Origin: Thermodesulfobacteriota bacterium
GTDB taxonomy: Bacteria > Desulfobacterota_D > UBA1144 > Nemesobacterales > UBA2774
Assembly: GCA_963422265.1 (NCBI GenBank)
Contig: OY729416.1
Location: 448,001 to 512,000 of the forward strand
Length of the DNA: 64,000 bases
Direction: 5' to 3'
The stretch's first letter is position 1. Each line of letters opens with the position of its first letter. Made by a program: the position numbers and the translations under genes. This document shows positions 1 to 64,000 of this stretch, one piece after another. Under the pieces are notes generated by a model that saw only the letters and a list, made by a program, of their open reading frames with translations, ran no database searches and had not been told where the DNA came from.

Positions 1-191
1 TTTTGAATCCCAACTCGCTCAAAGTTCTCAGGGACTGTTATCTTGAGCCGAGCCTCTTGCATCCAGAGCCTGAGACCAACTACCAGTTTGAGAGGATAGG
101 ATATTTTTACCCTGACCCAGTAGATTCCAAAGGTGGAGTGCCCATATTTAATAGAACGGCGACGCTAAGGGATAGTTGGAGTAAGAGATGA
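1..191 (+). CDS. glnS: Glutaminyl-tRNA synthetase, C-terminal fragment (5' end outside window)
   Basis: C-terminal motif YQFERIGYFYPD...FNRTATLRDSW typical of the GlnRS anticodon-binding domain. Confidence 0.9.
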   Translation, partial: LNPNSLKVLRDCYLEPSLLHPEPETNYQFERIGYFYPDPVDSKGGVPIFNRTATLRDSWSKR

Positions 192-335
192 GGTGGGTGG
201 GTATGACTTTATTCCACAGGGGCTATTGGCTTGTATCCATTTAACAACTGTCAGAGGTATTTATTTACGCTCTTTTTATGGAGATAACACTCATTGTGTT
301 TAGGGTTTGAGGTTTTACAAATACTATTTCCCAAC

Positions 336-1106
336 TTAGATAGAGGATTGTTGATAACCTCTATCACCCATCTTTTCCCCATCAACGTAAATATTCCCTT
401 TACTATCTATACCGACTCTACCTCTTGCTAAAAGATGATGAACCGTGAAAGGGAGGACTTCCCATTCTCCTTTTTTTCTAATTTTAGCGTTCATTAGCTC
501 TTTATCACTTTCATTAAATCCCATAAGTGAAATTGGAGCGGATTGAGCTATGGCGGGACCGAAACGCTCCTTATCTTTTTGTATATACACAGTGCATTTA
601 ATACTATCTTCCCCCACTTGGAGTGCCTGAACTGAAGCATCAACGCCTTTAATAAGGTAATCTTTGGTAACGTCTCCTGGATATAGATTGATTACCCTAT
701 TATTGTATCTACTCAAGAATAGAGATCCGAGCCTTCTTCTATAACCAGCAAGCACTATTAAGTCGGGTGAGCAAACCTGCTCAACTAAGGCTATTGAGGC
801 TGCATCATAGTAATTCCTTACCTTTTCATCGTTGGGATCTTTGCCAATCGCCTTAAAGTATGCCTTTGAGCTTAATCTAACTACAGGTATTCCTAGCTTT
901 TTAGCCTTTTCAGCTCCCTTAGAGTTGGAAACGTTGGTAAATACAGCGTCTATTTTCCCATAAAGTCTCTCCCCAGTTTCCTGGAGTCGCATCTGTTCCT
1001 CGTATAAAGCGACAAAATTAGTCCCCGAGCCCGAAAGAAAAACGGCTATGATCATAGGACAGTTTTCGTCAGGGGCGTATATCAGCTTAATTTTAGAAGA
1101 GCTCAC
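336..1106 (-). CDS. Formyltransferase-fold protein (PurN/GAR transformylase-like) with substituted catalytic residues
   Basis: N-terminal AVFLSGSGTNF phosphate loop and PDLIVLAGY; but NLYPG in place of NIHPS and KERFGP in place of xxDxGP. Confidence 0.75.
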   Translation of the reverse strand: MSSSKIKLIYAPDENCPMIIAVFLSGSGTNFVALYEEQMRLQETGERLYGKIDAVFTNVSNSKGAEKAKKLGIPVVRLSSKAYFKAIGKDPNDEKVRNYYDAASIALVEQVCSPDLIVLAGYRRRLGSLFLSRYNNRVINLYPGDVTKDYLIKGVDASVQALQVGEDSIKCTVYIQKDKERFGPAIAQSAPISLMGFNESDKELMNAKIRKKGEWEVLPFTVHHLLARGRVGIDSKGNIYVDGEKMGDRGYQQSSI

Positions 1107-1175
1107 GCGTGCTTTTCACCGCAAAAAGTTTTTACAACATCGGTCAATTCAGGGAAACTATATTACATTATAACT

Positions 1176-2042
1176 ATGAACAACTCTATTCAAAGACTCC
1201 TTACAGCATCGGTAGCGGTGCCGCTAATGTATGTGATTTTCTACGTAGGGGGGTTGCTATATCTGTTATTTTTTCTCATCTTGATAGTCGTCGGTCAGCT
1301 TGAATACCAAAAACTGCTTGAGTCAAAAAACCTGCCCAATGAAAAAACGTTGGGAGTTATTTCGTCTGCTCTCTTTGGTATAGGCGCTTACGCTGGATAT
1401 TACTATTTAACACTCTGCTTCACCGCCTTTGTGATCTTAGTGCTAATTCTTGGGCTTAGGAAGAGCGATTTGAACAAAGCAATAGTAAGCATAGGAACAA
1501 CGGTATTTGGCGTAATATACGTAGGTTGGCTTCTAAGCCATGGAATTTTACTTAGGAACGTTGTATATCAGAACGAAAACGTAAGAGCATTTGCCGAGAA
1601 GAATCAGGGGGTAGAAGACTTTGGCTTCTTCTTTGTGTTATTCGCAGTTGCCTGCACGTTTCTAAATGATACAGGGGCTTACTATACGGGAAAACTATTC
1701 GGAAAGCGCAAGCTTAGTGCCAAAATCAGCCCTGGCAAAACCGTAGAAGGCACTTTAGGAGGAATTGTTATATGCGTTGTGACGGCATTAGTTGTGAATG
1801 CTTTGTTTAGCTCGCCGTTGAACCCTGGTTGGACGGTAGCCTTTGGCCTCATTATCAGCATTACCGCGGTATTCGGAGATCTTGTTGAGTCCTTACTTAA
1901 ACGAAGCGTTGGGATGAAGGATTCGGGAGGTATTGTCCCCGGTCATGGGGGCGTTCTTGATAGATTCGACAGCTTAATCCTCGTTTTTCCGGTCTTTTAC
2001 TATCTAGTGCTGGGATATTATAAGTTGCAACTAATACTTTAG
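1176..2042 (+). CDS. cdsA: Phosphatidate cytidylyltransferase
   Basis: Multi-TM protein with DTGAYYTG, ISPGKTVEG and GDLVESLLKR..GMKDSGGIVPGHGGVLDRFDS signature. Confidence 0.95.
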   Translation: MNNSIQRLLTASVAVPLMYVIFYVGGLLYLLFFLILIVVGQLEYQKLLESKNLPNEKTLGVISSALFGIGAYAGYYYLTLCFTAFVILVLILGLRKSDLNKAIVSIGTTVFGVIYVGWLLSHGILLRNVVYQNENVRAFAEKNQGVEDFGFFFVLFAVACTFLNDTGAYYTGKLFGKRKLSAKISPGKTVEGTLGGIVICVVTALVVNALFSSPLNPGWTVAFGLIISITAVFGDLVESLLKRSVGMKDSGGIVPGHGGVLDRFDSLILVFPVFYYLVLGYYKLQLIL

Positions 2043-2052
2043 TTGCAACTTA
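2021..2052. terminator. 14-bp perfect inverted repeat between convergent genes; likely bidirectional terminator
   Basis: TAAGTTGCAACTAA-tact-TTAGTTGCAACTTA overlapping the cdsA stop. Confidence 0.6.
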
Positions 2053-2075
2053 CATTGCTATGCGTTCATTTCACG

Positions 2076-2393
2076 TTAGTCATCCAGAATTTCGAGGGCT
2101 TCTTCAAACTCCTCCACCATTGATGGATGTCCATATCGGTTTGCAGCTTCTATACCTTTGTTATAAGACACTCTTGCCCTGTCCTTATTCCCTGTTTCTA
2201 AGTAGCATTCAGCGAGCATTCTATAAACCGCACCCTCGTCACCCTTTATTCTCAAATACTCGTTTATCTGAATAATTGCTTCTTCATAGTTTTCTAACTT
2301 AAAATATTCGTTAGCAAGTCCGTATCTTCCCAGAGGGTTATCAGGATCCATTTCTACGAGAGCCTTCAGCGTTTCAATTCTCGATTTATTCAT
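2076..2393 (-). CDS. Small tetratricopeptide-repeat protein
   Basis: DPDNPLGRYGLANEY..YEEAI and AVYRMLAECY TPR-like helices; ATG at 2393 preceded by AAGGAG on the minus strand. Confidence 0.8.
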   Translation of the reverse strand: MNKSRIETLKALVEMDPDNPLGRYGLANEYFKLENYEEAIIQINEYLRIKGDEGAVYRMLAECYLETGNKDRARVSYNKGIEAANRYGHPSMVEEFEEALEILDD

Positions 2394-2530
2394 AGTGAAG
2401 AGTTCTCCTTTCTTGTATATTACGATATTCCTCGCCAGTCTATCACAGCCAGTGGAAATACATAATGGCACGTATTGATTATTTGGCTTTATAATGTAAT
2501 ACTTGTTGCAAAACTTATACGAATAATCCC

Positions 2531-3079
2531 GTGTCCTACAAAATCATAGACTTTTTATTCCAGGCAATCGCCGTCAGGCAGTATCTTATTTTTTCAGGAT
2601 GTTTTTTTGTTTTATTTGCTTCCGTTATGCTTATACTGGAGGCGCAGGTCCTTCCCTTGGGGTGTGCAGGGACAATACCCTTGGAGTTAGCGTTTACAAA
2701 AACTGCTTTTGGTAGCATGATAATTCAGTGTGGGGAAGAGGGCATACTTGCGCATACAACCTTAGCTCGCGTTGACTACCTTTTTATAATTTCCTACGTC
2801 GGGTTTGCAGCTAATCTCCTAGGATATTTGGTGCGAGGAATACAATATAAAAGCGCCCTTTTTTATTTCTCTCTACCATTGCTAGCAGGTCTTATAAATG
2901 TGGTTGAGAACACTCTTTTACTTAACCAACTCTCGGACCCTCACGGGTTAAATGAAATCGTGATATTCCTAGCATCAGCCGCAGCGCTTATGAAATTCTT
3001 ACTAATGGTAATCTCAGCGTCTATTGTTCTATTTTATCTGTTTATACTTATATCAGCAGGCAAGTCTCGTTCCACATAG
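2531..3079 (+). CDS. Hypothetical membrane protein (about 4 TM helices)
   Basis: Hydrophobic segments; LELAF, DYLFI and VVEN motifs. Confidence 0.7.
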   Translation: MSYKIIDFLFQAIAVRQYLIFSGCFFVLFASVMLILEAQVLPLGCAGTIPLELAFTKTAFGSMIIQCGEEGILAHTTLARVDYLFIISYVGFAANLLGYLVRGIQYKSALFYFSLPLLAGLINVVENTLLLNQLSDPHGLNEIVIFLASAAALMKFLLMVISASIVLFYLFILISAGKSRST

Positions 3080-3185
3080 GGTGCGCGTTACGCTTGTCCT
3101 CTCTTCTAAAAAAACAATCCACGGATATAGTACCTAAATGGCGGGGATTACGCGGATGAACGTAGATGGGGAAAGCGGGTAGCAT

Positions 3186-3863
3186 TTAGGTTATATCAGA
3201 AAGTGTTACTGTTTTGTAGCTCATTATGCCAAATACTCGAGAAAACGCTTGAATTACTGTTTCCTCTATTTGACTCATATCTATCTCCTCTCTACTAGCG
3301 AGACAGCGCTGTATTGAGGTCATTGTTACGTCCCGTATACCACAAGGCACAATCATATCAAAATAAGACACGTCCGTATTTACGTTAAGCGCAAACCCGT
3401 GATACGTAATCCATCTCTTTACGCCAACGCCAATTGAGGCGATCTTATGCCTTTTAGTCCATACCCCGGTTACGCCTTCAACCCTTCTTGCTTCAATATC
3501 ATATTCACTGAGTGCAAGGATAATAGTTTCCTCTATGTTCCTAAGATATTTGTGAACGTCACACTCCATGTTTTTGAGGTCCAATACCGGGTAGCCAACC
3601 AATTGTCCCGGACCATGGTAGGTTATATCTCCCCCCCGGCTGACTACCTCAAAGTGAATTCCGTTTTTTTCAAGTGTTTCTTTGTGCGCAAGGAGGTTTT
3701 CCATATTACCCCTCCTTCCAACAGTAAAGGTATGAGGATGCTGAAGAGTAATAAGAGTATCTACAATCTGTCCCTTCCTCCGTTTTTCAAGAAGGATCAA
3801 TTGAAGTTCAAGAGCCTTCTGATAAGGAACAAGTCCTAGCTTGCAGATGTTAAGAAGACTCAT
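3186..3863 (-). CDS. lipB: Lipoyl(octanoyl) transferase
   Basis: LQHPHTFTVG, RGGDITYHGPGQLVGYP, KIASIG, HGFALNV, IVPCG; start set to the ATG at 3863, just after the lpdA stop. Confidence 0.95.
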   Translation of the reverse strand: MSLLNICKLGLVPYQKALELQLILLEKRRKGQIVDTLITLQHPHTFTVGRRGNMENLLAHKETLEKNGIHFEVVSRGGDITYHGPGQLVGYPVLDLKNMECDVHKYLRNIEETIILALSEYDIEARRVEGVTGVWTKRHKIASIGVGVKRWITYHGFALNVNTDVSYFDMIVPCGIRDVTMTSIQRCLASREEIDMSQIEETVIQAFSRVFGIMSYKTVTLSDIT

Positions 3864-3867
3864 ATTG

Positions 3868-5304
3868 CTACATATTTCTAGCTCTACCCATAGAGGCGAG
3901 GGCAGCCTCCATAACGGCTTCGGAAAGGGTAGGGTGAGCATGGGAAGTCGTGGCTATTTCGAGTGGCGTTGTCTCTAGCGTTCTACCGACCGCAATCTCA
4001 CCAATTAGCTCAGTTGCGCCGTGACCTATTATATGAGCGCCTAGAATCTCACCCGTCTTTTTGTCCGATACGATTTTCACAAAACCGTCCGTCTCTCCCG
4101 TGCCTACAGCTTTACCCACTGCCCTAAAGGGGAATTTTCCGACGCTATAATTGTAGCCCTTGTCTTTTACTTGATGCTCGGTGAGTCCGATTGTCGCGAT
4201 CTCAGGCTGACAATATACGCAGCCTGGAATGTTATCGTAATGAACTTTACTGTTTATTAAGCCCGCCATCTTTTCAACCGCCGCTACGCCCTCTTCAGAA
4301 GCTTTATGAGCAAGTAAAGGCGGTCCTATAACGTCTCCAATAGCATAGACTTTGCTGCAAGTCGTCATATAAGATTCATCCGTCTTGATAAAGCCTCTCT
4401 CATCAACTTCTATCCCAAGCTCGCTTAGCCCTATGTCTCCTGACTTTTTATAATAGCTGAGGGATGACGGCGCATCATTTGATACTGGCCTTCTACCTAC
4501 GGCGACGAGCACTGTCGAGGCAGTTATCTTAATCTCTTCGTTACTACCAATACTCTCAAGTATCACATCAATTGTGCTACGTTTTTTCTTGATTTTTTTG
4601 AATTTTGTCTTTGTCAGTATGGTCATTCCATTTTTCTTAAAAATCCTTTCAAGCTCTTTAGACACCTCTTGATCCGCACCGGGCAGGAGATAGTCCATCA
4701 TCTCGACAATAGTGACATTACTACCAAAAGAATTATATATATAGGCGAATTCTGCCCCGATGTAACCACCGCCGATTATAACGACCGACTTAGGAATCTC
4801 TTTATGAAAAATGGCTTCATCACTTGTTACCACAAGCCTCGCATCTATTTCAAGTCCGGGAAGGGTCATAGGGACAGATCCTGTTGCTATCATGATCTTA
4901 TCCGTATCTACTTCTAACTGTTCCTTTTCGTTCGTAACGCCAACCTTCCCCTTTGAGATAAGCTTACCTACTCCATTAAAAAGCGTGATCTTGTTTTTCT
5001 TAAACAGGTATTCTACACCTTTATTGAGTGTGGCGGAAGCCTTTCTACTCTTGTCTATAACCTTAGAATAATCATAAGAGAGTTCTTTATATTCTATTCC
5101 AAACTCTTTGGAATTATTGAAGTATTCATATACTTCTGCGCATTTAAGTATGGATTTGGATGGGATACAGCCCCAATTGAGACATACGCCACCGGGTTTA
5201 TCCCTTTCAATCACCGCAACGTTCATTCCAAGCTGCGCCGCCCTAATTGCGGATATATAGCCACCTGGTCCAGATCCTATTATAGTTAAATCATACTTTT
5301 TCAT
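3868..5304 (-). CDS. lpdA: Dihydrolipoyl dehydrogenase (E3)
   Basis: GSGPGGY, GGVCLNWGCIPSK, HAHPTLSE. Confidence 0.97.
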   Translation of the reverse strand: MKKYDLTIIGSGPGGYISAIRAAQLGMNVAVIERDKPGGVCLNWGCIPSKSILKCAEVYEYFNNSKEFGIEYKELSYDYSKVIDKSRKASATLNKGVEYLFKKNKITLFNGVGKLISKGKVGVTNEKEQLEVDTDKIMIATGSVPMTLPGLEIDARLVVTSDEAIFHKEIPKSVVIIGGGYIGAEFAYIYNSFGSNVTIVEMMDYLLPGADQEVSKELERIFKKNGMTILTKTKFKKIKKKRSTIDVILESIGSNEEIKITASTVLVAVGRRPVSNDAPSSLSYYKKSGDIGLSELGIEVDERGFIKTDESYMTTCSKVYAIGDVIGPPLLAHKASEEGVAAVEKMAGLINSKVHYDNIPGCVYCQPEIATIGLTEHQVKDKGYNYSVGKFPFRAVGKAVGTGETDGFVKIVSDKKTGEILGAHIIGHGATELIGEIAVGRTLETTPLEIATTSHAHPTLSEAVMEAALASMGRARNM

Positions 5305-5425
5305 AAGTGCCTTTTTATTATATACCTAATTACTTTATGGTCAATGTTTACATGGGAAAGGCTTGCGAAAATAATGTAAAATCCCAATGGTGTTAAATGC
5401 TAAAAAATATGCAAAAAGGAACAAA

Positions 5426-8110
5426 ATGAATAGGAAAAACGAGCAACATAAGAAAATTGCAGGACTTGAGGCGCAAGAGACAAAGGAATGGCTTGATTCC
5501 CTTGATTACGTTCTTGAGACAAGCGGGTCGGAGCGCGTAGTCAGGCTAATTAATGAACTTAGAACGCACGCTAGGGAGAGGGGCGTCAATCCATCCTTCG
5601 CTGCAAATACCCCTTACATGAATACTATCCCAGCGGAGAGACAAGTTCCGTATCCGGGCGACCCTGAGATTGAGTGGAAAATCAGGAGCCTAATACGTTG
5701 GAACGCAATGGCTATGGTGGTGCGCGCTAACCGTAAAGAAGAGGGTATAGGGGGTCATATATCGACCTTTGCTTCCGCCGCCGCCCTATATGAGGTGGCG
5801 TTTAACCACTTCCTCAGGGGTAAAAGCGAAGATCATGAAGGCGACATTGTCTATTTCCAGGGTCATGCGGCTCCCGGAATTTACGCCCGTGCTTTTCTTG
5901 AGGGGCGATTTTCTATAGAGCAACTTCAGAATTTCAGGCAAGAGACAAAATCCAAAAGGGGACTCTCGTCGTATCCTCATCCATGGCTTATGCCTGATTT
6001 CTGGCAATTTCCTACCGTATCTATGGGGCTGAGTCCAATTATGGCTATCTATCAGGCGAGATTTAACCGCTATTTGGAGGATAGGAAGTTAAAAGAGCGC
6101 ACCGACGCGAAAGTATGGTCTTTTCTGGGTGATGGCGAGACGGATGAACCTGAAACACTCGGAGCGATTACGCTTGCGTCACGGGAAAAGCTCGACAACC
6201 TGATTGTTGTCGTGAATTGTAACCTTCAGCGTCTGGATGGGCCGGTAAGGGGAAATGGGAAAATCATACAAGAGCTAGAAGCTATATTCAGAGGCGCAGG
6301 CTGGAACGTAATTAAAGTAATTTGGGGGAGTAATTGGGATTCTTTATTGGCTAAAGATAAAGATGGGGTGTTGATAAAAAGGATGGGAACTGCGCTTGAT
6401 GGGGATTATCAAAAGTATTCCGTAGCCTCAGGTGAATACATAAGAAACCATTTCTTCGGTACTGACCCAAGACTTCAAGAAATGGTAAAAGATTTGTCGG
6501 ATGAACAGCTTCAGAAATTGAGACGAGGAGGGCATGATCCAGAGAAGGTTTATCCTGCTTATAAGGCAGCGGTGGAACATGTGGGATCGCCTACCGTGAT
6601 TCTCGCTAAAACGATAAAAGGTTACGGGCTTGGAGAAGCAGGGGAGGGTAGAAACGTTACGCACCAGCAGAAGAAACTGAATGAAGACGAGCTAAAAGAG
6701 TTTAGGACTCGTTTCGCAATACCTATTTCTGATGAAGACGTCTCCAGAGCACCTTTTTACAAAGCACCGGAAGACAGCCTAGAAATCAAATACCTTAAAA
6801 AAAGGAGGAATGAGTTAGGAGGCTATTTACCCAAGCGTCAGGTGAGATGCGAGGCGCTTGAACCACCTTCTAGGCAATTATTTGAAGAATTCTATGGAGA
6901 TTCAGGTAGAAGAGAGGTAGCCACCACAATGGCTTTGGTAAAAATGCTTGCCAAGATGTTAAGGGATAAAGGCATTGGCAAATATATCGTGCCCATAGTG
7001 CCTGATGAAGCGCGCACTTTTGGAATGGAAGCGTTGTTCAGGCAGGTGGGAATTTATTCGCACGTGGGACAACTCTATGAGCCTGTTGACAAACAAGTGC
7101 TCCTTTACTACAAGGAGGCTGTGAACGGCCAGATACTGGAAGAAGGGATAACAGAAGCAGGTTCAATGTCCTCTTTCATAGCGGCGGGCACCTCTTATGC
7201 GACCCATGGGATAAATATGATCCCGTTCTTCATTTTCTACTCTATGTTTGGTTTTCAGAGAATCGGTGATCTTGTGTGGGCTGCTGCTGACGCAAGATGT
7301 AAAGGCTTTATGGTAGGTGGAACATCGGGTAGAACAACACTTGCAGGCGAAGGGTTACAACATCAGGACGGACACAGCCATTTACTTGCCTATCCGGTGC
7401 CCAATCTAAAAGCGTATGACCCTGCTTTCGCCTATGAAATCGCTGTTATAATAGAGGACGGGATAAGGCGAATGTATCATGAGCAGGAAGATATTTTCTA
7501 CTATATAACTGTAATGAACGAGACTTATAAGCAGCCTTCTATGCCTAAAGGTTCAAGGGATGGCATATTAAAGGGTATGTATAAGTTCAAAGACGCTGAG
7601 AGTAAGGATATGGAACTCCGCGCTCAGCTCTTTGGAAGTGGAGCAATTCTTAATGAGGTTCTTAGGGCGCAGGAGATATTGGAAAAGGAATACAGCGTCG
7701 CGGCAGATGTCTGGAGCGTAACTAGCTATAAGGAGCTATATAGGAACGGTCTTGAAACTGAACGTTGGAACATGCTTCACCCCCTTGAGATTAAGAGGAT
7801 TTCCTATATCACGGAGTGTGTTAAGGATGCTCCAGGGGTCTTCGTAGCAGCCTCTGATTACGTAAAAGCTCTTCCCGATTCAATCTCTCAGTGGCTGCCC
7901 CGTCCGCTAATTTCGCTTGGAACAGACGGTTTCGGAAGGAGCGCAGGGAGAAAGGGATTAAGGGATTTTTTTGAAGTTGATTGGAGATATATCACCCTAG
8001 CGGTTCTGGCTTCTCTTGCTTGGGAGAAGAAGCTAAAGCCTGAAGTTGTTGAGAAAGCTATCCGGGATTTGGATGTCAACCCAAGCAAGGCAAATCCTAT
8101 GCTTGCATAA
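5426..8110 (+). CDS. aceE: Pyruvate dehydrogenase E1 (homodimeric type)
   Basis: ETKEWLDSL, GGHISTFAS, FPTVSMGL, GDGETDEPE, GEGLQHQDG; start 5426 (AAGGA RBS) or 5387. Confidence 0.97.
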   Translation: MNRKNEQHKKIAGLEAQETKEWLDSLDYVLETSGSERVVRLINELRTHARERGVNPSFAANTPYMNTIPAERQVPYPGDPEIEWKIRSLIRWNAMAMVVRANRKEEGIGGHISTFASAAALYEVAFNHFLRGKSEDHEGDIVYFQGHAAPGIYARAFLEGRFSIEQLQNFRQETKSKRGLSSYPHPWLMPDFWQFPTVSMGLSPIMAIYQARFNRYLEDRKLKERTDAKVWSFLGDGETDEPETLGAITLASREKLDNLIVVVNCNLQRLDGPVRGNGKIIQELEAIFRGAGWNVIKVIWGSNWDSLLAKDKDGVLIKRMGTALDGDYQKYSVASGEYIRNHFFGTDPRLQEMVKDLSDEQLQKLRRGGHDPEKVYPAYKAAVEHVGSPTVILAKTIKGYGLGEAGEGRNVTHQQKKLNEDELKEFRTRFAIPISDEDVSRAPFYKAPEDSLEIKYLKKRRNELGGYLPKRQVRCEALEPPSRQLFEEFYGDSGRREVATTMALVKMLAKMLRDKGIGKYIVPIVPDEARTFGMEALFRQVGIYSHVGQLYEPVDKQVLLYYKEAVNGQILEEGITEAGSMSSFIAAGTSYATHGINMIPFFIFYSMFGFQRIGDLVWAAADARCKGFMVGGTSGRTTLAGEGLQHQDGHSHLLAYPVPNLKAYDPAFAYEIAVIIEDGIRRMYHEQEDIFYYITVMNETYKQPSMPKGSRDGILKGMYKFKDAESKDMELRAQLFGSGAILNEVLRAQEILEKEYSVAADVWSVTSYKELYRNGLETERWNMLHPLEIKRISYITECVKDAPGVFVAASDYVKALPDSISQWLPRPLISLGTDGFGRSAGRKGLRDFFEVDWRYITLAVLASLAWEKKLKPEVVEKAIRDLDVNPSKANPMLA

Positions 8111-8164
8111 TTTAAAATAGTTCTATTTGTTACATGTTAAATCTAATAAATACGGTGAGAATGA

Positions 8165-9529
8165 GTGATTATACGGTATAGACTTCCCGAACTGGGCGAG
8201 GGCATTGAAACGGCTGATGTTGTAGGCGTATTCGTTTCTCCGGGAGATGAAGTGGCGGAGGAGCAGCCACTTATGGAGATTGAAACTGATAAAGCAGCGG
8301 TTGAAATCCCCGCCCCCGTTGTTGGCATGGTAGAAGAGGTTCTAATTAAAGAAGGGGATAAAATTAACGTAGGACAATTGCTTATTACCATCAAACACAA
8401 AGGATTAAAGAACGAGAACGTTAAGTCTAAAGAGGCAGGGCAAGAGGTAGTGCATCCAGAGAGCAAAACCCTTCAGAGAGCGTCTGGCAGGAAATTTGAA
8501 GAGTATCGCGCCGAAGATATTGAGATTTCCACTACTCAGGAGACTGTAACCGTTGAAGATGAGACTGCATTCACAAAAGAATCCAAAACCGATTTCCCTA
8601 GTTTAATTCCTGCCTCTCCCTCGGTCAGACGGCTAGCGCGCGAGGCAGGCTTAGATCTAAACTTTATAAAGGGATCGGGAGCGGGGGGAAGGATTTTAAT
8701 TGATGATATAAACAAATACTTAGATGGTAGGAAAACAGGAGAGAAGCCGACAATAAAGAAAACGCCTACGGCACCTATTGTATCGCAGATGGCTACGAAT
8801 CCTAACGAGCTTCCCGATTTTAATAAATGGGGGAGAATAGAGAAGGTAGCTATGTCAAATGTCAGAAGACTCACGGCGGAGCGCGTTACCAAAGCCTGGA
8901 CGGTGCCTCACGTAACTCAATACGACAAGGCGGACATTACCGAGCTCGACAAGTTAAGGAAGCGATATGCAGAGAACGACAACAAAGCTAGTAATAAGCT
9001 AACGGTAACGTCAATTATACTTAAATTTGTTGCTTCTGCTCTTAAGATGTTTCCTAAGTTTAACGCTAGCGTTGACGTAGATAATGGGGAAATAGTCTAT
9101 AAGAAATACTATAACGTGGGCGTCGCGGTAGATACGGATAGAGGACTCATGGTGCCTGTAATAAAAGACGTTGACAAGAAGAACATTAGTCAAATAGCAG
9201 TTGAGTTAATCAACTTATCCGAAAGGGCACGGTCAAAGAAAATATCCGTTGAGGAGCTTCAAGGAGGTACCTTCACGGTAAGCAACCTGGGCAGTATAGG
9301 GGGGACATACTTCTCGCCACTAGTCAATGCCCCAGAAGTAGCCATACTTGGTATTTCAAGGTCCTCAGTGGAACCAGTTTACGTAGAGGGAGAGTTCACG
9401 CCTAGACTTATGCTCCCACTTTCACTCTCTTATGACCATCGTTTAATAGACGGTGCAGACGCGATTAGGTTTCTAAGCTGGATAGTCAAAGCGTTGGAGG
9501 ATCCGTTTAAGGTATCTTTGGAAGGCTAG
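8165..9529 (+). CDS. aceF: Dihydrolipoamide acetyltransferase (E2), single lipoyl domain
   Basis: ETDKA lipoyl site, ASPSVRRLARE binding domain, SYDHRLIDGA catalytic motif. Confidence 0.95.
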   Translation: MIIRYRLPELGEGIETADVVGVFVSPGDEVAEEQPLMEIETDKAAVEIPAPVVGMVEEVLIKEGDKINVGQLLITIKHKGLKNENVKSKEAGQEVVHPESKTLQRASGRKFEEYRAEDIEISTTQETVTVEDETAFTKESKTDFPSLIPASPSVRRLAREAGLDLNFIKGSGAGGRILIDDINKYLDGRKTGEKPTIKKTPTAPIVSQMATNPNELPDFNKWGRIEKVAMSNVRRLTAERVTKAWTVPHVTQYDKADITELDKLRKRYAENDNKASNKLTVTSIILKFVASALKMFPKFNASVDVDNGEIVYKKYYNVGVAVDTDRGLMVPVIKDVDKKNISQIAVELINLSERARSKKISVEELQGGTFTVSNLGSIGGTYFSPLVNAPEVAILGISRSSVEPVYVEGEFTPRLMLPLSLSYDHRLIDGADAIRFLSWIVKALEDPFKVSLEG

Positions 9530-9572
9530 CGCGGCGCAAGCAGTGAGCGCAGAAAGCAAATCTACACCAGTA

Positions 9573-9601
9573 TTGCATTTTTAGACGTAAAGTCTTAAAA
9601 T
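9573..9601 (+). promoter_or_regulatory. Putative sigma70 promoter for the 9636 ORF and possibly the Zorya operon
   Basis: TTGCAT-17 bp-TAAAAT. Confidence 0.5.
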
Positions 9602-9635
9602 AGCCTTAATATTTGCCCCACGGATATAGAAACAT

Positions 9636-9974
9636 ATGGACATGTTCATCTCAATGAAGGCTGAGACCTTAAATAAGGGTATTTACTTCAAAGAAACTTG
9701 GATGATGCAAATGCCCACAGCTCAAGGGTCAGGACACTTTGTGGCGGAGTTCAGGGAAGGAGACGAAGATAAGCTCAAGATATTGAAGAGATATGTAGCA
9801 ATACTTCGGGATAAGCTAAACGGTGAAGAAGGGTTTTTCATTGAGCATACGTCTATAGGTTTTAAGCTATACAAGCCAGTTGACGAAGGTATAGAGTATA
9901 TGGACGCATGGGAAAACTGGGTCAAGTTCACAAGAAGGCTCTGTAGAGAGCTAGGGGAGGTCGTGGGGGAGTAG
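9636..9974 (+). CDS. Hypothetical protein (112 aa) directly upstream of zorA
   Basis: Clean ORF with an upstream promoter-like element; no motif recognised. Confidence 0.7.
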   Translation: MDMFISMKAETLNKGIYFKETWMMQMPTAQGSGHFVAEFREGDEDKLKILKRYVAILRDKLNGEEGFFIEHTSIGFKLYKPVDEGIEYMDAWENWVKFTRRLCRELGEVVGE

Positions 9975-10023
9975 TGGGAGTGTCAAAACGAGAAGGTTTG
10001 GAGGGCTCTCTTAAGGTAACGCT

Positions 10024-12060
10024 ATGATATGGCAGGATAAAATATCAAATTTTATAATAAATCCAATTACAATATATTCTTACTGCGCGTTAATTTCTGT
10101 ATTTGCAACCTATTATTTCATCAAGACTTGGAAAAGTATCAAGGAAATTTCTGAAGCTCTTGATGGGGCAATTGAGATAGTCACAGAAAATTCATCCCAA
10201 GAATCTAGAATCAAAATAGATTTTTATAACAACTTTAATGAAATTGATGATAAACTTAGGGAAATCCCACGATTATCTTATTATTGGGAAGAGTTTACCG
10301 AGAATCTAATCCATCCACCTGAGGATGAGAACAACAATATCGTATTAAATAGTCGTTTCCCATGCGACTATTTTGACGCTCAGGATCTCCTTGATAAACA
10401 AATAAACCTCAGACTAATTTTATCACTACCAAATATTTTAATTGGATTGGGGATATTAGGAACCTTCATCGGTTTGACAGCCGGAATATACTTGGCGTCA
10501 AGTGGTCTTGCCTCCAACAACCCGGAGCTTCTGACCTCGGCACTGGGGAAACTTTTAGAAGGTGCTTCGCTTGCCTTCTTCACTTCAATTACGGGCATTA
10601 TTTTATCAATTCTCTTTACTTTATGGAAAAAGCACGCAGTGAAAAAGGTAATCTCATCAACTGCAAGCTTTGTAAAAGCACTTGATGAACGACTTGAATA
10701 CCAAACGCAAGAGAAACTTACTTATGAAAGAGTTCAACGAATTTTGCAGCAACAATATAAAGCCCTAAATTCTTTCGCTACGGATCTTGCTGTTTCAATA
10801 GGGGATAATATAAAACAGCAAGTGGGAGAACCTCTCAATCAGAGGTTAAATGAATTTGTTAGCGTAATTAAGGATCTTGACGCTAGTCAAAGATCAACTT
10901 TAGACAAAGTCTCCGGGGAAATATCTGGAGCTGTTCACGATACTGTTGGTAGTGAAGTATCAGCACTTTCAGATACCTTAAAGTCTTCAAATACGATGTT
11001 ACAAGGCATGCTGAAGAGTATGCAGGATCAGCAACAGAATCTCGAGGGTGGCACTTTAAAGATAACGGAGCAATTACAGCGGAGCACAATAGAGAATAAC
11101 GAAAGGATGCAGCAAAAGATGAAAGATTCAATAGAGGAGTTCTCTGATTCATTAACGGAATCAACGCAAACCGCGTCGCAGACGTTTGTAGATAGTGCCA
11201 GCAAGTTTGCCGGGGAAATATCTGGAGCTGTTCACGATACTATTGGTAGTGAAGTATCAGCACTTTCAGATACCTTAAAGTCTTCAAATACGATGTTACA
11301 AGGCATGCTGAAGAGTATGCAGGATCAGCAACAGAATCTCGAGGGTGGCACTTTAAAGATAACGGAGCAATTACAGCGGAGCACAATAGAGAATAACGAA
11401 AGGATGCAGCAAAAGATGAAAGATTCAATAGAGGAGTTCTCTGATTCATTAATGGAATCAACGCAAACCGCGTCGCAGACGTTTGTAGATAGTGCCAGCA
11501 AGTTTTCAACGGAGGTTGTCGGGGTTCTCTCTGAGTTTAATCATGCGGTAGAGGCGTTTAAGTCTGCCTCGTCCGTATTGAACAAGACGGTTGAAATACT
11601 ACCTGAAAATTCTATCGCTTTTGATGAAGCGGCATCAAGCGTTAAAAGCGCAAGCGATGAACTAAGGATTACTGTAAACAACCTTTCAAATACCAATACT
11701 TCTATACGAAATGCCATTGCCGAATGCTCTCAAATCGCTGAGCAAGCCGGCGAGACTTCCGCTGTAATCGAAGAATTAGTAGAACAAATCAAGGGATTAT
11801 TAGAACGAGCTTCGGAATATAATGAAAATCTCAAAAACATCTGGAAGGATTATCAAAGTAGATTTGAAGGAGTGGATGTTTCCACCAAACTGATGTTTGA
11901 AGCTATTAATAAAGGTCTTAACTCTTATACAGGCGAAATAGGAAAATTCTCTAAAGATGTAGATTCTATGTTTGCTAAGGGCATGGATAAGATGTCTGGA
12001 GCCATTTTAGAGTTAAGTGAAGCAATTGAGGGTTTTGAGGAGGAGCTGAGGAGGGAATAA
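10024..12060 (+). CDS. zorA: Zorya anti-phage protein ZorA (MotA/ExbB-like TM domain plus long helical tail)
   Basis: LPNILIGLGILGTFIGL...AFFTSITGI channel motif followed by a long amphipathic tail; upstream of a zorB-like gene. Confidence 0.92.
   Translation: MIWQDKISNFIINPITIYSYCALISVFATYYFIKTWKSIKEISEALDGAIEIVTENSSQESRIKIDFYNNFNEIDDKLREIPRLSYYWEEFTENLIHPPEDENNNIVLNSRFPCDYFDAQDLLDKQINLRLILSLPNILIGLGILGTFIGLTAGIYLASSGLASNNPELLTSALGKLLEGASLAFFTSITGIILSILFTLWKKHAVKKVISSTASFVKALDERLEYQTQEKLTYERVQRILQQQYKALNSFATDLAVSIGDNIKQQVGEPLNQRLNEFVSVIKDLDASQRSTLDKVSGEISGAVHDTVGSEVSALSDTLKSSNTMLQGMLKSMQDQQQNLEGGTLKITEQLQRSTIENNERMQQKMKDSIEEFSDSLTESTQTASQTFVDSASKFAGEISGAVHDTIGSEVSALSDTLKSSNTMLQGMLKSMQDQQQNLEGGTLKITEQLQRSTIENNERMQQKMKDSIEEFSDSLMESTQTASQTFVDSASKFSTEVVGVLSEFNHAVEAFKSASSVLNKTVEILPENSIAFDEAASSVKSASDELRITVNNLSNTNTSIRNAIAECSQIAEQAGETSAVIEELVEQIKGLLERASEYNENLKNIWKDYQSRFEGVDVSTKLMFEAINKGLNSYTGEIGKFSKDVDSMFAKGMDKMSGAILELSEAIEGFEEELRRE
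10913..11506 (+). repeat. In-frame 297-bp (99-aa) tandem duplication within zorA
   Basis: 10913-11209 vs 11210-11506; the internal differences I found are 10945G/11242A (V/I) and 11156C/11453T (T/M), plus the last base. Confidence 0.97.
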
Positions 12061-12067
12061 AGCCACT

Positions 12068-12802
12068 GTGATTAGAACAAGAAATCAGGCGATTGCAAGA
12101 CAGGGTGCCGGCACGAATTATTTAGCGACAGTCAGTGATTTGATGGCTGGCATAGTATTTTTATTCATAATAACGCTAATTATTTTTGCTAAACAAATGA
12201 GCGAAAGAAACCAAGAAATAAGGCAGGCTTCCGAGACAAGACAGCAATTTCTGGAACAGTTGAAATACCGTCTGGTAAAACATAATATAGACGTTCAGGT
12301 GATTCTTGGAGAAGGAGTACTGCGCTTTCCCTCTGATGTGCGGGGTGATCTACTTACTACAGGAATCCGATTTAGAATTGGGGACGAAAAGCCTACCAAA
12401 GAATCTATAAAAGTCATTCCAATAATAGCTAGGGAGTTGAGTGAACTTACACCATGCTTTACTGCCAATTGGACGCCAAATTGCCCTGACAAAAAGCCAA
12501 ATTCCTTTGTAGGAACCATACTTATTGAGGGACACACTGATAATCTGCCGGTGAAACTAAACAGTCAACACATTAGATACAGGAATAATATGGAATTATC
12601 TTCTCTACGAGCAAATAGTATATTCCTGAATCTTAGACAGGATAAAGAAACGGGGGAGCAATTAATGAAATTAACAAACTCAAACGGAGAGCGAATATTG
12701 GGAGTTAGTGGCTATGGTGAGTTTCGTCCCATATCAGAAAAAGACAGTGAGAATCGCAGAATTGACCTAAGAGTTTTAATGGAGATTCCCAATAGAGGGT
12801 AA
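12068..12802 (+). CDS. zorB: Zorya ZorB (MotB-like TM plus OmpA-like peptidoglycan-binding domain)
   Basis: TVSDLMAGIVFLF (conserved Asp), IEGHTD, NMELSSLRA, GYGEFRP, NRRIDLR. Confidence 0.92.
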   Translation: MIRTRNQAIARQGAGTNYLATVSDLMAGIVFLFIITLIIFAKQMSERNQEIRQASETRQQFLEQLKYRLVKHNIDVQVILGEGVLRFPSDVRGDLLTTGIRFRIGDEKPTKESIKVIPIIARELSELTPCFTANWTPNCPDKKPNSFVGTILIEGHTDNLPVKLNSQHIRYRNNMELSSLRANSIFLNLRQDKETGEQLMKLTNSNGERILGVSGYGEFRPISEKDSENRRIDLRVLMEIPNRG

Positions 12803-12811
12803 GGTAGCACT

Positions 12812-14224
12812 GTGGAAAATGAGAAGGTTTTCCTCTCAGAGTTTATTAAGTCGCTGACAGAGCGAATTAAACCTTTAAGTAAAAAGCGTTTTGATGCTAC
12901 TAATTTGATGAAAGACTCCTACAATGCGATGGTCGCTAAATTGTCTTCAGATCCCAAGCCTCCCCCTAACTTTCAAATTGAGCAAATCGTAGATGAAGCA
13001 GCGAACATCGTAAAGTTAGGACGGTCTCTTTCTCAACTACCTTCAAGAAAATTTGACATACTAATCTGGGGGTTGTTTATTCTATTTGATAATCAGCCGC
13101 CTTTTTCGGATGACCACGATGCTTTTCTGCAATTTAAATCATACAAACCAGATATTTTAAGCTCTAGCAGACGGCTTCGGAGAATAGTTAAATCTTTCCT
13201 AAAGGAATATCCCATCGGATCAGGATTGTTTGATAAGTGGCGGGAGATGATTGAAGAGAGACTTAACAGGTCAAGCCATCTCACCCTAGACGAGTTTTGG
13301 GAAAATCACAGAGAAAAATTTTATCTAAACGCGACCTCCTTGCATGCGAAAAAATGGAGAAGCGAATACTCTGCTAATAACGAGTTTTTAAGTGATCTTA
13401 GTTTACCGCTGGATTACAATTTCGTGCGACAAATTGAATTGCGCATATTGGAAGAATATGAAGTGAATATAAATGAAGTTTCTGACAAGCTGGAATTAAC
13501 TCAGAGGCTTGTTGATCTTCTTGAGCTAGAGGAAAAGAAACTCAAAAATGAGAGTCACATAGAACAAATAGCAGACGCTTTGTTGCAACCGTGGAAAGAA
13601 GAGGATCCCCCTCCAGATGTGTTAAAGCTAATTATGCAATTTTTGCTTAAACACTTGGGTGATCCGCGATCGAGCAATTTTTCATCGGAACGTACTCCAA
13701 ATAAATGGCTACGCGTTGATGAAGATACAAAGCAGATAATGCTCAGATGGTTAGTAAAAGAGTCGTTGGAACAGTTCTTTCAAGTTGTTAGGGAAGTTGC
13801 TTTTGACCAACATTGGAAATACAGAGAGGAATTTTGGAGAGCTTATTATGAACTTGATGTTATAGAAGATGCTTGGGTTAGTTTTGGTCCTAAGGCACTT
13901 AGTCACGCTAAAGAACGGAATCTCCAGAAAGATTCCTACGCTGAACTATTGTCTGGAGCTTCCAATCACTCAGTTTTATTAATGCGTATGGGAAACTTAA
14001 CAATCGCGGAGTTTTCCCATAATGGGAAGTGCAATATCTTTAAGGATGAGAATCCAGATAAGCCAGTCTTATATAAAGGGTACTATAATGTTTACATGCT
14101 AAGAAATAGTCCGGACTTTGTTCAAATTCACCATGGATCAGAGCGGGGAACGTGGCAGCAGAGAGTAGCCGACTACGTCAGGCGAGAAACGGGCATATAC
14201 TTGGAGAGTTGGAACTATCTTTAA
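12812..14224 (+). CDS. zorC: Zorya ZorC (EH-signature domain protein)
   Basis: LGDPR, R.EFW..Y, IAEFSHNGK and H.G....WQ motifs; position between zorB and a SNF2 helicase. Confidence 0.85.
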   Translation: MENEKVFLSEFIKSLTERIKPLSKKRFDATNLMKDSYNAMVAKLSSDPKPPPNFQIEQIVDEAANIVKLGRSLSQLPSRKFDILIWGLFILFDNQPPFSDDHDAFLQFKSYKPDILSSSRRLRRIVKSFLKEYPIGSGLFDKWREMIEERLNRSSHLTLDEFWENHREKFYLNATSLHAKKWRSEYSANNEFLSDLSLPLDYNFVRQIELRILEEYEVNINEVSDKLELTQRLVDLLELEEKKLKNESHIEQIADALLQPWKEEDPPPDVLKLIMQFLLKHLGDPRSSNFSSERTPNKWLRVDEDTKQIMLRWLVKESLEQFFQVVREVAFDQHWKYREEFWRAYYELDVIEDAWVSFGPKALSHAKERNLQKDSYAELLSGASNHSVLLMRMGNLTIAEFSHNGKCNIFKDENPDKPVLYKGYYNVYMLRNSPDFVQIHHGSERGTWQQRVADYVRRETGIYLESWNYL

Positions 14225-14235
14225 TAGGAATCGGC

Positions 14236-17200
14236 ATGTGCGCTAAGTTGACCTATCACGTACAGGGTCGGTATATGGAGTTTACCGTTATTGACGGTGT
14301 AAACTCTATAAAATTTTCGGATTGGTCCACTATTAAAAGCCTACTGTCCCCCACGGGGCTTGAAGTTTCACCGGCCCCATTGCTTTTTCTTTACGAATCG
14401 GAAAAAGCTTTCTTAAGTAATAACGAAACAACCCTAAAAGTACCGAATGAAGAAGTAGCTTCTTCATCTGAATCAGAGAAGGTTAGATTGGGTTTCCCAC
14501 CAGTATTGCCTTATCTAATAGAAATACGTAGCAAGGGTAGGATTGACAATCTAAGAGATGAATTTCGTCTAAAAGTGTCTTATAAAGATAACAGAGGACG
14601 CCCAATACGGAAGCGGGTAAGACCTAAAGGTCCATTCTTAGTAGTTGGAGAAGAAAAGTACAGCCTGAACTCTGAGTTGTTTCAAATAATTCATCTAGTT
14701 GATGAGTTTGAATATAGCAAGATAGATAACCACAGAGATAGGTTTGAGCTGTGGGGAAGGATAAAAGCTCTCCTACCTGAAGACGCAATTGTTGACGATC
14801 ATCTCAAGCCAATCAACGTTATGGTTGCTACTGCCTTTAGCGTAAAACCGAATTTCTCTGATGTTGGGAAGCCTTCCTTTGACGTGATATTAGGATATAA
14901 CCGGCCGAGCGATAGCAACGAGGAACTCCTAGATTTCACTGAGCAAAAATCGTTTGATACAACTTTGCCTGTAGCACGCCAAGAACAATTTAACAACTAC
15001 TTCAGGAGTGACGGGGAGCCAAAGCGTCAATATCCTTGCGGGGGGAATTGGTACGTATTTATTGAACCTGACCTTCGCAAGGCGTTGACGGTCGTTAGGA
15101 AGGTATCAGAGTCTGGTTTGGACACTGTTCATAGATTCTTAGAAAATCCGCGGACGTATATACGTGAGAAATTGGGAGACGAAATTGATGAAGAGACGCT
15201 TGAAAATATGTTTCACGAGCTAAGCTTCGGAGATAGAGTTAGAGGGGTAGCTGAATGGCAAGTTCGAGTGGTACCATGGATCACGAAACCTACGGAGCAG
15301 TGGCTCCCTCCAGAGACGCTGGGAATAAGGTTTGGCAATGTTTCTATCGAAATTGACAAAAAAGATATTCCAACCCTAAAAGAAAGGGTAAAAGAGGCAT
15401 TGGACAAGGGTAAGACGGCAATACCTTACAAAGGCTATAGCATACCGGCTTCGCATGAAACGATAGGTGCTCTCAACGGGTTAATTGCAGAAGTAATTCC
15501 TAATAAGGATGAAATAAAACCTAGTGGGAAAGACGGTGGAGATAGAGATAGATATAAAGAGAATAGAAAAAGATACGTCCTTGAAATTGAAGATAACTTT
15601 GATGAGGTAACCTACAAAGCTACAGGTAAGAAGCGACGACGAACTTTCAGCGATTATCCGAAAAATCTAAAATCAAAGCTCTACGACCATCAGACCGCAG
15701 CGTTTAACTGGTTAAAAAAACACTGGAAGTTTGCCTCTCCTGGAGCCTTACTTGCCGATGACATGGGGCTTGGTAAGACCCTGGTCTCTCTATCTTTCCT
15801 TTCTTGGGTTCAGGATCAATTTCGTGCAGATGATAAACATAAGCCCCTTTTAATAGTGGCTCCGACTGGACTACTAAAGAACTGGTTAGATGAAATCTTT
15901 ATGCATTTGCAGGAGCCGGGATTAGGAGAAATTTTAAGGTGCTATGCAAGTGGTTTAAGAAAGCTTAAGAATCCACACGTTAAATCTCTTAACGAAATTA
16001 CTAAAGGTCATCCTATTCTGGATACTGAATCTTTAAAGTCGTGTGACTTAGCCTTAACTACGTATGAGTCTATGAGAGACTACAGAATGAGCTTCGCGCT
16101 TATTCAGTGGGGCTGCATAGTTTTTGATGAAGCGCAGAAAATTAAGAATCCAAGCTCCGATATGACCGATGCTGCTAAGGCAATGCAAAGTGAATTTATT
16201 CTTGCCCTAACGGGAACTCCAGTAGAAAACCGTCTCGCGGATCTCTGGTGTATTTTGGATACAGTGCAACCAGGACGATTAGGGTCAGTTCGTGAATTTT
16301 CTAAGAAATACGAAGCTCCAACTAGGAATAAAAAGACTGAAGCACTTGACAAACTTAGGAGCTTTCTAACTGATATCTCTTCACCACCAATAATGCTTAG
16401 GCGTTTTAAGGAGGAACATATAGATTGTCTGCCGACAAAGAAAATTGAAATTTACAAGGAAACAATGCCAGACGCTCAAGCTATTGCCTACAAAGACATC
16501 ATCAAACGAGAAAGAGAAACAACGGGAAAGCAAATATTACGAGTATTAAATGAAATGCGAAATAGCTCTCTACATCCATATCTAAAACGGAATGAGTCTG
16601 ATGATGATTATATTAACGACTCGGCAAGATTGCGTGCTGTTTTTGAGATACTTGATAGGGTTTATGGACAGAACGAGAAGGCTTTGTTGTTTGTTGAAAG
16701 CCGGGAAATGCAGCAAATCTTGTGTGAGATTATTCAGAGGAAATATCGATTAGGTTCTCCTCCCCTTATAATAAATGGGAAGATTAGCGGCGAAAAACGC
16801 AAAGCGAGAGTAGATGCCTTTCAAAACCGTAGTGGTTTTGGCGTAATGATTCTGTCACCAAAGGCAGGAGGGGTCGGACTCAATATTACCGCGGCAAGCC
16901 ATGTGGTTCATGTTTCTCGCTGGTGGAATCCGGCTACGGAAGATCAGTGCAACGATAGAGTATATAGAATTGGGCAAAAGAAAGATGTAACAATCCATGT
17001 TCCCCTCGCGATACACCCAGAATATGGGGATTACAGTTATGATCTAAAGCTCCATGACTTACTTGAAAAAAAGCGGTCCCTTAGTAGAACTATGCTTGAA
17101 CCCCCAACCTTTACGAGTGAAGAGAGCCGTTATTTATTCCAAGAGACAATTTCAGGAGGTCGCGCCAACGGAGCAGAACTCCAAGCTAATTTGAATAGCA

Positions 17201-17553
17201 TAGACTTAATGGAGCCTGTTCAATTTGAAGAATGGATACTTAAACAATTTAGCGACTCCGGCTATGAAGTAAAAAAGACGGGGGATTGCGAACTTGACGG
17301 ACTTGCAGTGAAAGGGGACTCCGGTTGGGCAATTCAGATCAAGCACATTCAGGGAAACTATAATTGCCCAGATAAAGCCGTTCAGAAAGTAATAGAAGGC
17401 ATCAACTATTACCCTGAGGCTAAAGGCTATAATAAACTCGTAGTAACAAACGCTAAAGACTTTACTTCCGCAGCGAGGTCCCTAGCAAAAGAGCAAGGGG
17501 TTAAACTTGTGGACCGCTGGGACCTACTAGACCAATTCTTCAATAATCTTTAA
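14236..17553 (+). CDS. zorD: Zorya ZorD: SNF2 helicase with C-terminal Mrr-like endonuclease
   Basis: LLADDMGLGKT, DEAQKIKN, LTGTPVEN, GGVGLN, WWNPATEDQCNDRVYRIGQ; C-terminal FEEWI...LDGLA...IQIKH; ATG 14236 with AGGA RBS. Confidence 0.9.
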   Translation: MCAKLTYHVQGRYMEFTVIDGVNSIKFSDWSTIKSLLSPTGLEVSPAPLLFLYESEKAFLSNNETTLKVPNEEVASSSESEKVRLGFPPVLPYLIEIRSKGRIDNLRDEFRLKVSYKDNRGRPIRKRVRPKGPFLVVGEEKYSLNSELFQIIHLVDEFEYSKIDNHRDRFELWGRIKALLPEDAIVDDHLKPINVMVATAFSVKPNFSDVGKPSFDVILGYNRPSDSNEELLDFTEQKSFDTTLPVARQEQFNNYFRSDGEPKRQYPCGGNWYVFIEPDLRKALTVVRKVSESGLDTVHRFLENPRTYIREKLGDEIDEETLENMFHELSFGDRVRGVAEWQVRVVPWITKPTEQWLPPETLGIRFGNVSIEIDKKDIPTLKERVKEALDKGKTAIPYKGYSIPASHETIGALNGLIAEVIPNKDEIKPSGKDGGDRDRYKENRKRYVLEIEDNFDEVTYKATGKKRRRTFSDYPKNLKSKLYDHQTAAFNWLKKHWKFASPGALLADDMGLGKTLVSLSFLSWVQDQFRADDKHKPLLIVAPTGLLKNWLDEIFMHLQEPGLGEILRCYASGLRKLKNPHVKSLNEITKGHPILDTESLKSCDLALTTYESMRDYRMSFALIQWGCIVFDEAQKIKNPSSDMTDAAKAMQSEFILALTGTPVENRLADLWCILDTVQPGRLGSVREFSKKYEAPTRNKKTEALDKLRSFLTDISSPPIMLRRFKEEHIDCLPTKKIEIYKETMPDAQAIAYKDIIKRERETTGKQILRVLNEMRNSSLHPYLKRNESDDDYINDSARLRAVFEILDRVYGQNEKALLFVESREMQQILCEIIQRKYRLGSPPLIINGKISGEKRKARVDAFQNRSGFGVMILSPKAGGVGLNITAASHVVHVSRWWNPATEDQCNDRVYRIGQKKDVTIHVPLAIHPEYGDYSYDLKLHDLLEKKRSLSRTMLEPPTFTSEESRYLFQETISGGRANGAELQANLNSIDLMEPVQFEEWILKQFSDSGYEVKKTGDCELDGLAVKGDSGWAIQIKHIQGNYNCPDKAVQKVIEGINYYPEAKGYNKLVVTNAKDFTSAARSLAKEQGVKLVDRWDLLDQFFNNL

Positions 17554-17689
17554 GCTGCTCCTAAAATTAACTCGCTTGCTTTTATCACTATCTAAGCTAA
17601 CATCTACTTCTATCTTAAATATCCACTTACTTCACCATTTCAGCATAATATACTATTGCAGCCTTTACTTTTAGGAGAGATCATCCGGA

Positions 17690-20539
17690 ATGTCGGAAGC
17701 TAAGAAAATTAACTATAGAGAAACCTTGAATCTTCCTAAAACGAGCTTTCCTATGAAGGCTAACCTTAGGCAAAAAGAACCTGAGTATCAGAAAAGATGG
17801 AAGAAAATAAATCTCTATGAAAGGGTCAGAGAAAACTGCAGGGGGAGGGGCAAGTTCATATTCCATGATGGTCCCCCTTATGCGAATGGTCCCATACACT
17901 TAGGTCATCTGCTTAACAAGGTCTTAAAAGATATAGTTGTTCGGTCAAAGATGATGCTCGGTTACGACGTAAATTTTGTTCCGGGCTGGGATTGTCATGG
18001 ACTTCCAATAGAGCACAAGGTGCTTAAAGAGCTCGGAGAAGGAGCTAAACATCTATCTAAATTAAAAATCAGATACAAATGTCAGTCATACGCCGAGAAA
18101 TACCTAAAATTACAGTCAAAGCAATTGCAGAGACTAGGCACGATTGCGGACTATGATAATCCTTATTTATCAATGACTCCCGATTATGAAGCGGGCGTTC
18201 TTGAGATTTTTGCCAAGCTAGTTGAAAGAGGATTGGTGTATAGAGCTCTGAAACCCGTCCATTGGTCAATCGAAAATCAGACGGCTCTTGCGGACGCGGA
18301 ACTTGAGTATTACGAGAGAAAAGACCGAAGCATCTACATTTTATTTGAAATTGAAAATCCTGAAGATATGCCGAGTAGCCTAAACGTGCCCGTAGGCTCA
18401 AAGCCTACGCTTATGATCTGGACAACTACCCCTTGGACGTTGCCTGCAAACTTGGCTATCGCAGTATCTCCCAAGGCGAGCTATAGCTTATATAAAGCCG
18501 TTAAAGGTGGAAGAACTCATTATACGATCCTTGTTGACAATTTAGCTGAAAAGGTATTCAAGAAGGCAGGATGGGATAATTTTAAGAAATTAGGCGAGTG
18601 TGAAGGGGAGAAACTAACAGCACGTTCTATAGCATATAAGCATCCTTTCGTAGATAGGACTGGCAAAGTCTTTACCGCTGACTACGTTACCTTTGAGGAA
18701 GGCACTGGGATTGTTCACACTGCTCCAGGTCATGGCATTGAGGATTACCAGACGGGGTTGAAAGAGGGGTTAGATGCTTATTCTCCCGTCCTAGCGGATG
18801 GGACGTTTGACGATAGCGTTCCTGAGTGGATACGCGGCGAGAGCGTCTGGACAGGAAATAAAATCATAACTGAATACCTAAGGAAGAATGGGAGTCTATT
18901 TTATGAGGAAGAATACTTACATAGCTATCCACATGATTGGAGGAGTAAGACTCCAACTATATTCAGGGCTACCGAACAGTGGTTCATAAGCGTAGATGGA
19001 CTAGGTAAAGGGCTTGATAGGAGTCTTAGAGAATTAGCCCTTAATAGTAGTGCCGAAGGGGGGATAGCTTTTTTTCCTGAATGGGGAAGAAATAGGTTGA
19101 GAGGAATGCTTGAGGCAAGACCTGATTGGTGTATCAGCCGTCAAAGGGCGTGGGGACTTCCAATCCCGGCTTTTATTAACAAAGACGGTCAGGTTTTACT
19201 AACCAGCGAATCAGTGAAGGTAGTAGCCGATAAGGTAAGAAAACATGGCTCTAACTGTTGGTTTAAGGCTCAGCCTGATGAGTTACTCGAGGGATATGAT
19301 CCATCTAATGATGAAGATGCTCCCAAGTGGGCCAGAGATAGAGATGCTCTGAACGAGTTGCATCTAGGAATGGATATTTTTGACGTCTGGTTTGAATCGG
19401 GATCCTCTTGGTATTCAGTGCTTGAGCAGCGTAACCTCGGCTATCCTGCTGATCTTTATTTAGAAGGCTCTGATCAACATAGGGGATGGTTTCAGCTTTC
19501 TTTGCTGCCGGCGCTTGGCGCAACGGGTATTGCTCCTTTCAAAGCGCTTCTCACGCACGGGTTTATAGTAGATGGGCAGGGAAAAAAAATGAGCAAGTCA
19601 GGCGGCAACGCTCTTGAGGTTGAGGGGTTGCTGAAGAAGCACGGAGCCGATATTTGTAGGTGGTGGGTAAGCTCTCTTAAATATACGAATGACGTAAAGG
19701 TTGATTGGGAATTCTTCAAAGTGGCGAGTGATGAATACAGAAAAGTTAGAAACACGTTAAAATTTCTACTTGGCAACATCTATGATTTCAATCCAGAAAA
19801 TGACGCGGTCAAATTTATGGAAGAAGACAGGTTCTCGCTTGATAGTTGGGCAATGAGGGAACTAGCAACGTTTGCGACGCAAACGAATAAGGCTTATGAA
19901 AATTTTGAATATAAAATGGCCAATGAACTCATATTTCGCTTTTGTTATGAGACGCTGAGCGCCGTATATCTCGCCGCCATTAAAGACCGACTGTATTGCG
20001 AAAGCCCGGGAAGTAGGAAGAGAAGAAGATCGCAAACCGTTATATACAAAGTTACGTATGCTCTGATCAAACTCTTAGCACCAATACTCGCTCATACGTC
20101 GGATGAAGCATATCTTAGCTTGAAAGGTGAGACTATGGACTCCACAGATAGCATCCATTTATGCGCAATGCCTGATATTATATCTGTAGATGCCGATGAG
20201 AATTGGGATCGGGTTATGGATTTAAGAAGCAAATCACTAAAGGCGCTTGAAGAAGCTAAGGAATCTGACGGGGCAAGCAACCCTCTTGACGTCGGCATCG
20301 AGGCAGAACTTGATACTAGGTCTTATGAGAAGCTGAAACCCTTTGAGCCAGAGCTTGCCGACCTATGTGGAGTGAGCAGGTTTAACTTAGTTAGAGCTCA
20401 GGATTTTTCTATATCTATTCGCGATCTTTCTAACGAACCTAGATGCGAGCGCTCTTGGAAAAGAGATGGCACCGTTAAAGAGCGTCGAGATAAAGGATTT
20501 CTATCCGACCGTGACGCAGAAGCGTTAGGACTATCTTAA
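17690..20539 (+). CDS. ileS: Isoleucyl-tRNA synthetase (type 1)
   Basis: HDGPPYANG.IHLGH, GWDCHGLPIE, WTTTPWT, EGSDQHRGWF, KMSKS. Confidence 0.97.
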   Translation: MSEAKKINYRETLNLPKTSFPMKANLRQKEPEYQKRWKKINLYERVRENCRGRGKFIFHDGPPYANGPIHLGHLLNKVLKDIVVRSKMMLGYDVNFVPGWDCHGLPIEHKVLKELGEGAKHLSKLKIRYKCQSYAEKYLKLQSKQLQRLGTIADYDNPYLSMTPDYEAGVLEIFAKLVERGLVYRALKPVHWSIENQTALADAELEYYERKDRSIYILFEIENPEDMPSSLNVPVGSKPTLMIWTTTPWTLPANLAIAVSPKASYSLYKAVKGGRTHYTILVDNLAEKVFKKAGWDNFKKLGECEGEKLTARSIAYKHPFVDRTGKVFTADYVTFEEGTGIVHTAPGHGIEDYQTGLKEGLDAYSPVLADGTFDDSVPEWIRGESVWTGNKIITEYLRKNGSLFYEEEYLHSYPHDWRSKTPTIFRATEQWFISVDGLGKGLDRSLRELALNSSAEGGIAFFPEWGRNRLRGMLEARPDWCISRQRAWGLPIPAFINKDGQVLLTSESVKVVADKVRKHGSNCWFKAQPDELLEGYDPSNDEDAPKWARDRDALNELHLGMDIFDVWFESGSSWYSVLEQRNLGYPADLYLEGSDQHRGWFQLSLLPALGATGIAPFKALLTHGFIVDGQGKKMSKSGGNALEVEGLLKKHGADICRWWVSSLKYTNDVKVDWEFFKVASDEYRKVRNTLKFLLGNIYDFNPENDAVKFMEEDRFSLDSWAMRELATFATQTNKAYENFEYKMANELIFRFCYETLSAVYLAAIKDRLYCESPGSRKRRRSQTVIYKVTYALIKLLAPILAHTSDEAYLSLKGETMDSTDSIHLCAMPDIISVDADENWDRVMDLRSKSLKALEEAKESDGASNPLDVGIEAELDTRSYEKLKPFEPELADLCGVSRFNLVRAQDFSISIRDLSNEPRCERSWKRDGTVKERRDKGFLSDRDAEALGLS

Positions 20540-21291
20540 TGAAAGTCTATGTATTCATTACGTGCTTAGTTGATAATTTTTTCCCTGAGGTGGGAGAAAA
20601 TATGTTGAAGGTGCTTCATAAGCTGGGTTTGGAGGTTGATTGTTTAGAGGGACAGACCTGCTGTGGACAGCCCGCGTTTAACAGCGGTTATCAGGATGAT
20701 GCGAGGGCAGTTGCAGAAAGGTTTATTACACTATTTAAGCAAGTTATAGAAGATACTTCAAGTAATGACTCACATATAGTCTGTCCGTCCGGGTCATGTG
20801 CCACAATGGTTAAAGTGTTTTATAAAGAATTATTTAAAACTAATCCTAATCTATTGGAAATTGTAGAACGACTATCATCAAACACATATGAGTTCTCGGA
20901 ATTCTTGGTCAAAGTTCTAAAAACGACTCAGGTAGGCGCCGCGTATAATGGCATAGTTACTTATCACGACTCCTGCCACGCGCTAAGGGAACTTGGGATA
21001 AAGAGTGAGCCAAGAAGGCTAATAGAATCTGTTGAAGGGGCTAAGTTTGTTGAAATGGGACTCCATGACGCTTGTTGTGGATTTGGGGGAACCTTCTCTA
21101 TTAAGTTTCCCAAGGTTTCGGTTTCCATGCTGGAAGAGAAGATAGACTGCATAATAGAAAGTGGCGCAGATACGGTTGTTTCATCAGACGTGGGTTGTCT
21201 TATGAACATGGGTGGCGCGATAACGAGGCGGAACGTCCCGATAAAGGTCATGCACATAGCCGATCTTCTGGCAAGCACGGGAGGAGGATAA
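20539..21291 (+). CDS. lutA: Lactate utilization protein A (CCG-domain Fe-S protein)
   Basis: FITCLVD, QTCCGQP, SGSC, YHDSCH, CCGFGGTF. Confidence 0.9.
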   Translation: MKVYVFITCLVDNFFPEVGENMLKVLHKLGLEVDCLEGQTCCGQPAFNSGYQDDARAVAERFITLFKQVIEDTSSNDSHIVCPSGSCATMVKVFYKELFKTNPNLLEIVERLSSNTYEFSEFLVKVLKTTQVGAAYNGIVTYHDSCHALRELGIKSEPRRLIESVEGAKFVEMGLHDACCGFGGTFSIKFPKVSVSMLEEKIDCIIESGADTVVSSDVGCLMNMGGAITRRNVPIKVMHIADLLASTGGG

Positions 21292-21296
21292 AGCCT

Positions 21297-22739
21297 ATTA
21301 TAGGGTTTGATAAAATCAACTTTGAAAGGGACTCCAGGAAGGCGGTAAGGGATAAAGGTCTTCAAAATGCTTTAATAAGCGCCACAGATCGCTTCAGGTC
21401 CGCAAGGTTTAAGGCAAGTTCTGAAATTAGCGGTTGGGACGAGCTTAGAACACGGGCACGAAAAATAAAAAAAGAGACAATATCACATCTTGATGAATAT
21501 CTAGTGTCGCTTGAAAAGAGTGTAAATGCTGTAGGGGGCAGGGTTCACTGGGCGCGAGACGGGGAAGAAGCGTCACGGATTATAGTCGGTATTGCTCACT
21601 CAAACAAAGTTAGCTCAATTGTAAAGAGTAAATCTATGGCTACTGAGGAGATTGAGCTAAACTCAGCCCTTGAAAAAGCAGGAATCAAGGTTGTTGAGAC
21701 AGACCTTGGCGAGTACATAGTTCAGTTAGCTGGAGAGCGTCCCTCACACATTCTCGCTCCCGCCGTGCATAAGACAAAAGGGGACATATCAAAACTTTTC
21801 TCCGACAAACTCGACGTCCCTCGCTTCAGCGATCCCCAAGAGTTGACAAAAGTCGCAAGAGATAGGTTAAGGAACGAGTTTCTAAACGCTGGCATGGGGG
21901 TATCAGGGGTGAATTTTGCAGTAGCGGAAACCGGTACTGTAGTAATAGTAGAGAATGAAGGAAACGCACGGCTTACGACAACTGTTCCCAAAATTCATGT
22001 AGCCCTTATGGGTATAGAGAAGATTATCCCTCGCTACGAAGATCTATCCCTCTTCCTAACGCTTCTTGCAAGGAGCGCCACAGGGCAAAAATCCTCTACC
22101 TACGTATCTTTTATAAGCGGGGCTAGAAGAAAAGGAGACTTAGATGGACCCGCGGAGTTCCACCTTGTTCTTTTGGATAATGGGAGGTCAAAAATTCTCG
22201 CTTCCCAACAGACAATTGAGTCTCTTTACTGTATAAGGTGTGGGGCTTGTCTCAACAACTGCCCCGTGTATAGAAAGGTAGGGGGGCACTCATACGGATG
22301 GGTATATTCAGGGCCGATTGGAGCCATTATTAACCCTCAGTTGATAGGTATAGATAAGGCGTCTGAGCTTCCATTCGCCTCATCTCTATGTGGAGCCTGT
22401 AAGGACGTGTGTCCGGTAAAAATAGATTTTCCAAAGGTTCTTTTAGAATTAAGACAACAAGTAGTTTCAAATAAGATAAAGAAAAGAGAATGGGACGCGC
22501 TTCTGGAACGATTAGGGGTAAAGCTATGGCGCTTTACAGTTGAGCATAAACGGGCATATGAAATCTTCAGTAAACTTTTTTACTACTTGCAATACGCCTG
22601 GGGGGCTAATCAAGGACGTCTGAAGTCACTACCTTTTCCTTTCTCACGGTGGACTGAGGAAAGAGATTTTCCGACAATTGCTAGAACCCCATTTAGAAAA
22701 AGATGGAAAACTATTAGAAAAGAGATCGGAAATCCATAA
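21297..22739 (+). CDS. lutB: Lactate utilization protein B (Fe-S); start codon uncertain
   Basis: VKSKSM, ETDLGEYI, PSHI.APA.H, NEGN, CIRCGACLNNCPVY, SSLCGACKDVCPV. Confidence 0.9.
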   Translation: MIGFDKINFERDSRKAVRDKGLQNALISATDRFRSARFKASSEISGWDELRTRARKIKKETISHLDEYLVSLEKSVNAVGGRVHWARDGEEASRIIVGIAHSNKVSSIVKSKSMATEEIELNSALEKAGIKVVETDLGEYIVQLAGERPSHILAPAVHKTKGDISKLFSDKLDVPRFSDPQELTKVARDRLRNEFLNAGMGVSGVNFAVAETGTVVIVENEGNARLTTTVPKIHVALMGIEKIIPRYEDLSLFLTLLARSATGQKSSTYVSFISGARRKGDLDGPAEFHLVLLDNGRSKILASQQTIESLYCIRCGACLNNCPVYRKVGGHSYGWVYSGPIGAIINPQLIGIDKASELPFASSLCGACKDVCPVKIDFPKVLLELRQQVVSNKIKKREWDALLERLGVKLWRFTVEHKRAYEIFSKLFYYLQYAWGANQGRLKSLPFPFSRWTEERDFPTIARTPFRKRWKTIRKEIGNP

Positions 22740-23449
22740 TGACCAATCACTCAAGAGACGAGATTCTGCATAGTATTAGGAAGGGATTAAGCCACTCTTT
22801 ACATAAGAAAAGGGAGGACGAGCGCTTATTTCTCGTAGATAAGGCAAGGAACTTTAAGAGCGAAGCAAAAGATATTACCATACAAAATCAGATGATTATA
22901 AGCAATCTGTTAAAGCAGTTTGTTAAGGAAGCTGAGAAGGTCAACGCAACCGTATTCAAAGTAAAGAATGGGGGAGAAATCAGGGATTTTATAGGCGATT
23001 TTATAAAAGATAGAAACATGAAATCTTTTTCAGTTTGGGAATCAAAATACCTAAAGAATCTTGAACTGAAAGAATATCTTCAAAGTAAAGGATTAAAAGT
23101 AGTTAAACCAGAGAACAAGTATGAATTAGCGAGAGCGGATATAGGAGTTACAGAGGCAGATTATGTGATAGCCGACACAGGTACGCTTGTGCTCTTGTCG
23201 GATGGGAGTCGCCCGCGAGGTGTTTCTTTGCTTCCTACTACGCATATGGCAATTGTCCATCCATGTAATGTAATTAGCAACATCAATGAGTTGTTCATTA
23301 TTCTGAAGAACAAATTTAATGCTAGCCGAGAGTTAACAAGCTGTATGAGTTTTGTTACCGGACCGAGCCGCACTGCGGATATAGAACTTAATCTTACACT
23401 CGGCGTCCATGGACCGAAGGAATTGCTTATTTTATTGACGGAGGGATGA
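22739..23449 (+). CDS. lutC: Lactate utilization protein C (LUD domain)
   Basis: IADTGTLVL, SLLP..H, TGPSRTADIELNLTLGVHGP. Confidence 0.9.
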   Translation: MTNHSRDEILHSIRKGLSHSLHKKREDERLFLVDKARNFKSEAKDITIQNQMIISNLLKQFVKEAEKVNATVFKVKNGGEIRDFIGDFIKDRNMKSFSVWESKYLKNLELKEYLQSKGLKVVKPENKYELARADIGVTEADYVIADTGTLVLLSDGSRPRGVSLLPTTHMAIVHPCNVISNINELFIILKNKFNASRELTSCMSFVTGPSRTADIELNLTLGVHGPKELLILLTEG

Positions 23450-23479
23450 ACTTCTGCAGTTTCCTGTGAGCTTTTTATA

Positions 23480-23507
23480 GCTTCCGATAAGATATATTAT
23501 GTCAACT
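23480..23507 (+). other. dif: XerCD dif recombination site (chromosome dimer resolution)
   Basis: GCTTCCGATAA-GATATA-TTATGTCAACT: 11-6-11 layout, intergenic; right arm close to the E. coli/B. subtilis XerD arms (TTATGTTAAAT/TTATGTAAACT). Confidence 0.85.
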
Positions 23508-23671
23508 AATAGATTGGGAAAAGTGATGTATGTGAAAAGGCTGTTACTGAACACCAGGACCACAGCAGGACATTTTTAATTGAGAGCATCTACGTTGCAA
23601 ACCCGTAAAAACTGGGTCCCGCCTACTACTATCATTCTTTTCTATACATAACATAATAACTAACAAAAGGC

Positions 23672-23700
23672 TTGAAAAATAAACTTTAGAACATTATATT
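23672..23700 (+). promoter_or_regulatory. Putative sigma70 promoter
   Basis: TTGAAA-17 bp-TATATT upstream of the FmdB-family gene. Confidence 0.5.
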
Positions 23701-23740
23701 GTATGGATAGTCATATATATAATATAGGGGTAAATGGGAA

Positions 23741-24112
23741 ATGCCGATTTACGAATACGAATGCAAAAAATGTGACAAGATAATTGAAGAACTTCAAGGT
23801 TTTAACGATCCACCACTCACAAGGTGTAAAGACTGCAAAGGCAAACTTGAAAAGCTAATCTCCCTCTCTTCTTTTCATCTAACTGGCACAGGCTGGTACA
23901 CGACCGATTACGTTAAAGGAGCTGGAGTTCCTCCTAAAGCAGAAGCTCAGAACAACCCCGCCATTGATAATGGAGACCGCTCTGGCAGTAACGATTATAG
24001 TAAAAGTGCCACTGTAGCGGAGAGTGGTACCCCCTCGTCTCCATCTGAGACCTATAAATCAATACAAAAAGAAACGAAGAAAGCCAGGGTTACAGCAAAA
24101 GCTACTTCATAA
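23741..24112 (+). CDS. FmdB-family zinc-ribbon protein
   Basis: MPIYEYECKKC...CKDC...F.L.G.GWYTTDY with a low-complexity tail. Confidence 0.9.
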   Translation: MPIYEYECKKCDKIIEELQGFNDPPLTRCKDCKGKLEKLISLSSFHLTGTGWYTTDYVKGAGVPPKAEAQNNPAIDNGDRSGSNDYSKSATVAESGTPSSPSETYKSIQKETKKARVTAKATS

Positions 24113-24113
24113 A

Positions 24114-24905
24114 ATGGATTTGTATCTAAAGGATAAAGTTGCCATAGTAGCAGCCTCCAGTAAGGGATTAGGAAAAGCAGCTGCCCTTGGGCTTGCGCGT
24201 GAGGGTGTAAAGCTCACAATTTGCTCGAGAAGTAAAGAGCATATAGAGAGAACGGGAGATGAAATATCTTTTCAAACTGAGACGGAGGTTCTGAGCTGTC
24301 AGTGTGACGTCTCAAAGACCGAGGATATTAAGGCGGTAGTCTCACAAACGATAGAGAAATATTCAAAGATAGATATAATGATAAACAACGCTGGTGGGCC
24401 GCCCGTCGGCACGTTTTTAGACTTCTCACTGGAAGAATGGCAGAAGGCGATTGAGCTCAACCTTTTTAGCACAATTAGTTTCTGTAATGAAGTTATCCCC
24501 TTTATGAAAAGGCAAAGGTGGGGGCGTATAGTTAATATCGCCTCTATATCTGTAAAACAGCCTATAGATGGGCTTATTCTTTCAAATACTGTAAGGGCAG
24601 GAGTGATTGGACTCGCAAAAACTATGTCAACTGAGTTTGCTCCTTACAACGTGCTTATTAATAACATATGCCCTGGAAGAATCTTTACCGATAGAATTAA
24701 AAGTCTGGCAAATCAGAGAGCGAAGCTTGAGAATAAAAGCTTTGACGAAGCAATATCCACGATGGAAAAAGACATCCCAATCGGCAGAATAGGCAAACCA
24801 GAGGAGCTTGCGAATTTGATTGTTTTCCTATCCTCGGATAGAGCAAGCTATATTACGGGGACGACGACGCTTGTTGACGGCGGGTTGGCTAAAGGACTTA
24901 TGTGA
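24114..24905 (+). CDS. SDR-family oxidoreductase
   Basis: AASSKGLG, INNAGGPP, SNTVRAG, IPIGRIGKPEE, YITG..LVDGG; ATG 24114. Confidence 0.9.
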   Translation: MDLYLKDKVAIVAASSKGLGKAAALGLAREGVKLTICSRSKEHIERTGDEISFQTETEVLSCQCDVSKTEDIKAVVSQTIEKYSKIDIMINNAGGPPVGTFLDFSLEEWQKAIELNLFSTISFCNEVIPFMKRQRWGRIVNIASISVKQPIDGLILSNTVRAGVIGLAKTMSTEFAPYNVLINNICPGRIFTDRIKSLANQRAKLENKSFDEAISTMEKDIPIGRIGKPEELANLIVFLSSDRASYITGTTTLVDGGLAKGLM

Positions 24906-24924
24906 CGCGCTATCTAAGAAGACA

Positions 24925-25449
24925 ATGCCTCATTATAAAAGCCCAACAAAAAAGAACAACAGATCCATCTTTCTCCTTGCCCTACTCTGCTTAACATACT
25001 ATTTGGTTACTACTTATTACCCGAGCGGCTTTACATTAAATACTCCGTGCAAAGTATTGTGTGTAGAGATTGAGAAGGATAGCTCATCAACTATTATCAG
25101 TTTAGATAAAGCTAAAGATATAAGCATATTATACGACAAATATCATATACCCTCTGATGAGCAGCTTATTAGGAATGGGGATAAATTAAAGCTCTCTAAT
25201 AAAAAAGACATTGTGATTGGAAATATAAGCGGTATTAAGAGTATGTCTTTAGGCATCCCCATACGTATAAATTCCGCGTCTGCCGACGACATAAAAGCAC
25301 TACCGGGTATCGGGTACAAGTTAGCCGCACGGATCGTTGCTTATAGAGACTCAGTGGGCGGTTTTCAGGGACTGGGGGAGCTTCAAAGTGTAGATGGAAT
25401 TGGAAAGAAAAAGCTTAATTCTATAAAAGAATTTGTAAACCTCGACTAG
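24925..25449 (+). CDS. ComEA-like helix-hairpin-helix DNA-binding protein
   Basis: N-terminal TM; IRINSASADDIKALPGIGYKLA.RIV.YR, L.SV.GIG. Confidence 0.8.
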   Translation: MPHYKSPTKKNNRSIFLLALLCLTYYLVTTYYPSGFTLNTPCKVLCVEIEKDSSSTIISLDKAKDISILYDKYHIPSDEQLIRNGDKLKLSNKKDIVIGNISGIKSMSLGIPIRINSASADDIKALPGIGYKLAARIVAYRDSVGGFQGLGELQSVDGIGKKKLNSIKEFVNLD

Positions 25450-28073
25450 CGTCCTAGAATAACGTCCCCCTCGCCGTTATCTTTTATCGTAGTAAGCCTA
25501 TTATTATTCAGTAAGTCGTCATTTTCTAGCGCATACCGCTTCAGAGAAGCTACGTTATAGGGGATATTACCGTAAGGGGTTTTCACAATCTTTACACCAT
25601 TTGGTTTTTCAAATGATCCGCCAGGATACTTAGAAAGGGCGGCTTCCATGTAATCAATCCATATAGGAAGGGCTGCTCTTGAGCCTGTCTCTTTATACCC
25701 AAGAGATTTGTGATCATCTCTGCCCACCCAGACCGCGGTTGTGATATTGGGGCTGAATCCTACAAACCAAGCGTCCGTGTAGTTATTAGTGGTGCCGGTT
25801 TTTCCTGCGACAGGAGCGAGTGACGTGAGCCTGAGAGCTCTTTTCCCTGTGCCTTCTTTGACAACCGCTTCAAGCAGATCCGTCATTATATAAGCGGTCT
25901 CGGGACTAAGGGTTTGTTCGTAATCATGATCTCTTCCGAAGTCAATAGGCTCACTTCTTATTAACTGAAGGAACTCGTCTGGCGTAAAGAATTTATGTTT
26001 ATTCTCATTCACTAATAGGTCATTATCCATCAGATTCCTCTCTCTCAAGTATTCTCCATACCAGTTTCTACCCCTACCCTTCTTCTTAGCGATCTCGCTT
26101 ATTATATGAAGTTTTTTTTCTTCCCTCTGCGCTTTGAGTGACTCCTCTTTGGATAAAAAATCTCCACCCCCAGTGTTGTCTTCTATAATCCTACCGTTAC
26201 GGTCATAAATGCGAAGTATGAACCTAGCTTTAACTAATTTACCTCCATTGGCGAATACATTATACGCCGTGGCCATTTCTATAACCTTTAAGTCAGTTCC
26301 ACCTAGGGCTAGTGAAGGGTAAGGACCCATGGGCGACGTAAAACCAAATTTTCTTGAGTAGTTAACTACGTATTCTGGATCAATATCTAAAATTAGTCTA
26401 ACGCTGGCTAAATTCCTTGACTTCGCAAAAGCCTCTCTAAGGGTTATAGCTCCTAAGTAATCCTCATCGTAGTTCTGGGGTTTCCAGTCATTAATCACGA
26501 CTGGCATGTCGGACAATGCCGACGTCTCCGCGTATCCTTTGTCAACTGCTGCTGAATAGAGAATCGGCTTAAATGCCGAACCAGGTTGTCTGAGTGCTTG
26601 AGTAACCCTGTTAAATTGAGATTTCTGATAATCAAATCCTCCTACAAGCGTAAGCACATTACCCTTAGTGTCCATGGATACTAAGGCTCCCTGTGTTTGA
26701 GAAGAAATGACAAGAGAGAAATAATACTTTTCCTCTTCGCGCTTAACTGCCTTTACTTTAATAACGTCTCCTGGCTTAAGTCTGACGGGGGTTACGCTTA
26801 CGTTCTGATAGTAGCTACCCTTTTGGATAACATTGTCGTTATCAAGAGGAGAAGATAAACTCATTACAGGCGATCTGACTGCGTATTTTAATATTCCCTC
26901 GACTGCGCCAACGCCAACGTTGGCGACGTAATAAAGGGTACCCTCTTTAGATGTGCCAATGCCCTTTACTTCCTTAACAACAGCTTCGTAAGTCTTTCCA
27001 AATTCAATACTATCTACTCCTTGCTTCTTCTTCCACGTCTCGATAGCGGCGTCTCCATTGATTTGCTCAGATACTATCATCCTTCGTCCCCTTCTCGATT
27101 CGAGGTCTAGCACCCTTCTTTTGAGTGCCCACTGGGCTTCAAAGTTTAGGCTTACGTCGAGTGTCGTGAAGATAGTATATCCACCAGCTAAGAAAGCCTT
27201 GGTGCCGACTCTATGCTCAAGATACCTCCTCACGTGTTCGACAAAATAGGGAGCTAGCTTATTGTTTATCTTTTGTTTAGACACAATATTAATCTGATAC
27301 TGAGCAGCTTTGAGCCTTTCATATTCAGAAATGAATCCTTCTTCCTCCATTTTTTTAAGAACTAGCTTTTGCCTATCCAAAGCCCTCTCAGGATACTTAC
27401 GTGGTGAGAAGTATTCAGGTTTCTTAGGTAGCCCTGCTAGGAGGGCAGCTTCGGCTAAGTTTATATCTTTTGCTCTTTTTCCAAAATAATTTCGGCTGGC
27501 GTATTCAATTCCGTAAGTTCCATCCGCAAGGTAAATATGGTTCAGATACAGATAAAGAATCTCTTCCTTAGAAAGGTTGTTCTCAATCCTATGTGCAAGT
27601 ATGGCTTCTTTTATTTTTCGAGAGATTGTTCTTTCAGGAGATAATATAGTGTTTTTAATTACCTGCTGAGTAATTGTGCTTGCGCCTCTAACCCAGTTTC
27701 CTTCTTGAGCGTTTTCCATCATAGCGGCTATAATACTTTTTACATCAACCCCTTTGTGCTCGAGAAAGCGTCTGTCCTCAACTGCAATAAAAGCATTACC
27801 GACGTAAGGGGGAATATCTTCGTAGGGTATAAATTTACGGTGCTCAGAAGCGAATTCACCTATGAGTGTGCCATCGGATGAATAAACTTCTGATATGAGA
27901 TTGGGCTGATAACCCGTGATAACCGTCAAGTCTGGAAGGTCTTGCGCGTAGAACTTATAGGCAGAGTATATACCAATCACCGCTACAACTGTTAGAGCGA
28001 GGAAAAACCTTACGAAAAACAGCAACATCTTGATTTTTCTTGGCTTTGATTTAAATTTCTTCTTCGCTGTCAT
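25446..28073 (-). CDS. mrcA: Class A penicillin-binding protein (PBP1A family)
   Basis: EDRRF..H.G, GASTITQQ, RKIKE; transpeptidase PGSAFK, SRN, GKTGT. Confidence 0.9.
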   Translation of the reverse strand: MTAKKKFKSKPRKIKMLLFFVRFFLALTVVAVIGIYSAYKFYAQDLPDLTVITGYQPNLISEVYSSDGTLIGEFASEHRKFIPYEDIPPYVGNAFIAVEDRRFLEHKGVDVKSIIAAMMENAQEGNWVRGASTITQQVIKNTILSPERTISRKIKEAILAHRIENNLSKEEILYLYLNHIYLADGTYGIEYASRNYFGKRAKDINLAEAALLAGLPKKPEYFSPRKYPERALDRQKLVLKKMEEEGFISEYERLKAAQYQINIVSKQKINNKLAPYFVEHVRRYLEHRVGTKAFLAGGYTIFTTLDVSLNFEAQWALKRRVLDLESRRGRRMIVSEQINGDAAIETWKKKQGVDSIEFGKTYEAVVKEVKGIGTSKEGTLYYVANVGVGAVEGILKYAVRSPVMSLSSPLDNDNVIQKGSYYQNVSVTPVRLKPGDVIKVKAVKREEEKYYFSLVISSQTQGALVSMDTKGNVLTLVGGFDYQKSQFNRVTQALRQPGSAFKPILYSAAVDKGYAETSALSDMPVVINDWKPQNYDEDYLGAITLREAFAKSRNLASVRLILDIDPEYVVNYSRKFGFTSPMGPYPSLALGGTDLKVIEMATAYNVFANGGKLVKARFILRIYDRNGRIIEDNTGGGDFLSKEESLKAQREEKKLHIISEIAKKKGRGRNWYGEYLRERNLMDNDLLVNENKHKFFTPDEFLQLIRSEPIDFGRDHDYEQTLSPETAYIMTDLLEAVVKEGTGKRALRLTSLAPVAGKTGTTNNYTDAWFVGFSPNITTAVWVGRDDHKSLGYKETGSRAALPIWIDYMEAALSKYPGGSFEKPNGVKIVKTPYGNIPYNVASLKRYALENDDLLNNNRLTTIKDNGEGDVILGR

Positions 28074-28182
28074 AAAGACTTGATGAAAGCCGTTAAAAGA
28101 GTTTTAAGTATGTTAAAGCTACAAAACGGGGATAATTATACCTGAGCAAATACTTTTGCCTAAACTATAAATTAGCTATTAA

Positions 28183-28419
28183 TTGATGAAGAATAATTAC
28201 AATAAAAATGCTCAAACACCTGTCTCCGACTCCCAGACGGGCTTTGATTCTTATATTAAGAAGTTGGATAATCAAGAGCTTAAGGGAATGTTGCTTAAAC
28301 TCAAGAACGAGATCAGGAAACCGGATCCAAGTTGGGGAGTAATCAGCAATATTCTCAAATCCCTAAAACAAAAGAATACTCAAATGTTAACAGAAGTGAT
28401 AACACGTATAGTAGATTAA
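28183..28419 (+). CDS. Small hypothetical protein
   Basis: 78-aa helical ORF upstream of cysK; no motif recognised. Confidence 0.55.
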   Translation: MMKNNYNKNAQTPVSDSQTGFDSYIKKLDNQELKGMLLKLKNEIRKPDPSWGVISNILKSLKQKNTQMLTEVITRIVD

Positions 28420-28469
28420 ATAGTCAGACTTAAAGGTCTATCTCAAGTTAAGATAGTAGCTACCCGTGG

Positions 28470-29423
28470 ATGTTCAAGGGAAACATTAACAATAAAGTAG
28501 TTAATAGCATACTTGATCTTATAGGTCAAACGCCTGTGCTTAGGCTAGACAATCTCATACCTCGAGGTTCGGCGGCGACTGTTTGGGCTAAGCTAGAGAA
28601 CTTAAATCCTGCGGGGAGCGTAAAAGAGCGAATATGCTTGAGAATGATAGAAGCTGCTGAGGTTGAGGGGCTAATAAGTCCGGACAAGAATATGATTGTG
28701 GGCGCTACGAGCGGCAATACCGGCATAGGTCTCGCCCTAGTCTGCGCGGTAAAGGGCTATAGTTTGACCCTCACAATGCCTGATGACATGAGCCAGGAAA
28801 GAAAAGACTTGCTAAGAGCTTACGGAGCTGAATTGATATTGACTCCTGCGAGTGAACAAATGATAGGTGCAGTTAGAAGAGCCGAATCGATCGTTAAGAA
28901 GGAACCTAATTCCTTTATGCCCCAGCAGTTTAAAAATCACCACAATCCAGAGACTCACATGAAGTCAACCGCTCCTGAAATACTGGATCAAATACCGGGG
29001 AAGATAGATGCTTTTGTCGCAGGAGTCGGGACAGGCGGAACCATAACGGGCGTGGGAGAGGTGCTAAAGGAGGAATACCCTGACATAGCTCTTATAGCAG
29101 TTGAACCAAAGGAATCTGCCGTGCTTTCGGGGAACAACAGCCCCGATTCACACGATATTCAGGGAATGGGCTTTGGTTTTATTCCCGACGTGTTAAATAC
29201 CAAGATATATGATGAGGTTATAACTATCTCGGGAGACGAGGCAAAAGACTTTACTAGAGAGATAGCAGCTAAAGAAGGACTTTTAGTAGGTATTTCGGCT
29301 GGTGCATCTGGGCTTGCCGCAAAAAGGATTGCTGGGAAATTAGGCAAACACAAGCAGGTGGTAACAATATTCTCAGACACTGGCGAGAGATATCTCAGCA
29401 CGGGACTTTTTGGTGAAGATTAA
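28470..29423 (+). CDS. cysK: Cysteine synthase
   Basis: KLENLNPAGSVKER, TSGNTG, GVGTGGT, DTGERYLST. Confidence 0.93.
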   Translation: MFKGNINNKVVNSILDLIGQTPVLRLDNLIPRGSAATVWAKLENLNPAGSVKERICLRMIEAAEVEGLISPDKNMIVGATSGNTGIGLALVCAVKGYSLTLTMPDDMSQERKDLLRAYGAELILTPASEQMIGAVRRAESIVKKEPNSFMPQQFKNHHNPETHMKSTAPEILDQIPGKIDAFVAGVGTGGTITGVGEVLKEEYPDIALIAVEPKESAVLSGNNSPDSHDIQGMGFGFIPDVLNTKIYDEVITISGDEAKDFTREIAAKEGLLVGISAGASGLAAKRIAGKLGKHKQVVTIFSDTGERYLSTGLFGED

Positions 29424-29479
29424 CCTTACATGTTTTCATAATGTTGTCATACGCCTAATCAAAGGATTAGAGAATCAAT

Positions 29480-29508
29480 TTGAAAACGCTTGGTAAGTAT
29501 GCTATCCT
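29480..29508 (+). promoter_or_regulatory. Putative sigma70 promoter for the ftsH operon
   Basis: TTGAAA-17 bp-TATCCT with a TG extended -10. Confidence 0.5.
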
Positions 29509-29564
29509 TCTAACTATTTACCACTTAATAACAAGTTTAAGGTAAAAAAGCTAAAGAGGTTAAG

Positions 29565-31475
29565 GTGAACGGTCAATTATTTAGAAACGTAGTGCTGTGG
29601 TTGGTTGTATTCGTGGCAATAATTGCGCTGTACCAGTTGGTGCATACGCCAAGGAGCAGCTACCAGGAGATACCCTATAGTGAGTTTCTATCCAATGTAG
29701 AGAGTGGATACGTAAAAGAACTGGAGTTTAAGGGAGACGAAATAAGAGGAAAGTACACAGATCTAAAGTACACAGATCTAATGAGCGATAGCCCTCAAGA
29801 GGGTTTTAAGACCTTTGGACCCGTTGGCAATGAATTTATCAAAAAACTCGAAGAAAAGGAAATAAAATTTAAGTTTACCTCCAGCAAAGAAAGTTCACTG
29901 ACCAGTATATTAATCAACTGGGCGCCACTGGTTCTCTTAATCGTAATCATGGTCTTTTTTATGAGGCAACTGCAAGCAGGTGGAACTAAAGCGATGTCTT
30001 TTGGAAAGAACCGCGCTAGAATGCTTACGGAGAATCAGAACAAAATAACGTTTAAGGACGTTGCAGGAATAGACGAAGCGAAGGAAGAAGTCCAAGAAAT
30101 AGTAGAGTTTCTCAAAAGCCCGAAGAAGTTTACCAATCTTGGGGGAAGGATACCTAAAGGGATACTCTTGGTTGGTCCTCCTGGAACGGGTAAAACACTC
30201 TTGGCTAAAGCTATAGCAGGTGAAGCTGGCGTGCCATTTTTTATTATTAGCGGCAGCGATTTTGTCGAAATGTTTGTCGGCGTTGGGGCGTCAAGAGTTA
30301 GAGACCTGTTTATTCAGGCTAAGCGTCACGCGCCCTGCATAGTATTTGTGGACGAGCTTGACGCCGTCGGCAGGCACCGGGGCGCCGGTCTTGGCGGTGG
30401 TCACGATGAGAGAGAGCAAACTCTTAATCAGTTACTCGTAGAAATGGATGGATTTGAGTCTAATGAAGGCATAATAGTTATGGCGGCTACAAACCGCCCC
30501 GACGTGTTAGATCCAGCTCTTCTTCGTCCGGGAAGGTTTGACAGACAGGTAGTAGTGCCAAGACCCGATGTTAGGGGTAGGAAGGAAATATTAGAAGTCC
30601 ATTCCAGAAATGCGCCGATGGATGAAGACGTTGATCTATCCGTCATAGCCCGGTCCACCCCAGGCTTTTCGGGTGCCGATCTTGAAAATCTGGTTAACGA
30701 ATCAGCGCTACATGCAGCAAGACATAATAGAAAAAAGATTTCCATGCAGGATTTTGAATACGCAAAGGATAAGGTCATCATGGGCGTTGAAAGGAAGAGC
30801 ATGATCATTAGCGACTCGGAAAAGAGAATAACTGCTTACCACGAGGCGGGTCATGCCCTAGTAGCCAAGCTCACCCCTGAAACCGACCCAATACATAAGG
30901 TGACTATAATTCCAAGGGGAATGGCGCTAGGCGTTACTCAACAACTACCGGTTGAGGACAAATATACTCTCTCCAGAACAAACCTTAATGCTAATATCAT
31001 GGTTCTACTTGGCGGCAGGGCGGCTGAGGAAATAGTTTTTGGGGAAAGAACTAGCGGTGCCGGGAATGATTTGGAGCGCGTTACGGAAATATCACGCAGG
31101 ATGGTATGCGAGTGGGGAATGAGCGAGAAGGTCGGTCCCGTTACCTTTGGAAAAGGGGACGAGCAAATATTCTTAGGACGGGAGATATCAAAGCCTAAGG
31201 ACTATAGCGAAGATACGGCGGTTGAAATAGACAAAGAGATAAAGTCCATCGTTAATAGCAACTACGCGAAAGCCAAAAAACTTTTGGAAGATAATATTAA
31301 GCTGCTCCACAATCTTGCAGAAGTCCTACTAGATAAAGAAGTTATTGATGCTAAGGAACTTGACAAACTTGTTAAGGATTTTACTCAAGGGCAATCTTCC
31401 TCTCCATGGGGAAACCCGACCGGTACCGAAGGTTCCGTAGCCTATAGACATAGTAATAATGCTGAAGACAGTTGA
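29565..31475 (+). CDS. ftsH: ATP-dependent zinc metalloprotease FtsH
   Basis: 2 [33 protein letters not shown]. Confidence 0.98.
29751..29780 (+). repeat. 15-bp perfect in-frame tandem duplication in ftsH
   Basis: (AAGTACACAGATCTA)x2 = [10 protein letters not shown]. Confidence 0.9.
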
Positions 31476-31666
31476 TAGCCTCTGTGTATTACACACTTAT
31501 GGCGACTCTATACTTTAACGTCGTCGTTAGTCTTCTTGTAGAAGCCGTTTACGCAGTGGGTTTGGTCTAAGGCAAGGGGCACACAATCGAGAATGCAGGA
31601 GCACCCACGGGGTCGAGTCATAAATACTAGATACAATGTATACAATCGCAAAGTTGTATACCCCAG

Positions 31667-32512
31667 GTGAATACACATATGTTCAAGTGCAGGGGAACGG
31701 AACTCGACTTGAATAAAAGAACCCATATAATGGGCATACTAAACCTTACTCCAGACTCGTTTTATGATACCGCAAAATATACGGAGATAGATTTAGCACT
31801 CAGCCATACCGAAAAAATGGTAAAGGAAGGTGCTGATATTATAGATATCGGTGGAGAGTCAACTCGTCCGGGTTCAGATTCAGTATCTTTAGAAGAAGAA
31901 TTGAACAGAGTTATACCCACAATTCAGGAAATCAGGAAACGCTTTGATGTTACGTTGTCAATAGATACGACAAAATCGACCGTGGCGGAGGAGGCAGCTA
32001 AAGAAGGCGTCTCAATTATAAATGATATTAGTGGACTGAAATTTGACAATAGGATAGCCGAGATTGCGGTAGAATATGAAATGGGGATTGTACTTATGCA
32101 CACAACCTCTCGCCCCAAAGATATGCAGCTTAAAACCCATTATAAATCGCTTGTTCAGGATGTAATAGATTCGCTAAGGTTTTCGGTAGAAAAGGTGCAG
32201 GACATTGGGGTAGCCGACAATTCTATTGTTATTGATCCAGGTTTTGGATTTGGGAAAACACCGGAACAAAACCTTATACTTCTAAAGAATTTGAAGAAGC
32301 TAAGCCAGCTTGGAAAACCGATACTGATAGGCACGTCAAACAAATCATTTATCGGGCAGATTCTGAATAGAAAGATAAACGAAAGGATGGAAGGTACCGC
32401 AGCTACAATAGCGATTGGCATTATGAACGGTGCCTCAATTGTAAGGGTGCACAATGCAGGGCAGATGAGACAGGTTAGCAGGATGGTGGACGCCGTTCTT
32501 AGCGTAAATTAA
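31667..32512 (+). CDS. folP: Dihydropteroate synthase
   Basis: MGILNLTPDSF, DIGGESTRPG, DPGFGFGK, IVRVH. Confidence 0.96.
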   Translation: MNTHMFKCRGTELDLNKRTHIMGILNLTPDSFYDTAKYTEIDLALSHTEKMVKEGADIIDIGGESTRPGSDSVSLEEELNRVIPTIQEIRKRFDVTLSIDTTKSTVAEEAAKEGVSIINDISGLKFDNRIAEIAVEYEMGIVLMHTTSRPKDMQLKTHYKSLVQDVIDSLRFSVEKVQDIGVADNSIVIDPGFGFGKTPEQNLILLKNLKKLSQLGKPILIGTSNKSFIGQILNRKINERMEGTAATIAIGIMNGASIVRVHNAGQMRQVSRMVDAVLSVN

Positions 32513-32535
32513 TAGAACTTTAATGGAATTGTATA

Positions 32536-33357
32536 ATGCTTGAGGGGATATTATTAGATTTTAGATACGTCTGGGACACGCTCGATATAGTCCTTGTCGC
32601 CTTCATTATTTACTATGTCTTAAGTATTATAGAAGGCACGCGGGCGGTCCAGATATTGCTCGGACTGGTGTTGCTGGCATTGCTGTATTATTTTTCTCAA
32701 AGAGGGCTTTTTACGTTGAACTGGATTCTAGGACAGTTTCTAGGATCTATAATTCTAATCGTCGTAATCTTATTTCAGCATGATATAAGGCGCGGACTTG
32801 CAGCCATGGGCAGAAGGCCATTCCTTCTAAAGATGTTTTCAGGGAAGTCAAAGCAACTATTCGTCGAAGAAATTGTAAAAGCGTCGGCATACCTTGCCAA
32901 TCGCAATATAGGGGCGCTTATTGTGGTTGAAAGGAACAACAGCCTCTCGGATTTTATAGAAATAGGTATGAGCGTTGACGCCCTTGTGTCAAGAGAGCTA
33001 ATAATAAGCATTTTTAATCCTAGCTCTCCGCTTCATGACGGTGGAATAATTATTGGCGGAAATAGAATACTATCTGCAGGTTCATTTTTTCCTCTGGCTA
33101 CTGATCTTGATCTTGAGAGAGCGCTTGGAACAAGACATAGGGCTGCTATAGGACTATCTTCAGAGACCGATGCGTTAGTAATAGTGGTTTCAGAGGAAAC
33201 GGGTGTAATTTCTCTTGCTTCAGGGGGCGAACTTACAAGGGGGCTTGATCCAGTGACGCTTAACAGCGTGCTCCTTGACCTGCTTGGAATTCAGACTAAT
33301 CAGTTGGAAACGAGTAAAGCTTCAAGAAACGGGCTCGGGAAGGAGGAGAATAAGTAA
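32536..33357 (+). CDS. cdaA: Membrane diadenylate cyclase
   Basis: 3 N-terminal TM, GALIV, SPLHDGG, LGTRHRAA, VVSEETG. Confidence 0.93.
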   Translation: MLEGILLDFRYVWDTLDIVLVAFIIYYVLSIIEGTRAVQILLGLVLLALLYYFSQRGLFTLNWILGQFLGSIILIVVILFQHDIRRGLAAMGRRPFLLKMFSGKSKQLFVEEIVKASAYLANRNIGALIVVERNNSLSDFIEIGMSVDALVSRELIISIFNPSSPLHDGGIIIGGNRILSAGSFFPLATDLDLERALGTRHRAAIGLSSETDALVIVVSEETGVISLASGGELTRGLDPVTLNSVLLDLLGIQTNQLETSKASRNGLGKEENK

Positions 33358-33375
33358 GTTTGTGAGAGCCTCGTT

Positions 33376-34359
33376 ATGATGGATTGGCTAAAAGCACAAC
33401 TTCGATTGAATAAAAACGTATCCCTGGTCGACAGGCATATAGGGAAGAAGATACTTGCCGTTGTAATTTCTACGGCGCTGTGGATGGTGGCGAACCTCCA
33501 GTATGACGTCGAAAAAAACATATCTGTTGATGTTAACTACGCCAATTTGTCCGCTGGTCTTATTGTGGCTAATAACCCTCCTGAGAAACTGAGCGTAAGG
33601 GTGAGGGGCCCGCGCAGCCAACTTATGTCGATGTCTCCACAAAAAATGTTCTTTACTATTGATCTTTCAAACGTGTCACAAGGCATGTCTATGTTCGAGC
33701 TAACGACGGATCAGATCAAACCTCCACGAGAGGTTCAGGTTACGGGCATTAGTCCCTCAGAAATTAAGGTTGAAGTAGATAAACTCAGAAGAAAAGACAT
33801 TATGGTCAAACCCTCAGTAGGAGCACCAGCTATGGGTTATGAAATTGTCGGCGAGCCTGCGGTTAGTCCTAAGAGGATTAAGATCGAGGGACCGAGCAAC
33901 TTACTTAAACAGATTAAAACCATTACTACGGATCCAGTATCCGTTGATAAAGAAAAGTCTAAATTTACAATAGAAGTGCAGTTAAGGCCACCCTACCCTC
34001 TTATTAGTATAGTAGGAGAAAACACGGTAAAGATCAGCATCGATGTTAAAGAAAAAACCTTGGCGAAGGAGTTTAATGACCTTGATATCAACTTCGTAAA
34101 CTTTGACGGGCTTGATTACAAAGACGGGCTTGATTACAAAATAGAAGGGAACATAGTTACGGAACTCGCTTTTGAGGGACCGTTCAGTATCATCAATAAT
34201 CTAAACAGTGACGACATAGACTTCTTCGTAGATGGAAGTGGTATAAAATCTAGGCTCAGGAAAGAGCATAGGTTAAAAGTTAACGTTAATTACCCTCATA
34301 AAGATATACTCAAAATTACGAAGCAACTCCCAAAAACAATCAGGATTAGACTTAGATAG
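33376..34359 (+). CDS. cdaR: YbbR-domain regulator CdaR
   Basis: N-terminal TM (KILAVVISTALW), V.V.GP-type YbbR repeats; position between cdaA and glmM. Confidence 0.85.
   Translation: MMDWLKAQLRLNKNVSLVDRHIGKKILAVVISTALWMVANLQYDVEKNISVDVNYANLSAGLIVANNPPEKLSVRVRGPRSQLMSMSPQKMFFTIDLSNVSQGMSMFELTTDQIKPPREVQVTGISPSEIKVEVDKLRRKDIMVKPSVGAPAMGYEIVGEPAVSPKRIKIEGPSNLLKQIKTITTDPVSVDKEKSKFTIEVQLRPPYPLISIVGENTVKISIDVKEKTLAKEFNDLDINFVNFDGLDYKDGLDYKIEGNIVTELAFEGPFSIINNLNSDDIDFFVDGSGIKSRLRKEHRLKVNVNYPHKDILKITKQLPKTIRIRLR
34105..34140 (+). repeat. 18-bp perfect in-frame tandem duplication in cdaR
   Basis: (GACGGGCTTGATTACAAA)x2 = DGLDYK DGLDYK. Confidence 0.9.
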
Positions 34360-34373
34360 ACTGGAGACTGTAG

Positions 34374-35756
34374 ATGGAGTTTAAGCATAAAGAGCGTCTT
34401 TTCGGAACGGACGGCATTAGAGGAATAGCTAATAAATATCCTATGACTTCGGAGATGGGACTCAGGCTAGGGAAGGTGCTAACTTATATACTTAGGCAAA
34501 GTAAAAAGGCTGCGAAAGCTCCAAAGATAGTAATCGGCAAGGATACAAGACTCTCAGGCTATCTATTTGAGCAGGCATTATCTTCGGGAATAGCATCTAT
34601 GGGAGGGAACATCTCTTTTGTCGGCGTGTTACCAACCCCTGCTATTGCCTTTATTACGTCTAGCACAAGGGCTGACGCGGGGATTGTAATATCAGCTTCT
34701 CATAATTCCTATGAGGATAACGGCATAAAAATATTCGATAGATTCGGCTTCAAACTTCCCGATAAAAAGGAGCTTGCAATTGAGAAGCTACTTCAGAACG
34801 GGGATTCGGATGAGGCTTTTAAAACTTCTTCCAAAGTAATTGGTAAAGCCTTCAGGATTGAAGATGCTCAGGGGAGATATATCGTCTTTGCCAAGAATGC
34901 GTTTCCTCGGCATTTAACCCTTGATGGAATCAAGATTGTGCTTGACTGTGCGAATGGTGCGGCATATAGGGTGGCTCCGACTATTCTTCAAGAACTGGGC
35001 GCCGAGGTAATCACTATCGGAGTCGAGCCGGATGGTACCAATATTAATGCTAATTGTGGCTCGCTCAATCCTGAGTTATTAAGCAACAAGGTTGTGGAGA
35101 CGGGTGCCGACCTTGGAATTGCCCTTGATGGAGATGGGGATAGGGTAGTCTTTTCCGATGAAAAAGGGGAAATTGTAGACGGAGATAAGATCATAGCGAT
35201 CTGCGCTGATGAAATGATTAGGAATCAAGCGCTTAAACAAAATACCTTAGTAACAACTCTTATGAGTAATATGGCTCTTGAAAGGTTTATTTGTGATAGA
35301 GGGGGTGTTTTTGTAAGAACCCAGGTTGGTGATAGATACGTTGTGGAAGAAATGAGGACGAGAAAATGCAACCTCGGTGGAGAGAAGTCGGGACATATAA
35401 TATTTCTTGATCATACAACAACGGGTGACGGTATGCTCGCCTCGCTTCAGGTACTGGCGATTATGAGATTAAAAGAAACTACTTTGTCAGAACTCTCAAA
35501 GATTATTGATCTTTACCCACAGGTGCTTATTAACGTGAAGGTTAGAGAAAAAAGAGACTTTGTGAAAATCCCAGGTTTCAACGAATTGATAAATAAAAAC
35601 GAAAGACGACTTAATGAAAAAGGGAGAATCAATATCCGTTATTCTGGCACAGAGCCGATATTGAGAGTAATGGTAGAAGGCGAAGACGAGTTGCTTATAG
35701 AAGGAATCACTCACGAGATAGTTGGTCTGCTGCGCAAAGAAGTAGGTTCGAGCTAA
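34374..35756 (+). CDS. glmM: Phosphoglucosamine mutase
   Basis: LFGTDGIRG, ISASHN, DGDGDR, GGEKSGH, RYSGTEP. Confidence 0.96.
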   Translation: MEFKHKERLFGTDGIRGIANKYPMTSEMGLRLGKVLTYILRQSKKAAKAPKIVIGKDTRLSGYLFEQALSSGIASMGGNISFVGVLPTPAIAFITSSTRADAGIVISASHNSYEDNGIKIFDRFGFKLPDKKELAIEKLLQNGDSDEAFKTSSKVIGKAFRIEDAQGRYIVFAKNAFPRHLTLDGIKIVLDCANGAAYRVAPTILQELGAEVITIGVEPDGTNINANCGSLNPELLSNKVVETGADLGIALDGDGDRVVFSDEKGEIVDGDKIIAICADEMIRNQALKQNTLVTTLMSNMALERFICDRGGVFVRTQVGDRYVVEEMRTRKCNLGGEKSGHIIFLDHTTTGDGMLASLQVLAIMRLKETTLSELSKIIDLYPQVLINVKVREKRDFVKIPGFNELINKNERRLNEKGRINIRYSGTEPILRVMVEGEDELLIEGITHEIVGLLRKEVGSS

Positions 35757-35758
35757 CA

Positions 35759-36472
35759 ATGCCGAAGTTGAACGTTAATATCGACCACGTCGCAACGGTG
35801 CGACAGGCAAGAGGGGTGAACGAGCCTGATCCAGTTCTTGCAGCTTATCTAGCCGAGGTTGCAGGAGCCCAAGGGATCGTAGCGCACCTTAGAGAAGACA
35901 GAAGACATATACAAGATAGGGACCTTAAGATCCTACGGCAAACTATAAAAACAAAACTCAATATGGAAATGGCGCCCACTGATGAAATGGTGAGGATCTC
36001 ATCAAAACTCAGACCTGATATGGCTACTCTAGTTCCAGAAAAAAGACAGGAGCTAACAACGGAAGGCGGTCTTAATGTAATAAATAATCTACAAACGTTA
36101 AACAAAACGGTTGGGAAGTTCAGAGACAAAGGGATTTTGGTGAGCCTTTTTATTGATCCTGATCCTGAACAAATAAAAGCCTCAAAAGATATAGACGCCT
36201 ATATGGTTGAAATTCACACTGGACTATACGCAAATTCAACGAATGAAGACGAAAAAGAACAGGAATTAAGAAAAATTGAGGAGGCAGCAGAGATTGCCCT
36301 TGATTACAAACTGAGAGTAGCGGCAGGCCACGGACTCGATTACATAAATGTAGAGCCGGTAGCGGCAATTGAGGCAATTGAAGAGTTGAATATAGGGCAT
36401 AGTATAATATCCCGCTCAATTATAGTGGGAATAGAGCAAGCAGTTGGTGAAATGATTACGCTTTGTAGGTAA
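35759..36472 (+). CDS. pdxJ: Pyridoxine 5'-phosphate synthase
   Basis: VNIDHVATVRQAR, HLREDRRHI, AGHGL, ELNIGHSI. Confidence 0.97.
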   Translation: MPKLNVNIDHVATVRQARGVNEPDPVLAAYLAEVAGAQGIVAHLREDRRHIQDRDLKILRQTIKTKLNMEMAPTDEMVRISSKLRPDMATLVPEKRQELTTEGGLNVINNLQTLNKTVGKFRDKGILVSLFIDPDPEQIKASKDIDAYMVEIHTGLYANSTNEDEKEQELRKIEEAAEIALDYKLRVAAGHGLDYINVEPVAAIEAIEELNIGHSIISRSIIVGIEQAVGEMITLCR

Positions 36473-36547
36473 GCTATATGATTGGTAAATAGCCCCCAAA
36501 TCTCCAAATGGAACAGAATCCTCCCTCCGATCCTTGCTGGCCGATTC

Positions 36548-37000
36548 TTACCGGCAGTCGGAGCAAACACCATAGATTTGGAGTTTACGTTTCTTTACGT
36601 AGAACTGGTTTAGTTTTGCGATTTGGTCTAAGCAAAGCTCAATCTGAGAGTTCGCGAACTCTACAATCTTGCCACATTCCGTGCATATAATATGGTGATG
36701 GTCCGTATCAGACCTAAGGGGTTCATACTTGGCTTTGCCATCTTCAAAATCTCTCTCATAAGCTATACCAGACTCTGTGAATAGCTTCAACGTTCTGTAT
36801 ATGGTTGCGTATCCAATAGAAGAATGCTTTCTCTTTATACTCTCATAAAGCTCTTCGACAGTGACGTGCTTTCCCGTATAATTATTAAAAAATTCATCGA
36901 AAATAGCCTCTCTTTGTTTAGTTGATTTGAGATGTTTTTTAGATATGTATTCGTTGAAGGTTTTTCTTTTTTCCATTTTATGCTTAGCTAAAGGGGTCAT
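36548..37000 (-). CDS. fur: Fur-family metalloregulator
   Basis: TKQR.AI, H.T.EELY, ATIYRTLKL, HHHIICTECG, C-terminal CSDC; metal specificity not determinable. Confidence 0.88.
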   Translation of the reverse strand: MTPLAKHKMEKRKTFNEYISKKHLKSTKQREAIFDEFFNNYTGKHVTVEELYESIKRKHSSIGYATIYRTLKLFTESGIAYERDFEDGKAKYEPLRSDTDHHHIICTECGKIVEFANSQIELCLDQIAKLNQFYVKKRKLQIYGVCSDCR

Positions 37001-37166
37001 TGAGTAGCCCTTTGATTTTAATATATTGTATCATAATAAAAATAATATCAACAGGTTAAAGCTACTAAATAGGAATTATTACCATTCATATAGCTGTATA
37101 GAGAACACAAAGTCCAGTCTATGATACAATCTTGAAGTATCCACAACATTCTCTAATCTGAATGAA

Positions 37167-38417
37167 ATGAAATTAGATATGTTTTCTTATCTTAACTCAC
37201 TCGGTCAACATAGAGTTAAACCCGGTATTGATCGTATAAAAGCGTTACTAGGATTCTTTGACAACCCCCATAGTAAAGCACCGTCGATAATTGTTGGCGG
37301 CACCAACGGTAAGGGCTCAGTCGCTTCCGCTATCTCATCAGTCTTATCTGCTCAAGGCTATAAAGTGGGTTTATATACGTCTCCTCATTTAGTAAGAGTA
37401 ACAGAGAGAATAAGTATAAACGAAACTGAGATTCGGGAATCCGATCTATCCGATACATTAAGGTGCGTTAAGGATTTATCTGAGAGACAATTGGCAGAGC
37501 CTCTCAGTTATTTTGAATTTCTAACTGCCGCTGCATTTTTATACTTTGCCGAAAGCTCAGTAGATTTTAACGTGCTCGAAGTGGGAATGGGCGGGAGGTG
37601 GGACGCGACAAATATTGTAACGCCTTTGGTCTCTGTAATAACCAATATTTCTAAGGATCACACCGAATATCTAGGAAACACGACGGATGAGATTGCATAT
37701 GAAAAGGCTCTCATAATAAAACCGGGTGTCCCCTGTGTAACGGCTGTAAGAGGAAGCTCACTCAAGATTATTTTAGCTCAGGCGGAGAGGGTAAATTCTG
37801 ACGTCCGCATTTTAGGAAAAGATTTCACTTGTGTTGAAAATAATAGCGGTAATCTTACTTATTCGGGTAAGACGTGGATGATAGAGAATGTAGAATCCAG
37901 TTTAGTAGGTTACTACCAGATAAGTAATTTGACGTTGGCGATAGCGGCGTTAGAGACGCTTTCTGATTTTAACGAAGTGCAAATTGACGAGCAAAACCTG
38001 AGACAAGGGCTTTCTCGAATAAAGCTGGAAGGAAGATTTGAGATCATTAGAGATGACCCTCCACTTATAATGGATGGAGCCCACAATTCCGGAGCGGCAA
38101 AATCACTTGTAGAATCCTTGACTAAATCTTTTCCGGGACGGAGGTTTACCTTTCTAGTGGGGATGCTAAGCGATAAAGATCACCAGATGTATATAAAGGA
38201 GGTATCTGCGGTCGCGGATAAAATCATATTTACCGAAGTTCCCTCACCAAGAACGATAAAAGCCCGCGATTTAGCAAGAAAGGCAGAACCGCTTAGGAAC
38301 AAGTTTGAAATTCTGGCAAACTATGAAAAAGCGTGGGATAAAGTAATCAGTCTCAAATCACCTGCATGCGTAACTGGCTCTCTTCATCTGATCGGGTCTA
38401 TTAAAAATCTTCTTTAG
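37167..38417 (+). CDS. folC: Folylpolyglutamate synthase/dihydrofolate synthase
   Basis: VGGTNGKGS, YTSPHL, EVGMGGRWDATN, DGAHN. Confidence 0.95.
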   Translation: MKLDMFSYLNSLGQHRVKPGIDRIKALLGFFDNPHSKAPSIIVGGTNGKGSVASAISSVLSAQGYKVGLYTSPHLVRVTERISINETEIRESDLSDTLRCVKDLSERQLAEPLSYFEFLTAAAFLYFAESSVDFNVLEVGMGGRWDATNIVTPLVSVITNISKDHTEYLGNTTDEIAYEKALIIKPGVPCVTAVRGSSLKIILAQAERVNSDVRILGKDFTCVENNSGNLTYSGKTWMIENVESSLVGYYQISNLTLAIAALETLSDFNEVQIDEQNLRQGLSRIKLEGRFEIIRDDPPLIMDGAHNSGAAKSLVESLTKSFPGRRFTFLVGMLSDKDHQMYIKEVSAVADKIIFTEVPSPRTIKARDLARKAEPLRNKFEILANYEKAWDKVISLKSPACVTGSLHLIGSIKNLL

Positions 38418-38510
38418 GTCTTTACTTAGCAGTTTCTAGTTATTAGGATTTTAAGGCTGTCGAAGACTGACAGAAAGGTTATATAATTCACAGGTGGAGT
38501 GTGTAAGTTT

Positions 38511-39545
38511 ATGCCAGAAGTAGGAATTGTACTTGATAGGCTTTATGCAGAGCACGATAACGGTATGGGACACCCCGAGTCTAGGGAAAGGGTTCTAGCT
38601 ATAGTGGATATGCTCAGGTATACAAATTTATTTGAAGAAGTGATTCACATTAAGGCTAGAAACGCAACTAAAGAGGAGATAATGCTAGTCCATGAGCCGA
38701 GATACTACGAAACAATCGCCAGAACCAAGGGCAAACCGAGGGTGTTTCTGGATGCCGATACATCAACGTGCGCCCTGTCGTTTGACGCAGCGGTTAGAGC
38801 GGTGGGAGGAATACTCTCCGCGATAGATAGCATACTCAGAGGAGAAGTAAGTAGAGCTCTCCCTATTGTTCGCCCACCTGGGCACCACGCAGAAGCCGGT
38901 AGAGCCATGGGGTTTTGTCTGTTCAATAACATTGCAGTTGGAGCAGCTTATTTAACCCGAATTGAAGGTCTTAAGCGCGTTCTCGTTATGGACTGGGATC
39001 TTCATCATGGTAACGGCACTCAGCACATATTTTATGACAAATCAGAGGTGCTTTACTTTTCAGTTCACCAGTATCCATACTATCCAGGCACTGGAGGGCT
39101 TGCGGAAATCGGCGAAGGGCAAGGTAAAGGCTACAATGTAAATGTGCCTCTATCTTCTGGAATGGGAGATAATGAATACATTAGGATATTTGAGGAAATA
39201 CTGTCTCCCGTAATTGATCAGTATGAACCCCAGTTTATATTAGTTTCAGCGGGGTTTGATACCTATTTTGATGACCCATTGGGAGGAATGAAAGTAACCC
39301 CGCAGGGGTTTTCTAAAATGACAAGGTTTTTGACCGATGCTGCGGATAAACACTGTCAAAGTAATATAGTCTTCATACTTGAAGGCGGATATAACTTGGA
39401 CGGACTTTGGGTCTCAATAAAGGAAGTTGTTGAGGAGCTTATGGATAAAAAATTATCTGATTATAAACTATCAGAAAGCAATCCACAGATCTACTCGATT
39501 ATTGAGGATGTAAAAAAGGCTTATACTGCATATTGGACGTTCTAA
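38511..39545 (+). CDS. Histone deacetylase-family amidohydrolase
   Basis: HPE..ER, RPPGHHA, GFCLFNN, DWDLHHGNGT, SAGFD, LEGGY. Confidence 0.93.
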   Translation: MPEVGIVLDRLYAEHDNGMGHPESRERVLAIVDMLRYTNLFEEVIHIKARNATKEEIMLVHEPRYYETIARTKGKPRVFLDADTSTCALSFDAAVRAVGGILSAIDSILRGEVSRALPIVRPPGHHAEAGRAMGFCLFNNIAVGAAYLTRIEGLKRVLVMDWDLHHGNGTQHIFYDKSEVLYFSVHQYPYYPGTGGLAEIGEGQGKGYNVNVPLSSGMGDNEYIRIFEEILSPVIDQYEPQFILVSAGFDTYFDDPLGGMKVTPQGFSKMTRFLTDAADKHCQSNIVFILEGGYNLDGLWVSIKEVVEELMDKKLSDYKLSESNPQIYSIIEDVKKAYTAYWTF

Positions 39546-39615
39546 ACTCTCTTTGGTTCGGTGAGGTTTCTCAACCATGAGGTTTCAGTGAACTCAACCA
39601 GGCAATTCAGCCAAA

Positions 39616-40440
39616 TCAGCTTGCAGGGTGTTGTGTTCTCCTGTGATCCCCTCCCTTAAGATATAAAAATTCGCACATTTCGTAAAGCCTAGAAGCGATG
39701 CGCTCCCCTACCTTATTTTCTAAAATTTCATTCAACGTATCTGAGTCCTTTGCGATATCATAAGATACGCAATTGGTGGTAATTAAGGTTCTTTTAGAAG
39801 TGTTATAGCGCTTGGATATAAGCTGATCAAGCACGTTGAGCTCCCAGTCACTACTTTTGCCTCTCCCAAGCTCGTCCACAACCAAAACTTCTGTCTCTAC
39901 GAGAGGCATAATTACCTCATTTTCAGAAGCGCCTTCGGAGTAGGCTTGTTTAAGGTCTGAAAGTAGATGAGAAAAATCCTTAAATATGCACCGCACACCG
40001 CGATTAAGTGTGAGCTCAGAGATAGTTCCTATAGCAAGGTGAGTTTTGCCGAGACCTGGCAGTCCCATTAACAAAAATCCCCGCTTTGTAGGATATTTCT
40101 TAACGAACTCTTCCCTTGCGTATTTAAGCGCTGATTGCAGGTGGCTTGTCTTTTTAACGTCCAGAGCAGCGTCAATCTGTCGCACGTGCGCGTACTTAGC
40201 AGGAATCCCAGCGGCATTGTATAATCTAACGTTTCTCCTAATCAAGCCGCAATATGAGCAGGGCGACGCATAAGAGTAGCCTCTCTTATTACTAGCTACA
40301 ACAACTCCTGACCCGTTGCAATTTTTACAATCCCGCATGCAATTGCACAATTCTGCGACGGCGCGACTATCTTTGCCGTCAACAAGGAATCCGGCGCTAT
40401 AGCACTTCTCGCAGCCGGCTTTTTTTTGTCTTTTAGCCAT
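39616..40440 (-). CDS. DnaC/DnaI/IstB-like AAA+ ATPase with Cys-rich N-terminus
   Basis: Several CxxC/CxC motifs; GLPGLGKTHL, LVVDELG, TLITTN, GERIASRLYEMC. Confidence 0.85.
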   Translation of the reverse strand: MAKRQKKAGCEKCYSAGFLVDGKDSRAVAELCNCMRDCKNCNGSGVVVASNKRGYSYASPCSYCGLIRRNVRLYNAAGIPAKYAHVRQIDAALDVKKTSHLQSALKYAREEFVKKYPTKRGFLLMGLPGLGKTHLAIGTISELTLNRGVRCIFKDFSHLLSDLKQAYSEGASENEVIMPLVETEVLVVDELGRGKSSDWELNVLDQLISKRYNTSKRTLITTNCVSYDIAKDSDTLNEILENKVGERIASRLYEMCEFLYLKGGDHRRTQHPAS

Positions 40441-41157
40441 TTATAAAATCTGCTTAATCTCGTATTTATCTCGAATCAACTCGTCTCTAAAGGACTCTAG
40501 GCTTTCCCTATACGCGGTATCAGTCATATAACGCACTCTTTCTTTGATTTTATCCTCAGCATCCGAAGTAATTTGCTTTCTCTCAGACTTAGACAATAAA
40601 TCATAGAAATGGTTAAGGCATTCTTTTTCTATTCGCATAAGTATTTCCAAATCTTCATTATTACCCAGATCCAGAATTTTCGTTCTTAAACATTTATAAT
40701 AATCTTTTACTTCCCCTCTTTTTTCAAGCTCAATATAATTAGCGAGTTTCACCGTGGTATCTCCGATAATAGATGTATTAAAGGCCGATTGGGCGGAAGA
40801 TTTTCCTTTCGGCAGGCTCGAGTCATTACCCCAAAGCCTGGTTCCAGATGCCGCTTTTGCTTCTCCTTTATTGAATCTTCTCGCCGTTGAAGATATTTGC
40901 TCCTTTATACAAAGTTCTACATAGGAAGCACATTGTTTTATATTTCTAATTTTCTTTAATCTAGTTTCCCCCCCCCTATGCACACCGGTATTCTTGAAAG
41001 CTATGCTGATGCCTTTGAGCACAAGCTCCCTTGGAACGTTTCTTTCTTTCCACCCTGAAATCATCCTATAATCTATAGAAGATAGCATTAGACCTTCGCC
41101 TGCTAGAGAAAGAAAATAGCTCTCTACTTCTCTTAAGTAATTGGTATCTTCAGTCAT
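40441..41157 (-). CDS. Hypothetical protein with a possible DnaD-like N-terminal domain
   Basis: Y..EVE.YF....G...MLS..D...I..W....VP..LV.KGI..AF pattern; abuts the DnaC-like gene. Confidence 0.6.
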   Translation of the reverse strand: MTEDTNYLREVESYFLSLAGEGLMLSSIDYRMISGWKERNVPRELVLKGISIAFKNTGVHRGGETRLKKIRNIKQCASYVELCIKEQISSTARRFNKGEAKAASGTRLWGNDSSLPKGKSSAQSAFNTSIIGDTTVKLANYIELEKRGEVKDYYKCLRTKILDLGNNEDLEILMRIEKECLNHFYDLLSKSERKQITSDAEDKIKERVRYMTDTAYRESLESFRDELIRDKYEIKQIL

Positions 41158-41278
41158 ACAAACCTATTAAACCTACACTAGTTTAATTAAACTCTAAAGG
41201 CTCAGATAGACGCTTAATAGTTGGGCATGTCCTCTACCTCGTGGGAGGTGGGATTCTCTAACACCACTTCAAGTTTGC

Positions 41279-41307
41279 TTGACAGATATACTAAAACTAT
41301 TTACTAT
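41279..41307 (+). promoter_or_regulatory. Putative sigma70 promoter for the metK operon
   Basis: TTGACA-17 bp-TACTAT (TATAAT also present at 41305-41310). Confidence 0.65.
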
Positions 41308-41358
41308 AATTATTCCTATTAACCGCTTGGGTTTCAAATATAAGGATGTAAGTAAGTC

Positions 41359-43802
<2,444 letters not shown>

Positions 43803-43822
43803 TACTATAAATTCCTGACAAT

Positions 43823-44710
43823 ATGGATCAGTTTCTTGATTCTTTTCTTTCATACCTTGCCATAGAGAAAGGGCTTTCCAAAAATACCATTGAGTCTTAT
43901 GGAAGAGATTTAAGGAAATTTATTCGGTTTGTCAATAAAAGCGGCGACTCTTCCATAAAGGATGTTAAGTATAGCCAGATACTGGATTTCTTAGCCTTCT
44001 TGAAGGAAAATGGATTTAGCTCTACTACAATCGTCAGAAGCGTAGTATCTATAAAGCAGTTCTTTAAGTATCTTCAGTTTGATAAAGCGTTGGCTCAGGA
44101 TCCTACAAAGCATATCACCACCCCCAGAATGAAAAAGAGCATTCCCAAGATCATATCACTGGATGAGGTTGAAAAAATACTCTCAGCCCCTGATGAATCT
44201 ACGCCAGAGGGAATTAGGGACTCCGCCATGCTTGAGGTTTTATACGCTACGGGAGTAAGGGTATCTGAGCTTATAAACTTGAAACTTAATGATGTGAACT
44301 TTGAGCTTGGATTCGCGTTAGCTTATGGTAAGGGATCGAAAGAAAGAGTAATTCCTATGGGGGAGAAGGCGCTAAACAGATTAAAAAATTATATATGCGC
44401 TTCAAGGCCCCTCCTTCTAAAGGAGAGAGAATCTAAAGCGCTTTTTGTAACTAGACGTGGGGGAGGAATGACCAGACAGGGTTTTTGGAAGCTGATTAAG
44501 AGCTACTCCGCAAAATCAGGGTTAAGTAAGAAAATAAGTCCTCACATTATCAGACACTCTTTCGCTACGCACCTTCTTGAACGGGGTGCTGACCTTAGAG
44601 CAATACAGATAATGCTCGGGCACTCAGACATATCAACAACGCAGATTTATACACATGTAGAAACGGAGAGATTAAAGGAAGTTCACAAACAATATCACCC
44701 CAGATCATAG
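43823..44710 (+). CDS. xerD: Tyrosine recombinase XerD
   Basis: LYATGVRVSEL, GKGSKER, HIIRHSFATHLL, LGHSDISTTQIYT, HPR. Confidence 0.92.
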   Translation: MDQFLDSFLSYLAIEKGLSKNTIESYGRDLRKFIRFVNKSGDSSIKDVKYSQILDFLAFLKENGFSSTTIVRSVVSIKQFFKYLQFDKALAQDPTKHITTPRMKKSIPKIISLDEVEKILSAPDESTPEGIRDSAMLEVLYATGVRVSELINLKLNDVNFELGFALAYGKGSKERVIPMGEKALNRLKNYICASRPLLLKERESKALFVTRRGGGMTRQGFWKLIKSYSAKSGLSKKISPHIIRHSFATHLLERGADLRAIQIMLGHSDISTTQIYTHVETERLKEVHKQYHPRS

Positions 44711-44746
44711 TATTATTTTGGTTTCAACACGCACAACGCTTCTCAA

Positions 44747-45427
44747 ATGGACTTTTTCAAAAACATTGATCTAATCTTGATTCAAGCTCCGGTAATATTG
44801 TTTTCGCTAACCGTGCACGAGTACTTCCATGCCTATACGGCAAACAGGCTGGGTGACCCCACAGCTGAAGAGAGAGGCAGACTCACGCTAAATCCGATTG
44901 CCCATTTGGATATATTTGGTACTGTGCTTATGTTCTTCGTGGGATTCGGTTGGGCAAAGCCCGTCCCGATCAATCCCATGAACTTTAAGGAGCCTAAAAA
45001 AGGGACGCTCCTCGTCGCTATCGCAGGTCCGATCTCTAATCTGGCAACTGCTATTGTAGCGGGGCTTCTACTACAAACCCTCATTCCAGAGATTGTGAGC
45101 GGTAATCTAAGCCAAGAGGGAGTTTACGGTATAGTTACTATCATACTAATACTTATGCTTGTTTATGGGATAGTTCTCGCGGTATTTAACATGATTCCGG
45201 TGCCGCCACTTGACGGTTCCAGGGTTGTTTACGCCCTATTGCCTGACAGCCAAGCGCAAGTTTACGGAAGATTTGAGCCTTATGGTGTTATGTTTTTATT
45301 TGCCCTTTTTATCTTCGGTGGGGGAATTTTCAAGTATATGTTTTATCCTGTCTCGCTGCTCACGGAAATGCTTTCAGGTTACAGCTACGGAACCCTCTGG
45401 AGCATAGTAGAATTAATAATGAGATGA
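44747..45427 (+). CDS. Site-2 protease (M50) family protein
   Basis: HEYFH, AGPISN, FNMIPVPPLDG. Confidence 0.92.
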   Translation: MDFFKNIDLILIQAPVILFSLTVHEYFHAYTANRLGDPTAEERGRLTLNPIAHLDIFGTVLMFFVGFGWAKPVPINPMNFKEPKKGTLLVAIAGPISNLATAIVAGLLLQTLIPEIVSGNLSQEGVYGIVTIILILMLVYGIVLAVFNMIPVPPLDGSRVVYALLPDSQAQVYGRFEPYGVMFLFALFIFGGGIFKYMFYPVSLLTEMLSGYSYGTLWSIVELIMR

Positions 45428-46179
45428 GCAAGCCAACTCAACTGCTAGAATACTCACAAAAATCTGAGCCTTGCTTAATTAAAGTTCAACTATTTGAAGG
45501 TCCCCTCGACTTTTTACTCCACTTAATTAAAAAGAATGAAATTGACATAAACGATATACCCGTTGCTGCTATAACGGAGCAATACATTGATTACCTTGAG
45601 CTTATGAAAGAGATGAACTTGGAAATTGCAGGAGGGTATTTGGTTATCGCCGCCGACCTGAGTTTGATTAAATCAAAGATGCTTCTCCCCAAACCGATCA
45701 TTGAAGAAAATGAGATTGATCCGAGGTCGGATCTTGTAAAAAGATTGATCCAGTACCAGATATATAAAGACGCGGCGTCTGATTTGGTAAACCGTCATAT
45801 CCTTGGAAGAGACGTATTTAAGAGAGAAGCTGATGAGTCAGACCCTTTGATGGAAGAAGTCGAAATTGGACGCGTAGATCTGTGGGGGTTAATCGAAGCC
45901 TTCCGCGATTTTTATAAACGAAGGAGCTACGTTTGGGCTGAAGGGATTGTTTATGAAGCCGAGCATATAAAAATTGAAGATAAAATGCAGGAGGTGCTTG
46001 AAGAATTGGGAAGAAGACAAATACTTAGTCTTAAAGAATTTCTAATGGAATGCTCTTCTAAACTCGACCTCGTAATCACTTTTCTCTCTTTGCTTGAACT
46101 CATAAGAATGCAAACTATTCACATAGTTCAGCAGTTGCCTGACTCATCAATCCTCGTAAGATATTTAGGAGAAAGCTGA
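45424..46179 (+). CDS. scpA: Segregation and condensation protein A
   Basis: FEGPLDFLLHLI, IKSKMLLP, TFLSLLEL. Confidence 0.93.
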   Translation: MSKPTQLLEYSQKSEPCLIKVQLFEGPLDFLLHLIKKNEIDINDIPVAAITEQYIDYLELMKEMNLEIAGGYLVIAADLSLIKSKMLLPKPIIEENEIDPRSDLVKRLIQYQIYKDAASDLVNRHILGRDVFKREADESDPLMEEVEIGRVDLWGLIEAFRDFYKRRSYVWAEGIVYEAEHIKIEDKMQEVLEELGRRQILSLKEFLMECSSKLDLVITFLSLLELIRMQTIHIVQQLPDSSILVRYLGES

Positions 46180-46180
46180 T

Positions 46181-46747
46181 TTGAAACACTTTGACCTTAA
46201 AAAGGCGATAGAAAGTATTATTTTCATCTCTCGGCAGCCCGTAACCGTGGATAAGCTAGCGCAGGTTTTTCCTAACACTGAGAAGACAGATATAAGAAAC
46301 TGCCTAACAGAGCTTGTGAAGGAATGGGGGGACTTGGGAAGGGGCTTTCATCTAGCTCGGATCTCAGATGGTTATCAGTTCCGAACGTGCGCAGAGCAAA
46401 GCGAGCATATATCTAACTTTAACAAAAAAGTTAAAAGGTTTCGTTTGAGTAAGGCTGCTCTTGAGGTAATAGCCATCATTGCTTATAAGCAACCAATAAC
46501 TAGGTTGGAGGTTGAGAGCATACGCGGGGTTGATTCCTCGGGAATAATAAACGCCCTTTTAGAAAAGAGAATAATAGAGATTAAGGGAAGAAAGGAGGTA
46601 ATTGGCAAGCCGTTTATTTACGGTACGACAAAAGAATTTCTCGAAGTCTTTGGTCTCATTGGTCTGGGAGATCTCCCGACTTTGAAGGAAATAGAAGACA
46701 TTAGCAAAAACCTTGAGCCTCGAATCCCTACGGCTTATGAAGATTAG
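46181..46747 (+). CDS. scpB: Segregation and condensation protein B
   Basis: LSKAALEVIAIIAYKQPITR, IRGVDS, YGTTKEFL..FGL..L.DLP. Confidence 0.95.
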   Translation: MKHFDLKKAIESIIFISRQPVTVDKLAQVFPNTEKTDIRNCLTELVKEWGDLGRGFHLARISDGYQFRTCAEQSEHISNFNKKVKRFRLSKAALEVIAIIAYKQPITRLEVESIRGVDSSGIINALLEKRIIEIKGRKEVIGKPFIYGTTKEFLEVFGLIGLGDLPTLKEIEDISKNLEPRIPTAYED

Positions 46748-46899
46748 ATTCTTTGACTCTGCACAATTTGACTTTTGTTCACTTTTCTATCATGTTTTAT
46801 ATGGATTCACATCGTCCTATAAACTGTAGTATGAGGTTTGTAATCAAGCATATATCTTGCATCAAGTCAGGGGTTTTGTAAGCGGAGGGGGGGATTGAT

Positions 46900-47439
46900 A
46901 TGAGCCTTTCTTCTCAAATATCTGAAGTTAGTATTGTAATGGGTTCTCAGTCTGATTGGCAAACTATGAAAGCCACAACGGAGATTTTAGAATCTCTCGA
47001 GATAAGCTACGAGACTAAAATTGTTTCAGCCCATAGAACTCCTGACCGTCTTTATGAATACTCTAAGTCCGCCTGTGAACGCGGCATTAAAGTCATTATA
47101 GCAGGAGCTGGAGGGGCGGCTCATTTACCGGGGATGGTAGCTAGTATGACCGCGCTCCCAGTCCTCGGTGTGCCTATAGAAAGTAGATCTTTAAAAGGTT
47201 TGGATAGCCTGTTATCAATTGCACAAATGCCCGCGGGTGTTCCGGTTGGAACTTTGGCAATTGGCACTGCCGGGGCTAAGAATTCAGCGCTGCTTGCGGC
47301 GGCAATCCTCTCAATATCAGATGATAAACTACGCGATAGACTTGAGCAGTTTAGAAAGAAACAGACGGCTGGAATTGCCGTTAAACCTAGTAGAGACCCA
47401 ACCTCGTCAATTCTGAAAAAGATCTCGAAGCACGCTTAA
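46900..47439 (+). CDS. purE: N5-CAIR mutase
   Basis: [32 protein letters not shown]. Confidence 0.97.
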
Positions 47440-47443
47440 CTGC

Positions 47444-48514
47444 ATGAAGTCTCAGGTTAAAACGCTTGGTATATTAGGAGGCGGTCAGCTTGGACGTATG
47501 AGCACGCTTGCAGCGGCTAATCTTGGGATCAGGGTGCATATATACTGTCCGGACGAAGAAAGCCCCGCATCACAAGTAGCTGAAAAAACTTATGTTGGGA
47601 ACTATAGCGACAAGAAAAAACTCAGGGCTTTCGCCAACGGTGTTGACGTTGTTTCTTATGAGTTTGAAAACATACCCGTAGAAACGGTGCGTTTTATAGA
47701 AAACGTAAGACCTGTATTTCCAAATTGTAAACTCCTTGAGATTTCCCAGAACCGCATTACCGAGAAGAGATTCTTAAATAACGTCGGTATTTCTACAGCA
47801 CACTGGACACCCATCAGAAGTGCTGGAGAGTTAGCTGCCGCCGTCCGGAGTGCTGAGAAGCAAGATTTTATACTCAAGACTGCTCGGTTCGGGTACGACG
47901 GCAAGGGTCAGCTTGTTCATAAAGCCGGCAGCGATCCAAAAAAGAACTTTGAAAGACTAAATTCAAAAGAACTAATCCTTGAGGAAAAAGTCAATTTTTC
48001 ACGCGAAATATCGATTATCATCGCACGTGATAAGAACCGAAAATCGGCGCTTTACGGTCCGGTGCTGAACGAGCATAAAAACCACATACTTTCAAAGAGC
48101 ACAATACCTGCCCCGATTGAAGATGAAATTGCGGCTAAGGCACTCAGAGTTACGCGCAAGCTTGCGGAAGCGTTAGATTTAATCGGGGTGCTAGCGCTTG
48201 AAATGTTTGTAACCAAGGATGGGCGTATTCTTGCAAACGAAATTGCCCCTCGCACGCACAACTCTGGGCACTGGACTATTGACGCGTGTTATGTATCTCA
48301 GTTTGAGCAGCACGTGCGCACTGTATGTGGTCTTCCCGTTGGAAACCCCGCTCGGCATTCAAATGCGGTAATGATAAACTTCCTCGGGAGCGACGTTGAT
48401 AAGGTAAATAAATACTACAAAATGAAAGGCTCCTGTATACACTTATACGGCAAGTCTGAAATCAGAAAAGGGCGAAAGATGGGACACATTACTATTTTGA
48501 AGCCTATTAAGTAA
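47444..48514 (+). CDS. purK: N5-CAIR synthetase
   Basis: GILGGGQLGRM, GYDGKGQ, NEIAPRTHNSGH, HLYGK..R.GRKMGH. Confidence 0.96.
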   Translation: MKSQVKTLGILGGGQLGRMSTLAAANLGIRVHIYCPDEESPASQVAEKTYVGNYSDKKKLRAFANGVDVVSYEFENIPVETVRFIENVRPVFPNCKLLEISQNRITEKRFLNNVGISTAHWTPIRSAGELAAAVRSAEKQDFILKTARFGYDGKGQLVHKAGSDPKKNFERLNSKELILEEKVNFSREISIIIARDKNRKSALYGPVLNEHKNHILSKSTIPAPIEDEIAAKALRVTRKLAEALDLIGVLALEMFVTKDGRILANEIAPRTHNSGHWTIDACYVSQFEQHVRTVCGLPVGNPARHSNAVMINFLGSDVDKVNKYYKMKGSCIHLYGKSEIRKGRKMGHITILKPIK

Positions 48515-48654
48515 GGGGTCTCGTAACTTACTTACCCTACCCTTCTATATTTTTGCCTATCTGTGCTTGAATGTGTATATTCGGTACCAAAAGTGAATAA
48601 TGACTAGAAAAGCTATCCACCACCTACTATTCACGCTATACCAGTACTTAGATT

Positions 48655-51255
48655 ATGCGAAAACAGTCGCTTTTTGATTCATTAAAAGAGTCCTCTCTTA
48701 ATTGGCGTAAGGGTGGATATAGTTGTGATAATTATCCTCTGATTAGCGAAGTTCTCACCTACCAGATGGAGACGCAGGGGGATAATCCGAGCCTGAGGTT
48801 TCTGCGCGAGCCGCAGTTTCTCGCGCTTGAAGTGTATTGGTATGTTCGTCTCAAACTGAATACCCCTCGTATCATAGACCTTTACAAGCTCTACTACGGG
48901 GACGATAAGAGAAATTTTTTTGAGATTCTCGGCGTTCCCATATCTAGGGATGCGTTAGAATGGGCGACCATAGAGGCCGTTATCAAAAAAATCAAAAGCG
49001 ATCCCGATTTTGTCTCTGAAAAGAAAATTCAGGCATTGCACGAGGCGGCAATGTTGGACTATCCAAGTTACATCCTCGCCTTGGCAATGGGTGCCGGCAA
49101 AACCGTGCTAATCGGGACTATTATAGCCATAGAATTTGCCCTGTCTCTGCGCTACCCCAAGGGATACTTCATGAAAAACGCCCTGGTTTTCGCTCCCGGT
49201 ACGACGATCATAGAATCCTTGCGTGAACTCAGCAATATGCCTTATGAAAACATTCTACCACCCGATCTCTATCGAGATTTTCTTGCCAACCTGAAAATTG
49301 AGTACCCGAGCAAAGAGAAAGATATACAGGCACAAAGGGGGAGCATCTATAACCTAATAGTGACAAATACGGAGAAGATCAGCCTGCGCGCTAATAGGAG
49401 AAGAAATCAGCAACAGGAAGCATTTGAGCGTGAGGAACTGCGAGCCAACCTGAGGTTGCAAAAGATTACCAGCCTGCCCAATCTTGGTGTCTTTTCAGAT
49501 GAAGCTCATCACACTTACGGCAACACTTTCGACAAACTGAAACGGGTACGGCAAACAATAAATTATATCCACAAGGAAACGCCTATTGTAGCGGTGATCA
49601 ACATGACTGGGACGCCTTACTACAAAAAGCAAATCTTGAAAGAGGTAGTTGTCTGGTATGGGCTGGGAGATGGCATTAAAGATAATATACTTAAAGACCT
49701 AGTAGATGGGATTCATCAATATGATATTGGAGAACAATCAGAACAGGGTGTGTTCAGGGACATTATCAAGGAATTTTTTGCCCATTATGGCGATGTTTCA
49801 CTCCCTGATGGTTCACAAGCTAAGATTGCCTTTTATTTCAAGACGCAGGAACATCTGAATAATTCCCGTCTTTTGATTGAACAAGCAATGACAGAGATAG
49901 GAGAAAATGTAGCTCAGATATTAATCAATACGCAACAATCAAGCGCAACCGAGATTGGTGAGTTTAAGCGTCTTAACAACCCCAACAATCAAAAACGGGT
50001 TATTCTGCTGATTGGCAAGGGCGTGGAAGGATGGAACTGCCCGAGTCTATTTGCCTGCGCGCTCATCAAGAAGCAGACCACTAGCAATAACTATGTATTA
50101 CAGGCATCTACCCGATGCCTACGACAAGTGCCAGGAAATAGGCATTCAGCGAAGGTCTTTCTCGATTATAGCAATGCTAAGATTTTGGACAAGGAACTAC
50201 AAGATAACTTTGGCACCAGCCTTGACCGCCTTAGTGCCGGGACGAAGGATAAACAGACCATAACCTTGCGCATTATGAAAACGCAATTACCAAAGCTGGA
50301 AATTACGCGGACGGTTAGGCGTGCCGTGCGAACTGAAGCGGTGCATGGTGAAATCAAGCTGGAAAGGCCGCAACCACAGGAAAGTCCTGCAATACTGCGA
50401 AATATCTTGACGCTAGACTTCAGAGGCCCCAGAGAAATACTGATGCCCACGGGCGATACGAAAGAACTGCCTACTGGCGAACAAATGACAAACTGCCATA
50501 CTGCTGCTTGGAAAATCGCCACGAGATACCATCTCCCGGTCATGCCGATTTTGAGAAAACTCCGTTTCTTATATCCTGATGCCGAAATGCCGAATAACCA
50601 TTTATACGGACTGCACCGGCAGGTTGAAAAACAGCAGACAAACTACGAGACAGTTGAAGAAAAAATAACCGAAGTGATGGCGTTGATCAGACTTCAGGAT
50701 GAAAATGGGGAAGACGTCTTTGAAAAAAATGAGGACGACATTTATGTTCACCATTTGCGTTTGCTAAAGAGGACTTATGAAAGAATGGAACAGGATGGAT
50801 TGTTTGCTAATAGTAAAGACTATCAAGACAAGCATGATCTGAGCTTTCATTATACGCCCTATAGTTTTGATAGCGAACCGGAGCGTTCCTTCTTTCATCA
50901 AATTTTATCAAGCCTCAACACCAACCCCGACGACGTGGAGACGTTTCTATTTACAGGTGGATTAACCGATCCTAAGAAGACTGATTTTCATTTTGAATAT
51001 TTGGGTGAGGATAAACGGTATCATCGCTACTTCCCCGATTTTGTGATTGTGAAAAAGACAGGTGAGTTTTACATCGTCGAAGTCAAGGCTGAGAGAGATC
51101 TAAGGGATAAAACAGTGGAAGCGAAGAAAAAGGCGGTGGAAAGATTGCAAAAAATGCAGCCTGATAAGTTCAAGTATAGTGTTGTCTATGCATCTACGAC
51201 TTCTATAAACACAACAGAAATCAAGCCGGTTTTGGATTGGGCGAAAAACACATGA
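48655..51255 (+). CDS. res: Type III restriction enzyme Res subunit (SF2 helicase plus PD-(D/E)xK nuclease)
   Basis: AMGAGKT, DEAHH, MTGTP, EGWN, QASTRCLR; C-terminal YFPDFVI...EVK. Confidence 0.85.
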   Translation: MRKQSLFDSLKESSLNWRKGGYSCDNYPLISEVLTYQMETQGDNPSLRFLREPQFLALEVYWYVRLKLNTPRIIDLYKLYYGDDKRNFFEILGVPISRDALEWATIEAVIKKIKSDPDFVSEKKIQALHEAAMLDYPSYILALAMGAGKTVLIGTIIAIEFALSLRYPKGYFMKNALVFAPGTTIIESLRELSNMPYENILPPDLYRDFLANLKIEYPSKEKDIQAQRGSIYNLIVTNTEKISLRANRRRNQQQEAFEREELRANLRLQKITSLPNLGVFSDEAHHTYGNTFDKLKRVRQTINYIHKETPIVAVINMTGTPYYKKQILKEVVVWYGLGDGIKDNILKDLVDGIHQYDIGEQSEQGVFRDIIKEFFAHYGDVSLPDGSQAKIAFYFKTQEHLNNSRLLIEQAMTEIGENVAQILINTQQSSATEIGEFKRLNNPNNQKRVILLIGKGVEGWNCPSLFACALIKKQTTSNNYVLQASTRCLRQVPGNRHSAKVFLDYSNAKILDKELQDNFGTSLDRLSAGTKDKQTITLRIMKTQLPKLEITRTVRRAVRTEAVHGEIKLERPQPQESPAILRNILTLDFRGPREILMPTGDTKELPTGEQMTNCHTAAWKIATRYHLPVMPILRKLRFLYPDAEMPNNHLYGLHRQVEKQQTNYETVEEKITEVMALIRLQDENGEDVFEKNEDDIYVHHLRLLKRTYERMEQDGLFANSKDYQDKHDLSFHYTPYSFDSEPERSFFHQILSSLNTNPDDVETFLFTGGLTDPKKTDFHFEYLGEDKRYHRYFPDFVIVKKTGEFYIVEVKAERDLRDKTVEAKKKAVERLQKMQPDKFKYSVVYASTTSINTTEIKPVLDWAKNT

Positions 51256-53078
51256 AACTTGTAAAGCTTCATGTGGAAGGTTTTAGAGGTTTTGCTGAAA
51301 AGACCACTGTAAAATTTGATGATCTTACGGTATTTGTGGGGAAGAACGATGCAGGCAAGTCTTCGATTCTTGATGCTTTAAACATTTTCTTTGAAGCAGG
51401 CAAGATAGATATAGGTGATGTGAACACTGGACACCAAAATACCAGCTCGTCTTCTGTAGTCATCTCATGCGAATTTACCGACTACCCTGATAAATTGGTT
51501 ATAGATGCCTCAAATGAAATATCACTATATGAAGAATACTTACTGAATTCCGATCAAAATATACACATTAAGAAGGAATACGTTGGCAAGCATTTAACAT
51601 CTCAAGTTTATCTTGTGGCTCATCATCCTAGTAAAGATAATTTAGGAGACCTATTAGAACTTAGTATTAACGACTTGAAAAAACGTGCGCGAGATATTAA
51701 TGTCGATTTATCAGATGTTACTCAAACAATAAAAGCTGAAATACGCCATGCTATATGGAATAAGTGTGACGCGCATGCGTTTTTAAAAGAAAAAGAGATT
51801 CCAATAGATAAAAATGCTAAAGGTGAATTCAAGTCTATTGAAAAGAGTCTTAAAAAGTACATGCCAATATTTGCTTTGTTCAAATCTGATAGGCCAAATC
51901 TGGATCAGGATTCCGAGGCTCAAGACCCTCTAAAATTGGCTGTCAAGGAAATATTGAAAGAAGGAAAACAAGAACTTGATAAGGTTGCTTCTAAGATACG
52001 AGATAAATTACAACAGGTGGCTGATAGGACTGTAGAGAAAATAAAAGAGATGGACCCTGAAATCGCGAAACAACTAACCCCAAAAGTCGGTGAGCCTGCG
52101 TGGGATAAGGTATTCAAAATATCTCTCACAAGTGAAGAAGAAGTTCCAGTGAATAAACGGGGAAGTGGTGTGAGAAGACTGATATTGCTGAATTTCTTTA
52201 GGGTAAAGGCAGAAGAAAAAGCGAATGAGAAAGACGTAATTTATGCTATTGAAGAACCTGAAACATCTCAACACCCAAATCATCAGAAAATGTTAGTTAA
52301 TGCTTTTGAAGATCTTGTGCATCGCGGAAATTGTCAGGTATTTGTGACAACGCATACGCCAATGCTGGCTAGCCTTGTTCCAGATAATTGCCTGCGCTAT
52401 GTAAAAATTGATAACGGGGAGCGAAAGGTCATTGATGAGTTGGGCGACGAAGAAAAGAAAGAAATTGCTATTAGTCTAGGAGTATTGCCTGATAACAATG
52501 TGAAGTTGTTTTTATTTGTTGAAGGGAAAAATGATGAAAACTTTTTGAAAGGAATTGCGAAATTATTTTCCCTCGACCTGCAAGAAAAGGAAAAACGCGG
52601 AGAGTTGATTTTTATCTCTATGGGAGGAGGCAGTAATAGCAATCTGCAATACTGGGCAAATAAACTAGCAGAATTAAATAGGAAAGAGATGTATATCTAT
52701 GACAAGGATAATGATAATTCCCCTGATAGTGGAGAGAATGAAAATATCACTTTATTCCGAACTTGTAAAAGCGAGATGGAAAATTATATACATCCCGATA
52801 CCATCAAGGATGCTTACAAGGAACAGAATATAGAGATAAAAATAGAAGAAAACGAAATTCAAGATAATACTGATGTTCCAGTGTTGATTGCCAAGAAAGT
52901 TTATCAAGTAAGCGAAGGGCAAAAGAATTGGTCTGACATTACTGAGAAAGAAAAAAAACAAAAGGAGTCTAGAGTGAAGAGAATTCTTAATACATCTGCC
53001 GTAGAAAAGATGACTGGAGAACAGTTACGAGAAATAGGAGGATGGGATGAGATTAAAAATACACTGAACGCACGATGA
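51252..53078 (+). CDS. OLD-family ABC-ATPase/TOPRIM nuclease
   Basis: GKNDAGKS Walker A, RGSG signature, IEEPE Walker B, TTH switch; TOPRIM FVEGKND...YDKD; ATGA overlap with res and with mod. Confidence 0.85.
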   Translation: MKLVKLHVEGFRGFAEKTTVKFDDLTVFVGKNDAGKSSILDALNIFFEAGKIDIGDVNTGHQNTSSSSVVISCEFTDYPDKLVIDASNEISLYEEYLLNSDQNIHIKKEYVGKHLTSQVYLVAHHPSKDNLGDLLELSINDLKKRARDINVDLSDVTQTIKAEIRHAIWNKCDAHAFLKEKEIPIDKNAKGEFKSIEKSLKKYMPIFALFKSDRPNLDQDSEAQDPLKLAVKEILKEGKQELDKVASKIRDKLQQVADRTVEKIKEMDPEIAKQLTPKVGEPAWDKVFKISLTSEEEVPVNKRGSGVRRLILLNFFRVKAEEKANEKDVIYAIEEPETSQHPNHQKMLVNAFEDLVHRGNCQVFVTTHTPMLASLVPDNCLRYVKIDNGERKVIDELGDEEKKEIAISLGVLPDNNVKLFLFVEGKNDENFLKGIAKLFSLDLQEKEKRGELIFISMGGGSNSNLQYWANKLAELNRKEMYIYDKDNDNSPDSGENENITLFRTCKSEMENYIHPDTIKDAYKEQNIEIKIEENEIQDNTDVPVLIAKKVYQVSEGQKNWSDITEKEKKQKESRVKRILNTSAVEKMTGEQLREIGGWDEIKNTLNAR

Positions 53079-54805
53079 AAAAACCTAAATCTCTCAAAAT
53101 CACCCCTATCAAGGGGCGGCCGATGCTGCATTGGGTTGGTAAAAAGCCGCTGGACGTGGTGCGGCATTTCCCGGCGCAGGTGTGCGAGACGGTTGGGGTA
53201 ACAAGCCCGCCTGCTGAACCTTCTTACCGGGAATTTAAGAAAAATAGTTACAATCTGCTGTTTCACGGTGACAACAAGGAAATTTTATCGTCACTAATTG
53301 TGGCCGGGTTCCGTGGCAAGGTGGCTTTGATTTATATTGACCCGCCGTTTGACTCAGGGGCGGATTATGTACGCCGGGTGAAACTGCGCGGGCAATCTGA
53401 AAAGCTGGAGGGTGAAGGGCATACTTCCATTGAGCAAGCACAATACACTGATATCTGGGCGAACGATAATTATCTGCAGTTCATGTATGAGCGGCTGATA
53501 CTGATGCGAGAGTTATTGAGTGATAAAGGTAGTATCTATCTGCATTGCGATTGGCATAAGAACCATCACCTGCGATTCTTATTGGATGAAGTGTTTGGGG
53601 AGGAGAATTTCGTGAATGAGGTTGTTTGGTATTACAAAGATGCTTCAGGAATTATGAAAAAAGGATTTAGAAAGAAGCACGATACCGTCCTTATTTATGC
53701 CAAAAGTGAAAAATTCTATTTTAACTCTGATGTTGTAAGGCAGGATTATGGAGCATCAACAAAAAAAGCGGCTGAATCGGGAACTGTTTCTTTTGGCAGA
53801 CCCACAAAAATAAATTCATTAGGTAAATACCCAGATGATGTTTTAGAAATTTCCATCATTAACAGCCAAGCAAAAGAGCGGCTTAATTTTCCCACCCAAA
53901 AACCCGAGGACCTGTTGGAGCGCATCATAAAAGCTTCTAGTGATGACGGTTCCATTGTTTTAGATTGCTTTTGTGGTAGCGGCACCGCGGCTGCCGTAGC
54001 CGAGAAGCTGGGCCGCCGCTGGATCATGGCGGACCTGAACAAAGGGGCAATCAAAACCACTATGAAGCGATTGCAAGGCATTATTAACAGAAAGAACGGA
54101 GACCTTGCAGAGAAAAATGGACGTGGATTTATTCATTATCGGGTGAATAACTACGATTTTGCCAAACAGATCGAGCTCAAGAAAATAATCATCTCCAAAT
54201 ATGGAGTTCAAAAGGACAATGGGGATTTATTCTTTGATGGCTTGTATCAGGGGCAGTTGGCGAAGATTATTGACCTGAATAGACCTTTGACGCGGCTGGA
54301 CATTCAGATCATCAAGGATGAAATTCAAAACAACCGCCCGGAGGAAACACGCGACATCACTGTATTCTGCAATGGTTCAGAGTTAGAAATAATCAATGAA
54401 CTTGCCCAAGATAAAAACCCCATCAACAAAATCAAAGTTTGCGACATCCAGCAAGATGGCATGGTAACGAATCAGCCCGCAGAAGCGGACGTGTGCATCA
54501 CTAAACAAGGCGTGAAGGCAGAGGTAATGATCAATGACTATATCAGCCCTTCCATACTGGCACGTATGGATATAGACCGCACTATATTTGATGAGCAGAT
54601 TGACGATTTCCGAGCACAGATTGATTGCGTGCTGATTGACAACGACTATGACGGTGAGCGTTTCAACATTGTGGAGAGCGATTTACCACAAAGGAAAACG
54701 GATTATATCAGGGGCGAGTACCTGCTTACCCTCCCACACCCTGATGCCAAAGTGGCAGTAAAAATTGTGGATATGCTGGGCGAGGAAGTCGTTGTGGTGA
54801 GATAG
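53075..54805 (+). CDS. mod: Type III R-M Mod subunit (beta-class amino methyltransferase)
   Basis: GDNKEIL, LIYIDPPF (motif IV), variable TRD, FPTQKPE.LLERII, VLDCFCGSGT (motif I). Confidence 0.9.
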   Translation: MKKPKSLKITPIKGRPMLHWVGKKPLDVVRHFPAQVCETVGVTSPPAEPSYREFKKNSYNLLFHGDNKEILSSLIVAGFRGKVALIYIDPPFDSGADYVRRVKLRGQSEKLEGEGHTSIEQAQYTDIWANDNYLQFMYERLILMRELLSDKGSIYLHCDWHKNHHLRFLLDEVFGEENFVNEVVWYYKDASGIMKKGFRKKHDTVLIYAKSEKFYFNSDVVRQDYGASTKKAAESGTVSFGRPTKINSLGKYPDDVLEISIINSQAKERLNFPTQKPEDLLERIIKASSDDGSIVLDCFCGSGTAAAVAEKLGRRWIMADLNKGAIKTTMKRLQGIINRKNGDLAEKNGRGFIHYRVNNYDFAKQIELKKIIISKYGVQKDNGDLFFDGLYQGQLAKIIDLNRPLTRLDIQIIKDEIQNNRPEETRDITVFCNGSELEIINELAQDKNPINKIKVCDIQQDGMVTNQPAEADVCITKQGVKAEVMINDYISPSILARMDIDRTIFDEQIDDFRAQIDCVLIDNDYDGERFNIVESDLPQRKTDYIRGEYLLTLPHPDAKVAVKIVDMLGEEVVVVR

Positions 54806-54827
54806 CCGCAGGAATATAATAATATAA

Positions 54828-54842
54828 CGCTCTAAAAGAGCG
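54828..54842. terminator. Short hairpin after mod
   Basis: CGCTCT-aaa-AGAGCG; no clear U-tract on the plus strand. Confidence 0.25.
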
Positions 54843-54907
54843 AAAAAGATAGCCGTGTATCACATACGAGTGTATCAGACAAACAACTTCATCAGCTTGA
54901 GGCAGCA

Positions 54908-56290
54908 ATGATCTGTAATAGGCAATTTGAAATAAACAATCTTGGGGTCATAAGGAACGGGTCTTTTGAAGTGAAACCGCTTACCCTTTTTTGCGGCCCG
55001 AATAATAGTGGTAAGACCTGGGCAATGTATTCGCTATATCATTTTTATTCTTTTTTAAGACATGGCTTATCGCTGGCGCCTGTACTGGAAGAAAGTATCA
55101 ATATGTTACAACAAGGGTCTCGCCAATTTAATTTTATTGATTGGCTACAGCGTAACCACGAAGAGATCATTGATATTTGCAAGCTCCGAGTTTCAGAATC
55201 CCTACCCGATTTGTTTAACAGCCCATCTACAACGTTTCAGAACGCATCTTTCGGTTTGGTGATGAATACTGATGATTGGAGGCATGCTCTACAAACTTCA
55301 CAGGAGAAAACATATACGGATAAAAGCAAGAAGGAGACGATACGTTTTTCAAAGCCCGAAGGTGGAGAAATCATTGATATTTCTCATCAAGGAGCAAACG
55401 AGGATTTTCTGAAACGTAGTCTAGCGGCTTTTTTGAAAGACTTTATTGCGAATTGGTTGGTTCCTGGTATTGAAAATGCCGATATTTTCCTGATGCCTGC
55501 CGAGCGCAATGGTCTCCATTTATTTTTCCGTGAGCTCAGCAGTCGCCGCACGGCATTACTGCATCATGCCTCCAAAGAAAATATTGATATTAGCGAATTA
55601 CTGCGTGACGTCATACGTTCCCGCTATGCGATTCCAATCGCTAAATATATTGACTGGCTGAATAGTCTCGCGGAAATAAAAAAAATGGGTAGGGGTAAGT
55701 TTCACAGCTACGCGGAGAAATTGAAAAAATTGGCTGGCGGTGCGTATAGAGTTGATGCGAGGACCAGCGACATTACCTTCAAACCCTACCAGAAAAAACG
55801 TGATAGGAAACCAACGAAATTGTTGGGGTTGCATACTACGTCCAGCACAGTAAAGAGCCTGTTCGGGCTGTGGTTTTACCTGGAGTATCAGGCAAAATCT
55901 GGAGATACGTTGATGATTGATGAGCCAGAACTCAATATTCACCCTGAAAATCAGCGCAAGTTGGCGAGGTTTTTCGCCACGCTAGTCAACGCCGGCTTAA
56001 ACATAGTGATCAGCACGCATAGCGATTATATGGTGCGTGAGTTCAATTCACTTATTATGCTAAGTCGAGATAGGGACAGTAAGCTAAGGAAGAAACATGG
56101 TTATGCCAAAGAGGAAGTGTTAGAGCCGAAACAAGTCGGAGCATATTTATTTGATAAGCAAAAAATAGAGGCATTTGAGATTACACCGGAAGATGGTATC
56201 TACGCCACTACGTTTGATGACGTGATTCGTGACCTGAATAGGGTCAACGACGATATCTACTACAGCTTGAAGGAAGCGCAAGATGAGTAG
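54908..56290 (+). CDS. ABC-type (AAA_15/AAA_21-like) ATPase, defence-associated
   Basis: LFCGPNNSGKT, MPAER, LMIDEPELNIHPENQ, STHSD. Confidence 0.85.
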   Translation: MICNRQFEINNLGVIRNGSFEVKPLTLFCGPNNSGKTWAMYSLYHFYSFLRHGLSLAPVLEESINMLQQGSRQFNFIDWLQRNHEEIIDICKLRVSESLPDLFNSPSTTFQNASFGLVMNTDDWRHALQTSQEKTYTDKSKKETIRFSKPEGGEIIDISHQGANEDFLKRSLAAFLKDFIANWLVPGIENADIFLMPAERNGLHLFFRELSSRRTALLHHASKENIDISELLRDVIRSRYAIPIAKYIDWLNSLAEIKKMGRGKFHSYAEKLKKLAGGAYRVDARTSDITFKPYQKKRDRKPTKLLGLHTTSSTVKSLFGLWFYLEYQAKSGDTLMIDEPELNIHPENQRKLARFFATLVNAGLNIVISTHSDYMVREFNSLIMLSRDRDSKLRKKHGYAKEEVLEPKQVGAYLFDKQKIEAFEITPEDGIYATTFDDVIRDLNRVNDDIYYSLKEAQDE

Positions 56291-56852
56291 AAAACTCATT
56301 GAGTTATTTCAACGGTCTATTAACTCTGATTCTTGTTTGCAAAGAGAAGGTAGAAGCTGGCTGCTTCAGGATAATAATTGCAAAATAAGTTTGAGAGTTT
56401 CTAATCGGAACTCGCTCGGCTTTAGTTTGGATCATAAAAGTCAGCCTTCTCCTTTCCCTTTTTTCTCATCTAAGCCGCCATCGGGAATCGCTACAATGTG
56501 TGATGCAATCGTCGCGTTATCGTATAAAAATAAAGCTTATATATTTGTCATTGAGCAGAAAACAAACAATCAGGATAGTTATAAGAAACAATTAGCCAAT
56601 GGCAAATATTTTTGTGATTGGTTACTAATGCTGCTAAAAGAACATAAGCATTATAGCGACACACCCATTTTCATCGGTCTGCTATGCTGGAGGCCTCGTG
56701 AGAAATCGCCTGATAAGGGTACAACAACACATGGGATTAGTAAAGATAAAAAACAACATTCATTGTTTAATATGCTTTACGAAACCTCGAACCAAGAAGA
56801 AATCTACTTACAAGAACTGGCAGACGATGCCAATGGCCAATCTTTAGTATGA
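56283..56852 (+). CDS. Hypothetical protein, possible PD-(D/E)xK nuclease partner of the ATPase
   Basis: 8-bp overlap with the ATPase; CDAIV...FVIEQK...QL pattern. Confidence 0.6.
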   Translation: MSRKLIELFQRSINSDSCLQREGRSWLLQDNNCKISLRVSNRNSLGFSLDHKSQPSPFPFFSSKPPSGIATMCDAIVALSYKNKAYIFVIEQKTNNQDSYKKQLANGKYFCDWLLMLLKEHKHYSDTPIFIGLLCWRPREKSPDKGTTTHGISKDKKQHSLFNMLYETSNQEEIYLQELADDANGQSLV

Positions 56853-56853
56853 T

Positions 56854-56907
56854 AAATAAATATCAGCAAGTAGCGCTCACTTGCTTTGAAAAGGATCATA
56901 TTTATTT
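56854..56907. terminator. Nested inverted repeat / terminator after the ATPase-nuclease pair
   Basis: AGCAAGT-7 nt-ACTTGCT followed by TT, enclosed by AAATAAATAT...ATATTTATTT. Confidence 0.5.
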
Positions 56908-56979
56908 TTATTGCCATCGAGATGCCTTGTCCGAAACTATTAGCGCTCGCTGTGGTGTGAATGTGGAGCATTTGTAATT

Positions 56980-57246
56980 ATGTGGGAACATAAGAAAATA
57001 CTGATAACGATGAAGACCTACCCCAATTTGTCTGCCAAATACGATGAATTAGTTTGTGCCTCCGGCATTTTAGAAGATGGTTCATGGATACGTCTTTATC
57101 CGATCCCTTTTCGGCAGATGGATTATGACAGGCAATACAGAAAATACGACTGGATAGAAATCGAGACTCAGCGGCGCGGGCAAGACATGTGGCCAGAGAG
57201 TTTTACGCCAATTCCTGATTTTCTATTATTGTCAAAAAGGCAATAG
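56980..57246 (+). pseudogene. Probable 3'-truncated gene remnant (KTYP..S.KY.E.VC...WIRLYP.PFR family)
   Basis: Conserved-looking N-terminus ends abruptly after PESF; its last codons are occupied by a promoter for the next module. Confidence 0.6.
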
Positions 57247-57257
57247 AGTTTTATAAT
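57229..57257 (+). promoter_or_regulatory. Near-consensus sigma70 promoter for the 57330-58580 module
   Basis: TTGTCA-17 bp-TATAAT. Confidence 0.7.
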
Positions 57258-57329
57258 ACTTAAAGCTAAATTAGAAAGAATAAACAATACAGATAGAACA
57301 GTAAAAGCGAATGAAATGCAGGGAGCAAT

Positions 57330-57820
57330 ATGTTAACAGATCAAGAAATTCAAGACCTTATAACATCTCACAAAAAGATAAAAGAAAAAGTTCCTGCTGA
57401 AGGATACAAAGAAAATAATGAACACAGGCGTTGCACTTTGGCATTGGAGTCTATCCCCGAAATTAGTAATGTGTTTTCGGTCTTCATTCGTCAAAACAAG
57501 ACATTTATAGAAAACTTTTCTATTGGCTTGCGTTACAAAACAGAAGATAAAGTATTAGGTTCCGTGACGCTTATTCGTTACAATGGTTCTCACGGGGAGA
57601 AGAGCCGAAGGGTCACTACGACAAACCACATATACATCGTATAACTGCCAAGGAATTGAGATCAGGCAGTGTTAAGCCACAGGAAAGTCAGAGAGAAATT
57701 ACCGATACTTATAGGACGTTTGAAGAAGCTCTTAGAGTTTTCTTTGACGATGTTGGCGTAAGAGACTATTTAAAATACTTCCCTGACTTAAATCAAAGGA
57801 AACTTTTCAATGGACATTAA
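57330..57820 (+). pseudogene. Frameshifted His-rich gene (DUF6978-like) upstream of a DUF1828-like gene
   Basis: Frame 1 ends ...IRYNGSHGEKSR; the -1 frame from 57611 continues GHYDKPHIHRITAKE...TFEEALRVFF...LFNGH* to 57820, overlapping the next ATG. Confidence 0.75.
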
Positions 57821-58580
57821 TAGAATTATATCCCTGTTACAAGACAGGACAAGAACTGGTTTTGATATTTATGAACGCAGATCGGGCAAGTATCAACTTA
57901 TAAACCCTGTACTCCATGAGGACGGTGATATGGTGGATATATATCTGCAAGATAGTCCTAAAAGTGAAAACCATATACGCATCTGTGATTTTGGCATGGC
58001 GTTAATGCGCCTTTCTTACACTTATGAAATTAATACCGATTCCCGCCATAGAATTTTTGACAGCATTCTTATAAACAATGGCGTTCAAAATGACGCGGGA
58101 AATCTTTACTTGGATACGACACTCAATATGCTTTATGAGAGCATCCTTCAGTTCGCAGGCTGCGTGCAAAAAGTGTGCAACATGCGCTATTGGAGCAGAG
58201 AAATCGTCATAAGCGCATTTTATGATGACCTAAAAGAATATACAACTACTGAGCTAAGAAACTTTAACCCAATGCCTAATGAATCCCCTTTGCCTAATTA
58301 TGATATTATAAGCGTGGACTGGTTACTAACTCATAATAACCGCAGCCTTTATTTATTCGGAGTAAACACTAACGACAAAGCCAAAAGCACTGCCATTTCT
58401 TTGCTGGAATTCCAGAAGCAAAAATTGAATTTTATAAGTCTCGTCGTGCATGAAAATATGGAGGAACTTGGTAGAAAAGAGAGAATGTACCTTACCAAGA
58501 ATGCCGATACGCAATATCCGACCTTGGGAGATTTCCGAGACAAAGCGCCCTCGGATATTCCGAGACTCGCGGCGGCGTAA
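57810..58580 (+). CDS. DUF1828-like protein with a possible restriction-endonuclease-like C-terminal domain
   Basis: P..HEDGD.VDIYL...IRICDFG..L..L motif; C-terminal VDWLL...YLFGV. Confidence 0.7.
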   Translation: MDINRIISLLQDRTRTGFDIYERRSGKYQLINPVLHEDGDMVDIYLQDSPKSENHIRICDFGMALMRLSYTYEINTDSRHRIFDSILINNGVQNDAGNLYLDTTLNMLYESILQFAGCVQKVCNMRYWSREIVISAFYDDLKEYTTTELRNFNPMPNESPLPNYDIISVDWLLTHNNRSLYLFGVNTNDKAKSTAISLLEFQKQKLNFISLVVHENMEELGRKERMYLTKNADTQYPTLGDFRDKAPSDIPRLAAA

Positions 58581-58916
58581 TTACAAAAAACTACAGTTAA
58601 CTATACGCTGCAGCGCGGTTCCCTCTTGTTAAAGCTGTTACTTAAGTATTTGAATATGTTAAGCATGTTAATTTATTAGTTTGAAATTGTAATGTAACCC
58701 TCTAAAATCACTATATATATTCCAGTATTTGTTTATAGAGAAACCTTTACAAGATAAATCCCTAGAACCCGCAACCGTGGATATCACCTACTCTTCACAA
58801 GAATTAGGAAAGAGAACACTATAATAGTGGACTATGCAAATGAAGTAGTTTAGAGTAACATCATAATTTTAGACGTATTCTATTACACTGTAAGGGTTAT
58901 TGTAAGGAAATACATA

Positions 58917-60188
58917 TTGCCATCTTCCTTCAGATTCATTCACACCGCAGATATCCATCTAGACAGCCCGCTTAAGGGACTCGCCGGCCAGGACAAATAT
59001 ATAGCCGAACGTATTCGCACTGCCACACGCGATGCTTTTAACCAGCTTGTTGAACTCTCTATTGGAGAGCGAGCCGACTTTTTTATCATTGCTGGCGATC
59101 TTTACGATGGCGACTGGCGCGATTACAACACCGGACTGTTCTTCGTTCGTCAGATGGGGCGTCTCAAGAGTGCTGGCGTACCCGTGTATCTTCTATACGG
59201 CAATCACGATGCTGAAAGCCAGATTACTCGTCACCTCAACTTACCAGAAAATGTGAATACTTTTGGGAGCAGAAATCCAGTCACTTTCAAAATTAATAAT
59301 TTGGACGTCGCCTTGCATGGGCAGAGCTTCCGTCAACGCGATATCGCCGACAATCTAGTACTTAGTTATCCCGATCCAGTTGATAGCATATTTAACATTG
59401 GCGTTCTTCATACTGGACTTGGCGGTATAGGTGGTCATGAAAATTACGCGCCATGCGCTCTCGATGATCTTATAAACAAGGGATACGATTATTGGGCGCT
59501 TGGCCATGTACACAAGTCCAGGGTACTCAATGAGTATCCGCATATCGCCTTTCCCGGTAACTTGCAAGGGCGCAATGCGAACGAGACCGGCGATAGGGGT
59601 GCCTATATAGTCACGGTGGAAGATGGTGAGATTGTTGATTTCTCAGCCTTACACAGTGACGTTGTGCGATGGGCTCTTGTTCCCGTTGAGATGGATGGCG
59701 TTGCAAGCATTGACCAAGTTATTGATCATATTCGGGATGCGATTGAGGACGCCGTTAAAAATCTGGCAGACAGTCGCTTGTTGGTGTGCCGCTTGCGATT
59801 ACAGGGTAGCACGGAAATTCACGAGAAGATTTTAACTTCCCTGCATAGTCTCACCGCCGAAGCGCGCTCAAGCGCGCTTGGTCTAGGGAGCGACGTAGCA
59901 TGGGTCGAAAGAGTTGTTGTTGAGACGAAAACGGTTACAGATTCAAGAGCTTCGGTGGAACGTGAAGATACTGTTGGTGAATTGATGCAAATGTTGCAAG
60001 AAGCGAGTGCCGACACGGATTTCATAGAAGAGCTTAAAGCTGATATCGGCGAGATGATCGGACGTTTGCCTCCCGATCTGCGCAGTGAAGTTGAGGATGC
60101 AGTGCTCAAGGCGGCGATTGGTGGAGACTACGCTAAGCTCATTGCCGAAGCCAAGCCTTACCTGTTAGCGCGCCTGATAGAGGGATAG
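58917..60188 (+). CDS. Mre11/SbcD-like metallophosphoesterase nuclease (YhaO-like)
   Basis: HTADIHLD, AGDLYD, GNHD, YWALGHVH, PGNLQGR; TTG start. Confidence 0.9.
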   Translation: MPSSFRFIHTADIHLDSPLKGLAGQDKYIAERIRTATRDAFNQLVELSIGERADFFIIAGDLYDGDWRDYNTGLFFVRQMGRLKSAGVPVYLLYGNHDAESQITRHLNLPENVNTFGSRNPVTFKINNLDVALHGQSFRQRDIADNLVLSYPDPVDSIFNIGVLHTGLGGIGGHENYAPCALDDLINKGYDYWALGHVHKSRVLNEYPHIAFPGNLQGRNANETGDRGAYIVTVEDGEIVDFSALHSDVVRWALVPVEMDGVASIDQVIDHIRDAIEDAVKNLADSRLLVCRLRLQGSTEIHEKILTSLHSLTAEARSSALGLGSDVAWVERVVVETKTVTDSRASVEREDTVGELMQMLQEASADTDFIEELKADIGEMIGRLPPDLRSEVEDAVLKAAIGGDYAKLIAEAKPYLLARLIEG

Positions 60189-60196
60189 ATATAGAC

Positions 60197-63100
60197 ATGC
60201 GACTAAGACGTCTTGACCTTCTTCGCTACGGATGCTTTACGGATAAATCGTTTGAACTGCCTGTTAACCAATTTGATTTTCACATAATTTTCGGTTCCAA
60301 CGAAGCTGGCAAATCTACCGCGCTTGCGGCGATTGAAGACCTGATTTTTGATATGCCAAGGCACTCGCCCTATAACTTTTTACATGACTATACGAGTATG
60401 AGAGTCGGAGCCATTCTTGAATCTGAAGGTTCGTCACTGGAATTCGTCCGAAGGAAAGGGAGTAAGCATACCCTACTCGATATGAATAACTTGCCGATAA
60501 AAGGTGGTGAGGGACGTCTAAAACCTTTCCTTGCTGGGGTAGATAGATCATTTTTTGAGCGTATGTTTAGTCTCAACCACGTTCGGCTCGAGGCGGGAGG
60601 GCGAGAGATATTGGAGGCAAAGGATGAGATTGGACAGATGTTATTTTCAGCCGGAGCTGGCATTGTAGGTCTGAAGGGTCGGCTTAATAATATGCATAAC
60701 GAGGCTGATGGCTTGTGGGCACCGAGAAAAGCGGGACACAGAAAATACTATCAGGCTAGGGACAAGTTAGATGAAGCAAAGCGAGAATTGCGCGAAAAGA
60801 CATTGCCGGCAAACAAGTGGCAAAAACTAAGGCTAGATTATGAGAAGGCTGAAGAAAACTACTCTAACGCTAAAGAGAAATGTGAACAAGCGGAAGCAGG
60901 AAGAACGAAGCTCAATCGGATTCGCAGGGTATATAGATACGTCAGCCGCAAAGCACGATTAGAAGAAGAGATAAAAACTCTTAAAGATGTTGCCTCTCTA
61001 CCCGAGGATGCTAGGCAGAAACTTGACGCAGCCAACCGCCAAAAATCTGAATCCTCGGCACAGATCGAAGTACTCTCCAAACAACTGGAGGAAGCGCGTC
61101 GAAAATTGGAAAATCTGACATATGACAAAGCATTGGTAATACAAGCGGATGATGTAAAACAGCTTTCCGAACGGCGTATTGAGATTCGCAAGGAGAAGAC
61201 TGACCTACCCAAACGGCAGGCAGAACTGAACGCGGCTGAAATAGAAATGTGGCGTCTCGCAAAGGAGCTTGACTGGCACGAGAAGAATGGAGTCGATAAG
61301 CTGATTGAGCGCATTCCCAAACAAGTCAAGATAAAAGAGCTGCGATCTCTGCTTGTCCGTCGTAGAGAAATCTATTCAGGTATTGAAAGGCACTCCGAAG
61401 ATCTGAAAGAATCTCAAACCGATTTAGACAAAATACGTAAAAGCCTTGATGGAATGGGCGAGGAGAAAGACGTCTCCGGATTATCCGCCGTAATTAGGGC
61501 AGTGCGAGAGATGGGTGATATAACAACCCGCCTGCGTAACGCTGAACAAAAACATCTGGAGGTGCAAGGTTATGTTAATGGGTTGTTTGCCTCGCTACAT
61601 CCGGAGCTTCCAAGTGAAAAGGACGTTATAGATATAAAGGTGCCGCCGCGTCCAAGTGTCCAGAGTCTCCGCGACGAGATTAAGAATGGGGAGAGGCTAT
61701 TCCAAGAGAATTTTAAGCAGATTGAATCCATCAAACAAAAACTTAATAGTAATCGTAGCGCTTATGAGCACGCCGCGCGAGAAGGGAATACCGTTACTGC
61801 AGAAGAGCTTAAAAATGCAAGAAGCCACCGAGATACTCTCTGGAAGCTGGTGAGAAGCAAGCATATAGAAGAGGTAACGATCTCTGATAAACATCTATGT
61901 GATTATGATAAGGAACTAGACGATCTTCCCGCATCCTTAGAAATAGCGATGCGAAAGGCTGACGAGGTTGCGGATAGTAAGTTCGAGAATGCGGAGGTAT
62001 CTGGACGGCTAGCGGAAATGTCTCGTAACATCAACGAGCAAGAAGAAAAACTAGATCAATTACGTGAATTGGAAGAGAGTTTCAGAAAAGAAGGCCAATA
62101 CCTGAAAAATAGTTGGATATCTCTATGGAATAATGCTCCGTTCGAACCCCTTGATCCAGACGCCATGCTAGAGTGGATGGAAGCACATAATAAGCTGCTA
62201 GAGGCTATTGGTCGACGAGACGAAACAAGAGCGGCACTGATGTTCGTGTGTAGAGAAGAATATGAGGCTAAAGAGAATATTATGAATGAATTGAAAGCGT
62301 TTGGCATTGATAAATCTACTTTAGAGAAGAAAAGCCTACAGATGATCCTATCACGCGCCTCTGACTTGGAAGATAAATGCAAGAAAGAAGCACAGGAAAG
62401 GATTCAATTAAAAGAGAGCCTGCAGAATGCTTTAGACAGAGTTGAAAAACGCCAAAGGAGACTTCGTCAAGTTAAAAAAGATCAGGAAGAGTGGAAGGAG
62501 CTTATATACACGGCTTTAAGCGGTGTTGGGCTTGCGAGCGATTTGAGCTTGGAAGCAGTAGATGCACAGATCGATCTTATAGACCAGATGAAAGTTAAGG
62601 AAAGAGAAATAAATAATCTGCGTTATGATCGCATTGAAAAGATAAAGCGGGATATCGCCAATTATGAGTCAATGGTCAAGGAAGTTGTTAAGAAGGTAGC
62701 TGAGGACATTTCAGGCACAGGGGCTGACGATGCCGTTCTGCAAATCGAAAGCCGTTTGCAAGAAGCGCAGCGCCTGCGTACCCTCCAGGAAGAGACTAGA
62801 GAAGAGATTGATAAACTTACCAGAAAAGTATCTGAAGCGGAGAGAAAATATCAGGAGGTAGAGGCATCTGTCAAAAATCTCCGTGAAGTCGCTGACGTTA
62901 AAACAAATGAAGAGTTAAGAGAAGCTATAGAGAAATCTGACAGGCTTCGCCGTCTGAATAGCGAGTTAAAAGAGACACTTCAAATGCTAGAGAATGAAGG
63001 CGATTGTTTTACGGTTGAAGATTTAGAACGGGAATGCGCTGACGTCGATGACATAGATCAGGTTACCGCAAAAGAAACGGCAATAACCAAAGAATTAGCT

Positions 63101-63748
63101 CAACTAAGAGAAAGTGTGATTGAGACCTCTGGAACAAAGTCGGAGGCTAAGAGGGAGCTTGATGCGGTTGGCGGCGAAGATGCAGCTTCACGCGCTGCTG
63201 CAGAGCGGCAGGAAGCACTCGCCGAGATGCGTGAGGTGGCTGAGCATTACGTGCGGTTGCGTACATCAACAATGTTGCTGCAATGGGCAATTGACCGCTA
63301 TAGGCGAGAAAAACAGGCACCTCTCCTCAAAAGCACTGGAAAAATTTTCAGAATAATCACGGGTGGCTCGTTTGAAGGCTTAGGCATAGACTATGATGAT
63401 AAGGATAGGGCGCAGCTTATCGGGCTGAGATCAGACGGAAAGACTGTAGGGGTAGATGGCATGAGCACGGGAACGAGAGATCAACTCTACCTTGCACTAC
63501 GCGTGGCTTCCATCGAAGATTACCTAGATCACGCAAACGCCCTGCCATTCATTGCCGACGATCTTTTTATCAATTTTGATGATGATAGATCCTCAAAAGG
63601 CTTCCAAGTTCTTGAACGACTCGCGGACAAAACCCAGGTACTCTTCTTTACGCATCATAAGCATTTGGTAGATATAGCTCTATCTACCCTAGGAAAGTCA
63701 ACTCATATAGTTTCTTTGCAGGATAAAAAAACCAGTCCTTTAGATTAG
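60197..63748 (+). CDS. YhaN-family SMC/SbcC-like ATPase with a long coiled coil
   Basis: GSNEAGKST, about 900 aa of coiled coil, MSTGTRDQLYLALR signature, IADDLFINFDD, FFTHH. Confidence 0.9.
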   Translation: MRLRRLDLLRYGCFTDKSFELPVNQFDFHIIFGSNEAGKSTALAAIEDLIFDMPRHSPYNFLHDYTSMRVGAILESEGSSLEFVRRKGSKHTLLDMNNLPIKGGEGRLKPFLAGVDRSFFERMFSLNHVRLEAGGREILEAKDEIGQMLFSAGAGIVGLKGRLNNMHNEADGLWAPRKAGHRKYYQARDKLDEAKRELREKTLPANKWQKLRLDYEKAEENYSNAKEKCEQAEAGRTKLNRIRRVYRYVSRKARLEEEIKTLKDVASLPEDARQKLDAANRQKSESSAQIEVLSKQLEEARRKLENLTYDKALVIQADDVKQLSERRIEIRKEKTDLPKRQAELNAAEIEMWRLAKELDWHEKNGVDKLIERIPKQVKIKELRSLLVRRREIYSGIERHSEDLKESQTDLDKIRKSLDGMGEEKDVSGLSAVIRAVREMGDITTRLRNAEQKHLEVQGYVNGLFASLHPELPSEKDVIDIKVPPRPSVQSLRDEIKNGERLFQENFKQIESIKQKLNSNRSAYEHAAREGNTVTAEELKNARSHRDTLWKLVRSKHIEEVTISDKHLCDYDKELDDLPASLEIAMRKADEVADSKFENAEVSGRLAEMSRNINEQEEKLDQLRELEESFRKEGQYLKNSWISLWNNAPFEPLDPDAMLEWMEAHNKLLEAIGRRDETRAALMFVCREEYEAKENIMNELKAFGIDKSTLEKKSLQMILSRASDLEDKCKKEAQERIQLKESLQNALDRVEKRQRRLRQVKKDQEEWKELIYTALSGVGLASDLSLEAVDAQIDLIDQMKVKEREINNLRYDRIEKIKRDIANYESMVKEVVKKVAEDISGTGADDAVLQIESRLQEAQRLRTLQEETREEIDKLTRKVSEAERKYQEVEASVKNLREVADVKTNEELREAIEKSDRLRRLNSELKETLQMLENEGDCFTVEDLERECADVDDIDQVTAKETAITKELAQLRESVIETSGTKSEAKRELDAVGGEDAASRAAAERQEALAEMREVAEHYVRLRTSTMLLQWAIDRYRREKQAPLLKSTGKIFRIITGGSFEGLGIDYDDKDRAQLIGLRSDGKTVGVDGMSTGTRDQLYLALRVASIEDYLDHANALPFIADDLFINFDDDRSSKGFQVLERLADKTQVLFFTHHKHLVDIALSTLGKSTHIVSLQDKKTSPLD

Positions 63749-64000
63749 CCAACGCCTGATTTTATGCAGAATTATTTAATTGCCAATCTTTCTATCTCTA
63801 TTCTTATGTCTCATACTCTCTATGGGCTTGTTCAGCAACGCAGTTCTACATTCATAAGCATTGAAAGTAGTTTAATCTCATTATGTAACTTACTGTAATG
63901 ATAGTTAAATAATATTTTTAAACTGTCATCACTTGCATGAAAAAGGTACCCTACCTCTTCCAAAACATCGGGGAAAAGAATACTAGAATAGCGTATAGCT

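Follow-up and report, generated by a model that had tools for sequence, protein, structure and literature searches.

An OLD-family nuclease gene as a likely interchangeable passenger between res and mod of a Type III-like restriction-modification operon

The main text of the study of Payne, Hughes, Fineran and Jackson (bioRxiv 10.1101/2024.01.29.577857) describes defence genes nested in Hma, BREX, DISARM and Type I restriction-modification (R-M) systems, among them a validated ATPase-TOPRIM fusion (HEC-04), and the general idea that embedded ABC-ATPase systems monitor their host system or sense anti-restriction proteins is already in print there. According to the same work, PARIS and Gabija are triggered by anti-defence proteins, and a figure legend presents PrrC as almost confined to Type I loci. 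Class 1 OLD proteins (P2 Old; the Thermus scotoductus OLD, 6P74) carry an N-terminal ABC ATPase fused to a C-terminal TOPRIM domain; a review of OLD proteins (PMC10568477) words them as single genes away from other defence genes and lists as an open question whether they defend alone.

Here we analysed a stretch of 64,000 nucleotides (the window) from a Thermodesulfobacteriota bacterium, which carries a co-directional trio: a res-like gene, an OLD ATPase-TOPRIM gene and a Type III-like methylase gene, joined by two ATGA overlaps (Table 1). A preliminary description of this DNA had identified the three genes and the nesting of OLD between res and mod, both of which are confirmed, and the overlap it reported at each junction is read directly in the sequence. 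Its impression from hand counts that OLD is AT-richer holds systematically: computed over the gene, GC is 0.366 and GC3 0.322, at the 1.2 and 1.0 percentiles, respectively, among the 909 ORFs no shorter than 250 aa (a crude ORF call which includes some spurious frames). The OLD gene is compositionally foreign, whereas res (GC 0.439, GC3 0.479) and mod (GC 0.448, GC3 0.503) are average for a genome with a GC of 0.441. It had also pointed out that removing OLD leaves a res/mod ATGA overlap; this follows from arithmetic and is no proof by itself, and a direct overlap of the two genes occurs naturally in a relative (genome G085, locus L096). The absence of UvrD and reverse transcriptase (RT) genes nearby was borne out by Pfam in the ORFs scanned from 43.8 to 63.7 kb, where no UvrD-like or RVT domain was seen.

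Table 1. Features of the res-OLD-mod locus (positions in the window)
Feature	Position	Strand	Basis
Upstream intergenic region, presumed promoter site	48515..48654	+	purK ends at 48514, res starts at 48655; promoter likely
res-like gene, SF2 helicase with C-terminal PD-(D/E)XK nuclease, 866 aa	48655..51255	+	Pfam, motifs
ATGA, OLD start codon / res stop codon	51252..51255	+	read in sequence
OLD-family ABC ATPase-TOPRIM nuclease, 608 aa, cargo gene	51252..53078	+	Pfam, PADLOC, AF2
ATGA, mod start codon / OLD stop codon	53075..53078	+	read in sequence
mod, beta-class N6/N4 DNA methyltransferase, Type III-like, 576 aa	53075..54805	+	Pfam, PADLOC, EcoP15I Mod

No AGGAGG-like motif stands within about 15 nt upstream of the OLD start, and neither ATGA junction has a Shine-Dalgarno-like motif nearby. 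A promoter-like site with 9 of 12 matches lies at 48553-48581; the scan as a whole returned 15 such sites against a shuffle mean of 20.7, that is, no excess, and terminator counts behaved likewise. A hairpin across the OLD start was considered and rejected: the inverted repeat at 51249-51275 differs from the minimum-energy fold, and local folding is unremarkable (z of -1.5, 16 of 200 shuffles being equally good). Transposon-like insertion was discarded as well, no direct or inverted repeats flanking 51252-53078 and no tRNA gene lying within 40000-64000. Rfam gave 0 matches at gathering score in 47000-60000. Both OLD junctions are also present in contigs from sequencing runs of other studies, and none of the contigs in the four runs examined joined res straight to mod.

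The methylase matches N6_N4_Mtase in Pfam (6.5e-53) and MTase_III in PADLOC (4.2e-74), and resembles EcoP15I Mod (4zcf_A) over residues 17-213 (1.1e-23). Its DPPF motif (89-92) precedes FCGSGT (about 299-304), which is the beta-class order, and both motifs are invariant in 29 homologues; it is a beta-class N6-adenine Mod related to a characterised one, as in Type III R-M systems. Res matches ResIII weakly (2.6e-7) and, at its C-terminal, Tn7_TnsA-like_N (2.4e-5), a TnsA-like PD-(D/E)XK domain. The helicase motifs AMGAGKT and DEAH are present, and G146/K149/T150, D282-E283-A284-H285 and D795...E809-x-K811 are unchanged across 19 homologues. A Type III Res such as that of EcoP15I (4ZCF) is likewise composed of an SF2 helicase and then a PD-(D/E)XK nuclease, a likeness of motifs that stops short of established homology to a characterised Res: ours matches no PDB sequence even by profile, the solved EcoP15I Res included. 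It has zero matches in PADLOC 2.0 even at E<=10, Hma models included, and no Hma model appears among the best 25 of 60 PADLOC matches to Mod or the best 25 of 108 to OLD, which sets the locus apart from Hma. Res belongs to a widespread, poorly annotated Type III-like family with the order res then mod. Type III enzymes cleave in an ATP-dependent manner that requires two inversely oriented unmethylated sites, and their Mod hemimethylates DNA. The usual order of Type III operons is mod then res; in contrast, the window and all 63 informative relatives described below have res then mod.

The OLD protein has the two halves expected of its family. AAA_15 covers residues 1-372 (3.8e-77) and OLD-like_TOPRIM_1 is matched at 23.9 bits, under its 27-bit cut-off; the PADLOC Old model spans residues 186-606 (2.2e-26). 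The catalytic motifs are intact. In 19 sequences the Walker A residues G35-K36-S37, the signature N301-K302-R303-G304-S305-G306, E334-E335-P336-E337 and H368 are invariant, and so are E424/G425/D428, D484/D486 and E508/E510 of the TOPRIM part, whose acidic residues may be assigned as metal ligands by analogy rather than by superposition. The AF2 model is confident (pLDDT 81), and its full-length fold matches GajA (2.4e-15) and the Thermus scotoductus OLD 6p74 (4.2e-15); in sequence, the similarity to 6p74 is limited to the signature region (4.7e-10). The first start proposed by the ORF lister was a TTG at 51237. We place the start at the ATG at 51252 because all 18 aligned relatives begin there, 17 of them reading MKL or MRL. 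The pairing of an ABC ATPase with a TOPRIM nuclease is shared with PARIS (AriA/AriB) and Gabija (GajA/GajB). The PADLOC AriA model matches at 4.3e-64, but over the generic AAA_15 part only, and the fused AriAB (1.3e-17) and GajA models match too. The locus has no separate AriB/DUF4435 gene, Pfam finding no DUF4435; unlike Gabija (Class 2 OLD), its neighbours are res and mod and not a UvrD-like GajB; and unlike retron-associated OLD (Class 3), it has neither a reverse transcriptase nor, by Rfam, an msr/msd RNA. With no UvrD/PcrA/Rep-like helicase, retron RT or ncRNA adjacent, its context is that of Class 1, except that it is nested in an R-M operon within a defence island, which departs from the wording of the review for that class (PMC10568477).

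The junction between res and mod was then compared in 82 related loci: 80 from metagenomes (sampled from 396 Res relatives, several loci being near-duplicates) and those of G055 and G085, the only two of 120 genomes of the phylum with Res relatives. The junction is visible in 63; the other 19 are uninformative, 14 for want of the res 3' end, 4 of a visible mod and 1 for being too short. Genes in the relatives were called with a simple ORF script of our own, so their starts are approximate. In 45 of the 63 loci, res directly adjoins mod (gap of -23 to +205 nt), which supplies the insert-free relatives that the preliminary description had proposed to look for. The junction is occupied in the other 18 (insert of 501-2317 nt), and in 16 of these it holds co-directional cargo on the + strand, of at least 12 types: PDC-S19/DUF3644, PDC-S13/Bro-N, PDC-S32, DUF3800 (one matching PDC-M04A), Abi_2, ThsB-TIR with SLATT, a Panacea-type pair (HTH-SocA/Panacea and a 116-aa ORF), DUF6978 with DUF1828/PDC-M24B, three unknown types, and one unrelated OLD which resembles that of the window at the motif level only. 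The packing is tight whatever the cargo: in all 17 such junctions, the window included, the cargo starts -47 to +176 nt from the res stop and mod starts -11 to +117 nt from the cargo stop. The OLD clade of the window is found between res and mod in 0 of the 63 loci. A dedicated three-gene module, as had been proposed, finds no support in this comparison: the nested arrangement barely recurs, the single other case being the unrelated OLD, and the remaining occupied junctions hold other defence-type cargo.

The contents of this slot turn over fast. The empty or occupied state requires at least 8-10 changes on a Res tree with 62 proteins, and near-identical Res proteins (branches of 0.001-0.004) flank different cargo. 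The starred Res clade of the window has four members and four states: OLD, DUF6978+DUF1828, empty and PDC-S19. Thus the OLD gene is embedded between components of a system whose related copies lack it or have it replaced. This is similar to the "guilt by embedding" of Payne et al. (10.1101/2024.01.29.577857), where a co-directional defence gene lies between parts of a methylation-based system and the contents vary among relatives; ABC ATPase-TOPRIM cargo (HEC-04) and the PDC families S13, S19, S32, M04A and M24B are shared. It differs from the hosts of their main text in that the host here is a res-then-mod Type III-like operon whose Res is missed by PADLOC 2.0. Our literature searches turned up no explicit report of Type III R-M hosting embedded genes, and their supplement (Figure S8) may cover such hosts.

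The OLD clade itself is large and mobile, with at least 7812 database relatives. On plasmids it occurs as a solitary cargo gene, in 357 records of which 291 are conjugative. In a sample of 80 of 585 relatives, the neighbours are highly variable (396 clusters from 444 neighbour proteins), and no fixed partner emerges. The clade adjoins or sits within Type I, Type III and BREX-like systems, and at least 22 of the 80 loci have R-M, BREX or Type IV-type genes nearby, as a raw count. Examples are a Nitrospira moscoviensis relative flanked by hsdS and hsdM and one of 39% identity within a BREX-like operon of G013, the only genome with a full-length relative among the 61 searched of the 120 in the phylum. 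The association with methylation systems seems to exceed a general preference for defence islands, and a functional tie could exist. The closest relatives (P0004-P0007) are 66-72% identical; their contexts fall outside the sample, and they may form with the window a small res-OLD-mod lineage. A phage origin was rejected, 50,697 phage records giving one partial match only.

Since related bacteria have many other defence genes or nothing in the same gap, we consider it likely that OLD is a swappable, self-acting passenger in the res/mod junction slot of a two-gene Type III-like R-M operon. Co-directional defence genes would be dropped into the slot and swapped out by horizontal exchange, and in the window it holds a partnerless OLD nuclease, Class-1-type by context, from a large mobile clade. 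OLD would be read from the R-M transcript through termination-reinitiation at the ATGA overlaps and would work alone as an ATP-controlled nuclease, independently of Res and Mod. Its ABC ATPase part may sense a phage cue, by analogy with PARIS, Gabija and P2 Old most plausibly an anti-defence or DNA-end-protecting protein, upon which the TOPRIM part would cut nucleic acid. Through nesting, the genes would be expressed together, be transferred horizontally as one and give a second defence layer, rather than form a physical complex of three proteins. Two observations sit less easily with a passenger: ATGA overlaps lacking a nearby Shine-Dalgarno-like motif would equally fit subunits of a complex that are produced in a constant ratio, and the recurrence of the clade near methylation systems was noted above.

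The most probable rival is nevertheless unlikely: a guard similar to PrrC, with OLD held inactive by contact with Res/Mod and freed as a back-up nuclease once an anti-restriction protein disables R-M. The nesting and the ATGA coupling fit such a guard, as does the recurrence of the clade beside or inside R-M and BREX-like systems, and there is a precedent in PrrC of the EcoprrI Type I system, also an ABC-ATPase-type effector gene nested in an R-M operon; Ocr or Stp trigger PARIS, Gabija and PrrC (Payne et al., 10.1101/2024.01.29.577857). Of the guarding module suggested earlier, the association with methylation-based systems, including the BREX-like operon of G013, is what stands, and its dedicated character is what falls. 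A slot that is mostly empty and otherwise accepts so many unrelated genes, with no recurrence of this res-OLD-mod arrangement in the 63 loci, argues against a guard. The same clade accompanies R-M systems of unrelated architecture and travels alone on plasmids, and therefore a specific Res/Mod interface is unlikely as a family trait. PrrC is an RNA nuclease and the model of a back-up triggered by anti-restriction, whereas the cargo here is interchangeable and its nuclease is a TOPRIM domain. When OLD residues 1-400 were co-folded with the whole of Mod and without Res, the result (score 0.00, mark 0.32) spoke neither for nor against contact. Slightly less probable still is a slot selected for guards, where OLD and perhaps other cargo would stay silent under intact Res/Mod or its activity and fire once a phage anti-restriction protein has disabled the enzyme. 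Such an arrangement would give a Type III-like system its first PrrC-like guard circuit, in which OLD would act as back-up effector at the DNA level.

We judge it improbable that OLD is an inert passenger, that is to say an insertion which is neutral or decaying and serves no function at present. Its foreign composition, the 21 nt missing near its 3' end relative to a variant contig from another study and other remnants in the island, among them an 88-aa fragment of PDC-M19B, would agree with decay. Against this, OLD keeps an uninterrupted full-length frame and every ATPase and TOPRIM motif residue that is invariant in 19 sequences, the predicted fold is confident and the same junctions occur in runs from other studies. 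An obligate third subunit, making res, OLD and mod a new Hma-like three-component restriction enzyme, would explain why one tightly coupled operon combines a helicase, an ATPase and a methylase, but is very improbable given that Res and Mod remain highly conserved in the 45 of 63 operons with no intervening gene, that OLD differs in composition from both flanks and that Res matches no PADLOC model, those of Hma included.

On our reading, OLD is a swappable passenger of a type already described, and the locus is neither a new three-part machine nor a new kind of system. If our reading is right, it is a clean natural example of restriction operons docking interchangeable defence genes, and it adds to the embedding hosts documented in the main text of Payne et al. 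a res-then-mod Type III-like family that is widespread and missed by PADLOC 2.0. It also offers, in a well-defined context, a partnerless OLD nuclease from a bacterium. The unannotated cargo of the slot in related operons (a pair of 427 and 355 aa, a pair of 82 and 348 aa and a single gene of some 330 aa) provides candidates for new defence functions. Downstream of the OLD locus, the window also carries PD-T4-4 and further candidate defence genes, and the PDC-M19B remnant lies at 56980-57246.

The locus is best read as embedded defence cargo of an already described kind, whose host family has yet to be catalogued. Its three open reading frames are co-directional in the order res-OLD-mod, and at both junctions the start codon overlaps the stop codon of the gene before it in an ATGA, which confirms the nesting of an OLD ATPase-TOPRIM gene in a Type III R-M locus claimed in the preliminary description. 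Contigs from public sequencing runs confirmed the junctions, one of them spanning positions 50753-53124, and identical pieces across the res/OLD junction were found in two public runs with other organism labels; among the public-run contigs compared, none joined res directly to mod. The OLD/mod junction is also covered by a contig from a different study whose run bears the same organism label; this contig carries a 21-nt in-frame insertion after position 53044, which makes the OLD C-terminus 7 residues longer and more like that of its closest relatives, so that the window's copy seems to have lost these 21 nt by deletion between short direct repeats. Upstream of the three genes lie purE, purK, scpAB and a xerD-like gene, and downstream of mod the PD-T4-4 A/B pair and more candidate defence genes; because this pair follows mod directly, the R-M operon belongs to a defence island. 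A domain scan of the neighbouring ORFs and an RNA-family scan found no UvrD, RT or retron RNA around the locus, in agreement with the earlier claim that no UvrD or RT gene is nearby.

Features of the window and of comparator loci (L-numbers; taken from metagenome contigs or other genomes as relatives of Res, or from species-representative genomes as relatives of OLD); slot, the res/mod junction; cargo, the gene or genes inserted there
Feature	Locus	Position (nt)	Remarks
res-like gene	window	48655-51255	866 aa; co-directional with OLD and mod
OLD gene	window	51252-53078	608 aa counted from ATG; co-directional with res and mod
mod gene	window	53075-54805	576 aa; co-directional with res and OLD
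PD-T4-4 A/B pair	window	54908-56290, 56283-56852	directly 3' of mod; PADLOC PD-T4-4_A 1.3e-115, PD-T4-4_B 7.1e-17
88-aa ORF	window	56980-57246	PDC-M19B match 2.2e-35, first ~77 of 269 positions only
DUF6978 + DUF1828/PDC-M24B pair	window	57330-57644, 57810-58580	downstream in the island
Metallophos (Mre11/SbcD-like) + AAA_27 (1183 aa) pair	window	58917-60188, 60197-63748	
Slot cargo PDC-S19/DUF3644	L097		
Slot cargo PDC-S13/Bro-N	L105		
Slot cargo PDC-S32	L170		
Slot cargo DUF3800	L137, L147		L137 also matches PDC-M04A
Slot cargo Abi_2	L138		
Slot cargo ThsB-like TIR + SLATT	L146		
Slot cargo HTH-SocA/Panacea + 116-aa ORF	L150		
Slot cargo 571-aa OLD with PF20469 TOPRIM	L160		
Slot cargo DUF6978 + DUF1828 set	L095 (genome G055)	8655-9919	
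Slot cargo pair, 427 + 355 aa	L124; L157	3253-5587; 2937-5283	no Pfam/PADLOC match
Slot cargo pair, 82 + 348 aa	L145; L176	3700-5006; 2996-4302	no Pfam/PADLOC match
Slot cargo gene, ~330 aa	L129; L153	3252-4223; 8611-9618	no Pfam/PADLOC match
hsdR-hsdS-OLD-hsdM	L050		Nitrospira moscoviensis NZ_CP011801.1; 4- and 8-nt overlaps
hsdR fragment, then OLD-hsdM	L026		
OLD-hsdM-hsdS	L078		
SNF2-OLD-327 aa-methylase-Mrr	L065		
DUF2130-OLD directly 5' of canonical mod-(RhuM)-res Type III operon	L012, L014, L015, L018		L012: DUF2130 not the immediate neighbour
DUF2130-OLD	L014, L015, L017, L018, L025, L035, L040, L041, L082, L087		L040: only 212 aa on contig
RhuM-family gene	L012; L015; L018	12656-13744; 12586-13629; 11154-12212	

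The OLD protein gives a strong match to the Pfam AAA_15 ABC-ATPase (3.8e-77) and a sub-threshold one to the OLD-like TOPRIM; in PADLOC the Old model covers residues 186-606 (2.2e-26), many GajA models match as well, and the AriA match lies in the generic ATPase part. Its AlphaFold2 model (pLDDT 81) matches over the whole length the folds of GajA (2.4e-15), of the Thermus scotoductus OLD (6p74, 4.2e-15) and of the retron-Eco8 OLD (1.4e-12), and its ATPase and TOPRIM motif residues are intact, being invariant across 19 aligned sequences. The composition of the gene is foreign: a systematic count upheld the AT-richness first seen by hand counting, with a GC of 0.366 and a GC3 of 0.322 (percentiles 1.2 and 1.0 among 909 long ORFs) against GC/GC3 values of 0.439/0.479 for res and 0.448/0.503 for mod, and a genome GC of 0.441.

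Mod matches Pfam N6_N4_Mtase (6.5e-53), PADLOC MTase_III (4.2e-74) and the Mod of EcoP15I (1.1e-23). Res shows a weak match to the Pfam ResIII helicase (2.6e-7) and a C-terminal TnsA-like PD-(D/E)XK match, and its SF2 motifs AMGAGKT and DEAH and C-terminal D...ExK are invariant in 19 homologues; it has no match in PADLOC 2.0, even at E ≤ 10, and no sequence match to solved structures, either as a single sequence or as a 19-sequence profile. Its family, large and well conserved with 2973 database matches (62-80% identity in the best 120), falls below every NCBIfam cut-off. With Res missed in this way, PADLOC 2.0 would call such operons orphan Type III methylases.

Within the window's phylum, a search of 120 genomes found the Res family in only two others. 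In one of them (G085), mod comes directly after res with a 17-nt overlap, and an AGGAGG lies inside the res 3' end. In the other (G055), four small ORFs lie between the two genes (DUF6978, DUF1828/PDC-M24B, one TIR-like fragment and one unknown); its mod (L095, about 10744-12508) reads in two frames with a break near residue 80, owing to a frameshift or an assembly error, and this R-M copy may be inactive. With 80 metagenome-contig loci (of 396 relatives found) these two made 82 comparators, and 63 were informative, with the res stop and the start of mod both present; the 19 others were without the res 3' end (14), without mod in the sequence (4) or too short (1). Res precedes mod in all 63 informative loci. 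The two genes are adjacent in 45, with a gap of -23 to +205 nt, and the slot is occupied in 18 by an insert of 501-2317 nt. Sixteen of these 18 inserts contain + strand ORFs, and L134 and L169 show ~500-nt gaps without any + strand ORF of at least 60 aa. The alternative contents of the slot include three unmatched cargo types, which by the embedding argument are candidates for undescribed defence genes. DUF6978 and DUF1828/PDC-M24B stand in the slot of G055 and downstream in the window, hence the same cassette occurs inside and outside the slot. One slot holds another OLD (L160), similar to the window's at motif level only, and the window's own OLD clade lies between res and mod in none of the 63 loci.

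The slot turns over. On a maximum-likelihood tree of 62 Res proteins (quick mode, SH-aLRT support; two proteins below 700 aa excluded), 10 changes between the empty and occupied states are needed, at least 8 of them imposed by branches with good support. The window's four-member Res clade (support 100%) shows four different slot states, and in two pairs, L146 with L157 and L147 with L150, the cargo differs although the Res branch lengths are 0.001-0.004. On this tree, cargo turns over much faster than the operon diverges.

From the side of OLD, the clade comprises at least 7812 database relatives, ~44% identical, from many phyla, the closest listed being 66-72% identical. In the window's family and order, a single genome (G013) out of 61 has a full-length relative (39% identity), inside a BREX-like operon (DUF6079, methylase, AAA_15, 297-aa ORF, OLD, SNF2, PglZ). 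We examined the contexts of 80 loci, of 585 relatives from species-representative genomes, with Pfam annotation of all 140 immediate neighbours of at least 100 aa and of 93 larger genes at positions 2-4 (32 of the 125 listed were dropped for size). The neighbours were very diverse, 444 proteins falling into 396 clusters. In at least 22 of the 80 loci, OLD stood within ~3 ORFs of a gene of R-M, BREX or Type IV type (Pfam and Mod tblastn), and the neighbours at the remaining loci were unrelated. The OLD of Nitrospira moscoviensis shares 39% identity with that of the window and, lying within a Type I R-M system of a cultured and named strain, offers a convenient experimental model. Plasmids carry the clade as a lone cargo gene in 357 records, of which 291 are conjugative; one example is recombinase-OLD-IS110 on an E. 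coli IncF plasmid. The varied neighbours and lone plasmid copies thus indicate that OLD is mobile and without a fixed partner; it is found beside or inside several kinds of methylation-based defence systems.

OLD would be transcribed from the R-M promoter; a scan that is itself uninformative gave no credible promoter or terminator inside the operon. OLD and mod would be translated by termination-reinitiation at the ATGA overlaps, and no AGGAGG-like motif precedes either start. OLD would act autonomously as an ATP-controlled nuclease. PARIS, Gabija and P2 Old, whose triggers are reported in Payne et al. (bioRxiv 10.1101/2024.01.29.577857) and in an OLD review (PMC10568477), suggest by analogy that its cue is most likely a phage protein that counters defence or protects DNA ends. 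The preliminary description had instead proposed a dedicated three-gene guarding module. That proposal is only partly supported: the nesting and the tight coupling behind it stand, but the absence of the OLD clade from the 63 informative res-mod loci and the interchangeable cargo do not support a dedicated module. Over the 17 occupied slots measured, the window included, all have the first cargo start at -47 to +176 nt from the res stop and the mod start at -11 to +117 nt from the last cargo stop; as the packing is equally tight for all cargo, the ATGA overlaps are a property of the slot and no mark of a special res-OLD-mod partnership. A PrrC-like guard, in which Res/Mod would directly control OLD and hold it silent until a phage anti-restriction protein disables the R-M system, is a less favoured reading, because different cargo can fill the slot and the clade does not keep to one type of host system.

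Embedding as such has precedents: Payne et al. describe defence genes nested in Hma, BREX, DISARM and Type I R-M systems, which served to predict their PDC families, and a validated ATPase-TOPRIM fusion, HEC-04. Several of our slot cargo genes belong to PDC families named there. We found no explicit literature report, outside the supplements of that work, of a Type III-like operon as embedding host. By context the window's OLD is of Class 1. It contradicts the wording for that class in PMC10568477, according to which such genes do not lie near other defence genes.

Several smaller observations concern the neighbouring genes. A DUF2130 gene (about 400-460 aa), absent from the window, lies immediately 5' of OLD and co-directional with it in 10 of the 80 loci, and DUF2130-OLD may be a two-gene variant. 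In L012, L015 and L018, a RhuM-family gene separates mod from res of a Type III operon with canonical order, the overlaps being 4 to 8 nt; this is a further case of embedded cargo, in an R-M family other than the window's. The 88-aa ORF of the window's island is probably what is left of a truncated candidate defence gene, and the Metallophos and AAA_27 genes may form an SbcCD-like pair with a housekeeping role or else one more defence module. In L042 the latter pair directly follows OLD, and in L064 OLD is preceded by a Metallophos gene.
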